The notes beneath the pieces are model-generated. The model did no database searches. It was not told the DNA's origin and was given only the letters and a program-made list of their open reading frames with translations. Positions 1-64,000 of a stretch of 64,000 nucleotides of DNA are shown here, piece after piece. The DNA is from a virus (lineage: Duplodnaviria; Caudoviricetes): IMG/VR virus record IMGVR_UViG_3300020360_000085, positions 96,001 to 160,000 of that record; one strand, given 5' to 3'. How positions within the stretch are numbered: the first letter of the stretch is position 1; each line of letters begins with the position of its first letter. A program made the position numbers and the translations under genes.

Positions 1-993
1 GCCACCAGTTAAACCGTCTCCGGCTGTAACACCTTCTATGTCACCTGCGTCATTAGTAAAACTAAATGCACCTGTACTACTGTTATAACTTAGGTCTCCA
101 CCAGCACTAAAAAGTCCTCTAATTACTGAACTTGCTATGCCTAATGTTCCTGAACTTGCTGTTAAGTTAGTTCCAGCCATTCCTGAAACTAAATCAGCGA
201 TACTTTCTTTCTTTGAACTATTATCACTTGCGTCTATGATTGGTATGCTGTCTGCATCTACGGCTACTGCGGCCGCACTTAATTCATTTAAGTCTAGTGC
301 TAATGATACTGCACCACTTGAACCACCGCCACTAAGTCCGTCACCTGCTGTAACGGCACTAATGTCACCTGTTTCTGAAATACTTAAAACACCATTTGTT
401 GCATCTAGTCCTGATCCTGCCATAAATGTTGCTAAAGCATCTACTGTTGTTCTTTGTTCTGTAGAGCCGTCTGAGTCTAGAGTTGCAAATGAATCTCCTG
501 TTGCTGGAGTAACTGCGGAAAATTCTGAAAAGTCTACTGCTAGGGTAACAGTACCAGAAGTACCTCCTCCACTAAGTCCTACACCTGCAGTAACACCTTC
601 TATGTCACCTGCGTCGTTTGTAAAACTGAATGCACCAGAAGTACTATTATATGACAAGTCTCCACTTGCACTAAATAATCCTCTAACTTCTGAATTACTT
701 AATTCTATATCATTTGCATTTGCTGTAATACCATATCCACCAACTACGTTAAGTGTTGCGTCTCCATCTGTAGCACCACCGGTTAAACCTGCACCTGCTA
801 CAATGGCTGTAATATCACCATCACCTAATGATGTAATTTCAGAATATTTTGCTAGTCTATGTCCACCTGCTGTTGATCCGTCATGAACTCTGACAGTATT
901 GTTCGTTGTATCGATCGTAATCTCACCAGCCAGTCCAGTAAATGAACCATGTTGGGTGGCGGTACCACGTCTCCTTTGAATTGCTGTTGCCAT
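1..993 (-). CDS. Tail fibre protein with Mtd_N/hyaluronidase-N-like head domain (partial, runs off the window start)
   Basis: Absent from the ORF track because it has no stop inside the window. ATG at 993 with GGGGA RBS. Translates as MATAIQRRRGTATQHGSFTGLAGEITIDTTNNTVRVHDGSTAGG..., then Gly-rich GDIEGVTAGxGLxGGG fibre repeats that stay in frame to base 1. Confidence 0.8.
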   Translation of the reverse strand, partial: MATAIQRRRGTATQHGSFTGLAGEITIDTTNNTVRVHDGSTAGGHRLAKYSEITSLGDGDITAIVAGAGLTGGATDGDATLNVVGGYGITANANDIELSNSEVRGLFSASGDLSYNSTSGAFSFTNDAGDIEGVTAGVGLSGGGTSGTVTLAVDFSEFSAVTPATGDSFATLDSDGSTEQRTTVDALATFMAGSGLDATNGVLSISETGDISAVTAGDGLSGGGSSGAVSLALDLNELSAAAVAVDADSIPIIDASDNSSKKESIADLVSGMAGTNLTASSGTLGIASSVIRGLFSAGGDLSYNSSTGAFSFTNDAGDIEGVTAGDGLTGG

Positions 994-1035
994 TTTATTC
1001 CCCTAAATTAATAATAAAGCAATAATCTTTAATTG

Positions 1036-1043
1036 TATTTATC
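1036..1043 (-). promoter_or_regulatory. Late (gp55-type) promoter box GATAAATA
   Basis: TATTTATC on the + strand in the intergenic gap upstream of the fibre gene at 993. The same octamer recurs upstream of most structural genes. Confidence 0.6.
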
Positions 1044-1045
1044 AT

Positions 1046-2416
1046 TTATCTTAATATCCAATGTTCTAACTCACTATTAATATTTCTTATTTTGAGCCAT
1101 CTTTCGTTTGCATATTGTCCTTTATACATAGCAACTGAACCTATCATTGCTACTCTTGTCCATCCTCTGTCTAAACGGTTAATATACTCTTGTTCAAGTT
1201 CATATCTTTCATAAAATTTACAAACTTCTATTTGTGAACCGTCCTCTAATGTTTCATAAATTGTTGCACTTTCTGGAAGTGCAAAAGTAGGATCTAAACT
1301 ATCAACATAATAACTGTGAAGTTTTCCTTCGTGGTCTGTCCATTCAACTACTTCTGTATTTTCCTTGACTGGATTACCATCTTCTCCTAATTTGTATTTT
1401 TCCTTCCAGGCATTCCAACCTGCATTACCTACTATTGCAGAATGTTGTACTACTACACCTACAACGTTTTCGTTACTGTCTGCAATATGTAATTTACCCT
1501 CTGTGTCTAGTGTAACAGCAACACCATATCTGTTTTCATTTTTAGTGTTACCGTCTGCCCATTCATATATTTCTGCGTAGGCTGTATGGTTACTTAAATA
1601 ACCTGTCTCAGTAAATACTGAGCCTTCTCCATCTATCCTAAATACATCTAATCCTCCAGGATCATTATTGTATTCATTATATACTTGAGCATTTAAAAAA
1701 TTAAAACTGCGCCTTGGTGCAGAACCACTTTGTAAATTTAAAAAGTTGCCCTCATAATGTTTGCTAGGTGCAAAACTATTAATCATATCTCCATGACATT
1801 GGGTACCTTTTATATATACTTTGCTTAATCTTTTATCCTCTACATCTCCAAAAATAAGTCTGCCATCACTTGTAATATTAAAACCTTGTCTGTTTTGTCT
1901 GCTTATTGCTCTTAAACTAAAAGTTTTTTCGTCGTCGCCATCGCCCTCTACAATTAATCCTCTAGTGCTGTTTAATCCACTAGATGGAATAGGTGCTTCA
2001 CTAGGATAATTGGATCTAATGTGTACACTTCCAGGACCATATGCCTTAGGTGCCCTTAAACCTATACCTATTGCTCCAGATCTATTAATAGTAAAATAAC
2101 TTTTACCTTCTGATGCTATTAAAAATCCATCAAGTTCTGAAGACAGTCTAAAATTTTTTTCACCTGTTAAATTTAATTCTGCTCTTTCCCATTTTAATTC
2201 TTTTGGAATAGATACATTTTTTATTTCTTTTAAACCTTGCTGTAATTTTTTTTCAATGTTTTTTTCTATGCTACTAATATCTACATCACTTTCAGAATTA
2301 TCAAATTCTATATTTAATAATGCTTCTTCCAGTTGCTTTTGAACCTCTTGCTTTACAAGTTGTTTTAGTGTTGGTTCTTTCTTTTTAGTAGTCTGTGTCT
2401 TTTTTGCTCTTGGCAT
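1046..2416 (-). CDS. Tail spike-like protein with C-terminal peptidase G2-type intramolecular chaperone domain
   Basis: C-terminal AYAEIYEWADGNTKNENRYGVAVTLD...IVGNAGWNAWKEKY...YINRLDRGWTRVAMIG resembles Peptidase_G2 autocleaving chaperone domains. It lies among fibre genes. Confidence 0.6.
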   Translation of the reverse strand: MPRAKKTQTTKKKEPTLKQLVKQEVQKQLEEALLNIEFDNSESDVDISSIEKNIEKKLQQGLKEIKNVSIPKELKWERAELNLTGEKNFRLSSELDGFLIASEGKSYFTINRSGAIGIGLRAPKAYGPGSVHIRSNYPSEAPIPSSGLNSTRGLIVEGDGDDEKTFSLRAISRQNRQGFNITSDGRLIFGDVEDKRLSKVYIKGTQCHGDMINSFAPSKHYEGNFLNLQSGSAPRRSFNFLNAQVYNEYNNDPGGLDVFRIDGEGSVFTETGYLSNHTAYAEIYEWADGNTKNENRYGVAVTLDTEGKLHIADSNENVVGVVVQHSAIVGNAGWNAWKEKYKLGEDGNPVKENTEVVEWTDHEGKLHSYYVDSLDPTFALPESATIYETLEDGSQIEVCKFYERYELEQEYINRLDRGWTRVAMIGSVAMYKGQYANERWLKIRNINSELEHWILR

Positions 2417-2423
2417 TTTTTAC

Positions 2424-3626
2424 CTAACTAATAACTGCTCTGTCTTGTACTCTTCTCCAATTGGAGCCATCATAAAAAGCCATTGTGGCACCACCTGTTT
2501 CATCACTTACAAATATCATATCACCAGCACTCATACCTGTGATACTACCTGCTTCACTAACAGTATAACTGTCGTGTGCTGTAGGCATTCTGTCATCTGT
2601 TGTAATAGGACCATAATCTACTGTTGTATTTGCGGCCTGTGTAACAAGTCCATAATCTTCTATATGACTAAAAACACCTGTTACGTCTAAATTTGTTACT
2701 GTTAAAGTATTATCAGATTTATCAAAAGTAAAATCTGAATCTCCTGCTAAATCTCCACTGTCATTAAACTGTACCTGCGTATTACTACCACTTGCAGGTA
2801 TGGCACCAAAACTAATTGTACCTGAGCCGTCTGTTTTTAATACTTGATTAGCAGAACCGTCTGCTGATGGTAAACTGTATTCACTGTTTACGTTTACTGT
2901 ACCTGTTACAGTTATACCTGTGGAACTTGTTGCCAATTTTTCACTATTGTTATGATATAATGTTTGAGCACCGCCTGAACTGAATACTGCTGACGTTTTA
3001 CTTCCTGCGGCATTAGTAATTGTTACTGTTCCTGATCTTACTCTTAAAGATCCAGTTCCAGCATCATCTATATAACTGTTATTTCCATCGTGATATATTT
3101 CTAAATCGCCGCCTGTACCAAATTTTGCTTTTACATTATCTGAATAAAGGACTTCATTACCTTCTATTTTAAAAACTTCTGATGTGTTATTAGCATTGTA
3201 AATTTTAAATATTGGATCACTACCACTACTGTTATCTCGTACTCTTAATTGTGTAGCCGTTCCATTTGCATGATGTACATCTAAGTAAGCACCTGCAAAT
3301 TGTAGACTAGGATTAGTGCCTAATCTTAAATTTCCATTTACAAATAATTTTTCGTTGCTCGAGGTCGAGCCAACGGAGACTGTGTCGTTAGAGGAATCAA
3401 CAAATAATGTTCCACTGTCGACATTCAATTCTGGCAAGGTACTTCCTATATTTTGCCAACTACTACCATTATAGACTTTAACCGTTGAATTAGAACTGTC
3501 TAAGAACAAGTCACCCGCAGATTGGTCGCTAGATGGCTCTGTACCGGTACTTAATTTATTACCCGTACTTTTACCGATCTTAAAATCAGATTGCGTGGTA
3601 CCTTTAAAATTTCCAAAAATTGCCAT
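2424..3626 (-). CDS. Virion fibre/structural protein
   Basis: Gly/Ser/Thr/Asn-rich. Contains the LPSADGSANQVLKTDGSGTISF and SNTQVQFNDSGDLAGDSDFTFD modules typical of phage fibres. Confidence 0.65.
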   Translation of the reverse strand: MAIFGNFKGTTQSDFKIGKSTGNKLSTGTEPSSDQSAGDLFLDSSNSTVKVYNGSSWQNIGSTLPELNVDSGTLFVDSSNDTVSVGSTSSNEKLFVNGNLRLGTNPSLQFAGAYLDVHHANGTATQLRVRDNSSGSDPIFKIYNANNTSEVFKIEGNEVLYSDNVKAKFGTGGDLEIYHDGNNSYIDDAGTGSLRVRSGTVTITNAAGSKTSAVFSSGGAQTLYHNNSEKLATSSTGITVTGTVNVNSEYSLPSADGSANQVLKTDGSGTISFGAIPASGSNTQVQFNDSGDLAGDSDFTFDKSDNTLTVTNLDVTGVFSHIEDYGLVTQAANTTVDYGPITTDDRMPTAHDSYTVSEAGSITGMSAGDMIFVSDETGGATMAFYDGSNWRRVQDRAVIS

Positions 3627-3702
3627 TCTTTTTTCCGTTCAGTTCAGTAATTGTAAAACTACTGTCTGTGTCAACTGTCGACACAGTCTTCCCGTTCAAT
3701 AC

Positions 3703-3710
3703 TATTTATC
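3703..3710 (-). promoter_or_regulatory. Late promoter box GATAAATA upstream of a structured leader
   Basis: TATTTATC at 3703-3710, about 76 nt upstream of the ATG at 3626. Confidence 0.6.
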
Positions 3711-3713
3711 TTT

Positions 3714-4790
3714 TTAACTAGTTTTAAGTGGCTTAGATAATTCTTCCCAACTGGTCTCGTAATCACTGTCACCATCTGCGTAACCCATTACACCTAGTTT
3801 TTCATATTCAGGTATAAGTTCGTCTCTAAGTAGTCCTATCTTTTTAAGGTTGGGCATTATTCTGCTGAATAACACATCTTGAAATTGTGTTTGAAATATA
3901 TTCTCTTTTTGATATTCGTCTGTAAACTCTATATCCATACCATATTTTTCCCAAACATCGTATGCTCTTAATCTGTTTCTGCTTACAGTACATGCCTCTA
4001 AGGCAAATTGTGCTCTGTCTATCTGTTCTTCTTGTGTAAGTGTTTGTACATAATCTGTTAGGTAGTTTATACCAAATGTAACATGTCTGGCTTCGTCTCT
4101 GATAATGTAATCCAGCATTTGATATAACACAGGATCTTTTGTTGCATTTTTTGTAGCATTAAAGGCCGCAAGTGCTAGTCCTTCTATAACAACTTGCATA
4201 CCAATAAATTTTAAGTCCCAACGTGGATCTGTAAGTATTTTATCCAGTAATCCTTTTAGGGCTCTGCCTATGGGCCAAGTACGTTGTATTCTGGTTTGTA
4301 AATATTTGTTAAATGCTTCTACATGTCTGGCTTCGTCAAATGTCTGACTTGCCGCATACAGTTTAGCATTAAATGTAGGCGCACAACTGGCCAACTGACT
4401 TGCTACCAATAAAGCACCTTGTTCGCCATGTAAAAACTGACTGAGTGCCCAACTGTTTAAATCTGTAAGAAACTCCATTCTGGTTTCTTTATCCATTTTG
4501 TTGAACACAGGATGGTTATCCCATTGAGTATTTTCAAATTCAAACTCTTCTGGGTCCATGCCTTTGTATTCTGGAGACCAATCTACATCAACTTCCACAT
4601 TCCAGTTTAGTTTTTTACCTAGTTCATATAATTTTTTGATACGATTATCCTGAACTGTATAGTCCCAATTATAACTTCCTGTGAGGGGGGTTTCGAAAAT
4701 TTCTACGACATCTGTGGGTTCTAGATTGGCAGGATATTCACCATCATGTAACGTGATGTCTCGAGGAGTATCAGTCCTGAGAACTTTCAT
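3714..4790 (-). CDS. Ferritin-like diiron-carboxylate protein (AurF/aldehyde-decarbonylase-like superfamily)
   Basis: Two ExxH helices (FDEARH, RDEARH), each preceded by a carboxylate ligand (HGEQGA, IEGLA). This is the four-helix-bundle diiron pattern. Confidence 0.75.
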   Translation of the reverse strand: MKVLRTDTPRDITLHDGEYPANLEPTDVVEIFETPLTGSYNWDYTVQDNRIKKLYELGKKLNWNVEVDVDWSPEYKGMDPEEFEFENTQWDNHPVFNKMDKETRMEFLTDLNSWALSQFLHGEQGALLVASQLASCAPTFNAKLYAASQTFDEARHVEAFNKYLQTRIQRTWPIGRALKGLLDKILTDPRWDLKFIGMQVVIEGLALAAFNATKNATKDPVLYQMLDYIIRDEARHVTFGINYLTDYVQTLTQEEQIDRAQFALEACTVSRNRLRAYDVWEKYGMDIEFTDEYQKENIFQTQFQDVLFSRIMPNLKKIGLLRDELIPEYEKLGVMGYADGDSDYETSWEELSKPLKTS

Positions 4791-4795
4791 GTGGG

Positions 4796-5620
4796 TTATC
4801 TACCTGATTTTTGACTGTTTTTGAGTTTTTCTATAGTTGCCATTACCATAGCATCTGCAGTTTTACCGTCGCCAGTTGGAGATCCAAAATTACCACCAAA
4901 TGCACCTTGTTGAGGATTGTCCATACCAGCAACTATACGATTTAATCTTTGTTCATTTTTTCTAATAAAGAATAACATATATGCTTCAAAGTCCCCGCCT
5001 TTCTGACCTAAAATTTTACCTTGTTTTTGTGCGGCATTTTCGGTTTCTCTTTTTGGTTTACCAAACTTTTCTCTTTCTGCTTCAATTTGTCCTAGTAAAT
5101 TATTATATAGTGCTACTTCTTTTTCAACTGCGTCATAATGCATTTTAGCATCTTTTAAAATAATATTTTGTAGATTTTTATCTATTCCTGGCATATTTTT
5201 AGTAATTGTAGTGTAATCATTTCGTGCAAAAGCGGATTGTCCTGACATATTACTACCAAAACTATTCCTTGAATAAGCCATTGCTTGAAAACCAAAAGCA
5301 TTTGGATATTTTGCCTGTACTTGATTAGCATGATTTTGATCAATCTGCTGTGCCTGAGGAGCATTTGCGTCTGCACCAGGATCTGCACTTACTGGTTCGT
5401 CAGCCATTGCTTGGCCTCCCATTGCCATAGCACCTGCTAATCCTAGTCCCATAGCACCTTTTTTAATTTTATCCACCATGCCAGGTGCTTCATACAACTC
5501 TGCTTCACTGATTATGCTGTTGTACTCTTCCTGAGTTTCTGCAACTTTAAGACGATCTAGATAAGAATTAATTTGTGCTTCTTCTACTAGGTTTATTAGA
5601 TTTCTCATTTCATTTGACAT
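4796..5620 (-). CDS. Hypothetical protein, possible internal head protein
   Basis: Clean ORF. N-terminus MSNEMRNLINLVEE is followed by an acidic stretch and an internal hydrophobic segment KKGAMGLGLAGAMAMGGQAMA. Confidence 0.5.
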   Translation of the reverse strand: MSNEMRNLINLVEEAQINSYLDRLKVAETQEEYNSIISEAELYEAPGMVDKIKKGAMGLGLAGAMAMGGQAMADEPVSADPGADANAPQAQQIDQNHANQVQAKYPNAFGFQAMAYSRNSFGSNMSGQSAFARNDYTTITKNMPGIDKNLQNIILKDAKMHYDAVEKEVALYNNLLGQIEAEREKFGKPKRETENAAQKQGKILGQKGGDFEAYMLFFIRKNEQRLNRIVAGMDNPQQGAFGGNFGSPTGDGKTADAMVMATIEKLKNSQKSGR

Positions 5621-5625
5621 AATGT

Positions 5626-5633
5626 TATTTATC
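5626..5633 (-). promoter_or_regulatory. Late promoter box 5 nt upstream of ATG
   Basis: Minus strand reads GATAAATA-acatt-ATG(5620). Confidence 0.6.
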
Positions 5634-5647
5634 CTTTTCCGACCATT

Positions 5648-8600
5648 TTATACTATTATTTCTACCAGTCCTGGAGCCGCTTCTGTTTTATGTTCTAATG
5701 CTCTACCAACAATTTGTAATGGACTTAACTTGTTTGGTGCTAATGCCACCATGGCATGTCCTGGTACATCACTTGTTATAAGTACATCACCTTTCTTACA
5801 TGTACCTGCAACTTTACATGGTATTCTTCCACGTAATGCTATTGCTACACCATCTGCCTCTGAATTCATTAAATATGCAGGATCTGTACTTACAACTCCT
5901 GCTACTGCATAACTGCCTGCATCGTCTGTTACGGTAACTTCTTTATCTCCACCAATTACTAAAACAGTACCTGGTTCATACTCTGCGTCTGCTTCATACT
6001 TCTCAGCCAAGTCAGCATATCTGGCCTGTGTTGCTGTACCCACAAAGAAGTTTGCATCAACATTTCCACTAAAGTCTGCTGATGTCATACCTGTTAATGC
6101 TGTATCTAAATTTACTGTTGCACTACCACTAGTTGCACCACCATTTAAATTTGTTCCTGCCACAACTGCTGTGATATCACCTACATTTGTAGTAAAGCCT
6201 GAATCGTTATCGAAATTACTTATTTTTATTTCACTTGCGGCTTTTCTGCTTTCAGTAGTTCCATTTTGTAAAATAAACTCTGTAGTGCCTGAAATATCTC
6301 CTGTCATGTCTGTAAGTTCACTGAAGTCAAGTGCTAAACTAACTGTACCTGAAGTACCACCGCCACTAAGTCCTACACCTGCTGTAACTCCTTCTATGTC
6401 ACCAGCATCGTTAGTAAAACTAAACACACCAGTACTAGAATTGTAACTGATATCTCCACTAGCACTAAACAACCCTCTTACGTCTGCATTTGCTAGTGCT
6501 AAACTTACTGTGCCTGAAGTACCGCCTCCACTTAATCCAAACCCTGCTGTAACACCTTCTATGTCACCTGCGTCATTTGTAAAACTGAAAACACCAGTAC
6601 TGGAATTGTAACTAATATCTCCACTTGCACTAAACAATGCTCTTACTTGTGAATTACTTAATTCTATATCAGTACTGTTTGCTGTAAGTCCATATCCAGC
6701 ACCTACATTAAGTGTTACTGCACCACTTACACCGCCACCTGTTAAACCATCTCCGGCTGTAACGGCTGATATATCTGCATCACTGTCTGTTGCAATAGTA
6801 ATTGTGCTACCACTATGTGTAACATCTATTCCTGATCCTGCTGTAAATGTCAGTAAACCACCACTTGTTATAGCCTGGTTACCAGCACTATCTGTTGTGA
6901 ATTGCCAGTTAGCAAAGTTATCTGCTGTTGTTGATATAACACCTGTGCTATTATCATAACTAATTAATCCTGTGCCACTTATTGCTCCTCTGTACTGAGT
7001 ATTACCTGGGCCTGTGTATGTAAATACACCATTATTATTATCATAACTTAAACTGCCATCTCCACTGCTACTAACAGAAAAGTGTGTTCTTATTGCTGGA
7101 ATATTTGCATCTATTGTTAATGCTGTTCCGCCATCTGTAATTAAAACATTACTACCTGCTTCTAAACCTTTTACAGCATGGAATGTGTCTGAACCTACAG
7201 TTCGTTGTCCTGCATAAAGTTCAAATGTACTAGTACCTGTTGTACCAGTATTTGTATAACTTAAACTACTATTGGCTTCTTCTACTGAGCCAACACTACT
7301 TGTTGGTGTAATTTGTTTTTTAGCACCATTTACATATACCCAGGCTTCATTACTGTCTGTAAATATTGCATTCTCTACTGCTACATCTGTTGTAGGTATT
7401 AATAAATTACCTGTAAATGTTTTTTGTCCTGCTAAACTTTGATTGCCTGTTGTTCTTATAACAGTATTATCAACATCAATAGTACCACTTGCATAAGTTA
7501 TACCATCGCCTCCATTTAAATAGGCATCCATGGCCGCATTAGAGGCCGCATCAAAATCTGTTATTTGAGAATGTGGTATTGCAATAGTTGAATTTGTTGC
7601 ACTTGTAATTTGTCCTTGTGCATTAATGGCAATTTGTGGGATTACTACTGGACTTCCATAAGTTGCGGCACTTACACCTGTATTTGTAATACTGATAGCA
7701 CCACTACTAAATGTTATTCCTGTTCCGCCACTAAAGTCTGAAAACAGTAACATATTTTCATCTGAACCTGCATTATTAAATTGCCATCTGTCTGCTGTAT
7801 CGTTCCATTTTAAATATCTTGTTCCACTAGAACGTACAACGTTTATATGTGCATCGCCATCGCTTACTGCACCTGATCTTAATGTTATGTTTGTATCTTC
7901 TACAAATAAATCCACCTGTGTAGCAGAGTTAATATTTGCTGTAACATTCAAGTTACCTTGTATTTCAACATCACTTGTAAATGTTTTAGCACCACTAATA
8001 CTTTGAGTATTGTCTGTTAATACTATATTTGTATTATTTCCTATTGCAATATTGGACTGTGCTTGTATTTCTGCATTAGTTGTTTCTATGACACCAGTAC
8101 CACTTGTATAAGTTATACCATATCCACCTGAAAAATGTGCTCGTACATTTGCGGCAGAATTATCTATTCTTGCTTGTACTTCTGCTAAATTAGGTCCTGT
8201 GTAAGTTACTACACCAGTGCTTGAATTGTATGACAGTGATCCGTCACCACCAGAATCAGTAACACTGATTTGATTTTTTATAAATGCTGTATTTACTTCT
8301 ACGTTATTTGCATTTACTAATATGCCAGGTCCTGCAACTACATCTACTGTTCTTGTTGCTGTAATATCACCACCGCCTGTAAGTCCAGCACCTGCAGTAA
8401 TCGTTACTGCACTATGGTCAACATGTTCGTTTGCAACAAAATTTGTTAATGCATCATGATCAATATTTACATTACTTGCACTTGTTATTCTACCTTTGCT
8501 GTTTACAGTAAATTGGCCTACTTCGTTTGCATCTCCGTAAACTCCTGCAGTAACTCCTGTTACAGTTAAATTACCTTCTAGGTTTACTGTATTACCTGAT

Positions 8601-8986
8601 CCTGTAAATGTGGCAGTATCGGCAACTAAATCTCCACTTGCACTATTTAAATTAACAGTAACAGCACTACTAAATGCATTTGCAAAATCGGCTGTACCAC
8701 TAACATTACCTGAAACACTACCTGTAAAGTTTGTTGCACTGATATCTTTATTAAAGGATATTACATTCGAACTATCTAAAAAAGATACCTCTGCAAGATT
8801 ACTATTACTGTTTAATTTTAATTTTGCTGTTACATTTTGGCCATCTGAATTTATAACTAATTCGTCTGATTGTAGATTATTAACTTTTACAGTATCCTCT
8901 TGCTGGACAACCTCGCCTTCAATGGTAAGTTTACCCTGGATAACCAGTTCTTGATCTGCATTAATGTAAGTCTTTTTTGTTGCCAT
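5648..8986 (-). CDS. Long tail fibre protein with C-terminal intramolecular chaperone domain
   Basis: 1112 aa with fibre repeats (ITAGAGLTGGG, SYNSSTGVFSF). C-terminal ATQARYADLAEKYEADAEYEPGTV...GRIPCKV chaperone motif. Confidence 0.8.
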   Translation of the reverse strand: MATKKTYINADQELVIQGKLTIEGEVVQQEDTVKVNNLQSDELVINSDGQNVTAKLKLNSNSNLAEVSFLDSSNVISFNKDISATNFTGSVSGNVSGTADFANAFSSAVTVNLNSASGDLVADTATFTGSGNTVNLEGNLTVTGVTAGVYGDANEVGQFTVNSKGRITSASNVNIDHDALTNFVANEHVDHSAVTITAGAGLTGGGDITATRTVDVVAGPGILVNANNVEVNTAFIKNQISVTDSGGDGSLSYNSSTGVVTYTGPNLAEVQARIDNSAANVRAHFSGGYGITYTSGTGVIETTNAEIQAQSNIAIGNNTNIVLTDNTQSISGAKTFTSDVEIQGNLNVTANINSATQVDLFVEDTNITLRSGAVSDGDAHINVVRSSGTRYLKWNDTADRWQFNNAGSDENMLLFSDFSGGTGITFSSGAISITNTGVSAATYGSPVVIPQIAINAQGQITSATNSTIAIPHSQITDFDAASNAAMDAYLNGGDGITYASGTIDVDNTVIRTTGNQSLAGQKTFTGNLLIPTTDVAVENAIFTDSNEAWVYVNGAKKQITPTSSVGSVEEANSSLSYTNTGTTGTSTFELYAGQRTVGSDTFHAVKGLEAGSNVLITDGGTALTIDANIPAIRTHFSVSSSGDGSLSYDNNNGVFTYTGPGNTQYRGAISGTGLISYDNSTGVISTTADNFANWQFTTDSAGNQAITSGGLLTFTAGSGIDVTHSGSTITIATDSDADISAVTAGDGLTGGGVSGAVTLNVGAGYGLTANSTDIELSNSQVRALFSASGDISYNSSTGVFSFTNDAGDIEGVTAGFGLSGGGTSGTVSLALANADVRGLFSASGDISYNSSTGVFSFTNDAGDIEGVTAGVGLSGGGTSGTVSLALDFSELTDMTGDISGTTEFILQNGTTESRKAASEIKISNFDNDSGFTTNVGDITAVVAGTNLNGGATSGSATVNLDTALTGMTSADFSGNVDANFFVGTATQARYADLAEKYEADAEYEPGTVLVIGGDKEVTVTDDAGSYAVAGVVSTDPAYLMNSEADGVAIALRGRIPCKVAGTCKKGDVLITSDVPGHAMVALAPNKLSPLQIVGRALEHKTEAAPGLVEIIV
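6331..6660 (-). repeat. Tandem 165-nt (55-aa) duplication inside the fibre gene
   Basis: GTGCTAAACT starts at 6331 and again at 6496. The peptide FSASGDISYNSSTGVFSFTNDAGDIEGVTAGxGLSGGGTSGTVSLAL occurs twice. Confidence 0.9.
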
Positions 8987-9010
8987 CTAGAATATCCTAT
9001 ATTATAGAAC

Positions 9011-9018
9011 TATTTATC
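9011..9018 (-). promoter_or_regulatory. Late promoter box GATAAATA
   Basis: Between the capsid terminator and the fibre gene RBS (AGGA). Confidence 0.6.
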
Positions 9019-9045
9019 AGATTTTGTGTTTTTGAAAACCAAGTC

Positions 9046-9073
9046 AAAAAAAGAGGCTCCTAAGAGCCTCTTT
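9046..9073 (-). terminator. Rho-independent terminator downstream of the major capsid gene
   Basis: Perfect 10-bp stem AAAGAGGCTC / GAGCCTCTTT with a 4-nt loop, followed by a U-tract on the minus strand. Confidence 0.9.
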
Positions 9074-9096
9074 AATTCTTCCTGAAACGTTTCGGT

Positions 9097-10236
9097 TTAC
9101 TGGAATGCTACGTTTGATAACGTTACCGCATCAACATAGTCTGCCGCATTACCAAGAGATGAAGCAGTATTTGTAAGTTCTTTATAACCATATCTGGTCA
9201 TGAAACTTACTACTGGTTCAAAACTTGCTGGATCCATTACTGGGCCTGTGCTCATTAATGGAATGTAAGGGCAATAGAATGCTGGAGCATCAGTTTCGCT
9301 TGATCCTTTGTAACCAACTAGTACTTTTGTACCGTCAGCCGCATAGTTATCAGCAAATACTCTGATTGTTCCGTTTAATGTACCAACAAACTTAGTGTTT
9401 ACTGGTGCTTCAAATGAACCTTCAGTTGTTCTAGCAAATGTAGAAGTTGACGCACTTTGTAAGATTGTCAATGCTTCTGGAGATACAACAATGTAGTTAC
9501 CAGCACCACGTCTTGTTCTAGCCGCGATTCTGTTTGCACTTCTGTTAATCTCAATAGCCAATGCCGCATGTCTATCACCGACATAAATGCTTGTACCACT
9601 TAAAGAACCAAAGTCTAAAGTTGTACCTGCACCTGCTAGAGTTCTTAGTGAACCGATAATTTCTTGGTCGATTTCAACTACGATCTCTTGTGCTAATGCC
9701 TGCATGATTTCTGCTTCGACGTCTACGCCGTGCATCGCTTCTGCATCTTGAGCCGCCTCAAAAGTCCATCTTGCTGATAACCTTCTGGTTTTCGCTTCAA
9801 CGGTTTCTTTTAAGATTTGAATGCTCATTTTTCTACCAGGATTTCCTTCAGCCGCCGCTGTGGCGTCTGGGGAACCTGCGTATGAACTAGCAAGTTTAAA
9901 AGGACTTAATGCCTCGTCACCTGCTGTTGCTCCACCACCAGTTTCCGCATAACGTACTCTTAATGTATGGATTTGTCCTACTGGACCACTCATTGGTTGT
10001 ACACCAACGAGTTCGTTAGCGATAACAGAAGGCATAACCCTTCTAATTAACGGTAACATTACTTTGTTTAATGTTGCTACTGAACCTGCACCTGTGGCAC
10101 CTGCTGTTGCGGCCTCTGACAAATGTCTCTTTGTATTTTCGAGGACCACATCTAATGAGGATTTTCTGTTTCCATCTAACCCTTCAAGCAAGGCTTCCTT
10201 AGTTGCGGACCAGTTGCTTTCAAATAAATCTGCCAT
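9097..10236 (-). CDS. gp23: Major capsid protein, T4 gp23-like (compact, 379 aa)
   Basis: Motifs LIRRVMPSVIANELVGVQPMSGP, VEAKTRRLSARWTFEAAQD, EIDQEII, FYCPYIPL and MTRYG. Confidence 0.95.
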   Translation of the reverse strand: MADLFESNWSATKEALLEGLDGNRKSSLDVVLENTKRHLSEAATAGATGAGSVATLNKVMLPLIRRVMPSVIANELVGVQPMSGPVGQIHTLRVRYAETGGGATAGDEALSPFKLASSYAGSPDATAAAEGNPGRKMSIQILKETVEAKTRRLSARWTFEAAQDAEAMHGVDVEAEIMQALAQEIVVEIDQEIIGSLRTLAGAGTTLDFGSLSGTSIYVGDRHAALAIEINRSANRIAARTRRGAGNYIVVSPEALTILQSASTSTFARTTEGSFEAPVNTKFVGTLNGTIRVFADNYAADGTKVLVGYKGSSETDAPAFYCPYIPLMSTGPVMDPASFEPVVSFMTRYGYKELTNTASSLGNAADYVDAVTLSNVAFQ

Positions 10237-10250
10237 TTCTAACTCCTATT

Positions 10251-11363
10251 TTATTTTGAAAGTCCGGCTAATTTACGGATTACGTCGATTTCAACTACGT
10301 CTTCCGCTTTGTCATCGGCTTCTGCTGTAACAACAGCCGCCTTATTACCAGTATGTTCACTAGTAACTGATTCTGACAATGTCTGCTTTTCTCTTGGTGC
10401 TTCGCTGTCAAGTACTGAAGGCAAATACTTATTGAATTGCTCTTCTAACTTTTCAGTTTTAACACTTTCAAGTAAATCAGACATAATTTCTTTCTTCTCT
10501 TTGCCTAGTGGCGCCATAAGTTCGTTGAGTTTCTCTTTTCTTTCGAATCGATCTTCTGCAACTCTTAACTTAGATTCAGTTAATTTAACTGCATCTTCTT
10601 TCTCTTCAATTGCTTGTTGAGATTCGTTAAGTTTGGCTTCCATTTCGACGATTTGTTTTTGTACTTTCTTGATTTCTTTTGCTTCGTTTAGGTAACTAGT
10701 ACCATATTCGTTTGCAAATGCTTCAAAAATTCTTCGACCGAAGTCATTTTCACGAGCCTTAGTAATATCGTCTTTAAATGATCTAACTTCATTTGTAATA
10801 ACTTTGTTGACAACGTTTTCAACTTTGTCAGCCGCTTTACTAATGAAATCTTTCTTCGCTTCAGCAAGTTGTTTTTTGCCTTCACGGACCATTTTGACTT
10901 TTTGCTCCACAAGACCTTTTTTGTCTTCGTGGAATTCTGATAGTTCTCCAGCAAGTTGCTCCGCAACAAAATTATCTAATTTCGTTACATGATCACTTAC
11001 GTTGGCTCTATCTGCTCTAAGTTCTTTAACTTCCTTTGCAACCATTTCAGTTACAAATTTGTCAAGCACTTTGGCATGCTCACTAATGGCTTTGTGATAT
11101 TTGACACGATCTGTTGCTAGAACGTTTTTTTCTTCTGCAATCTCTTTGATCTCTGCCTCAACTTTTTCTGAGATGAACTTGTCCATTGCTTCAACAATCT
11201 GACCTTTGTCATGACTGTATCTTTGAGCAAACTCTTCTCTAAGTTCAGCAGTAATCTCGTCTCTTGCTTCAGAAACTTTATTGTTCCATGCTTCTTGAAG
11301 AGCGTCTTTAACTTCAGAAGTTAAATCTGCATTCTCAAGTAGATCTTTAAAATTCACTGCCAT
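10251..11363 (-). CDS. gp22: Prohead core scaffold protein, gp22-like
   Basis: E/K-rich coiled coil located between the protease and capsid genes, as in T4 gene order. Confidence 0.75.
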   Translation of the reverse strand: MAVNFKDLLENADLTSEVKDALQEAWNNKVSEARDEITAELREEFAQRYSHDKGQIVEAMDKFISEKVEAEIKEIAEEKNVLATDRVKYHKAISEHAKVLDKFVTEMVAKEVKELRADRANVSDHVTKLDNFVAEQLAGELSEFHEDKKGLVEQKVKMVREGKKQLAEAKKDFISKAADKVENVVNKVITNEVRSFKDDITKARENDFGRRIFEAFANEYGTSYLNEAKEIKKVQKQIVEMEAKLNESQQAIEEKEDAVKLTESKLRVAEDRFERKEKLNELMAPLGKEKKEIMSDLLESVKTEKLEEQFNKYLPSVLDSEAPREKQTLSESVTSEHTGNKAAVVTAEADDKAEDVVEIDVIRKLAGLSK

Positions 11364-11372
11364 CGTAGTCTC

Positions 11373-11999
11373 CTACTTAATTTTTAATTCATTGATGAAG
11401 CCAGTGATAGCCTTCATCAAGTGGTTTTCTGCACTTTTATCGTGTGTTAATGCAGATGCGGTGTCAAATAATTGTGCACCGCCTCGCATATTAAATAAAC
11501 TTTCATAGATCGTTTTAGGGTAGGCATCTGGTGCACTTGGTTGTGCCACAATGTCTACTGTTACTATATCAAAATCGGATACACGTCCACTTTCGTTGAC
11601 ATTACCACTTCCCCGACTTGATACACCAAGTTTTGCTCCTGCCTTCAATAATGCTCTTGCAATATTTCCCATTGGTGTTTCTATGATTTTCAACTTTCCT
11701 AGACCATCGCTGTCTTCACAGTATAAGTCTGTAATAATATGACTTACTCGGTCTAGATTAATTTGTAGTTCTTCTGGATGGTCTAATTCGCCCATCACAG
11801 TTTCGCCTTTGGATAGTCTTTGTTTAACACTTTCACATGCTTTTTTAATTTCATCTTTGGGATATACTCTACCGTTTTGGTTTTTTACATCTCCTTGTAT
11901 GAAAAGTCCAGCCATAAACAAGTCCTTGCCATCACTGGATTCCATTATCTGGACTCCAGATTGCTCAGGACTCATGTATTCATATAGTTTATTGGCCAT
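11373..11999 (-). CDS. gp21: Prohead protease, gp21-like
   Basis: GLFIQGDVKNQNGRVYP, GELDHPE, GVSSRGSG and DIVAQPSAPDAY motifs. Confidence 0.95.
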   Translation of the reverse strand: MANKLYEYMSPEQSGVQIMESSDGKDLFMAGLFIQGDVKNQNGRVYPKDEIKKACESVKQRLSKGETVMGELDHPEELQINLDRVSHIITDLYCEDSDGLGKLKIIETPMGNIARALLKAGAKLGVSSRGSGNVNESGRVSDFDIVTVDIVAQPSAPDAYPKTIYESLFNMRGGAQLFDTASALTHDKSAENHLMKAITGFINELKIK

Positions 12000-12022
12000 T
12001 TGCTATCCTCTAAGTACCTAAA

Positions 12023-12808
12023 TTATACTTTTTTAGGTTCTACTTTAAGATTGTCTGAACCGCCGCTGTCGGAAGGCTTGTTTTCGCCCATGTTTCCTTC
12101 GCCGCCGTCATTAATCTTAATAGGTGATCCTGCATCTTCTACTTTTGATCCGCCACTTGGAAGTGGTGCATCATTGTTGTCCATGCCTGGATCTTTTGGA
12201 TCTGCTACTTTGTCTTGTAACTTAGTTGCTTCTTCAACAACTTCGTCTGACTCTTCAGCAACTTCTTCGTCAAGATCGTACTCAACACTTTCTAGGTCAA
12301 GTTCGTCTTCCATTTCTTCGGCATCCATTTCGGCTTCTTCACCGTCTTCCATACCGTCGTCATCGTTGTCTGCAAGTAGTTTTTCAAATTCTGCTTTAAG
12401 ATCGTCAAGTTCGTCTTCAAGTTCGTCAACTTTGTCCTCTAGGTCGCCGTCTTCTTCTTCCTTGTTTTCGTCCTCGTCTTCTTCGCCAATTTCGTCTGCT
12501 TCGATTTCTTCCTCATCAGCAAGAATGTCGTCTTCTAGATCATTACTTTGATCAACAACTTCATCTACTTCTGATTCTTCAACAGCCTCTTCCTCAGATT
12601 CCTCTGATTCTTCAACTGCTTCTTCTTCTGATTCTGTGGATTCTTCAACTTCTGCATCTTCTTCAGCAACGTCTTCGTCTAAAACTTTTTCATATTCTGC
12701 TCGTGCTTTCGCAACAACATACTCATGAAGTAGTTCTTCGGCTTTTTCGTTTTCTTCTGCAAGGAGAAGTTCAAGAATTTCTTCTAATTTACTTCTTGAT
12801 TCTGACAT
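12023..12808 (-). CDS. Highly acidic prohead core protein (gp67/gp68-like position)
   Basis: Very E/D-rich. AAGGAG RBS supports a start at 12808 (MSESR) rather than 12829. Confidence 0.6.
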   Translation of the reverse strand: MSESRSKLEEILELLLAEENEKAEELLHEYVVAKARAEYEKVLDEDVAEEDAEVEESTESEEEAVEESEESEEEAVEESEVDEVVDQSNDLEDDILADEEEIEADEIGEEDEDENKEEEDGDLEDKVDELEDELDDLKAEFEKLLADNDDDGMEDGEEAEMDAEEMEDELDLESVEYDLDEEVAEESDEVVEEATKLQDKVADPKDPGMDNNDAPLPSGGSKVEDAGSPIKINDGGEGNMGENKPSDSGGSDNLKVEPKKV

Positions 12809-12869
12809 TGTGGTCTCCTTAATGTTCAAATACCATTCAAGACACGAGTGTCACTAATGGTCTGTTTAA

Positions 12870-12877
12870 TACTTATA
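12870..12877 (-). promoter_or_regulatory. Late promoter variant TATAAGTA for the head operon
   Basis: TACTTATA on the + strand, upstream of a hairpin leader. A canonical TATAAATA also lies at 12961-12968 on the minus strand. Confidence 0.55.
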
Positions 12878-12995
12878 TAAAAAAGTGTTTTTATGTGCGA
12901 AAAGGTGTGAAATTGAGTGATTCTGAGTGATTTCTGTATATTATGTAAAATCCTAAATAATATTTATATAATAGGAATAAAAATTAAAAACTGTT

Positions 12996-13208
12996 TTATA
13001 TAATGCCACCAACACCTGCATCGGCACTAGGACTAGCATACATCACTTTCTGAAACTTACCATGCTCTATTTCTTCGGCTCTTTTTATTTCTCTTGCTTT
13101 ACGCAATTTACTTAAAGTTTCCAAAGTCATTTTAGGCTTCCTGCTATCTTCTTTATTTCTTCGCTGAAATTCATCAAATTCAGGATTGTAAAATTCTATA
13201 AGTCTCAT
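12996..13208 (-). CDS. Small hypothetical protein, translationally coupled to the portal gene
   Basis: 70 aa. Its start overlaps the portal stop codon by one base. Confidence 0.6.
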   Translation of the reverse strand: MRLIEFYNPEFDEFQRRNKEDSRKPKMTLETLSKLRKAREIKRAEEIEHGKFQKVMYASPSADAGVGGII

Positions 13209-14920
13209 TATAATGGCTCTCCAGCATCTAAATCAGTACCGCCTTCTGGTGGTATATCAGTATTTATCTCTGGTGTATCTGGTTCTGGAACTATGTCTTG
13301 TGGTATCTCTGTGTTTGGATCTACATTTACATCAGGTTCTGGTCTTACACCAATATTTCTGAGGTCCATATTTTTATCACCATCTGCAAATTTTTCGTAT
13401 CCGTTTTCTTTACGCCATAATGCTTCGTTGTCTTTCATTTCATCTTCAGTAAGTCCAAGATATTTTTTCATTTTAAACTGATTACTTAGGAACTGTGTAG
13501 GAGCAAGTGTATTAAATAGGTTTGCTCTTTCCTGATCTAATTGTAGTTCTCTGTAACTACTGAAGTTCATTGGCTTGTTAAATGTAATATAAAAGTCGCC
13601 GTTATCTATTTCGATGCCTCTGTGTTTGAGGAACATTTTAAACTCATCGTCCATGTCCTCTTGTATTTGCTTTTGTAGTCTTTCCACATACTTTGCAAAT
13701 CTGTATTCCTGAATAAAAGCAATACCCACTTTACCGTCGTTGTAAACACTACTTCCATCTTCTGGTCCTGTTGGCAAATAACTGCTAGGTACTCTTAAAC
13801 CTCTTAAAAGTTTATTGTTAAAGTATCTTAAGTCATCTATTTGTCCCAAGTTTTCTCCACCTGGTAATGTATCAACTTTTGAGCCTCTGCCTTCTGCTGT
13901 TGTGGCAAAGAAGTAATCTTCCAACATACTCATTGGATTATAGGCACTATCGGCAACACTTGTGCCATCTGACTTTTTGTTTGGTACACGTTTTTGTTGT
14001 ACTTCGTATTTTACTTGCTCTAAATACTGCCTTGCTTTGTGTGGAGGCATATTACCTACATCAATAAAGAACACACGTCTTTCTGGTGCTCTGTGTACCC
14101 TGTATATAATAATTGAATCTTCTAATAGTTCTTTTTGTTTGAAAACTTTAAAAACAGGTTCTAAAATACTAACACCAAAAGGCCAACTGTGATCCATGCC
14201 TTCTGTTAAACTAACATGAACAATATGTTTTGCATCTACAGGCACACCCTGGTCAACTCCATCCATTGCACCTGTCATATAATTGTTAGATTTACTGTTT
14301 ACTGTACTATACCCACTTGCAAGTCCACCACCTGCACCATAAGGTCTGCTATGTAATGGTGCTACATCTGTGGCAACCAGATCTTCAAAGTTTGGCTGTA
14401 AATTTTTAATAAAGTATGTCTGTATCTTTTTGCCCTGACTTTCATTTACAATAACTTTTTCTATATTTGCAGGATCTATCCAATACAGTTTATAACTTTG
14501 TGGGTCTCTAATAAAAAATTGGTCTCCGTATTTAATTGTGCTACGGAATATTCTGTATGCTCTTTTGTGCATTTCATTTAGTCTGCACCACTGAGTAAGA
14601 GATTTGTTAAGGATCTGATTTTCTGTATCAGAAGGATCTGTATTATAATTTATTGCAAATGGCAAACCAGTATAATCATCTTCCTGTGTGCCAAATTCAG
14701 ACATAGTGTCCAATGCAGAGTTAATTTCCAGGTCAGTATCCATTTGATCATACTGAATATATCGCATAAGTCTGTTAGGACTTCCTGCATATACCTCAGG
14801 TAACCAACTTGCATATCTACTAGTAGCCGCACCAGGACCGCCTTCGCTGTTGCGTTGACCTGTTACGTTTAATGGTAGACCGCTGTTGTCTACTGATGAA
14901 AAGTATTTTCTCCAACTCAT
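13208..14920 (-). CDS. gp20: Portal vertex protein, gp20-like
   Basis: LLEDSIIIYRVHRAPERRVFFIDVGNMP, MSMLEDYFF, GSKVDTLPGGENLGQIDDLRYF and NKLLRGLRVP motifs. Confidence 0.95.
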   Translation of the reverse strand: MSWRKYFSSVDNSGLPLNVTGQRNSEGGPGAATSRYASWLPEVYAGSPNRLMRYIQYDQMDTDLEINSALDTMSEFGTQEDDYTGLPFAINYNTDPSDTENQILNKSLTQWCRLNEMHKRAYRIFRSTIKYGDQFFIRDPQSYKLYWIDPANIEKVIVNESQGKKIQTYFIKNLQPNFEDLVATDVAPLHSRPYGAGGGLASGYSTVNSKSNNYMTGAMDGVDQGVPVDAKHIVHVSLTEGMDHSWPFGVSILEPVFKVFKQKELLEDSIIIYRVHRAPERRVFFIDVGNMPPHKARQYLEQVKYEVQQKRVPNKKSDGTSVADSAYNPMSMLEDYFFATTAEGRGSKVDTLPGGENLGQIDDLRYFNNKLLRGLRVPSSYLPTGPEDGSSVYNDGKVGIAFIQEYRFAKYVERLQKQIQEDMDDEFKMFLKHRGIEIDNGDFYITFNKPMNFSSYRELQLDQERANLFNTLAPTQFLSNQFKMKKYLGLTEDEMKDNEALWRKENGYEKFADGDKNMDLRNIGVRPEPDVNVDPNTEIPQDIVPEPDTPEINTDIPPEGGTDLDAGEPL

Positions 14921-14987
14921 ATAGAATCCTTTAACATATTATTTTATACTATTTATCGGATACTGTCAAGTATTTTTGGATTACTGA

Positions 14988-17570
14988 TTAGATCTGTTTA
15001 ATTGAACTATCTAGAGTATCTAGTTTTTTATTTGATGTTTTTAGTTCTGCAAGTGCTAATGTTAATATTTTGGCTTCACTAGATAATTCGTCTATTTCTC
15101 TTGCTTCACCAACAGTCATACCGCCCATGGATTCTGCACCTGCGGCGGCACCTAAGAAACTGAGACTTAAACCGCCTCTATTACGTTGTTGTTGTACCTG
15201 TGCATATTGCAGTTGTTGTTGCTGTTTTTCTGCAACTTCTAATTGTTTTTCCTGTGTTTTCTTTTTATTAATACTGGCTATTCCATCATCGTCAAAAAAG
15301 ATATCTTTTAAAAGACCAAGACCTCCACCTATTGCGGCACCTACGGCTGTGCCTATCACAGGTATTACACTACCTATAGCCGCACCATAAAGAGCACCTT
15401 GACCTACATCACCTAACGTATCCACTACACGTCCACCTGTTGTAGTCTCTCCAAGTGCATTACTTCCAGCATTGGAGACCGCTCCAACAGCCATTCCTCC
15501 TAAGGCAAATGCGCCTCCTTTCATCAATCGACCGCCCATTCCTTTGCCAAAAATTCCTCCGCCGGCGGCCATGCCTCTTGCGGCCATTTTTGTCATTAAG
15601 AGATTCCAGGATGTCAACATACCTGGGCCTACACTCATCCATAATGCCAACATGGCTGTTGAAATAGCGGCATAAATTGCCGAGGCACCTAATAAGACCC
15701 CAAATGCAACTACAAGACCGCCAATTACTTGAGGATTAGAAAATAATGCACCAAAGAATGCCGGAATTGCTACAACAAGAGCCTCCATGAGTATTGCAAA
15801 TGCGGCACTTAAAGCCGTTACTAAATAATTTGTTAGTCCACCTACTAGATCAAATTGTCCTTTACTATCGAAAAACCCTTCCATGACATCTTCCACAAAA
15901 TTAATAAGTTTATCTCCAAACTTATTGAGTCCGTTTACAATGTTATTAAGAGTGGCATCAAAATTATTTACAAAATTACCGCCAAATATTCTCTGTACAA
16001 ATCTATTAAAAATACTACCTAATGTTTCACCAACTCTACTGGCAATTTGTGAAAGCCTGGAATTTGCATCACTGGCTGAGCCTAATGCATCTGCAAATTG
16101 TTTTAAGCCACTTTCAGCACCTAGTACTAAAGAATTTTTAAACGTACTTAAAGCACCTTGTCCTAATTTAAGAACATTTTCAAAGTTTGTCATTGCACGT
16201 TGTATGTCACTAAATCTACCTGCAACTTCTCCCATTCTGAAGTTTTCTCTGGCATTAGCGGCATCTACTGAGAAACCAATTAATTGCTGTACAACCTGTT
16301 GAAGATCATTTGGTAGGGCGGCAACCAACTGTTTTAAATTACCAGTGTCTGTGGTTTCTACTGCATTAAGAACTCCTAACACCCTGCTTTGTACCTGATC
16401 CATTGTAATGGAACCATTTCTGATAGCCATTCCCAATCCAGTTAATTCATCTCTGAGTTCAGGAGCAAAAGGACCTAATGCATTAATAAAATCACTGGCC
16501 GCTTCTGAACCAATTGTAGCAACTTCTAAAATACCGCCTAGAACTTCATCTGGTATGTTTGCGGCTTTAAGACCCTGGAATAAACTGTCTGTGGCATTTA
16601 CAACATCCTCTCCCAGAGGTCCTAGTGTAACCAGTAACTGCTGAAATGCTTTGTCATTGTCTATAATAGATCTGGATTCGTTTCGTAAATCATCAGCACT
16701 TCTTCCCAAAAGTGTTGAAAACATTCTGAGATTTTTTATACTCTGTTCAGATGCTCTGGCAGTTTCAAACTGATTAATTCTGTCTCTTAATAATATGCTT
16801 GTCCTAAATGCCAAGTCCTCTTGGAAAAACTGTGTTGCATCATCTAGTGCTACACCTAACTCAGTACCAAATTCTGTAAGTTTTAAAAACTGTTGATTTA
16901 ATCTGGGTATTGCACTTTGTCCAAGAACTGCGGCTGTTTGTGAAAAGTTTGCCAATAATGAAACTGCTTGATCAGTTGTTAAACCCAATTGGTTTAATTT
17001 TGTAATATTTTCAACAGTGGATATTGTACCTTGTCTTTGTACATCTCCAAAAGCACCACCAACATCAGTAAGTGTTTTTAGACCGTTACCTAAATTTTGT
17101 ATAGAAGAAAAGAATACTCCAACACCAGTAACACCTACAGCAAATAAGCCAGTAACTAATTTTTGTAACAGACTTCCAAAAAATGAAAAACTGTCTCCCA
17201 TACTTCTTTGAAAATTGGAGGCAAGTTTTTTAGCATCCTGTTGAGCCTTAATTTGTGCTTTTCTTTGCCTGTTTGCCTCAGCCTGAGCCTTATTAAAGGC
17301 ATTAACTGTTGTTTCTGTATTTTTATTATCGTTTTCTGTTTGTTCTTCAATTACCTGAACAACTTTTTTAGGATCATTATCATCTATAGCCTTTTTAATT
17401 TCTTCATCGTTTTTGCCAGACTGTTTCATGAGGTCTCTCATAACACCCTTTATAGTGTTGCCAAGACCATCCATGTTTTTTGCAAGTTGGGTTAAAGTTC
17501 TTTCTGTTGCTACATCATTTTCAATTAATAGCCTTTCACCGTCCCCATATTCTACTTCTATCTGCGCCAT
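14988..17570 (-). CDS. Tape measure protein
   Basis: 860 aa, predominantly helical and A/G/L-rich, with hydrophobic segments and a glycine zipper near the C-terminus. Lies head-to-head with chaperone-like genes. Confidence 0.75.
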   Translation of the reverse strand: MAQIEVEYGDGERLLIENDVATERTLTQLAKNMDGLGNTIKGVMRDLMKQSGKNDEEIKKAIDDNDPKKVVQVIEEQTENDNKNTETTVNAFNKAQAEANRQRKAQIKAQQDAKKLASNFQRSMGDSFSFFGSLLQKLVTGLFAVGVTGVGVFFSSIQNLGNGLKTLTDVGGAFGDVQRQGTISTVENITKLNQLGLTTDQAVSLLANFSQTAAVLGQSAIPRLNQQFLKLTEFGTELGVALDDATQFFQEDLAFRTSILLRDRINQFETARASEQSIKNLRMFSTLLGRSADDLRNESRSIIDNDKAFQQLLVTLGPLGEDVVNATDSLFQGLKAANIPDEVLGGILEVATIGSEAASDFINALGPFAPELRDELTGLGMAIRNGSITMDQVQSRVLGVLNAVETTDTGNLKQLVAALPNDLQQVVQQLIGFSVDAANARENFRMGEVAGRFSDIQRAMTNFENVLKLGQGALSTFKNSLVLGAESGLKQFADALGSASDANSRLSQIASRVGETLGSIFNRFVQRIFGGNFVNNFDATLNNIVNGLNKFGDKLINFVEDVMEGFFDSKGQFDLVGGLTNYLVTALSAAFAILMEALVVAIPAFFGALFSNPQVIGGLVVAFGVLLGASAIYAAISTAMLALWMSVGPGMLTSWNLLMTKMAARGMAAGGGIFGKGMGGRLMKGGAFALGGMAVGAVSNAGSNALGETTTGGRVVDTLGDVGQGALYGAAIGSVIPVIGTAVGAAIGGGLGLLKDIFFDDDGIASINKKKTQEKQLEVAEKQQQQLQYAQVQQQRNRGGLSLSFLGAAAGAESMGGMTVGEAREIDELSSEAKILTLALAELKTSNKKLDTLDSSIKQI

Positions 17571-17603
17571 TCCGTAAATTCCATAAACAACGTATTTTAC
17601 TGT

Positions 17604-17644
17604 GATAAATAGTTGTTGATAATTGTTTTATAAAACTATTTATC
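17604..17644. promoter_or_regulatory. Face-to-face late promoter pair with a central palindrome
   Basis: GATAAATA on + at 17604-17611 and on - at 17637-17644, with GTTTTATAAAAC (17625-17636) between them. Confidence 0.6.
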
Positions 17645-17668
17645 AGATTTATTAACAGGAGTTTTAAT

Positions 17669-18544
17669 ATGTCAAATAACAATAATCCTTTAGCAGGTCA
17701 TTTTAGGACCCCTAAACTTTATACTGGATTACCTAGTGCTGGTAAATTTTACAGTGAAGATATTCTTGAAATGCCATCAAGTGGAGAACTTCCAGTTTTT
17801 CCTATGACTGCTAAAGATGAAATAATGCTAAAAAATCCAGATGCGTTATTAAATGGAGAAGCAGTTGCTACTGTGCTTATGAGTTGTATTCCAGCAATCA
17901 AAAAGCCACGTAAATTAGTTTCTAATGATATAGATGCATTACTGGTTGCTGTACAGGCCGCAACTTATGGAGACGAGTTAGAAGTTGGTGCACCATGTCC
18001 TGCATGTGGAGAAAATACAACAGCAGTTTTAAGTGCTGAAGTTGTTCTTTCTAGTATGGATACCTTAGATAAAAATTATGAATTTACAACAGACACAGGT
18101 TTGCTTATTAGTATGAAACCATTTAGTTACGAAACCTCTGTTAAGGCTGGTGTGGCAAATTTTAGAAGTAGTAGAAGTTTGCAATCAATAGATGCCATAG
18201 AAGATGAGATGGATAAAATTAAAGCATTTAATAAAAACTTTATTGAACTTGCAAGTCTTAATTTTGATATACTAGTAGATAGTATTAGTAGCATAACAAT
18301 ACCAGCAACAGACGACAACGAGCCACTAGTAGTTAGTAATGAAGAGCATATAAGAGAATTTTTAGAAAATGCTGATGCTCGTATAGGCACAGAACTAGAG
18401 TCATTTATTGAAGAAATTGGTAATATAGGAATACAAAAGAAAATGGAACTAACAGTTGGAGAATCATGTATTGAAAAAGGTTGTCCCGAAACTTTTGAAT
18501 CTGTTGTAAACTTTAATACCGTAAATTTTTTCACGGCTTCCTAG
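17669..18544 (+). CDS. gp26: gp26-like baseplate hub / tail assembly chaperone
   Basis: NPLAGHFRTPKLYTGLPSAGKFY, VFPMTAKDEIMLKNPDALLNG and a CPACG motif. AGGAG RBS. Confidence 0.7.
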   Translation: MSNNNNPLAGHFRTPKLYTGLPSAGKFYSEDILEMPSSGELPVFPMTAKDEIMLKNPDALLNGEAVATVLMSCIPAIKKPRKLVSNDIDALLVAVQAATYGDELEVGAPCPACGENTTAVLSAEVVLSSMDTLDKNYEFTTDTGLLISMKPFSYETSVKAGVANFRSSRSLQSIDAIEDEMDKIKAFNKNFIELASLNFDILVDSISSITIPATDDNEPLVVSNEEHIREFLENADARIGTELESFIEEIGNIGIQKKMELTVGESCIEKGCPETFESVVNFNTVNFFTAS

Positions 18545-18567
18545 CACGATCTGAGCCAGAGGAGGTA

Positions 18568-18765
18568 GTGGCATACCTTAGGAGGCTGAACGACGAATCA
18601 AATGCCATTAATAAAGAAATTACCCAAATGGTAATTTTTTGTAATGGTTCTTTGAGTTTTAATGAAGCCTGGGAAATGCCAATGCCACAAAGACAATTAG
18701 TTATTAAAACACTAGAGGACTTTTATAAAGCAAAAGCAGGCAAACCCACAAATGAAGAACTGTAA
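18568..18765 (+). CDS. gp51-like small chaperone, probably expressed as a -1 frameshift extension of the upstream gene
   Basis: LSFNEAWEMPMPQRQLVI motif. The reading frame is open from 18517, across a slippery site in the upstream gene. Confidence 0.6.
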   Translation: MAYLRRLNDESNAINKEITQMVIFCNGSLSFNEAWEMPMPQRQLVIKTLEDFYKAKAGKPTNEEL

Positions 18766-28400: not shown

Positions 28401-28819
28401 GTGCTGAATCAGATACGCCTGTAGCAGACTTTACAGACTTGAGCGGTATTGCATACAGCAGTGGAAGTAATCAGTTTTTGTTAATGATAGAATCTCCAAG
28501 AAAGTTAGATTTTGATATTAGCGACGAGGACCAGAATACTGGCTTTTATAATTACGGACACCTTAACTATACTATGAGTGGAATATTTATGGTAACAAAA
28601 GTAATATCAAAATTTAGCGGTGGCATGTACACAAATGATGTACAGGCTGTCAGAATGCCTCAATACGAAACTGCAAAAATAGAACAAGTCAGAAAAATTG
28701 TAGATGGAAGAATGAAAAGTAAGACATCAGGCGTTGGTGAAAAAATAGGTGTAGGCACAGGCACAAGTGCAGATTTACCAGGAAATGTTCCTGCAACAGA
28801 TAATGGAGGCACTGATTAA
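25442..28819 (+). CDS. Baseplate hub protein (gp27/gpD-like), large
   Basis: Sits between gp53 and the spike. C-terminal MEIRGDPWY and SGIFMVTKVISKFSGGMYTNDV motifs. Confidence 0.65.
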   Translation: MADDTTTYVPGKAFTGTKTKKIRMSTYRPFTEEYKTWLASKNAYYNTEQPFLGTGEVSGGGNSYSVGLFDATLNERDNLVGDMVLSEASAQSLVADAQAQTSLEDYQTWFNDNAEVLKFIDEEDYAKIQKDFDSKKSGFTEEFLEEQLKGDNADHYKDNVLHEAVQQGKYLPNRVVGNVMDSYQVPMYYLRLFVMKKDAVARMHANIDETAVEKIAYKIERPDPNDIVVIAETGATDLTIDDLEIEHFADGEDTFATTSFNWTITEPGSITLLDRLAAARNFCGFVSEGAASGETFGNRPAANGIPYFLEISLKGYKDDVENIDNGGGTAEHIIGPYIHELAYLKFDMNIGPEGAVYNFSAHPKDNIGRFSTFNRIKEHIKITGESITELLDALEEKLEQSNKHAYRNSVEKEENIPTYLINFDGLVNNPYQKNDQLRGGDRGADGTYEGRIDEFEDSGYRDSFDDAMDRGAANAGSYDPAYAPDGIDNFLYVDPTRVNAGTTTYDPGTFGSRGTLESSYQNEYGVGVTAGTGGTVSDLLGENDDAISIIKDFNKDVNTDPDHVLTEEELAEVRAVLSTPSYVTIDATAGTAIGDIIESIMSLSYDLINVATRMRDAENPEGEVDKTKTFVNWFKVTETVNYDYEKYDNKMQTYIPTIEYRVRLTKEARTDVGISTKELSMTLTHEEIASRIEELGIAKEYLYYFTGLNDQIMTLDMSFNEAFALKAPLYGSDNYREQLAFASAREVNQDETEMLGLVPGIMAEADASNKEEKANKFLSDIENLFKTGGDVADSLGQSIKTIANEMYLGGAYDNGDAVVEAIKGGNQALKNEFAEQLARSEIGQQVVNATLVKSQISPQDGSSTSSDGNASVDNTTITSNVPLFASEIFPGLEGKSDDPRIEAEYERQLDDFIEQKMQVVVDAGPLKYREGPIAEVERGSVRATTFAHLMNSYKTGAVSNMKIDMEIRGDPWYMGKGNFYDSNNDEGAESDTPVADFTDLSGIAYSSGSNQFLLMIESPRKLDFDISDEDQNTGFYNYGHLNYTMSGIFMVTKVISKFSGGMYTNDVQAVRMPQYETAKIEQVRKIVDGRMKSKTSGVGEKIGVGTGTSADLPGNVPATDNGGTD

Positions 28820-31140
28820 TGGGTGTTGGAGCAGAAATAGATCAAGATGCCAAAAATAAAGGTGGACTATCTGATGCTGTAGGATCACTTAAATTAACAG
28901 GCATCCATTTGGGTGTTGTAAGATCTACAAAAAGTTATAGTCGTGATGGAAAAATAGTTGTTTATATGTCTGTTTTAGGTGGAACAGGAGATATTAATGA
29001 AGAACCTGATCCAAAGACAAAATTAAGAGTAGGAGAAATAGAAGTACGATGGACTTCTCCATTTGCAGGTATTACAAATGCCGCAGAAAACAATCTGGAA
29101 GATGCAGACCCTAGAGATTACAAACTAGCACAACAGAGTTATGGTTTCTGGATGCAACCACCTGATAGAAATAATATAGTATTGGTATGTTTTGCTAGTG
29201 GTAATATATCTGATGCATACATTGTGTCTTGTGTGCCAGGGCCTTTAGGAAAACAAGCAATGATGCCTGCATGTACAGGTAGCGATTTTACCTATTCTAG
29301 TGGCGCAGGTTACCGTTTGCCTACAACAGAAAAATCTTTAATAGATCCAGTTGCACAGGAAGGCACAGACCAACCTAGACCTGTATATTTAGATGCCGCA
29401 GAAGCACTTGTAAAACAAGGCTTAGTAAATGATGGTGTAAGAGGAACTACAAAGCATGGAATAAAATCTGCAGACACACCTCAAGTTTATGGAATACTTA
29501 CACCTGGCCCACAATCTCCAGATAAAAATGATCCTGAAAGTTACAGATTACCAGGACATAGTTTTGTTATGGACGACACACCAGAAAACAGGCACATCAG
29601 ATTGCGTACTGGAGGTGGTAATCAAATATTAATGAACGATGCTGAAGGCATAATTTACTTGATTAATAAAGAAGGTACAGCATGGGTAGAATTATCTAAA
29701 GATGGCAGTATTAACCTATTTGGTGAAGGCTCAATTAACATGAGAGCAAAAGGCAGTTTTAACATTAGAGCAGATAAAGATGTTAATATAGAAGCAGGTA
29801 AAAATTTAAAACTTAAAGCCGCAGGAGATATGCTAAAAGGAGAGTATGTTGGTATGCCTCCTGGCTATGACATGAAAACACATACTGGAGCAATAGGTTC
29901 TGGAGGTTCTATACATATAGAATCTGTGAGTGGTACAACAATACAAGCAGGAACAAATGCAGTATTAGACGCACATACAGGAGATTTAAGTTTAAAAGCG
30001 GCTAACAGATTAGCCGCAGATGGTAGAAAAATTGATATAATTAGTACTATAAAAAATCCTCCTGCAGGAGATACAGATGCTGTAGGTGGTATTAATATTA
30101 GTTCAGCAGGAGGTCCTGTAGGAATATTAGGAACAACAGGACTTAATTTAGTTGGTACAGCAGGAATAGGATTAGCAGGTGTGCCAATTTTACTTAACTC
30201 GCCACCAGGTGCCGCTGGAATTGTACCACAAATAGGACTACCTGGAAAAGGTGCCAAAAGTATGAGTATGATAGATCATCCAGATTACAGTTCTGAACCA
30301 CCTCCTTTTGATAGAGATAACATAGAAAATTTAATGCCTACAGATGGTGAAAGAGAAGAACTTGATGGTGTACAAAGTATTGTAAGTGTTATGCCTACTG
30401 CAGAGCCTTATGCAGGGCATTATGTTTCTTCAGCAATAGCAGACTCCAATAGTGGAATGATGACTGAAACCACAGACGGAAGTGCTGATGTTGATGATGA
30501 AACTACTACAAGTAATGATCCATTTATAGGCTATAAAACAGAAATTAAAAAAGTTATAGAAGAAGTTAAAAAGAAAAGAAAAGAAGAAGATATGTCAAAC
30601 TTCTTAAAAAATATATCTAAAATTAATATACCTGGGATAGATTTGTTATCTTCAATAGACCCAAATGATCCTAGTTCATTAGCAAATTTAAGTAATTTTA
30701 ATCTTGGTCCATTACAAGGTGAACTAGATGCATTAATGAATTATGAAGGATATTTACAAGGACTTTTGGGTGTAGAATTTCCAATTAACATACCTACTGT
30801 AAATTCTTTAATTGGTGATTATGTAATAGGATATGGTATTAACTTAGATCAATATATGTTTGATTTACAACAATTACAAATAGACTTTAATGGAATTATG
30901 GCAGAAGCAAATAGTTTGATGGATATGGCAAATAACCCTATGGGAATGATTAACGATTTAGCAAATAGCACAATTGGAGATGTTACTAAAAGTTTAGGAA
31001 TAGACAATATTAAAAATGTTACAGATGTAAGTAATTTATCAAGTAGTTTAATGGCAAAAACAAACATGTCATCAGATGATTTAAATGGCATGGTTAATGA
31101 TGTTACTAATGCACTTGCATTGGGAGGTGGAGATGGCTAA
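28819..31140 (+). CDS. gp5: Central spike protein, gp5/VgrG-like
   Basis: N-terminal OB-fold (GVVRST, FWMQPPD.NNIVLVCFASG), then GHSFVMDD...HIRLRTGGG beta-helix repeats. Confidence 0.8.
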   Translation: MGVGAEIDQDAKNKGGLSDAVGSLKLTGIHLGVVRSTKSYSRDGKIVVYMSVLGGTGDINEEPDPKTKLRVGEIEVRWTSPFAGITNAAENNLEDADPRDYKLAQQSYGFWMQPPDRNNIVLVCFASGNISDAYIVSCVPGPLGKQAMMPACTGSDFTYSSGAGYRLPTTEKSLIDPVAQEGTDQPRPVYLDAAEALVKQGLVNDGVRGTTKHGIKSADTPQVYGILTPGPQSPDKNDPESYRLPGHSFVMDDTPENRHIRLRTGGGNQILMNDAEGIIYLINKEGTAWVELSKDGSINLFGEGSINMRAKGSFNIRADKDVNIEAGKNLKLKAAGDMLKGEYVGMPPGYDMKTHTGAIGSGGSIHIESVSGTTIQAGTNAVLDAHTGDLSLKAANRLAADGRKIDIISTIKNPPAGDTDAVGGINISSAGGPVGILGTTGLNLVGTAGIGLAGVPILLNSPPGAAGIVPQIGLPGKGAKSMSMIDHPDYSSEPPPFDRDNIENLMPTDGEREELDGVQSIVSVMPTAEPYAGHYVSSAIADSNSGMMTETTDGSADVDDETTTSNDPFIGYKTEIKKVIEEVKKKRKEEDMSNFLKNISKINIPGIDLLSSIDPNDPSSLANLSNFNLGPLQGELDALMNYEGYLQGLLGVEFPINIPTVNSLIGDYVIGYGINLDQYMFDLQQLQIDFNGIMAEANSLMDMANNPMGMINDLANSTIGDVTKSLGIDNIKNVTDVSNLSSSLMAKTNMSSDDLNGMVNDVTNALALGGGDG

Positions 31141-31858
31141 ACCCAGCGAAATGGAAGTATTACGATCAGTAGTAGAAGGTCTTGTCAAAGAAGGAATTAC
31201 ACCTATATTTGATGGACCAAGTATTATTTTAATGGATAAAAAAGGCAATAAAGTGATAAATTTTGCTAATGGATTAGGACCTATTGGTTTAAATTTAACA
31301 ATGATGACTAAACTACAATCTGGTTCAAGAACTGTAAAACAATATGTAAAAGTACCTATATGCGAAAATCAATTATTGGCATTATCTAGTTTTTGTAGCC
31401 ATATTGGTCCTAGTAATTTTATTAGAAGTGGGGTACTAAGAGAACTTAATAATAAACGTTATAATATTATACCTCAAATGCTACAAAGATGGAAAACAGG
31501 TCAAGTGGGCGAATCTAAAACACCAAAAGTAAGACAAGATTTTATACACAGACGTCAATTCGAAGCGGAACTTTTTACTACACCTGATATTGTTAAAATT
31601 GAATTCAATATAGATGATATGAACAGTAAAGTAACTTGGAAACAATTAACTGCTAAATTAAGACGTTTAACAAGAGAAGCATTACAAGAATTAAAAACAA
31701 GACAAGCAAGAGGTGAACTTTTGGAATTTGGCGATATATCAAATATGATAAGACTAAATGATAGATTAAACAATCCGTTAGACGAAATAGTTATAGGTGG
31801 TCCTGTAGATCCAGGATACACACCCCCAGAAGTTCCTATGCCAGGTTTAAAATATTAA
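31133..31858 (+). CDS. Lysozyme-like protein (GH24 C-terminal lobe)
   Basis: GGAGG RBS and ATG at 31133. The segment VKVPICENQLLALSSF..HIG..NF..S.VLRELN...W...RRQFEAELF follows the GH24 pattern. No catalytic N-lobe is evident in this ORF. Confidence 0.7.
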   Translation: MAKPSEMEVLRSVVEGLVKEGITPIFDGPSIILMDKKGNKVINFANGLGPIGLNLTMMTKLQSGSRTVKQYVKVPICENQLLALSSFCSHIGPSNFIRSGVLRELNNKRYNIIPQMLQRWKTGQVGESKTPKVRQDFIHRRQFEAELFTTPDIVKIEFNIDDMNSKVTWKQLTAKLRRLTREALQELKTRQARGELLEFGDISNMIRLNDRLNNPLDEIVIGGPVDPGYTPPEVPMPGLKY

Positions 31859-32052
31859 GACTGTTTTTTAAGTTCGTCTTGTAAGTCTTGAATTTTTACA
31901 TAAGCACGATATTTCATATCCTGCTCATCTTTAATATTTTTTTCCAGCAATTTAATATGATTTTTTAGAACCTGACATTCGTTATTTTTTTCAACTAACA
32001 TACGTCTTAATTCTTCTTCTAAGGTATCATTTAATGTTGATATATCTGCCAT
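31855..32052 (-). CDS. Small coiled-coil hypothetical protein
   Basis: 65 aa. Coupled to the upstream hydrolase gene. Confidence 0.55.
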   Translation of the reverse strand: MADISTLNDTLEEELRRMLVEKNNECQVLKNHIKLLEKNIKDEQDMKYRAYVKIQDLQDELKKQS

Positions 32053-32678
32053 TATTTTTTTCCAAAAATTGTTTTATGTAATAAGTCTGTTACATTGTTA
32101 TTTAACAAAACAGCACTATGACCTGCTTCTATAAAGGTAGTTTCACTAGATTTAAATTTAGGTGGTGTAGCACTTTGGCTGTCACAATCTATCATACCAT
32201 CATTTGCTTTACCTCCTAAACCTGCAACAGGATTAGCACCTTTTGTACATACAATATTTGTGTGTAGTCCAGAAAATCTTTTTTCCTGTAATAGTGCTAA
32301 TACTTCTGCACCTGGTTTGGTATTTTTAAACATTAAACTGTTTCTCCAAAAATACCCGAAAATTCTTGCTACAGGTGTGCCCTGCCAAGGAGTTGCTATC
32401 GTAACTAAATGTTTTATTCTGTTTGGATACACACTAGCATACCAGGCCGCAAGTAGTCCGCCAAAACTATGACCAACTAGATATATAGGCTCTTTTCCAA
32501 ATTCTTTTTCTATTTGACGTCTAATTGTATCAACTACGTCGAATGGATCATCTTCCATGCTGTATTCAGGCGAAATAAACCTATGTTCTGGTAATTTTAG
32601 TGTATAATAGTTAAAATTATCAGGACATGCATTTGCACCATGTATGTAAACCACATTTTTCATATCTGTATTATACAT
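32052..32678 (-). CDS. Alpha/beta hydrolase (lipase/esterase fold)
   Basis: YIHGA oxyanion loop, GHSFGG nucleophile elbow, NDGMI Asp and GHS His. The start is either 32678 or 32663. Confidence 0.85.
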   Translation of the reverse strand: MYNTDMKNVVYIHGANACPDNFNYYTLKLPEHRFISPEYSMEDDPFDVVDTIRRQIEKEFGKEPIYLVGHSFGGLLAAWYASVYPNRIKHLVTIATPWQGTPVARIFGYFWRNSLMFKNTKPGAEVLALLQEKRFSGLHTNIVCTKGANPVAGLGGKANDGMIDCDSQSATPPKFKSSETTFIEAGHSAVLLNNNVTDLLHKTIFGKK

Positions 32679-32697
32679 GCTAATATTTATTTGTCAA
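32670..32697 (-). promoter_or_regulatory. Host sigma70-type promoter for the hydrolase
   Basis: TTGACA-N16-TATAAT, then 6 nt to ATG 32663. Confidence 0.7.
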
Positions 32698-32705
32698 GCA
32701 ATTAT

Positions 32706-32732
32706 AACTAGTTTTAACGAATATGATAAATA
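32706..32732 (+). promoter_or_regulatory. Extended late promoter 5 nt upstream of the gp25 ATG
   Basis: AACTAGTTTTAACGAATATGATAAATA-acagt-ATG. Confidence 0.65.
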
Positions 32733-32737
32733 ACAGT

Positions 32738-33109
32738 ATGGCAACAATATTCAAGGGATTTAGTACAGTAGACAAAATAAGAGCACCTTATAGTCTTTTC
32801 GATCAGGAACTTATAAAAAGAGATCTTTTAAATGAATTCCACACTAGAAAAGGAGAACGACTAATGAAGCCTAATTTTGGATCTATTATTCATGATTTGC
32901 TAATGGAACCAGAAGATACTATTACAGATGATGAAATTAGAGATGATATAACAAGAATTTGTGATAAAGATCCAAGAGTTGAAGTAAAAGATATTTTAAT
33001 TTTTACTGCAGATCATACTGTGAGAGCAGAAGTAATTTTAAAATATGTTCAAACTAATAATGAGGATATATTGTTTCTAGAATTTATAAGTGACACCGAG
33101 TACAACTAA
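32738..33109 (+). CDS. gp25: Baseplate wedge protein gp25-like
   Basis: LIKRDLLNEFHTRKGERLMKPNFGSII..LLMEP and DPRV motifs. Confidence 0.9.
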   Translation: MATIFKGFSTVDKIRAPYSLFDQELIKRDLLNEFHTRKGERLMKPNFGSIIHDLLMEPEDTITDDEIRDDITRICDKDPRVEVKDILIFTADHTVRAEVILKYVQTNNEDILFLEFISDTEYN

Positions 33110-36100
33110 TGGCATATTCAGAAAGACAAAATAACTTATTTGCCGCAGAAGATTGGAAAATAGCCTACAAGGCTTTCTCTAATGTAGACTTCACGTCTTA
33201 TGATTTTAACACATTAAGACTGGCAATGGTAAATTATATAAGAAATAATTTTCCTGAAAATTTTAACGATTACATAGAAAGTTCAGAATTTATTGCAATA
33301 ATAGAACTTATTGCTTTTGTATCGCAATCGTTAGCATTTAGAATGGATATGAACAGCAGGGAAAATTTTTTAGAAACTGCTGAAAGAAGAGATAGTGTAT
33401 TTAAACTTGCAAGAATGCTAGGATACACACCAAGAAGAAATGTACCAGCATCAGGTTTAGCAAAAATTGTATCTATAGAAACAAACGAAAACATTACAGA
33501 CAGTTTGGGAAATACTATAAGCAATAGGCCAGTATTTTGGGACGATGCAAACAATCCAGATGCTTATGAACAATTTATAACTATTTTAAATTCTGCATTA
33601 AGCAATACAAATAGATTTACGTCACCATCTAAAAAAGGAAAAGTAAACAATATTACTACAGAAATATATAGAATTGTTAGACAAATTAGTGCAAGTCAGG
33701 CCTTTCCATTTACATCATCGGTCCAAGGTGGTAAAAGAAATTTTGAAATTGTAGATGCAGACTTTATAGATGGCTCATACTTTTACGAAAGGCATCCTGA
33801 TCCTTTAAACAGTTTTGGTATAATTTATAGAAACGACGGATTGGGGATTAGTAGTAACAATTCTGGATTTTTTGTAATGTTTAAACAAGGAACCCTAACG
33901 TCAAAAACATTTAATTTTACAACACCTATACCTAGTAGAACACAAGATTTAGAAGTAGACGGTATTAACCAAACAGATTTATGGCTACAGGAAATTAGGC
34001 CTACAGGTTCAGTTATAAGCAAGTGGACACAAATTCCTAATACTGTAGGACAAACTGTAAACTTTAATGCCCAACAAGCCAATACAAGAGACTTATATGC
34101 TGTAGAAAGTTTATTTGGCGATCAAGTAAGATTTAAATTTACAGACGGTAATTTTGGAAGAATTCCAACAGGAGTTTATAGAACATGGTATAGAACCAGT
34201 GATGGTGAAAACTATATGATACAGCCAGAGGAAATGAGAAATAAAACAGTTACTATTCCTTATACTAATCAACAAGGTGTAAATTACAATCTTAAAATTA
34301 CATTTGCATTACAAACAGCAGTTAATAATGGATTACCTACAGAAAGCATTTCAAATATTAAAAAGAATGCATCGCAGGTTTATTATACACAAAACAGAAT
34401 GGTTAGTGCTCAAGACTATAATGTATTTCCATATAGTAAAAGTAGTAACATACAGAAACTTAAAGCAGTAAACAAAACTCATGCAGGACATAGTAGATAT
34501 ATAGATATAAATGATCCTACAGGAACTGTACAAAATGTAGAATTATTTGGCGACGATGGATATCTATACAAAGAATACAAAGAGTACAGCACAACTACTA
34601 CAATAAGTCCAAATAATACAGCAAATAATTTTGTAGAAAATACTTTACCATTAATTTTAAGAAATCAGGGCCTTAATAATTACTTGTACGAAACAGCAAG
34701 AAAAAAATGGGTAACATATAAAAATAATTCTTTTGATCTAGAAAGTTTAGATATAACATGGAGACCATTACCAGTAGCAAGTATAGGAAATACTGGTTAC
34801 ATGACAGAAACATCAAGTGTAAATTCTGCAGGGTCAGAATCTGTGCTTACAAATACATATGAAACATTTAAGCAAATACAAGAAAATAATTTTATAAAAT
34901 TTGTGAATCCTGATAATGTTGCAGAATATAAATGGGTCAGAATTACAAAAGAAACAAATGCAGGTCTTTTAACAAGTGGATTAAGTACTGCCACAGGACC
35001 ATGGACATTAAGTGCAGAAGTTCCAAGTGGTTGGAAAGCACATGAGGTTATTGTTACCTTAAGAAAAAAATTACAAGGATCTGAAATAGCATCAGTACAA
35101 AGTCAGATAGAAAATAAGAAAACATTTGGCTTAGGATATAATCCAACATTTGTAAGTTCAAATTTATTAGCAGATACTTTTTATGTTATAGAAAATGAAA
35201 ATCTAGATAAAACAAACCCATTTGATGTTATAGATGTAGGTAAAACTTTGGGTACTCCTATAGACAGTAGTTGGTTTTTACTATTCACTTATGTGCCTAT
35301 AGATGAAAACTCATACAAATATGACATTACTGTTAGAGGCGAAAATTATATTATTCAGAGTAACAGTGAAATAAAATTTTATAATATTAATAATGTAAAA
35401 GTTGTAGATACTAATAATAAATCAAATATGGATAAAATTAGTATTACAACACTTAATAATAAACCTGGAAGTTCTGAAAGATTTAGATGGTATAATAGTA
35501 ATCCAGGAGTTGATAACCTTGGAGATTCATGGTATAGTGAAGAAACAGGAGCATACACAACACCTACAGCAAGTTCATATAGCATAGGATTACCATTAAG
35601 ATCTAGAGATACTAAATGGTTTGATGTAGGATTTAATTGGGAAAGTAATTTTGGTATTTTAAGAGTACCTAATTCAGGATTAAAAGCAGACGTTATAAGT
35701 TTAAATACTTTTGTAAACGATGCTTCTGTTTCTGTAAACACTTATTTTGATGACGGCACAGCGGCCGCACTTACAAGTAATGTAACAGTTGCAAATAATT
35801 TAGGAAGAATTAGTAAAATACCTGGTAATATTACAATACCATTTACAAATACAACATTTGGCTATAATATTTTAAACAGCGAAGGCAATGTAATGTATAA
35901 GCAGTATAATACAGGAACTGCAACCGTAGAAATTTTTCATGCAAACAGTTCAGGAGTTACTCATAGTTTTGGTGTTGGGGGTGCTACACATAATGCTAGT
36001 TCTTTAGGAAGATTAATTTTAGCAAATGTTGATGTAGCAACGGAAACAGGTAATTTAATTTATACAGATTTAGAAAATCAAAATTATTTATATGCAGAAG

Positions 36101-37638
36101 ACTCTAGTGGACAAAGATTTACAGATAAGATTGTAGTTGAGTATGAAACATTTAAAGAAAGACTTACACAAAATATTAATTGGCACATCACTGGAACTGT
36201 TAGACAGCCTGATGGATATACTGATCCTGCAAAAGTTATAGTTGCACCTTTTGATACAGACAACGATTTAGTACCAGATAGACCGTTGCAGTTTGCAGAA
36301 TTTGTTGACAATAATGATTTAGTATATTTTGAACAATACACAGATTTTGATGGTTATACTTATGAAAAACCGTCTAAAGGACAAATTTTAGATTTTCGTG
36401 GAGAAACAGCACTAGTAAGAGATGATGCAAGTGATACTATAAGTCATAGTTCATATAATAATCCAGTATCCTTTTTATTAACTTCATGGATTATAGTAGA
36501 CACATATAATATGGTTACTACATATTTACAAAATGACACAGGCAAGTTAAAAGGTGTAAAAGTTTATGTTGTAGGTGATGAAAAAGTTTATTTAATGACA
36601 CCCAATAGTACAAACACAAGCCAAATTAGACCTGTAGAAACAACAAAATTTAGTGTAAAACAAGGAAGAGGCGAAACACAAAATACCCTTTTACCTGAAC
36701 AATTACCTATGGTGTTCAAATGGGAACACATAGCAGACAAAGATGTTAGAGTAGATCCTAGTATTAGTAATGTAGTGGAAATGACTGTTTTAACAAAAAC
36801 GTATTACAATGATGTATTAAAGTATATAAATGTGCCAGGCACAAGTTACCCTTTACCTCCCACAAATACAGGATTAGCAACACAATTTGAAGGCTTAAAT
36901 GAATTTAAGAGTGCAAGTGATTCTATAATATTCAAAAGTGGAGAGTTTAGAAGGCTTTTTGGTACAGATGCTGAATCAGATTTACAAGCAAAATTTAGAG
37001 TTGTAAAACTTTCTGATTCAATAAGTGATAATGAAATTAAAAACAGAGTTGTAGGTGCTATAAATCAATATTTTAATGCATCTAATTGGGACTTTGGAGA
37101 AACATTTTACTTTACAGAGTTAAGTTCGTATATTCATCAGAGATTAGAAGGATTAATAGGAAGTATTGTACTGTTACCAAAAAATAGTAAAGGCCAATTT
37201 GGGGACCTATTTAGTATTAAGCCTGAAGCAAATGAATTATTCATTCCAACTACAAAGGTTACTGATATAGAAATTATTAGTAAACTTTCTAGAACAACAT
37301 TAGAAATAGAAGATACAGCAAATGTAAATGTGGCAAACGATGCCGTTAATACTTCAGGGCCATATGCTATTAATGGATACTATCCTTTATATGCAGATCA
37401 ATCTTTAGCAAATGCGGCCGGAAATGGTTCTAGTCATATACATAAATTTTATGGACAAGTATTTTACATGCCAGATGGTTTAGTTATGAACAAGACAATG
37501 TTCCATGGAAACTATACAGGAGACAGTACAATAACTGATTCTTCTAGTAGTTCATCCTCAAGTTCATCAAGTTCATCAAGCAGTAGCAGTAGCAGTAGTG
37601 GAAGTGGCGGTAGTGGTTCAAGTGGAAGTGGTTACTAA
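33109..37638 (+). CDS. gp6: Baseplate wedge protein gp6-like (1509 aa)
   Basis: DFTSYDFNTLR..MVNYIR, ENFLETAERRDSV..LARMLGY, FTDGNFG and QNRMVSAQDY motifs. Confidence 0.85.
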   Translation: MAYSERQNNLFAAEDWKIAYKAFSNVDFTSYDFNTLRLAMVNYIRNNFPENFNDYIESSEFIAIIELIAFVSQSLAFRMDMNSRENFLETAERRDSVFKLARMLGYTPRRNVPASGLAKIVSIETNENITDSLGNTISNRPVFWDDANNPDAYEQFITILNSALSNTNRFTSPSKKGKVNNITTEIYRIVRQISASQAFPFTSSVQGGKRNFEIVDADFIDGSYFYERHPDPLNSFGIIYRNDGLGISSNNSGFFVMFKQGTLTSKTFNFTTPIPSRTQDLEVDGINQTDLWLQEIRPTGSVISKWTQIPNTVGQTVNFNAQQANTRDLYAVESLFGDQVRFKFTDGNFGRIPTGVYRTWYRTSDGENYMIQPEEMRNKTVTIPYTNQQGVNYNLKITFALQTAVNNGLPTESISNIKKNASQVYYTQNRMVSAQDYNVFPYSKSSNIQKLKAVNKTHAGHSRYIDINDPTGTVQNVELFGDDGYLYKEYKEYSTTTTISPNNTANNFVENTLPLILRNQGLNNYLYETARKKWVTYKNNSFDLESLDITWRPLPVASIGNTGYMTETSSVNSAGSESVLTNTYETFKQIQENNFIKFVNPDNVAEYKWVRITKETNAGLLTSGLSTATGPWTLSAEVPSGWKAHEVIVTLRKKLQGSEIASVQSQIENKKTFGLGYNPTFVSSNLLADTFYVIENENLDKTNPFDVIDVGKTLGTPIDSSWFLLFTYVPIDENSYKYDITVRGENYIIQSNSEIKFYNINNVKVVDTNNKSNMDKISITTLNNKPGSSERFRWYNSNPGVDNLGDSWYSEETGAYTTPTASSYSIGLPLRSRDTKWFDVGFNWESNFGILRVPNSGLKADVISLNTFVNDASVSVNTYFDDGTAAALTSNVTVANNLGRISKIPGNITIPFTNTTFGYNILNSEGNVMYKQYNTGTATVEIFHANSSGVTHSFGVGGATHNASSLGRLILANVDVATETGNLIYTDLENQNYLYAEDSSGQRFTDKIVVEYETFKERLTQNINWHITGTVRQPDGYTDPAKVIVAPFDTDNDLVPDRPLQFAEFVDNNDLVYFEQYTDFDGYTYEKPSKGQILDFRGETALVRDDASDTISHSSYNNPVSFLLTSWIIVDTYNMVTTYLQNDTGKLKGVKVYVVGDEKVYLMTPNSTNTSQIRPVETTKFSVKQGRGETQNTLLPEQLPMVFKWEHIADKDVRVDPSISNVVEMTVLTKTYYNDVLKYINVPGTSYPLPPTNTGLATQFEGLNEFKSASDSIIFKSGEFRRLFGTDAESDLQAKFRVVKLSDSISDNEIKNRVVGAINQYFNASNWDFGETFYFTELSSYIHQRLEGLIGSIVLLPKNSKGQFGDLFSIKPEANELFIPTTKVTDIEIISKLSRTTLEIEDTANVNVANDAVNTSGPYAINGYYPLYADQSLANAAGNGSSHIHKFYGQVFYMPDGLVMNKTMFHGNYTGDSTITDSSSSSSSSSSSSSSSSSSSSGSGGSGSSGSGY
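37540..37635 (+). repeat. Low-complexity Ser/Gly C-terminal tail of gp6
   Basis: Encodes a long Ser run then GSGGSGSSGSGY, using mixed TCN/AGY codons. Confidence 0.85.
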
Positions 37639-40600
37639 TGGCTGAAAAATTATTTAAAAAATTACCTGATATTTTACAGACAAGTGCTGTAAAGAATTTC
37701 TTTGATAGTACTGTAGAGCAACTTTTTAGTCCTGCAAATGTCGAGGTAATTAATGGATACGTAGGTAAGCAAAAATCAGAAGATTATAATGTACAAGGTG
37801 CATTTATAAGAGAAAGTACTGCAAACAGGCTACATTATGCATTAACACCTGCAATTAATACACTAAATTCTAATACAGGTGTAAGTGAAAATTTTATTTT
37901 TTATGACGAACTAGTTGACACTATAAAGGTAAGTGGTGTTAATACTATAAATCATAATAAAATTTTTAGTACTGATTACCAAACATTTTTACCACCAATA
38001 GATATAGACAAATTTGTAAACTTTCAGGAATACTACTGGAGTAATAATGATTTAGATGCTTTAGTTGTATCTGGAACACTATCTAATCCTATAGACATTG
38101 ATTTAGATATTATAGGCAAAAAAAGTTTTACTTCTCCAAATAACATAACATTAAAAAATGGCATGTGTGTCAACTTTTCAGGAGAGTTTGTCATACCGCA
38201 AAATAAAACAGGAATAGATTACTATGTAGAAGGTGTTGGAGAGTCGATACAACTAATACCTAAAATACAAAATGTTGCTACAGGATATTCTACAGCAACA
38301 TTAACAACCTGGGACAATACAATTTTTACTGAACTAGATAGTAATGTTAAACATACTGCAGGTAATATTATTAGTGTTAATATAGACAATGCAGGAAAAG
38401 GATATCTAAATCCTACAGTACAATTTACAGGCTCTAATACAACTTTAGCAACAGCAACAGCAAATAATGATATTTCAGGCTCTGTTTCAGATGTTACAGT
38501 AACAGCAAACGGATTAGGATATAGTGCGCCAATAGGTATTGTGGTCACAGGTACTGCCGTAAGTACTGGCATAAATGCAGGTAACACTTTTGTTTCAGAA
38601 CTTAATGAAGATCAATCCACACGTTTAACTCCATATAACAAAATTGCAATAAATGATAGCAGTAATATTTTTTTAAATCAGGAAGTAATTGTAAATAATG
38701 AAAGAACAACTGTTACAAGTTTATCAAATAGTTCTATAATATCTATAAACAATATTACAAATGGATACGATACAAATAGAACAGCAGGAATATATACAGT
38801 TTCCGGTTCTAGTGGGGGATCAGGTACTGGACAAAACTTTAGTATTACAGTATATAGTGAAACTAAAATACAAAATTTTGTAAACGTAAACGATCAAAAA
38901 TCTACCTGGAGTAGCAATACAACAATAGTAAATGCAAGAACTAGTATTACAAAAACTGGTCTTGCCACAACAGGAGGTACTGGTTCAGGAGCAACAGTAG
39001 ATGTAGTTTATAATGCAGATGCAAACATAACAGTAAGTATAAACAACCCTGGACTAGGATATCGTAGAGGAGATACTCTTACAGTAGCAGGAAACCTTAT
39101 AGATGGTGTAAGTGGACCGAACTTAACATTCGATGTCTTAGAAGTAGAAAAACCATTAGGAATAAGAACACTAGGAAACATTACATCTGGAGGTTCGCCT
39201 GTAGATGGAAATTACTTAATAGACATGGCTAATACTGTTGTATCAGGAAATGTTTCAACATCAGGCTCTGGTAAAGATGCAATTTTTAATGTAACAGTAA
39301 GTTCAGGAAATGCAACTATAGTAATAGAAGATGGTGGTATAGATTTTGTAGAAGGTGATACTTTAGAAATAAATGGAAATGTAATTAATTCTAGTGCTAC
39401 AAGTAATATCAGTTTCACAGTAGACAATGTTATTGCACCAGGTGATACAACAATAGACATTTTAAATGGTGGTACAGGACATGCTGTAGCCGATACTATA
39501 ACCATTACAGATGCTGATTTAGGCAGTGGTGGAGGAACAAATTTAAGTTTTGGCGTAGCAAGATCAGGTAATGTTTTAGGATTAGCAGATACTGTAAATC
39601 TAGATCAAGGTTCTAATCTAAGTGTACAATTTATTGCTAGTGGCTTCGAAGCAACTGTTAGAACTGACATGTATAACTTTACATCTAATTCCAGTGGTAC
39701 TTTTACAACTGGTGTGTCCTCAATGGCACTTGCAGGTGTAGATCCAAACACAGGAGATTTTTATCTTGGCGGAAATCCTGACAATGCTTTAAATTATGGT
39801 TGGGACTTAGATGAAGATGGTGATGGCACAGGTGATGCTGTATGGGGAGGCAGAACTTCCCAAGCAAATCCAGACTATAATGTAATAAAACGTGGAGCCA
39901 AAAATAGGAATATTTGGAGTAGGGTAAACTTTTGGCATCATAAACAAAACTTTTTAGATGCAAATGTCAGTGTACCAGAACAACAATACAGAGCCGTAAG
40001 ACCTATTATAGAATTTAATAATAATCTTGAACTTTATAATCATGGAAGTAATTTTATTGGAGAAATATTAGTTGTTGAAAAAACTAGAACAATAAATGAT
40101 TTAAATGGTGCACCAGTAAGTATTTTAGTAGATGGTTCACCACTAGCCGTAGGCGCCACAATAGTATTTCCAAATGAATCTACAGTAAATTCTAAATTTG
40201 TTTATAAAGTAAGTCATAGTAATGCAACAATACAACTTAATAAAGTAGGAGATCCTAATTTAAATCCTGCAGGAGCAGAAGAAGGGGACGGAAATTTTGT
40301 TCCTCTTGAATTTGCTGAAGGTGACGTTGTAAATGTTAAGGCTGGAGAAACTGTTATAGGAACAGAATGGTATTATACAAATGGTAAACTCTTACAGGCT
40401 CAAGAAAAAACAAAATTACATCAAGCACCTTTGTTTACTCTTTACAACGATTCAGGAAATTATTTAGGAAATACTAGTGTTTATGACAAAACAGATTTTA
40501 TAGGAAATAAAATATTTAATTATAAAATTGGTAGTGGTACAAACGATAGTATTTTAGGCTTCCCTTTATCTTACAAGCAATTTTATAGCAGTAGTGAGAT

Positions 40601-43600
40601 AGAATTTGAAAATTATTTAGAAACGAACAGAACAATTTTTACAGAAAATAATGCAAAAACTGAAGTACCAGGTTACTATTATTTTAAAACAACTGATAGT
40701 AATTATCATACTAATTGGTTAAGCAGTAATGAAAAATCTAGGCAACCTATAAAAACTTTTTATTATATTGACAGATTTGACGTAAATGATGAAAATTTAA
40801 TTTACTTTGTTGGTTGTTTGCCTGATGTAAAATTAAACACTCCTAGTGGCTACGATATAATTGTAGAACAAAATGGGAACATAATATCAGATTATACTTA
40901 CACTGAAAAGGGTTTAATTAAATTTAACAGTTTTACATTTAATGAAAATGATGTTATAGAAATAACTGCATATAGTAAAACTGGCTTAATCAGTGAACGT
41001 AGCATCAGCAAGTATAACATACCTATATCATGGGATAGGAATACACAAAAATTAGACATTAAAAATATTTCAGAGCCCGAATATTTGACACATTTTTCTA
41101 ATTATATGAAATACACTAATAATTTTAGTGGAGAAAGTTTAGGCTCAAATAATTTTAAAGATTTAGAAAAAACTACAAGTAGTGCTACTGATATAATAAA
41201 AACAGACGAAAATTTAATTTTAGGTGCATTTTTATTAGATGATAAACCTCATAATTTGTTAAATGCAATAGAGTTTAATCATAAAGAATACATTAGATAT
41301 AAAAATAGATTAGCATCTGAAGTTACAAAATATTTAGACACAGTAAATCCAGATGAATATTCAAATGAATTTATTTTAGAAAAAGTTTTACGAAATGTAA
41401 TTAGTTATAGTGTAGGTAACGATGTTTTCCAACAAAGTTATACAATACCTTTTGGTGACAACTATGTACAAGAAGAAAAAATTATTAACTCATTAAATGA
41501 CACTTCATATACTTTGTCTAATTACTATGACTTCAGTTTAATAGAAAATACTGTTCAAGTTTACAAAAAAAGAGGTACTGAAGTAGAATTACTAGATATA
41601 GATATAGACTACACACTAACTTCTAATGCAACTGCATCTACAAATGTTATTGCACCAACATCTACATTAGATTTACAACTTGCAGACACATTAATTTACA
41701 AAATTTACAACAAAGAAAGAGATAGTGCAGAATGTCCTCCAACACCTAGTGTTTTGGGACTATATCCATTACATGAACCCCAAATTTACACAGATAATTC
41801 GTTCGATAGTCCAATAGAAGTTCTTGTAGGACATGATGGTAGTAAAACTGCAACAAAAGGCAATAGAGAAGATCAAATTTTACTAGAATTTGAAAAGAGA
41901 ATATTTAATAGTGCTAAAAAAGAGTTTAGACAAGCAAATAGTTTACCAGAATTAAGTGTTTTTGATGTTAGAGCAGGTAAATTTAGAGAAGATTACCTAA
42001 CACATAGTGAATGGTATGATTTAATGAGATCAAACTTTACATCGTGGGCAAGAGAAAACAAAGTTGATTTTGTTAAAAATGAATTTTACGATAATAATAA
42101 AGAATTTACTTGGAACTATAGAGGTAATTTAACAATACCAGGATATTGGAGAGGTTGGTACGAATATTATTATGATACTGTAAACCCGCACACAAATCCT
42201 TGGGAAATGTTAGGGTTTTTTGAGAAGCCAAGTTGGTGGGACACTCAATATATTACAACTACATACACAAATTATGGTAGTAATAATACACCTATGTGGG
42301 AAGACATAGAAAGTGGTTTAATTAGACAGGGTCCTAGAGAAAATCTAACAGATAATTCTTACAAAACAGATAACAAGTTTGCAAGATCTGGATTAAAAAA
42401 TTTATTGCCTGTTGATAGTAATGCAACTTTAAAAAGTCCTTACAATATTGACACAACAGGCTCAACTACTAGGGCAGAAGTATATACAAACACTATAGGC
42501 AATACTAGTATAGGGTATAATACTACAAGTTTCTTAAATGTTGATGGAGTAAATGTAAGATTTGACAGTTCTAATGTTTATATTAGTAATAAAAATTTAC
42601 CAAACTATGATTTAAGTAAAATTGACACATCGGATGGCTCATTACCCTGGAAGGCACTTGAATTTAGTTATGCAATACCTAGAGTAAATTTAAATAGCAT
42701 AACAGAAAGCAATACATCACTTAATTCAGATAGAATAGGTGTGTTAGTAAACGGTCTTACATTACATAATCCTAATAGTGGTACCACATACGATAATGGT
42801 GGTAATTGGACATACAATACTGGATTTAGACAAAAAACTAATAGAAGTAATGGAATAATTTCTACAACAGATAATCAAGGTGTTGTAACCACAACAGTAC
42901 CAACATCTGATATGAGTAATTCCACAGTATGGGGTAATAGTACATCACACTCAGGCATAATTGGTTGGGCATTTGATGGATTACCAATTTACGGCCCATA
43001 TGGATATACATCTTACCATGCAAACGGATCAGTAAATGATAATAGTATTACAAACATTAAAAGCAGTTTTGAAATTAAGCCTGGTGCAAGAACTTCACAT
43101 CCTAATGGCGCTCACACAGGATTATTTTTAGAAGATTATCAATATAGTGCTAGTTTGGCTAGTCAACCTGGAAGAACTGGTAAATTTAATACAAGATATG
43201 GGGTAACACCAGATTCTCCTAGTACACCTGTAAGATTTTATGTAGCAACAATAGATGATAATAGTGAACCAATGTTCCCTTATGCTGTAGGTGGTGGTAC
43301 AACTAGTGATAATACCTATAATGGAAGTTATTTCGCAACACCATTAGATACTACTAACAACAACAAAGGTACTGTAATAGAACCTTCAAGTGTAACAGGT
43401 GCAGTATCTAGTAGTTTTGCAATCACATTAGAAAATACAGCAGTAGATTTAGATAATGAATGGGTATTTGGTGATGGTGCACCAGTAGAAAATGCTTGGA
43501 AATATAGTTCATCATATCCATTTGCTATTACAACAGCATTATTACTTTCCAAACCAGGAAAATTTGCAACTGTTTTTGCAGATCCTATAAGACAAGTAAA

Positions 43601-46600
43601 TTCTAAATTAGGCGGGATAGCAACTATAGATGTTACTTCAAGAAGAACATGGCAGTATAACAATAGCGATAATTTTGTTATACATGGAACATTTGATAAT
43701 GATAATAATTTTTTAACAAATATAGGTTATACACAATTTATTAAAAGTTGGCTAAATTACCAAAATTTTAATATTTCAAGCGAATTTAGAGACCCATTAC
43801 TAACAGTTAATACAAAATTAAGCCACAGAATGGCAGGATTTGTTGATAGTGATACAGCAACAATTAAATCAGACCAGTATAGTACAACTGGTAATGCAAC
43901 AAGTTTAATAATACCAATAGAAAATAGAAATATTTCTATACATGATAGTGGATATAAAACAAGAAATAATTATTCAGGCATAATTATTGAAAAAATTGAA
44001 GATGGCTACAAAGTAAAAGGCTTTGATACATCACTGTCATATTTTAATATTTTAGAAAGTAATAAATTAGGTGCTTCTCAAACTGTAGAAAGAGGCGGAG
44101 TACCAGCAGATTATGTGAATTGGTCTTCTAATAAAGCATATCCTTATAATACTATCGTGCAATATTTGGGTGTTTACTATCAAGCAAAAGATGATATACT
44201 AGCAAGTGATAGTTTTATTACAACACAATGGACACGATTACCTGCTTTACCGCAAGTAAATGGTATAAGAGGAGTTTTTTATGCAGAGTCCACAGGAATT
44301 GTTAAAAGGGTAGATTATAATTCAGAATTTACTACAGCACAAGATGTATTTGACTTACTTGTAAGCATAGGCAGATATCAAGAATCTATAGGTTATGACT
44401 TTGGTGACTTTGATAGCACTATAAATGCTGTTAAAAATTGGAATTATTCTGCAGAGCAATTCCTATTTTGGGTATCAGGTGGTTGGGAAATAGGAAATAC
44501 ATTAGAATTATCCCCAGGATCATCTAAAATTAGTTTTAATAAAGACATAGAGTTTGTTTCAGAAGTAAAACGTGTAGATAAAAATCAATTTAGTATTTTA
44601 GATCAAGATGGTATTGCAATAAATCCAAAAGAATGTGAAATTATTAGAGATGGTAACAAATTTGAATTAACTCCACCTATAGGAAAACAAATTTATAACA
44701 TAACTTTATATACAAAACAGATAGAGCATGTATTAAGTTTAGATAATATAACTGAATTTAATGACACCTTATACAATGATTTGTATAATCAAAAACTTGA
44801 ACGTCTATTTATAAAAGGTAAACGTACATTAGGGTGGGAAGGAAGGTTAAGTTCAGAAGGCTTTGTGATAGATGGAGGAGAACTACAACCTAATATAGAT
44901 AATATTACCTCTACAATGGGAGATTATCATAGATTAGGATTTATTCCTGTAGATAAACAAATTTATAATGTATCGAGAGGATTAATAGGCTTCGAAAACA
45001 AACCTTACTTAACAGAATTGGGGATTGTTGATGATGACCAAGTAGAATTTTACAAAGGTATGATACAAAGTAAAGGTACTTTGGACTCAATTAGTAAAAT
45101 TTTAAATAGTAATGCTATTGTTCAAGGTAATGTTAGCATATATGATGAATGGGCTCTTAGTGCTGGGTCATTTGGAGACTTAGATAATAATCAAAGTATA
45201 GAACTAAGGTTAGAAAAACAGGAAATTGCACAAGATCCTCAATTAGTAAAATTAGAATTTCCTGAAGATATTACAGGCATTGTAAATGAAATTGTAATTA
45301 CAGAAAGAAATACAAGTTATTTTGAAGTTCCTGAAATAGAAATATCAGCACCTACAAAAGATCCTAAGAAACAAGCAAATGCAGTTGCAAGTATAAAATC
45401 CGATGGCACAATAGATACTATTACAATAACAGAACAGGGTTCAGGTTATGAAGAAGGAAATACATCATTAACCGTTTTAACATCTAATTTAAATGTTTCT
45501 AAAAATACAACTACATTTAATTATGTAAGTGCATTAAGTAGTGCAAACTTTCCTGTTGCAAATGTTACAGGCATCGCAAATATAACAATTATAGATCATT
45601 TTGCAAGTAATACGTCTGCACAAACAATAGATTTATCAGCAGTAACAGACGTTGCAAATGTTGTTACAGCAATTAACAATAACGGTGTAACTAATGCAAA
45701 TATATCAGCCACAGCAATACAAGATGGCTCTAATACTGTACAACATGTTTTACAAATAAATGGTAGTGACTTTACTTTGGGCGGGTCAGGACTAGCAAAT
45801 TTAAATATTACTGGTGCAAGATATCAGCCAAGACAACGATATGGAATAATTACAGCAAACAATACAGTAGTTTCAGACGTTGTTGTTGCTGTAGAAGATG
45901 TCAATGTACCAAGAACAGAAGGAAATGTAACTTATTGGGAGTACGATGCAGGAGACAGATTCCAATTTACAACATCAACATTAACTATTAGTGGAAGTTA
46001 CGATGTAGATATTTCATCACTAACAGGTTTATTAAATAGCAGTAGTGTACTAGCAGACGAAAACATAAATTTAGTTGAAGGACAATATTTATACATAGAT
46101 GTTTATGTAAATGGAAACAAATTAGAAAATACTCCTAGCCAATCTCAATATAGTGTACCCAATAATACTACTGTAAGAATTTCAGATGTTACAAATCTTA
46201 CTGAAGGGAATATATCCCCTAATGCAAATATTTATATTGTAGAAAAAGCAACAGTTGATTTCACAGACAGTTATCAGGGAGATGTACCAGCAAGTAATTT
46301 AACAATAAAAGTACAAAATAATGAAGGATTTAGTGTACAATTAGGCAGTAAACGTATTTTTGAAATTACCCCAGATATAAAAAATGATGAAATTATCACA
46401 ATAGATATAGACGATAATAAAAGATTTCTTAAAAAGCCTAGTGGTATAAGAACTAATCAAATATGGCCTGCTACATCTAATATTGACTATACAGGTGTTA
46501 AAGACCCTGAGTATAATAAAATACCTAACGCAGGATATGTAGATAGAAAGCAAGTAACATACCAATCCTTTGGTGTAATAGACTTACCTCAACTGTTTAG

Positions 46601-49600
46601 TAATGATAGAATATTTAAACCTAGTGCAAACAATTTAATACATGTTGCAAAAAGTGAAAATAAAGATTGGAATGTTTACAAGTTAAGAGAACCAAATGAC
46701 GAAGGAATATCGTTTATAGAACAAGAAGGAATAGACGATACAGCATACTTATATACAACTGTTGATTTATTTAATTATGTAGACAGTAATCAATTACAAC
46801 AAGCAGACTTGTCAAGATTTTTAGACTACACATTAATGGTTAAAAATGTTGAAATATCTGACAATGTTGTATTTTGGACTAACCAAGAAGTAGTAGATAA
46901 AAAATCTGCACTTATTAAAAACTTTGGTGCAATAAGTATAATACAATCAAATGTTAATACTGTTGGTGTTAGTAACACATCTCCATTCTACAATGAGTTT
47001 ACAGCATTAGCACCAGCACCAAGAAGTAAATTTGTAGGCGACATAGTAAAAGCAGACGCAAACAATGTTGTTACAATGTCAACAGAAATTAATACAATTA
47101 AAAATGGCGACCAAATCGAATTACTTGATATGGGTAATACAAATACTACTCATAATGCAACAAGTTTACAACATTTAGATACTGCTAATGCAACAAGTGG
47201 TTCAGCAGGTGCAATTTACGATAGTAAAATTACAATTACAGCAAGTAACTCTGCAAACGTATCTAAAATAGTTTCAAATTTAACAGAAGTAGAAATAGCA
47301 TTTACAGGAGCCAATGTTGGAGATTATGCGTCATCAGAAGTTACTAATTTAAGATATGTGCCTTCAAATGTTGACTATGCAAATGGTACTTTTGATATAC
47401 ATACAGATGATATAAATTTCCAAAGTTACTTTGGTAATGTTGCTAATAGTACAATTACAGGAGTTACAAATGCGATTTCAAGTGTAGCATTTACTGTGTT
47501 TGAAAAGAGTAATGTACATTTACAAACAGTAACAGCAAGTAATGTAAACTTAGGTGCAGGTACATTTACATTCTTACAAAGTAATGTTACTGCAAACGCA
47601 AGTAATATTTTAGGAAGACTTTTATCTAAAACTAAATTTACAGTAGAGCAACATAATTTCTCAACAGGAGAAATTATTAAAGTATTATCAAACAATATAA
47701 GAGGATACTATCAAGTAGAAAGTGCAGGACTAGATACATTTGTACTAAATGTTCCTTACCATGCAAATTTAAGCAGTACAGGTTATATTTTAACACCAGG
47801 CTTACACATTAAAACTTCAGAGGATCATAATATTCCAGTTGACTATAATGGTAAACGTGTAATGATACATCAGGCAGAAAATCCATATTACAACCAGGTA
47901 TATAAAGTCAGTTATGTTAAAAGTAATACAGAAATAGTTTGTGAAGATGTTTACGCCTGGAATGCCATGGAAACAGATGTAAGTCCTAGTTATACTGCAA
48001 CAGTAGACGGTGCTGTAACAAAATCCAATAAAATAAAATTAGATTTAGCAAGTGTACCAAGACAAATTGGTAGAATGATGATAGTTACTGGAACTGGCAT
48101 AACAACTAGGGTTATTGTAACAAATATAGATAATGTATTTAAAAATGGTGAATTTACAGTAGATCAAGAATTAACACTTGCTGATGGAATAACATTAACA
48201 TTTGAGAAAGAATGTGTAATGACTACATTAGATCATAATGTAGTAAAATTAAATAATACAAGTATTAGAATAGATGATATAACTTCTCCACAAGGTATAT
48301 TAGAATCTATAAACAAAACACAAACAATAAAAAGTGGAATAATTAATCAAAGAGGTAACCAGTTTGGTTTAGGTATCCCAATGTTAAGGAAACCTAACCT
48401 ACCTGATGGTACTCCTTATAGTAGTTTTGCAGGTAAATCTCCTTATGTAAGAAATGAAGACTTATCAGAAAGTTTAACAGAAGGACTTGTTAAAACAGGC
48501 CATATTAAAATTAATACAGATACTAGCAGTTATAAACCTTTCCAAAAGAATGCTGTTGTTGATAATATATCTACAAGATATGGCAATAATTTTATACCTA
48601 ACAATAATTACGGAGGAACTGGCAGTACAATAAACAACTATATAGGACAACCAAATTACTATGGGGGTTCTGGAGATGTAACACAAACAGGCAATAGAGG
48701 ACAACAATATGCAAAAAGTCCTGGTGCTGTAGTTGACATACCAGTTTTTTCTCCTGATATAGATAACACTAATCTTAACGCAGGTAAAGATACACAATCG
48801 CCTATTTTTACAGGGCAGGCTTTAGAAGACGCACCAGATAAAAGATGTGGTCCTGACGCATGTGCTACTAGAAACTTCAGAGGCAAACCATTAAATGAAG
48901 TAAAAGGTTCTGGACCAATACAATGGGGAGTTACAAACTTTGCAATAGCAAGTGCAGGAACAATTACAGTTTCTGGTTCTATTACAGGTAGTGGACATGG
49001 TAAAAGACTTTGGACTAGTGATTATTCAGGATACTATAGTCCTGCTGGACAAGTTGGTGGTACTGCAAACGGCGGTATAACAAAACGTGCAATAGCAGGT
49101 GCTAAAACTTGGTCAGATAATGGTAGCACTAAATCATTTAACTTACCTGTTAAAGTAACTGAAAGCGGCATAATTTATTTACATGCTTATCAGAGTGGTA
49201 GAGGCGGTTACAACACCTCAACAGTTAGTGTAGCAACAACAAGTGGTAATGTTACAATAGATACCACATCAGTAATAGCAAAATATATAGGTAAAGAAGG
49301 ACAAATAGATGGACCGTCTAATGGTGTAATTAGAGTGGCCATGGAAGCAGGTTCCGAAATTATGATTACAGGTACTTCCAAAGGAGGAGGTAACCATTGG
49401 CATAGTTGTGAGGTACATGTTTCAGGTGCAAGAAATGGACTTAGCAGGTTAAGTGAAAGAATAGAAAATGCAAACAATAACTCAGGAACAGGAACTCCAG
49501 CAGGTGTTGGCAGTGGTGATTTTACATTACATCATTACAGCGATGAAAAAGGTGTTAGAGAAATAGAGGAGTTTTATTTTGAAACACCAGGCTCTGGTAC

Positions 49601-52600
49601 AGCAGTAATATTATTTGAACATTATAGTGGCTATGATGCTATACAGGTATTCCAAGGTCATGATAAAGGATCTACATCAACTGTAATTGCAGAAAGTGAA
49701 GCAGGCCAATTGCGTAGATTAACTAATGATGAAAGACAAGAATTAAAAAATCAATTTGCTGTTAATAAAGGCGGCACAATGACTGGTTCTGGAAATTATG
49801 CAAATATAGATTATGATAACCATAACTTAGGGGCACCAACAAAATCAAGTCCTCATTTAGGTAACAGAAATGTTGCAGTTGCTTATGCAGGTGCATTAGA
49901 GTTTAGTATAGATTCAACACAAGGCACTCACATAATGGTAAGAGTACCTAAAAACAGTTATGTATTTGACCATATAATTAAATTACCAAATGGTACACCT
50001 CCACCAGACGATCCAGGACAAGATCCTAATCCAGTAGTTCCTTGCGGACAAAATGCATCTATACCATCAGGTCCAGGCGATACTACAACACAACCACCTG
50101 GAGGTAATACATCAGGTACAGGAGGAAGTACAGGAAATCCAAATACAGGCGGAGGTAACAACTCAGGTTCTACTACTCCAGTAAATAATCCTGGAGGTGC
50201 CAGTGGAGGTAGTGTTGCTCAAAACCATACTAACTCAAGTGCTATAATAGGAAGTAATGCAAATGGTCCATATGTGTCTCCTGCTACTCAAACTTTAGTA
50301 GCCAATAATGTTTTAAATATTACTAAAAAACAGGGTGCCTATAGTTCCTTCTCAGGAATATTTGGCCATGGCAGATCAAGTTTACAAAAAAATAATTATA
50401 ATATACAATACTTTGCACAAACTTCAGGATTTTACAGACCTCCAATGACAGGACTAGCATTTGTTCCAAGCATATTTAGAAAAACAGTTAAAACAGTAAC
50501 TCAAACAAATTATGGCGTACCTATTTCATTAGCATCGGGAAGATATGTAAATAATCAAGTACAAAAAATTAGTGGAGGTTTTGTTGTACCACTTGCTCAA
50601 AGATTAACTAGCAATATTCCATTACAAAGTAGGCCTTTAAGAAATCTAGATGCAAGAGAACTTCCTTACTATAATGCTCTAGATGCCAACAAGGCGGCTT
50701 TTGAACAAGGGGGCATGTTCCATAAATTTACTCCTAAGAAGATTAGTGGAGATTATAATTTAGGAAACGGTACATTTTTAGACATTACAGGTATGGAACT
50801 TACAGGTGCTGACATGGGATTTGGCCTAGGCGAACTGTTATACTACTCACAACCTTATAATGGTATTGGAATAGATGACGATGCTCCTGTAGACACTATG
50901 CCAGTTACACCACCAGATGATGCTTACCCAGTACAAGGTGGTACAGTAATAATGGACGATCCAGATATTAGGTATAATCCTAATATGCAAATAATACTTC
51001 AACCTAAAATCGGTAATCAAAATGGTGGACCTCCAATTACAATACCTTTGTATAAACCTAAACCAGGACATACTTTAGATTTAAGTAATTTATCAGGACT
51101 TGATCCAGAAGATACAATTACAATAAATGGAAGAACAGTAGGACCATTTAAAGGCACATCTCAAAGTGCTATCATGCATGCCATAAATTGTGTCGACTCT
51201 GTAGGATTTGAAGCATTTCCTATTGGTAGCGACCATGTTAGAATCAGCAGTTGTAATAATGTACCATTAACAATTAAGGAAGGTTGTTCAGGCGGTATAT
51301 ATAAGGAAGTATTAGATTTCCATATTAACAGGTCATTTACAGATCAAGAAGTTAGTAACACAGCAGTTATAGGTGCAACAACAAATATTTTAGATGCAAA
51401 TGGTTCTGTAGTTAATACTGCGGTATCATATCCATACTTAGATGTTGACGGTGGAATAATAGGCTATGCAAACTCAACTGCAAGTTCAGGTACAGTATTA
51501 TCTAGCAGAGTAGTTAGTACAGGTGGTAGCGGATACTCAGTAGGCGATAGATTAAGATTACTAGGCGGTACACCAATAAAAGATCCATTTACAGGTGTAG
51601 CAGAAATATGCATCAAAAATCCTGGAGCAGGATATAGTTTACCAGAAAATATTGTTGTAACAATAGGAGACGGATCAACTCCAGGTAGAAATGCAACTGT
51701 AAGTAAAGTAATATTTGACTCAAATAATGGTATAGAAAAAGTTGTATTAGCAAGTGGTGGTGAGGAATACGATGTAAATAGACCTCCAAAAGTCACAATA
51801 CAAGATTTAGGACAAATAGGACTTCCTACTACATACTCAAATGCATTAAGCAGAGGTGATGTAATAAGATGGGAAGATCATGGTATTACAGCATTAGGAA
51901 GTATTGGCTCAATTGAGGCAAATATAGTTGCAGGAGAATACTTTATAAATGATGTAGCAACAAATGAAAATGTAAGTTACTCAGCAAATTCAGATAAACT
52001 TGAAAGTAAAAAGGCATCTTTTAAAATTACAATTACAGAAACAGATGGTGTAAAATCTGCAAATGTAGATATAGTAAGTGCAGGAAATTATTGGGAAGTT
52101 GGACAAACATTTGCTATTAAGGCCAAAGAATTTAACAATGTTGAAGGAGCAGACTTTACATTTAATATTGCCGCTACATTCCCTAACATGTTGTTTTACG
52201 GACAACTTACGCAAGACTCTACAGATATAGATAAATTAGGAGATGCTCTACAATTAGGTATTATTAGTATTAAGAATGGAATATTACAACCACAACAAGC
52301 AAAACTAGAAGCAGTTTTACAAAATAGTCCATCAGCACAGATACCTAGAGTTGCAAAATTTGAAGTAACAAGTGTAGACCCTATAGGGGGCATTACAAGT
52401 GTTAAAATTTTAGACAGAGGAATATATAAAGTTTTCCCAAGTGATCTAACAAATGGTTTACCATTAGAATATGACCATGTATTACTAGGAGATGAGGCAG
52501 GATTTAATGCTGACGGTACTGTATATTCTGGAGGTTCAGGATTAGGACAATATAATCCATTAGATTTATCCTCACTATCATCTCCAGGAAATTATGATCC

Positions 52601-55600
52601 TATTAATAATAAATTATTAGGCGGTAGTGGTGCTAGAATATTTTTAACATCAAGTGAAATACCAGATTGTAGCGAACCAGGAGGCGCCAAAAAGGCATTA
52701 GGATTGCCAGATGTAATTTCAGATATAGATGCAGTAGCAGACTTGGCCTCACAAATACAAGCAGGTATTGGTGATGCTGGATATGGTCCAGATGACTTTA
52801 TAGTTGGTGTAACACCTATAAACAAAGATTTATCACAATTAGATATTACAAGTCCAAAATTCGATGGTATAGGAATAGATGAATTAACTCCAGGTACTTT
52901 AGATAAGATAGGATTACCGCCAGGCGACTATAACGTAGCATCGCTATGTATTCAAGCAATTATAGAAACGAGATTAAAAGATGATAATCCTGTAGTACTT
53001 AATAAATTAAACCAACTTGCTGATAATTTAGGTTTAGGATTAAGCACAGACGGCCCTGTAGATGTAATTAAATTACTATGTATTGACACCGTTGGAGATA
53101 ATGATGGCGATAATGGACAAGATGCTATAAGTATTTTTGGAGATGGAGATATTACATTTATTAAAGATTTATTCCAATATGAATTAAGATCATTAACTGG
53201 AGAACCAGTAAATTTATTAAATCAAACAATATCTCAAGAGGCAGATGTATTGTATATGGAAAGTGTACGTTATGGTAAAAATACAGATGTTACTACTGCA
53301 AACACAAATTATGCTACTATAGATTCAAATATAAGCACTTATGCAAATATCTGGATAGACAATTATAATGATACAGGAAAATGGGCATATCTAGAAAATG
53401 GTACAGTTATTAGAGAACAAGAAGATCTTGTAGATCCTAGATTTGTAGATAAGATAATCACATACGATAATGATAGTGGTATCAAGCAACATGATATTCA
53501 CATGTACGATCCATTTAAAGGTGTTATACCAGGATTTATTGAAAACGAAATACATTACATTGGAGAAGAAGATCCTGTAGTTTATAATTTAAGTAGGACT
53601 AACTTCTGTGAACCAGAAATGATAGGTAAAGTTTGGTGGGATACAAGTACAATTAGATATAATTGGTATGAACAAGGTAGTACTAGAGATAGATGGCTTA
53701 ATTGGGGTAGTAGTTTCCCTGGCAGTACTATTAGTTTATATGAATGGACAAAATCTAATGTACCACCACAAGAATGGACACTATCAGGTACACCAAGAAA
53801 CACATTTATTGTTAAATCTGAAATAGATCCTACATCAGGATTAGTTGTAGATTACTATTACTACTGGGTAAGAAATAAAAAAGTTTTATTAGATTTTGTT
53901 AAAGACATTCAAAACAGGAAATATTCTACATTTACTTTAGCAACTTATCTTGCTGAACCTTTAAATTATGGTATTAACATGATTAGTTTTGTAGATAATA
54001 AATCGTTTGTTTTACATAATATTGCACAAATTTTAAATGACAACAACGATAACTTGCAAATTAATTTTAGTAGGAATAAAAATCCAAATGGTAAAAAACA
54101 TGACTCTTGGCTACTTGCCAGAAAAGGAGATAATAACAGTTTAATACCTCAAGATTTATCAGATAAGATTATAGACAGTTTATGTGGATATGATGCCTTA
54201 GGCGAGTCAGTACCTGATTCAAAATTAAGCGAAGTACAAAAGTATGGATCATCTTTTAGACCTAGACAAACAATGTTTAAAAATGTTAAAGGTGCAAGAC
54301 GTGAAGCAATAGATTATATAAATGGTTTATTTAAAACAATTAAAATGAATACTGAATTTAATAATTGGAATGAAACATTGTCAACAAGTTCAAACTATTA
54401 CGAATATAAAAATTGGTATGCTGTTAAACGTATTAATCCAACAACAAAACTTTACGAATATTATGATGAAACTTACAAGCCTGTGTACAGAATAAACAGT
54501 ACCACAGACTTTAAATCTTTAAAAGATTTAAGAGATGGCTCAGTAGTCCAAGTAAAAGGTAGTGATTCAGAAACTAGTAAAATTTACATATATGATGGTA
54601 ATACTGATACTTTTAAACTTATTAGTATAGAAAATGAAATAATACAGATAAAAGATTCAGCATTTACAGATAATACAAATACAATGCTTGATACTGAATT
54701 AAGAAGTATTTTAAATATTATTAAAAATGATTCATTTAATGATTATTCGCATTGGAATAAATTATTCTTCCGATTACTAGAATATGCATATGGAGAACAA
54801 AGCGGATTAGATTGGGCATTCAAAACAAGTTATGTTTATGTAGAAAAAGAAGAAACAGATCTAATAAAATTTAAAGGATTTAAACCAGATAATTTTGATA
54901 AAGTTTTAGAATACATGAACGAGGCAAAACCTTTTACAAGTAAAATTAGAGAATATAAAGATGGTAAGCAAACGCCTATTGAGTACATAAAAGATCAAAT
55001 GATTAGTGATTTTGATAAACCGCCTTATGCAGATTTAGTAACAGGTACAGTAAGAATTTTAGACGATAATACTGCCTCAGACCAGCAAATAATGTCTAAT
55101 AGCAATATGCATAAGCAGTATTATAGTATTTCTAATAAAAGTGAATCACCTATAAGACAAGGTAAAACAACATTAGCATTTGATAGAACAAACTGGCAAC
55201 CTACACAATTTGAATGGAATCCTAATAATGAATCTGCAAATTCTAGTATAGCAACTAATATTGCATGGTTAAAATCAGGCAGTAATATAGATGTTGCAAG
55301 TGCAGGAAATGTTAGGGCAATAGATAAAATTATTAAATTTAATCCTACAAATATAACAACATTTACAAACGAAATGGAAACATACTTGTCAGGACAAGGT
55401 TACACATCTGGGTCTGGATCTAATGTAACATTAATTAGTAATGCAACTATATTATTAAGTGCCATAGAAGCAGGTGGCTTAGACAAAACCTTAAACGATG
55501 CCAGAAATAAAGTAGGTGGTAATTTTATTGGTGACGTATTAGACGCAAATGTGTTTACTAAAGTAGTTGAGGGATATGATCCATCACTAGATTACCAGTC

Positions 55601-56348
55601 ATTCTTCGGATATGATTCAGAAGCATTTGATAGTTTAGCAAGTGATATAAGTGCTGAAGTTATAAACTATTCAGGTACATTTGATAGTTCTTTAATTAAC
55701 TTTAGGAGAAATGATCAAACATATGAAGGATTCGACGGTGCAACATTTAGCAGAATGCTATATGGAGAAGACAGGCCGGAAGAACTTATACAAATAGATC
55801 CTAAAGAAAACTTTGTTATTACTGTTACTACAAGTCCGTATGCTAATGCTGATTCAAGCAGTAACATTGTTGTTGCAAACGCACAACAGGTTGTTTATAG
55901 AGTGCATAGAGATATGGAAGGATCTTCACAGTTCTTAAGAATTAGAACAAGTACTACACTAACTGCTAATTTAACAACAGAAGACAGAACCATTAGTGTA
56001 GCAAATGCAAGTGTTTTACCAAGACCTACATTAGGAAAACCTGGTGTGCTTTGGGTAGAATCAGAAAGGATAACATATAAGGAAAGAGATACTTCAAGTA
56101 ATATAATTAGTGGAATTACAAGAGGAACAAGGGGAACAACAGCAGAAGATCATATTGTAACAGACGAATCAGGTGCAACAGTAACTATTAATGTTTATGA
56201 TGGTTCAACTGATCAGGAGTTTACAGATTTAGTTGGACAACCAGAAAGTAATAGTTTCTTTGATGCTGGTGCTGTAAGTTTAACAGACTTTGATAGTGCA
56301 AACGCAAGTAGTGTTAGCAGTATTATGAAGTTCCTACATGACAAATAA
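37638..56348 (+). CDS. Giant baseplate/virion structural protein (gp7-like position), 6236 aa
   Basis: Uninterrupted 18.7-kb ORF coupled to gp6. Contains many GxGY beta-rich repeats, a YHYH-like module and a C-terminal ESERITY...GITRGTRGT motif. Confidence 0.8.
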   Translation: MAEKLFKKLPDILQTSAVKNFFDSTVEQLFSPANVEVINGYVGKQKSEDYNVQGAFIRESTANRLHYALTPAINTLNSNTGVSENFIFYDELVDTIKVSGVNTINHNKIFSTDYQTFLPPIDIDKFVNFQEYYWSNNDLDALVVSGTLSNPIDIDLDIIGKKSFTSPNNITLKNGMCVNFSGEFVIPQNKTGIDYYVEGVGESIQLIPKIQNVATGYSTATLTTWDNTIFTELDSNVKHTAGNIISVNIDNAGKGYLNPTVQFTGSNTTLATATANNDISGSVSDVTVTANGLGYSAPIGIVVTGTAVSTGINAGNTFVSELNEDQSTRLTPYNKIAINDSSNIFLNQEVIVNNERTTVTSLSNSSIISINNITNGYDTNRTAGIYTVSGSSGGSGTGQNFSITVYSETKIQNFVNVNDQKSTWSSNTTIVNARTSITKTGLATTGGTGSGATVDVVYNADANITVSINNPGLGYRRGDTLTVAGNLIDGVSGPNLTFDVLEVEKPLGIRTLGNITSGGSPVDGNYLIDMANTVVSGNVSTSGSGKDAIFNVTVSSGNATIVIEDGGIDFVEGDTLEINGNVINSSATSNISFTVDNVIAPGDTTIDILNGGTGHAVADTITITDADLGSGGGTNLSFGVARSGNVLGLADTVNLDQGSNLSVQFIASGFEATVRTDMYNFTSNSSGTFTTGVSSMALAGVDPNTGDFYLGGNPDNALNYGWDLDEDGDGTGDAVWGGRTSQANPDYNVIKRGAKNRNIWSRVNFWHHKQNFLDANVSVPEQQYRAVRPIIEFNNNLELYNHGSNFIGEILVVEKTRTINDLNGAPVSILVDGSPLAVGATIVFPNESTVNSKFVYKVSHSNATIQLNKVGDPNLNPAGAEEGDGNFVPLEFAEGDVVNVKAGETVIGTEWYYTNGKLLQAQEKTKLHQAPLFTLYNDSGNYLGNTSVYDKTDFIGNKIFNYKIGSGTNDSILGFPLSYKQFYSSSEIEFENYLETNRTIFTENNAKTEVPGYYYFKTTDSNYHTNWLSSNEKSRQPIKTFYYIDRFDVNDENLIYFVGCLPDVKLNTPSGYDIIVEQNGNIISDYTYTEKGLIKFNSFTFNENDVIEITAYSKTGLISERSISKYNIPISWDRNTQKLDIKNISEPEYLTHFSNYMKYTNNFSGESLGSNNFKDLEKTTSSATDIIKTDENLILGAFLLDDKPHNLLNAIEFNHKEYIRYKNRLASEVTKYLDTVNPDEYSNEFILEKVLRNVISYSVGNDVFQQSYTIPFGDNYVQEEKIINSLNDTSYTLSNYYDFSLIENTVQVYKKRGTEVELLDIDIDYTLTSNATASTNVIAPTSTLDLQLADTLIYKIYNKERDSAECPPTPSVLGLYPLHEPQIYTDNSFDSPIEVLVGHDGSKTATKGNREDQILLEFEKRIFNSAKKEFRQANSLPELSVFDVRAGKFREDYLTHSEWYDLMRSNFTSWARENKVDFVKNEFYDNNKEFTWNYRGNLTIPGYWRGWYEYYYDTVNPHTNPWEMLGFFEKPSWWDTQYITTTYTNYGSNNTPMWEDIESGLIRQGPRENLTDNSYKTDNKFARSGLKNLLPVDSNATLKSPYNIDTTGSTTRAEVYTNTIGNTSIGYNTTSFLNVDGVNVRFDSSNVYISNKNLPNYDLSKIDTSDGSLPWKALEFSYAIPRVNLNSITESNTSLNSDRIGVLVNGLTLHNPNSGTTYDNGGNWTYNTGFRQKTNRSNGIISTTDNQGVVTTTVPTSDMSNSTVWGNSTSHSGIIGWAFDGLPIYGPYGYTSYHANGSVNDNSITNIKSSFEIKPGARTSHPNGAHTGLFLEDYQYSASLASQPGRTGKFNTRYGVTPDSPSTPVRFYVATIDDNSEPMFPYAVGGGTTSDNTYNGSYFATPLDTTNNNKGTVIEPSSVTGAVSSSFAITLENTAVDLDNEWVFGDGAPVENAWKYSSSYPFAITTALLLSKPGKFATVFADPIRQVNSKLGGIATIDVTSRRTWQYNNSDNFVIHGTFDNDNNFLTNIGYTQFIKSWLNYQNFNISSEFRDPLLTVNTKLSHRMAGFVDSDTATIKSDQYSTTGNATSLIIPIENRNISIHDSGYKTRNNYSGIIIEKIEDGYKVKGFDTSLSYFNILESNKLGASQTVERGGVPADYVNWSSNKAYPYNTIVQYLGVYYQAKDDILASDSFITTQWTRLPALPQVNGIRGVFYAESTGIVKRVDYNSEFTTAQDVFDLLVSIGRYQESIGYDFGDFDSTINAVKNWNYSAEQFLFWVSGGWEIGNTLELSPGSSKISFNKDIEFVSEVKRVDKNQFSILDQDGIAINPKECEIIRDGNKFELTPPIGKQIYNITLYTKQIEHVLSLDNITEFNDTLYNDLYNQKLERLFIKGKRTLGWEGRLSSEGFVIDGGELQPNIDNITSTMGDYHRLGFIPVDKQIYNVSRGLIGFENKPYLTELGIVDDDQVEFYKGMIQSKGTLDSISKILNSNAIVQGNVSIYDEWALSAGSFGDLDNNQSIELRLEKQEIAQDPQLVKLEFPEDITGIVNEIVITERNTSYFEVPEIEISAPTKDPKKQANAVASIKSDGTIDTITITEQGSGYEEGNTSLTVLTSNLNVSKNTTTFNYVSALSSANFPVANVTGIANITIIDHFASNTSAQTIDLSAVTDVANVVTAINNNGVTNANISATAIQDGSNTVQHVLQINGSDFTLGGSGLANLNITGARYQPRQRYGIITANNTVVSDVVVAVEDVNVPRTEGNVTYWEYDAGDRFQFTTSTLTISGSYDVDISSLTGLLNSSSVLADENINLVEGQYLYIDVYVNGNKLENTPSQSQYSVPNNTTVRISDVTNLTEGNISPNANIYIVEKATVDFTDSYQGDVPASNLTIKVQNNEGFSVQLGSKRIFEITPDIKNDEIITIDIDDNKRFLKKPSGIRTNQIWPATSNIDYTGVKDPEYNKIPNAGYVDRKQVTYQSFGVIDLPQLFSNDRIFKPSANNLIHVAKSENKDWNVYKLREPNDEGISFIEQEGIDDTAYLYTTVDLFNYVDSNQLQQADLSRFLDYTLMVKNVEISDNVVFWTNQEVVDKKSALIKNFGAISIIQSNVNTVGVSNTSPFYNEFTALAPAPRSKFVGDIVKADANNVVTMSTEINTIKNGDQIELLDMGNTNTTHNATSLQHLDTANATSGSAGAIYDSKITITASNSANVSKIVSNLTEVEIAFTGANVGDYASSEVTNLRYVPSNVDYANGTFDIHTDDINFQSYFGNVANSTITGVTNAISSVAFTVFEKSNVHLQTVTASNVNLGAGTFTFLQSNVTANASNILGRLLSKTKFTVEQHNFSTGEIIKVLSNNIRGYYQVESAGLDTFVLNVPYHANLSSTGYILTPGLHIKTSEDHNIPVDYNGKRVMIHQAENPYYNQVYKVSYVKSNTEIVCEDVYAWNAMETDVSPSYTATVDGAVTKSNKIKLDLASVPRQIGRMMIVTGTGITTRVIVTNIDNVFKNGEFTVDQELTLADGITLTFEKECVMTTLDHNVVKLNNTSIRIDDITSPQGILESINKTQTIKSGIINQRGNQFGLGIPMLRKPNLPDGTPYSSFAGKSPYVRNEDLSESLTEGLVKTGHIKINTDTSSYKPFQKNAVVDNISTRYGNNFIPNNNYGGTGSTINNYIGQPNYYGGSGDVTQTGNRGQQYAKSPGAVVDIPVFSPDIDNTNLNAGKDTQSPIFTGQALEDAPDKRCGPDACATRNFRGKPLNEVKGSGPIQWGVTNFAIASAGTITVSGSITGSGHGKRLWTSDYSGYYSPAGQVGGTANGGITKRAIAGAKTWSDNGSTKSFNLPVKVTESGIIYLHAYQSGRGGYNTSTVSVATTSGNVTIDTTSVIAKYIGKEGQIDGPSNGVIRVAMEAGSEIMITGTSKGGGNHWHSCEVHVSGARNGLSRLSERIENANNNSGTGTPAGVGSGDFTLHHYSDEKGVREIEEFYFETPGSGTAVILFEHYSGYDAIQVFQGHDKGSTSTVIAESEAGQLRRLTNDERQELKNQFAVNKGGTMTGSGNYANIDYDNHNLGAPTKSSPHLGNRNVAVAYAGALEFSIDSTQGTHIMVRVPKNSYVFDHIIKLPNGTPPPDDPGQDPNPVVPCGQNASIPSGPGDTTTQPPGGNTSGTGGSTGNPNTGGGNNSGSTTPVNNPGGASGGSVAQNHTNSSAIIGSNANGPYVSPATQTLVANNVLNITKKQGAYSSFSGIFGHGRSSLQKNNYNIQYFAQTSGFYRPPMTGLAFVPSIFRKTVKTVTQTNYGVPISLASGRYVNNQVQKISGGFVVPLAQRLTSNIPLQSRPLRNLDARELPYYNALDANKAAFEQGGMFHKFTPKKISGDYNLGNGTFLDITGMELTGADMGFGLGELLYYSQPYNGIGIDDDAPVDTMPVTPPDDAYPVQGGTVIMDDPDIRYNPNMQIILQPKIGNQNGGPPITIPLYKPKPGHTLDLSNLSGLDPEDTITINGRTVGPFKGTSQSAIMHAINCVDSVGFEAFPIGSDHVRISSCNNVPLTIKEGCSGGIYKEVLDFHINRSFTDQEVSNTAVIGATTNILDANGSVVNTAVSYPYLDVDGGIIGYANSTASSGTVLSSRVVSTGGSGYSVGDRLRLLGGTPIKDPFTGVAEICIKNPGAGYSLPENIVVTIGDGSTPGRNATVSKVIFDSNNGIEKVVLASGGEEYDVNRPPKVTIQDLGQIGLPTTYSNALSRGDVIRWEDHGITALGSIGSIEANIVAGEYFINDVATNENVSYSANSDKLESKKASFKITITETDGVKSANVDIVSAGNYWEVGQTFAIKAKEFNNVEGADFTFNIAATFPNMLFYGQLTQDSTDIDKLGDALQLGIISIKNGILQPQQAKLEAVLQNSPSAQIPRVAKFEVTSVDPIGGITSVKILDRGIYKVFPSDLTNGLPLEYDHVLLGDEAGFNADGTVYSGGSGLGQYNPLDLSSLSSPGNYDPINNKLLGGSGARIFLTSSEIPDCSEPGGAKKALGLPDVISDIDAVADLASQIQAGIGDAGYGPDDFIVGVTPINKDLSQLDITSPKFDGIGIDELTPGTLDKIGLPPGDYNVASLCIQAIIETRLKDDNPVVLNKLNQLADNLGLGLSTDGPVDVIKLLCIDTVGDNDGDNGQDAISIFGDGDITFIKDLFQYELRSLTGEPVNLLNQTISQEADVLYMESVRYGKNTDVTTANTNYATIDSNISTYANIWIDNYNDTGKWAYLENGTVIREQEDLVDPRFVDKIITYDNDSGIKQHDIHMYDPFKGVIPGFIENEIHYIGEEDPVVYNLSRTNFCEPEMIGKVWWDTSTIRYNWYEQGSTRDRWLNWGSSFPGSTISLYEWTKSNVPPQEWTLSGTPRNTFIVKSEIDPTSGLVVDYYYYWVRNKKVLLDFVKDIQNRKYSTFTLATYLAEPLNYGINMISFVDNKSFVLHNIAQILNDNNDNLQINFSRNKNPNGKKHDSWLLARKGDNNSLIPQDLSDKIIDSLCGYDALGESVPDSKLSEVQKYGSSFRPRQTMFKNVKGARREAIDYINGLFKTIKMNTEFNNWNETLSTSSNYYEYKNWYAVKRINPTTKLYEYYDETYKPVYRINSTTDFKSLKDLRDGSVVQVKGSDSETSKIYIYDGNTDTFKLISIENEIIQIKDSAFTDNTNTMLDTELRSILNIIKNDSFNDYSHWNKLFFRLLEYAYGEQSGLDWAFKTSYVYVEKEETDLIKFKGFKPDNFDKVLEYMNEAKPFTSKIREYKDGKQTPIEYIKDQMISDFDKPPYADLVTGTVRILDDNTASDQQIMSNSNMHKQYYSISNKSESPIRQGKTTLAFDRTNWQPTQFEWNPNNESANSSIATNIAWLKSGSNIDVASAGNVRAIDKIIKFNPTNITTFTNEMETYLSGQGYTSGSGSNVTLISNATILLSAIEAGGLDKTLNDARNKVGGNFIGDVLDANVFTKVVEGYDPSLDYQSFFGYDSEAFDSLASDISAEVINYSGTFDSSLINFRRNDQTYEGFDGATFSRMLYGEDRPEELIQIDPKENFVITVTTSPYANADSSSNIVVANAQQVVYRVHRDMEGSSQFLRIRTSTTLTANLTTEDRTISVANASVLPRPTLGKPGVLWVESERITYKERDTSSNIISGITRGTRGTTAEDHIVTDESGATVTINVYDGSTDQEFTDLVGQPESNSFFDAGAVSLTDFDSANASSVSSIMKFLHDK

Positions 56349-56351
56349 TAA

Positions 56352-56379
56352 AACTAGTTATTAATGAAAGTGATAAATA
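56352..56379 (+). promoter_or_regulatory. Extended late promoter 5 nt upstream of ATG
   Basis: AACTAGTTATTAATGAAAGTGATAAATA-gttac-ATG(56385). Confidence 0.6.
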
Positions 56380-56384
56380 GTTAC

Positions 56385-57029
56385 ATGAGCAAAGATATGA
56401 ACCAAGAAGTAGATAATAAAGATACAACATTAGAGAGCCAAGCATTAGATAATGTAGGCTTGAACGTTAGTGGGCATATTTTAATTAAAGATAAAGACAC
56501 AGGCGAAGTTCTTGTTGATAAACGTAATGCTATACACTACGGTAATATGGCATATATAGTAGCACAGGCACTAAACGGATTTAATACAGAAAATGCATTT
56601 ATAGACAGAATAGCATTTGGAAATGGTGCAACTAGTGTTGATACTGCTGGTAAAATTTTATATAAAACACCTAAAGTGAATGAGGCATATGAAAATTCAG
56701 CAGGATTATATAGTAGAACTTTTGAAAAAAGATTAAATCCTTCAACTACTGATACATCTATATCAACAGTTGTAGGCTCCTCACACACAGACATAAAAGT
56801 AACATGTACATTAGGTTATAATGAGCCTAGTGATGCTGACTTGTTTGATACAGCAACAAATAATGAGGGAAATTATGTATTTGATGAACTAGGTTTATTT
56901 ACATATCCAACAGATGGAAGTGATATAGACACTAGTACTATGCTTACACATGTAATTTTCCACCCTGTACAAAAAAGTCAAAATAGAAAAATTGAAATAG
57001 TTTATACTGTAAGGGTTCAGTTAAGTTAG
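56385..57029 (+). CDS. Baseplate/fibre attachment structural protein
   Basis: YVFDELGL and LTHVIFHPVQKS.NR.IEIVYTVRVQ motifs; located between the giant wedge gene and the fibre genes. Confidence 0.55.
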   Translation: MSKDMNQEVDNKDTTLESQALDNVGLNVSGHILIKDKDTGEVLVDKRNAIHYGNMAYIVAQALNGFNTENAFIDRIAFGNGATSVDTAGKILYKTPKVNEAYENSAGLYSRTFEKRLNPSTTDTSISTVVGSSHTDIKVTCTLGYNEPSDADLFDTATNNEGNYVFDELGLFTYPTDGSDIDTSTMLTHVIFHPVQKSQNRKIEIVYTVRVQLS

Positions 57030-57039
57030 AGGATAAAAG

Positions 57040-58890
57040 ATGGCATATACAATTACAAATTCAGATAATAGTAGGACAATAACTGTCCAAGATACTACTG
57101 TCGATACCACCTATGCCTTAAAGTTAATCGGAAGAAATGTATCAGGATATGGCCAGTATTTTGTAGAAAATACTGTAAGACATCTTGAAAACTTCGCTAG
57201 TACCACGTCACCATCTGGTGAAAAATTAACTGGGCAACTTTGGTACGATAAAACAGAAAATATAATGAAGTACTGGAATGGTACTGTTTGGAAAAGAGCA
57301 ACTAATATAATTGTTGATTCAAGTTCACCTAGCAGTTCAAATGCAGGTGATATGTACTTTAATACAGGTAATAGTAAATTATTTGTTTATAATGGTACAG
57401 CATTTAAACCATCATCTTATGCAGGTGAGGTTACTAATTTATATAATGCAACATCAGGTGTTGGGTCTCCAAGCAATTATGGAACAAAATTAAGAAATAT
57501 TTATTTAACAGATTCTGGAGGAAATCCTAAACCTGTTTTAGCATTATGTTACGTCAGTGATGGTACAGTTAATGGTGGTGCAACTACTACTGCTGATGGT
57601 AAAGAAACACTTATGGCTATCTTCAGTGACCATTCAGAGTTCGTTGTAGGTAGTGCAGATAGTTCTTCAGATTCTGAAAATATAAATTACTTTACAGAAT
57701 TAGGAGCAACTGGTGGTATAGGAACAACTATTAAACCAGGTATGAACTTAAGAACAGAATATGCCGCAACAGCCGTAGCATTGGCAGAAAGAGCATATAA
57801 GTCCGATACAACATACAAAATAAATTTAGGTAATATAGGATCTCCAGGTGCAAACGTAGACGCAGGTTCTATTATTACAACATTAGGAAGTTATATTCCA
57901 ACTACAGACGATGCCTTTACATTAGGACAGGCAGACAAGAAATTTGCAGATACATTTACAGGAGCAATTACAATTGGTGATGGCTCATCAGGTTTAGTTA
58001 AAGCAAATGGTAGTGTTGATATTGGTGAATCTGGAACAAGATTTGCTAATGGTTACTTTACAAATATAGATGTTAGTGGTAATGTTACATTTGGAGCAGG
58101 AACACAAAACTTAGGAACAAGTGGAGCACCAGTAGAAAACTTCTTTACTGCAAATGCAACTGTAACAACAAGTTTAACAATGGGTTCAGGTGGAACAGCA
58201 TACACGTTCCCTGTAACTGATGGCTCAGCAAATCAGGCTCTTGTTACTAATGGTTCTGGAACAGTAAGTTTTGGAGATGTTGCTTTATCTTCAACAGACT
58301 TTACAGCAGGTGCTGGTCTAACTGGAGGAGGTACTTTAGCATCTAATAGAACATTTGATGTAGGTGCAGGTAGTTATATTGTAGTTGCCGCAGATTCAGT
58401 TAGTGCAGATGCAACAACGGCCGCAACAGCAAACAAATTAGTTGCTAGAGATGGTGCAGGAAATGTTGCCGCAAATTATTTTGTTGGTACAGCAACAGCG
58501 GCTCAATATGCTGACTTGGCTGAGAAATACATGGCAGATGCTCCTTACGAGCCTGGAACTGTAGTAGTTATAGGTGGAAGTGCTGAAGTTACAGTATCCA
58601 GTAAAGAAAACGATCCAAGTATTGCAGGTATTGTTAGTACAGCACCAGCACACTTAATGAATGAAGGTTTAGAAGGCGATAATGCAGTAGCAGTAGCATT
58701 ACGTGGACGTGTTCCATGTAAAGTTATAGGTGTTGTAAGAAAAGGAGATGTACTAATACAAAGTTCCACAGAGGGACACGCCAAGGCGGCACCTTTTAGA
58801 GGGTATCAGGCACCGGCGGCTTGTATAATAGGTAAGTCTTTAGAAACAAAGTCAACACCAGACGCAGGTGTAGTAGAAGTATTAGTTTAA
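57040..58890 (+). CDS. Baseplate-attached tail fibre with C-terminal intramolecular chaperone
   Basis: ENTVRHLENFA...GQLWYD N-terminal motif and AQYADLAEKYMADAPYEPGTV C-terminal domain. Confidence 0.8.
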   Translation: MAYTITNSDNSRTITVQDTTVDTTYALKLIGRNVSGYGQYFVENTVRHLENFASTTSPSGEKLTGQLWYDKTENIMKYWNGTVWKRATNIIVDSSSPSSSNAGDMYFNTGNSKLFVYNGTAFKPSSYAGEVTNLYNATSGVGSPSNYGTKLRNIYLTDSGGNPKPVLALCYVSDGTVNGGATTTADGKETLMAIFSDHSEFVVGSADSSSDSENINYFTELGATGGIGTTIKPGMNLRTEYAATAVALAERAYKSDTTYKINLGNIGSPGANVDAGSIITTLGSYIPTTDDAFTLGQADKKFADTFTGAITIGDGSSGLVKANGSVDIGESGTRFANGYFTNIDVSGNVTFGAGTQNLGTSGAPVENFFTANATVTTSLTMGSGGTAYTFPVTDGSANQALVTNGSGTVSFGDVALSSTDFTAGAGLTGGGTLASNRTFDVGAGSYIVVAADSVSADATTAATANKLVARDGAGNVAANYFVGTATAAQYADLAEKYMADAPYEPGTVVVIGGSAEVTVSSKENDPSIAGIVSTAPAHLMNEGLEGDNAVAVALRGRVPCKVIGVVRKGDVLIQSSTEGHAKAAPFRGYQAPAACIIGKSLETKSTPDAGVVEVLV

Positions 58891-58905
58891 TAAAATTAAA
58901 TTTAA

Positions 58906-58913
58906 GATAAATA
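58906..58913 (+). promoter_or_regulatory. Late promoter box GATAAATA
   Basis: Intergenic, upstream of the AGGAG RBS of the gene at 58945. Confidence 0.6.
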
Positions 58914-58944
58914 CAGTTATAGAATACTTATTTAGGAGAACATA

Positions 58945-59991
58945 ATGGCATCAGGAAGTTCAGTTACAATAGACGGCGGAACCAATATGACACAGGTTGT
59001 CGCTGGAGACATTATTGATGATGCAGATTTCAATAATTCTAGAACTAATGTAAACACATTACTTACTACAGCCGCAGATATAACACTTGGTGCAGGAAGT
59101 ATGCCTGCAACAAATACTATATTTGGTTATGGCCAAGGTGGTGCAGGTGTAAATGCCGCAAGTGCAGGTGGTTTAGTATATGCCGATAATGCCACAGGCG
59201 GATTTAAAAAATTACAAGATGATGTACAGGCTCTTTGTGCATTTTTAGGTCAAACAGTAAGAACAGATGTTGGTAGTGATGTTACTAGTTCAACAGTAAT
59301 AGACGATGTAGTTTGGTCAAACACCATGCTTAACATTAAAGACTGTTGGGACAACAGATTTTCTCCTGCAAGTAGAACAAGTGCTACAGGAGATAGTGCT
59401 CAAAGAACATCTGCTTGGACAACCAGTTTAGAAGTTGAAAAAACTTATACATGGGCAAACGAAGGATTATGTAGAGCATATTTTAACGGTGGTGGAAGAA
59501 TTGGAATGAGTGCTAGTAGATCAGGCGGCACAAGTTCAACACAAAATACAGACTGGACTAACTTGTTTAGTGCTATGGGAGATGTTTTCATAGATTATCA
59601 AACAGCAGGTGGTAGTTCAGGAACAAATGCTAATTTAGGATTTTACGAACTATCAACAAGTTATCAATTACTTTGGACAAAATTAGGTTCAGGTGCTTAT
59701 GCTTCTAACTATTTTAAATTATTTGGTAAAGTAAACAGTACAACAAACCCAACAGTGGTTACACTTAAAGCAGAATTAAGTGATCCATATACAGCGGCCG
59801 CGGCCGCGGCCAACGATGGCGCAATAGGACCAGATGGTGTACCAAGTACAGCCGACGATGCAGACGGATATACAGATAGTATTGATGGTACATTAACAAT
59901 TAATGGAAGAACACATACTGCAGATGCAAGTGGTTCAGGATTTAGTTTTACTGCTCCAACAGTATCCAGTGGTAGTATAAGCGGTTCATAA
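58945..59991 (+). CDS. Virion structural protein (fibre-associated)
   Basis: G/S/T/A-rich, with RAYFNGGGRI and YASNY motifs. Follows the fibre gene. Confidence 0.6.
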   Translation: MASGSSVTIDGGTNMTQVVAGDIIDDADFNNSRTNVNTLLTTAADITLGAGSMPATNTIFGYGQGGAGVNAASAGGLVYADNATGGFKKLQDDVQALCAFLGQTVRTDVGSDVTSSTVIDDVVWSNTMLNIKDCWDNRFSPASRTSATGDSAQRTSAWTTSLEVEKTYTWANEGLCRAYFNGGGRIGMSASRSGGTSSTQNTDWTNLFSAMGDVFIDYQTAGGSSGTNANLGFYELSTSYQLLWTKLGSGAYASNYFKLFGKVNSTTNPTVVTLKAELSDPYTAAAAAANDGAIGPDGVPSTADDADGYTDSIDGTLTINGRTHTADASGSGFSFTAPTVSSGSISGS

Positions 59992-60017
59992 GAATAATAG
60001 ACTTTAGTCTCGAGATT

Positions 60018-60047
60018 AAAAGCCAGTTCAAGTAACTGGCTTTTTTT
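60018..60047 (+). terminator. Rho-independent terminator, copy 1
   Basis: AAAAGCCAGTT-CAAGT-AACTGGCTTTT followed by a T-run. Confidence 0.9.
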
Positions 60048-60052
60048 ATGTC

Positions 60053-60060
60053 TATAAATA
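60053..60060 (+). promoter_or_regulatory. Canonical T4-type late promoter TATAAATA
   Basis: Immediately after terminator 1, upstream of DUF805. Confidence 0.65.
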
Positions 60061-60092
60061 AACGTATATTAATCATACACATAAGGAAATAT

Positions 60093-60500
60093 ATGAATTT
60101 AAAGACAGCAATGAAAACAGTTTTATGGGATAAAGCATTAGATTTTAAAGGCAGAGCAAGTAGAGGCGAGTTTTGGTGGTTTACCCTTGGAATATTCAGT
60201 ATCGCATTTGTTGTAGCAATAATTGAAATGGCTATATGGGGTATAGACGCATATCCTTTTGGCGGGCCATTAATTATAGGATTACAACTTCTTACAGTAA
60301 TGCAAAGTTTAGCAGTAACTTCTAGAAGAATACAAGATAGAGGACATAGTGGTTGGTGGCAATTACTATATCTAACTATACTAGGAACGTTTGTGGTAAT
60401 GTATTGGACATTAAGATCTCCTAAAACTAAAAACAATCAGTGGGGAATTAATCCACGTATTGCAGAACTTAAAGAAGAACAAAAGAACTTACCTAAGTAG
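60093..60500 (+). CDS. DUF805 family inner-membrane protein
   Basis: FKGRASRGEFWWF and RRIQDRGHSGWWQLL motifs. AAGGA RBS supports a start at 60093. Confidence 0.85.
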   Translation: MNLKTAMKTVLWDKALDFKGRASRGEFWWFTLGIFSIAFVVAIIEMAIWGIDAYPFGGPLIIGLQLLTVMQSLAVTSRRIQDRGHSGWWQLLYLTILGTFVVMYWTLRSPKTKNNQWGINPRIAELKEEQKNLPK

Positions 60501-60506
60501 TTTAAC

Positions 60507-60534
60507 AAGCCAGTTCATATTAACTGGCTTTTTT
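60507..60534 (+). terminator. Rho-independent terminator, copy 2
   Basis: AAGCCAGTT-CATATT-AACTGGCTT followed by a T-run; same stem as copy 1. Confidence 0.9.
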
Positions 60535-60553
60535 CTGACCAATAAATATATAC

Positions 60554-60913
60554 ATGAGTACACGTTTGACTAAAGCATTAGAGTTTGCGAATTATCGCAC
60601 GACTTTAAATAACCAGCAATCACAACTAAAAGCAAAAATACAAAACCAATTAAGTTACAGTATTAATGGTGGGTCTTTTACAATCAATAGGGAACTAATA
60701 ACATTCGTTAAATTACTTATTGATGACGGAGAAAAAGAAGCAGTATTGCTTGATATCTATAACAATCCTATTAACATATTACTAGAAAGTTTTTACGAGG
60801 AAATTAAAAGCAGATATTATGAAGCAACAAACGATTACTATGCAGAATATGAAAAACTTCGTAAAGCAAGAAAAGTACATAAAATATTGGACTTAAACGA
60901 TGAAGGAAATTAA
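60554..60913 (+). CDS. Hypothetical protein
   Basis: 119 aa, preceded by AATAAATA-tatac-ATG with no RBS. Confidence 0.65.
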   Translation: MSTRLTKALEFANYRTTLNNQQSQLKAKIQNQLSYSINGGSFTINRELITFVKLLIDDGEKEAVLLDIYNNPINILLESFYEEIKSRYYEATNDYYAEYEKLRKARKVHKILDLNDEGN

Positions 60914-61595
60914 TTATCTATTCGATGTAGATGGAACACTTACACCTAGTAGAGGAGTAATCGATAGTGAGTTTAAAAAATGGTTTATAAATTTTGCCTC
61001 TGTTAAAAGTGTAATACTTGTTACGGGCAGTGATAGAGATAAAACACTAGAGCAATTAGGAGAATCCATATATAAAAAATGTAAGAGAGTTTATAATTGC
61101 AGTGGTAATGATGTTTATGAACAAGACAAACAAATAAAATTTAACGAATGGAAACTACCTATAGATGCTCAGCAATGGTTACAATTTAAATTAGATCATA
61201 GTCCATTTGATTTGAGAACAGGGTTACATTTTGAACACAGAACTGGAATGTGTAATTTTAGTGTGGTAGGACGTAATGCAAACGTACAAGAACGCAAACA
61301 ATATTACAATTATGATTGTGATACAAACGAAAGAATAAAAATATCAGAAGCATTTAATAAAAAATATCCTGACTTACAGGCAAAAGTAGGAGGAGAAACA
61401 GGCTTAGATATTTTCCCCATAGGTTGTGATAAAGGCCAAGTATTACAAGACTTTGATATAGATACAATTAAATTTTTTGGTGACAGATGCGACCCTCAGG
61501 GTAATGATTATCCTATTTCAAAATTATTAAAACCACATCAAGTTTATGCTGTAAAGAATTGGAAACAATGTTGGGAGTTTTTACAAAATGTCTAA
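60900..61595 (+). CDS. HAD-IIB phosphomannomutase-like enzyme (eukaryote-type PMM family)
   Basis: LFDVDGTLT, VTGSD, EHRTGMCNFS.VGR, DKG and FFGD...GND motifs. Confidence 0.8.
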   Translation: MKEINYLFDVDGTLTPSRGVIDSEFKKWFINFASVKSVILVTGSDRDKTLEQLGESIYKKCKRVYNCSGNDVYEQDKQIKFNEWKLPIDAQQWLQFKLDHSPFDLRTGLHFEHRTGMCNFSVVGRNANVQERKQYYNYDCDTNERIKISEAFNKKYPDLQAKVGGETGLDIFPIGCDKGQVLQDFDIDTIKFFGDRCDPQGNDYPISKLLKPHQVYAVKNWKQCWEFLQNV

Positions 61596-62472
61596 AGGAT
61601 TTATGATGTTTGCTCATAACAATAGTGAGATAGATTATCTTAAACTTGCAGTTGTAAATGCTTTGCTAATACAAAAAAATTTAGGCGTAAAAAATATAAC
61701 AGTAGTAACAGACCCATTTAGTTTAGAACATGCAGAAAAAACACTAGGAAAAAAATTAATAAAAAAAGCAATTAACAATTTAATTGTTGTAGACAAAGAC
61801 AAAAAATTTAAAAATACTAATATTAGACTTTATAAAGATACAAGTCATACAGTAAAAAATTTATCCTTTTATAATGTAAACAGATGTGATGCATATGATT
61901 TAAGTCCTTACGATGAGACTATATTATTAGATGCAGATTATTTAATTTTAAGTAACACACTAAATCAATGTTGGGGACATAATAATGAACTTATGATGAA
62001 CTGGAAATATCAGGACATAATGTTTGAGAGAAAAGATCCATCATTAAACAGATTATATGATATGGGTATAACAATGTATTGGGCAACTGTGGTTTACTTT
62101 CGTAAAACAGATTATGTGGAAAGTTTTTTTAATTTAGTCAAACATGTTAAAAATAATCCACAATACTACAGAGACTTATATAAGTGGCAAGGTACTCTAT
62201 ACAGAAACGATTACAGTTTTTCTATTGCCGCACATATGATGAGTGGTTTTGTTGATAAAGGAATACCACAGTTGCCTACTACTCTTTATAAAAGTTTTGA
62301 TACAGATGATATACATAGTGCTATTGATAATAATAGTATTATAATGTATTTAGAAAAGCCTAAAGAGCCAGGTAATTTTATTTTAAGTAAATGGTCAGAT
62401 ATGGATCTACATGTTATGAATAAATGGGCAATAAATAGAATTAGTGATAATTTATTGGAGTATGCAAATTAA
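61588..62472 (+). CDS. Glycosyltransferase-like protein (GT-A fold)
   Basis: SPYDETILLDADY DxD motif and YRNDYSFS late motif. Confidence 0.7.
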   Translation: MSKGFMMFAHNNSEIDYLKLAVVNALLIQKNLGVKNITVVTDPFSLEHAEKTLGKKLIKKAINNLIVVDKDKKFKNTNIRLYKDTSHTVKNLSFYNVNRCDAYDLSPYDETILLDADYLILSNTLNQCWGHNNELMMNWKYQDIMFERKDPSLNRLYDMGITMYWATVVYFRKTDYVESFFNLVKHVKNNPQYYRDLYKWQGTLYRNDYSFSIAAHMMSGFVDKGIPQLPTTLYKSFDTDDIHSAIDNNSIIMYLEKPKEPGNFILSKWSDMDLHVMNKWAINRISDNLLEYAN

Positions 62473-62701
62473 ATTTTTAAAAAAATTAAAAGACTGGATA
62501 GATCCAAACTATTGGGCAAATGAAATAGGCGAAAAAAGTGGCGCCTATGACAAAGCAAGAAACAGCAAATTGAGACAATGGGTAGACAGTTTAGAAGGTT
62601 GGCAATGGTGGGCATGGCAATTAGGTCCTGCACTAATATTTTTTATATTATTAGAGTTAGCCATTAACCAAATAGGAATGACTATGCTACCATGGAGATA
62701 A
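62462..62701 (+). CDS. Small Trp-rich membrane protein
   Basis: GGAG RBS and ATG at 62462. WQWWAWQLG is followed by a hydrophobic helix. Confidence 0.6.
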   Translation: MQIKFLKKLKDWIDPNYWANEIGEKSGAYDKARNSKLRQWVDSLEGWQWWAWQLGPALIFFILLELAINQIGMTMLPWR

Positions 62702-62702
62702 A

Positions 62703-62930
62703 ATGGCAAAAAAATTTATACATGTAAATATGCATAAAATTCGTGCTAACAAAAAACACGGTACTAATGAACCAGTAATTACAGTAAAAGAAGGACGTAG
62801 TAACACTTATGGTCATAGTGTTGAAATACATGGGCCAAGTAAAGTAATGTATGGAGGCAATGACAAGCCTCTACTACCTTGTGGTGCAAGAGTAGTTATA
62901 GAAACAGAAGCAGAGGTAACTATAGAATGA
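62703..62930 (+). CDS. Small conserved phage hypothetical protein
   Basis: IHVNMHKIRAN...EPVITVK...LLPCGARVVIET; tightly packed with its neighbours. Confidence 0.65.
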   Translation: MAKKFIHVNMHKIRANKKHGTNEPVITVKEGRSNTYGHSVEIHGPSKVMYGGNDKPLLPCGARVVIETEAEVTIE

Positions 62931-63403
62931 AAGATCCATTTTTAATTATAGGCTACATGCTATTAGGACTTATGTTAAGTTTTGAAATAAATGCACAACC
63001 TAGTATATATGAAATTAAAAAACATATACAAGATGAACCTTTTGACTTTGTACAAATGAAACAAGATGCAGAAGCATATAAAATTTTGTTGTTTAGAGAA
63101 AGGGAAAGAAGATTACAATTTGTTGAGATAGACAAATATCCAACACCACAAGAACGTAGAAGATACTATATTTTACATGCTATAGATGTTAGTATGACTA
63201 TATGGGCATTAAACAATCGCGACAACATTAGGGAAGGTAATATATTTTTAAGTGACAATCCAAGCAATCAAACATTAATAACAAATAAATTATTAGCAAT
63301 ACCAATTTATCAAAATAGTAATCAGCCACAAGTAGTAGTAATGAATTACATTACAAGTACAGTAATTTTACATAACTTATATGTAATAAACAAATATGAC
63401 TAG
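62927..63403 (+). CDS. Hypothetical protein with N-terminal signal/TM segment
   Basis: ATGA overlap with the previous stop at 62927. N-terminus MKDPFLIIGYMLLGLMLSFEINA. Confidence 0.55.
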   Translation: MKDPFLIIGYMLLGLMLSFEINAQPSIYEIKKHIQDEPFDFVQMKQDAEAYKILLFRERERRLQFVEIDKYPTPQERRRYYILHAIDVSMTIWALNNRDNIREGNIFLSDNPSNQTLITNKLLAIPIYQNSNQPQVVVMNYITSTVILHNLYVINKYD

Positions 63404-64000
63404 AGGTTACATAGTAATAGCACAAAACAACGATACTGTTGATTATTTACAACAGGCATATGCCCTTGCACTTAATTTAAAACTTACACAGAGCAAGGTC
63501 AACAGTCTGACAGTATGTGTAGATGCTAAGACTAAAAAACTTATAAAAGCAAAACATAAAGAAGCATTTGATAATATTGTTGATATTCCTTGGCAAGATG
63601 ATGCAAAAGAACAAGATTGGAAGATAAACAACAAATGGAAATATTATTATATGACTCCATATGATGAAACTGTTATATTAGATACTGATATGATATTTCC
63701 TACAGATGTAAGTCATTGGTGGGATATTATGTCTCAACGAGATGTGTGGGCAACTACAAAGGTGAGGACATATAGAGGAGAAATTGTTACAAGTAATTTT
63801 TATAGAAAATATTTTGCGGCAAATAATTTGCCAAATGTATATACAGCATTTTTTTACTTTAAAAAATCAGATTTAGCAAGTGAATTATTTGCAATGATAG
63901 AAATAATTTTTCAACACTGGCAAAGAATGTTTTTTAAATATATGCCTGAGGGTAAGCCAGATTGGCTAAGTGGAGACGTTGCTTATGCTCTTGCTATGCA
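63396..64000 (+). CDS. Second glycosyltransferase-like protein (partial, runs off the window end)
   Basis: Absent from the ORF track. Reads MTRGYIVIAQNNDTVDYLQQAYALAL...MTPYDETVILDTDM and is a paralogue of 61588-62472. Confidence 0.75.
   Translation, partial: MTRGYIVIAQNNDTVDYLQQAYALALNLKLTQSKVNSLTVCVDAKTKKLIKAKHKEAFDNIVDIPWQDDAKEQDWKINNKWKYYYMTPYDETVILDTDMIFPTDVSHWWDIMSQRDVWATTKVRTYRGEIVTSNFYRKYFAANNLPNVYTAFFYFKKSDLASELFAMIEIIFQHWQRMFFKYMPEGKPDWLSGDVAYALAM

Follow-up and report, generated by a model that had tools for sequence, protein, structure and literature searches.

Evidence for a programmed -1 frameshift in a gp26/gp51-family gene of jumbo phages and other members of the T4 superfamily

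Background

Sequence comparisons strongly support the presence of a programmed -1 frameshift in the gene located at positions 17669-18544 of the window, by which we mean the whole stretch of 64,000 nucleotides analysed here, taken from a tailed phage record of IMG/VR (IMGVR_UViG_3300020360_000085, positions 96,001 to 160,000). Through a slip of one base back on a run of T residues, a short and a longer protein would very probably be produced from one message. The best joint explanation of the data, which we hold with considerable confidence, is that this gene belongs to the family of bacteriophage T4 gp26 and gp51, that ribosomes slip into the -1 frame near its end, and that gp26 would be the T4 counterpart of its short form and gp51 that of its long form.

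The frameshift giving rise to gpG and gpGT in phage lambda was reportedly described by Levin, Hendrix and Casjens in 1993, and Xu, Hendrix and Duda are said to have established in 2004 that a -1 frameshift is conserved among long-tailed phages in the genes for their tail assembly chaperones; the E/E+E' frameshift of phage P2 is a comparable case among tail assembly chaperones. To our knowledge, the T4-type phages are the notable long-tailed group in which no frameshift comparable to lambda G/GT has been reported for a chaperone gene. The literature that we searched contained no description of a frameshift in the gp26/gp51 family, and slippage was annotated in none of the genome records examined. 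In T4, both gp26 and gp51 have been listed as hub assembly chaperones, gp51 being required for assembly and absent from the particle (PMC3004832).

Results and discussion

The zero-frame gene and its genomic setting

The predicted product of the zero-frame gene (Table 1) matched the PF12322 family (T4_baseplate) over residues 36-256 with 45.7 bits, the cut-off being 24.5, and its match among PHROGs was phrog_150, baseplate hub. A search of the complete 250.5-kb IMG/VR record recovered a single copy of PF12322 (44.4 bits), which is this same gene. The genes near it encode a portal, a prohead protease, a major head protein, a late sigma factor, an SbcCD-like nuclease and baseplate wedge proteins. 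Relatives of the 291-aa ORF were identified by tblastn in jumbo myoviruses (Phosso, PA5oct, Atu_ph07, CBB, GAP32 and others), and a megablast search of the region against the phage nucleotide collection returned no match. When the AF2 model of the short form (pLDDT 78) was compared with the PDB (Foldseek, VIA), generic helical-hairpin matches were obtained and nothing further, and a sequence search of the PDB with the same protein came back empty.

Two further ORFs of this region deserve mention. The -1 extension ends in a TAATG, on which a SegE-like GIY-YIG endonuclease ORF begins (18765-19187, + strand; PF19835, E 2e-31). As the close relatives L004-L007 have the same ORF 3' of the extension, it was not inserted recently into this one genome only. 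Directly 3' of the 1509-aa baseplate wedge gene (phrog_10646), a single ORF of 6236 codons occupies positions 37638-56348 (+ strand).

Table 1. Features of the frameshift region and its neighbour, in window coordinates
Feature	Position	Strand	Basis or remark
Divergent neighbour, 860 aa, probably tail tape measure protein	14988..17570	-	Protein-language features
Zero-frame gene, short form, 291 aa	17669..18544	+	T4 gp26/gp51 family member
Overlap of zero and -1 frames, sole place for a joining shift	18517..18544	+	TAA 18514-18516, TAG 18542-18544
Two overlapping in-phase slippery heptamers	18523..18532	+	Sequence and relatives
-1 extension, 77 codons and stop, predicted to complete the 365-aa long form	18532..18765	+	Homologous to T4 gp51 C-terminal tail
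Stem-loop, candidate stimulator	18534..18588 (arms 18534-18544 / 18578-18588)	+	MFE stem
GAGGAGG and GTG 18568, possible secondary internal start, not conserved	18558..18570	+	2-nt gap

The slip site, the frame overlap and the predicted products

A preliminary description of this DNA had proposed that the upstream gene ends on two slippery heptamers, and both were found when the sequence was read directly. The last zero-frame codons are ACC GTA AAT TTT TTC ACG GCT TCC and, at 18542-18544, the stop TAG; both A_AAT_TTT (18523-18529) and T_TTT_TTC (18526-18532) stand in X_XXY_YYZ phase. The limits given there for the -1 frame were equally correct: this frame is shut by the TAA at 18514-18516 and open from 18517 up to the TAA at 18763-18765. 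Because of the first of these stops and of the TAG that closes the zero frame, a shift joining the two frames is possible within 25 nt only, around the T run.

According to the mechanism that we propose, the majority of ribosomes would terminate at the TAG at 18542 and release the 291-aa short form, while a minority would slip one base back on AAATTTTTTC, either in tandem on A_AAT_TTT or T_TTT_TTC or through slippage of the P-site tRNA-Phe on U_UUU. After the slip, these ribosomes would read CAC GGC TTC CTA GCA... up to the TAA at 18763, yielding a 365-aa long form that would bear a helical tail of 77 residues. The two heptamers lead to an identical product. The product sizes previously predicted were reproduced by our translation, namely 291 aa for the short form and 288 + 77 = 365 aa for the fusion, with the junction VNFFHGFLARSEPEEVVAYLR; the junction peptide of the predicted fusion is NTVNFFHGFLAR, and its tryptic form is GCPETFESVVNFNTVNFFHGFLAR. 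The efficiency of the slip is presumably low, which would fit a gp51 that is needed only 'catalytically'.

The window contains 50 ORFs of 100 aa or more, and apart from the gp26/gp51-family gene just one of them has a heptamer in phase ahead of a long -1 frame. This 208-aa ORF (32052-32678, - strand) ends in GGA AAA AAA TAA TG, with A_AAA_AAA in phase before the stop, and the 65-codon -1 ORF located 3' of it has an ATG of its own in the TAATG overlap. For this second locus, ordinary translational coupling is a simpler reading than frameshifting.

Conservation of the slip site and of the -1 extension

Relatives of the region were fetched from IMG/VR at 80 loci, of which 55-56, depending on the stretch compared, were non-redundant, with protein identities of 48-81%. 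An in-phase heptamer followed by an extension of 72-74 codons was present in 56 out of 56 non-redundant relatives, the outcome expected for orthologues if the site proposed in the preliminary description were genuine. As regards the type of heptamer, 47 of 55 non-redundant relatives carry both, seven have A_AAT_TTT alone, since the codon that follows is TCC, and one has T_TTT_TTC alone; the double heptamer is typical of the marine clade to which the window belongs. The overlap of 25 nt between the frames is common to nearly all relatives, and the zero-frame tail T-A-S-stop is conserved among them. Although valine is four-fold degenerate, the third base of the GTA codon is invariant, and this invariance, together with the seven relatives that have A_AAT_TTT alone, argues that A_AAT_TTT works in the clade of the window.

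The comparison of four close relatives was also informative at the nucleotide level: the block GTAAATTTTTTCACGGCTTCCTAGC is identical across them, between flanks that have diverged, and synonymous changes in the -1 frame occur between the stop and the GTG. In the whole set, conservation of the protein encoded by the extension sets in at the first codon past the slip (consensus FFH-FLA--EPEEIV-YL). The variability of alignment columns in the -1 frame after the stop is 0.33/0.23/0.49 for the three codon positions, and 0.24/0.15/0.52 in the 21 nt that precede the GTG of the window.

The arrangement extends to cultured phages with about 30% identity. Phosso, PA5oct, Atu_ph07, Vibrio 2.275.O, Salicola SCTP-2 and CBB keep xxT_TTT_TTC, located 1-5 codons upstream of the stop and followed by a homologous -1 frame, and XacN1, at a similar identity, carries T_TTT_TTT at the slip position, again with a homologous -1 frame after it. 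Going by this pattern, the distant phages would depend on T_TTT_TTC. The extension itself found no family in Pfam or PHROGs, its tblastn search yielded a few jumbo-phage loci only, and in the PA5oct record no ORF is annotated over it. Judged by its conservation, the arrangement of slip and extension is not due to chance.

Relation to T4 gp26 and gp51

In T4, both gp26 (208 aa) and gp51 (249 aa) match PF12322 over about 200 residues, gp51 having about 48 further residues. In the window as in T4, one domain is encoded in a shorter and a longer version and ends in the ..FF.. motif; the sizes differ, the domain of the window being about 80 residues longer and its tail about 20 residues longer. Furthermore, the two forms of T4 are the products of the divergent paralogous genes 26 and 51, whereas a single gene serves in the window, with a -1 shift required for its long form. 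T4 gp26 ends in KEFFELL, encoded with the non-slippery TTC TTT, and gene 25 follows.

While T4 has two copies of PF12322, there is one in each of the window genome, KVP40, S-PM2 and P-SSM2, and all four are equipped with the slip. In the latter three phages, the PF12322 gene ends in ..FF(V/A), T_TTT_TTC is found one codon upstream of the gp26 stop, and the -1 frame after gp26 comprises 57-60 codons. Both in their position behind gp26 and in their use of the -1 frame, the mini-ORFs present there agree with the extension of the window, and their tails are about 20 residues shorter. They have been annotated as separate proteins of 55-57 aa ('gp51 baseplate hub assembly catalyst'), none of them as ribosomal slippage, and the KVP40 record notes that its mini-ORF is similar to a C-terminal stretch of 40 residues in T4 gp51.

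Profile comparisons (hhalign) were in agreement with this similarity. The profile of window-type extensions matched the gp51 tails at 85% (E 6e-6), and gp51 plus cyanophage and KVP40 tails at 93% (E 3e-7) over the whole length; cyanophage and KVP40 tails matched those of gp51 at 97.9% (E 6e-13). The match to the single T4 gp51 sequence was weak (2%), the gp51 family alignment and the cyanophage intermediates being needed to connect the extension with the gp51 tail. The downstream frame had initially been called 'gp51-like', a designation that holds in the sense of a homologue of the C-terminal tail and not of gp51 as a whole, and which the same small ORF already bears, as 'gp51', in the three phages mentioned above. 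The homology of the tails, together with the genomes that have one gene and a slip, leads us to regard the short form as the counterpart of gp26 and the long form as the counterpart of gp51. In the T-even phages, gene duplication would have taken the place of the slip.

An independent downstream gene and the natural fusions

An alternative scenario is that of two separate genes without any frameshift, in which a 65-aa ORF is translated from the GTG at 18568, perhaps through re-initiation after the TAG at 18542. An SD-like GAGGAGG does precede this GTG, which lies 26 nt past the stop codon, and the position holds a start codon in 18 of the 56 relatives; in addition, small ORFs are called here by gene callers and in GenBank, both as 'gp51' in S-PM2, P-SSM2 and KVP40 and as many ORFs of 43-102 aa. 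However, only 2 nt separate the GAGGAGG from the GTG, as the preliminary description had pointed out, and 33 of the 56 relatives lack any ATG, GTG or TTG over the initial 25 codons of the extension frame, so that the GTG of the window is not a conserved entry into the frame. The 12 codons between the slip and the GTG are conserved as protein, with variation at third positions. Two genes would also leave unexplained why xxT TTT TTC is kept at about 30% identity, as opposed to the TTC TTT of T4, in which gp51 is separate.

Further evidence was obtained by searching the extension profile against 1.84 billion proteins. Most matches were ORFs of 43-102 aa, and their called starts were scattered over profile positions 1-43, which likewise speaks against a separate gene. 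Fusions in frame do, moreover, occur in nature: three proteins of 336-342 aa (P0191, P0199 and P0270) join PF12322 to the extension without a change of frame, and these matched the extension profile at 99% (hhalign, E 8e-18). On this evidence we regard a pair of independently translated genes as unlikely, while some independent initiation from the GTG at 18568 may take place in addition to the frameshift. The programmed -1 frameshift, which was the central proposal of the preliminary description, is backed by the slip site of the relatives, by the coding constraint in the -1 frame and by these natural fusions.

Two genes do exist elsewhere in the family. In the metagenomic locus L096 (51-2051), two PF12322 genes are adjacent, the first of 329 aa and without a tail, the second of 336 aa and with a gp51-type tail in frame. 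The presence of a tail-less PF12322-like gene ahead of one of the three in-frame fusions, on the same contig, defines a two-gene lineage, which is a second, independent two-gene solution besides that of the T-even phages. When the natural long forms were compared with gp51 over the whole length (hhalign), the N-terminal domain alone was aligned. An AF2 fold of a natural long form (3 sequences) reached a pLDDT of 52, with values below 50 in the tail, and was set aside.

Ribosomal or transcriptional slippage

The same protein outcome would be obtained if RNA polymerase added one U within the T run, and the window indeed contains a T6 homopolymer at 18526-18531. For efficient slippage, a polymerase usually requires some 7-9 identical bases in a row, whereas the window offers no more than T6 and seven relatives no more than T5 (AAT TTT TCC), with A_AAT_TTT still in phase in the latter. 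Moreover, the phase of the heptamer with respect to the zero frame is conserved, a property that matters to ribosomes and not to the polymerase, and a pairing-prone arm is located 3' of the site in most relatives. We consequently consider transcriptional slippage very improbable; the T5-T6 run, short for a polymerase, and the conserved phase both point to the ribosome, and we infer that the slippage is ribosomal.

Finally, although some sequencing chemistries often produce indels in homopolymers and three natural proteins show the single-frame form, an assembly or sequencing error hiding one true frame of 365 codons is hardly credible, as the same break with T-A-S-stop is found in 56 independent non-redundant assemblies, and the break is also found in the finished genomes of at least 10 cultured phages from different laboratories.

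The downstream stem as a candidate stimulator

Canonical stimulated -1 frameshifting involves a stable structure situated 5-9 nt downstream of the heptamer. The 11-bp stem that had been proposed to follow the site in the window is present, contains three G-U pairs and is the MFE stem, but the position of its pairing partner is not conserved in a fixed register, and its stability relative to shuffled sequences (z -0.8 to -1.2) lies within the range of the shuffles. The stem starts 4-5 nt past A_AAT_TTT and 1 nt past T_TTT_TTC, and is thus too close for the latter heptamer.

RNAalifold found no consensus structure among 56 sequences. In 61 relatives, the pairing energy between the 12 nt that follow the slip and the 70 nt beyond them averaged -13.0 kcal/mol, as compared with -6.8 kcal/mol upstream, -8.6 kcal/mol further downstream and -7.8 kcal/mol for shuffled sequences, the partner of this arm being located at different codons in different subclades. 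Strong hairpins (z -3.1 to -5.8) follow the site in Phosso, Atu_ph07, KVP40, S-PM2 and P-SSM2, and none was found after it in PA5oct, CBB, Vibrio and Salicola. With hairpins in some phages and not in others, a stimulatory role of a hairpin after the slip is plausible.

Comparison with lambda G/GT and the neighbouring gene

The features that the gp26/gp51-family gene shares with lambda G/GT include a -1 slip on a heptanucleotide close to the end of an assembly gene, by which two proteins would share their N-terminus, as well as two properties for which we tested and which were found here, i.e. a heptamer in X_XXY_YYZ phase and a conserved -1 extension without a conserved start of its own. A likely tape measure gene adjoins the gene of the window. 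The T4 homologues, in addition, are assembly factors that remain outside the particle (PMC3004832). In KVP40 and P-SSM2, the succession of a tail-tube-like gene, gp26, the -1 ORF and a gene of 529-656 aa without family resembles that of tube, G, T and tape measure in lambda. Unlike in lambda, the gene of the window is divergent from the putative tape measure gene rather than upstream of it, and is followed by the GIY-YIG gene; its protein is also much larger than gpG. No match to known tail assembly chaperone families was found in Pfam or PHROGs.

With regard to the neighbour, its 860-aa product scored 0.91-0.93 against tape measure families on the basis of language-model features, and is probably a tail tape measure protein; at 1.5 A per residue, this length would correspond to about 129 nm. 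Its homologue in CBB, CBB_251, is a virion protein according to mass spectrometry (MS), the gp26-like CBB_250 being absent from the MS list, and in the PA5oct record the MS-detected label is placed on the neighbour and not on the gp26/gp51-family gene. Among the genomes searched, PF25671 (T4 gp29) had no match outside T4, so that tape measure genes were assigned in the relatives by size, position and language-model features only.

Several observations were made in passing. The tail-tube-like gene of KVP40 (L119, 182000-190500) and of P-SSM2 (L120, 3000-12000) belongs to phrog_45, and the genes of 529-656 aa in these two phages are candidates for unrecognised tape measure proteins. In Acinetobacter phage Octan (MT409116.1, H95), the gp51 homologue is annotated as 'tape measure protein assembly chaperone', a label for which we found no underlying paper; at least one annotator, then, already reads gp51 as a tape measure chaperone.

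The equivalence with G/GT suggested in the preliminary description is hence favoured by T4 genetics, by the synteny of KVP40 and P-SSM2 and by the likely tape measure gene next to the pair, but no link in sequence or fold was found. By analogy, a role like that of lambda G/GT is plausible, and the pair may act as chaperones of the hub and the tape measure without being retained in the virion. A more specific version, to which we give slightly less than even credence, would make gp26 and gp51 the G/GT counterpart of the T4 superfamily: chaperones that would hold a gp29-type tape measure during the initiation of hub and tube, in a ratio set by the efficiency of the slip, the duplication in T-even phages being secondary.

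Conclusions

The slip signal connects two poorly understood assembly genes of T4, 26 and 51. Two protein forms would be generated by recoding in most of the T4 superfamily, including jumbo RaK2/PA5oct-like phages, KVP40 and marine cyanophages. Our results correct how the examined loci and records, and probably many others, are annotated: in these, the extension is split off as a 'hypothetical' or 'gp51' mini-ORF or is covered by no ORF. The slip site also provides a direct handle on the role of gp51. If the reading of the pair as a G/GT counterpart is true, gp51 would behave 'catalytically' simply because it is a long form of the GT type that is present in small quantity.
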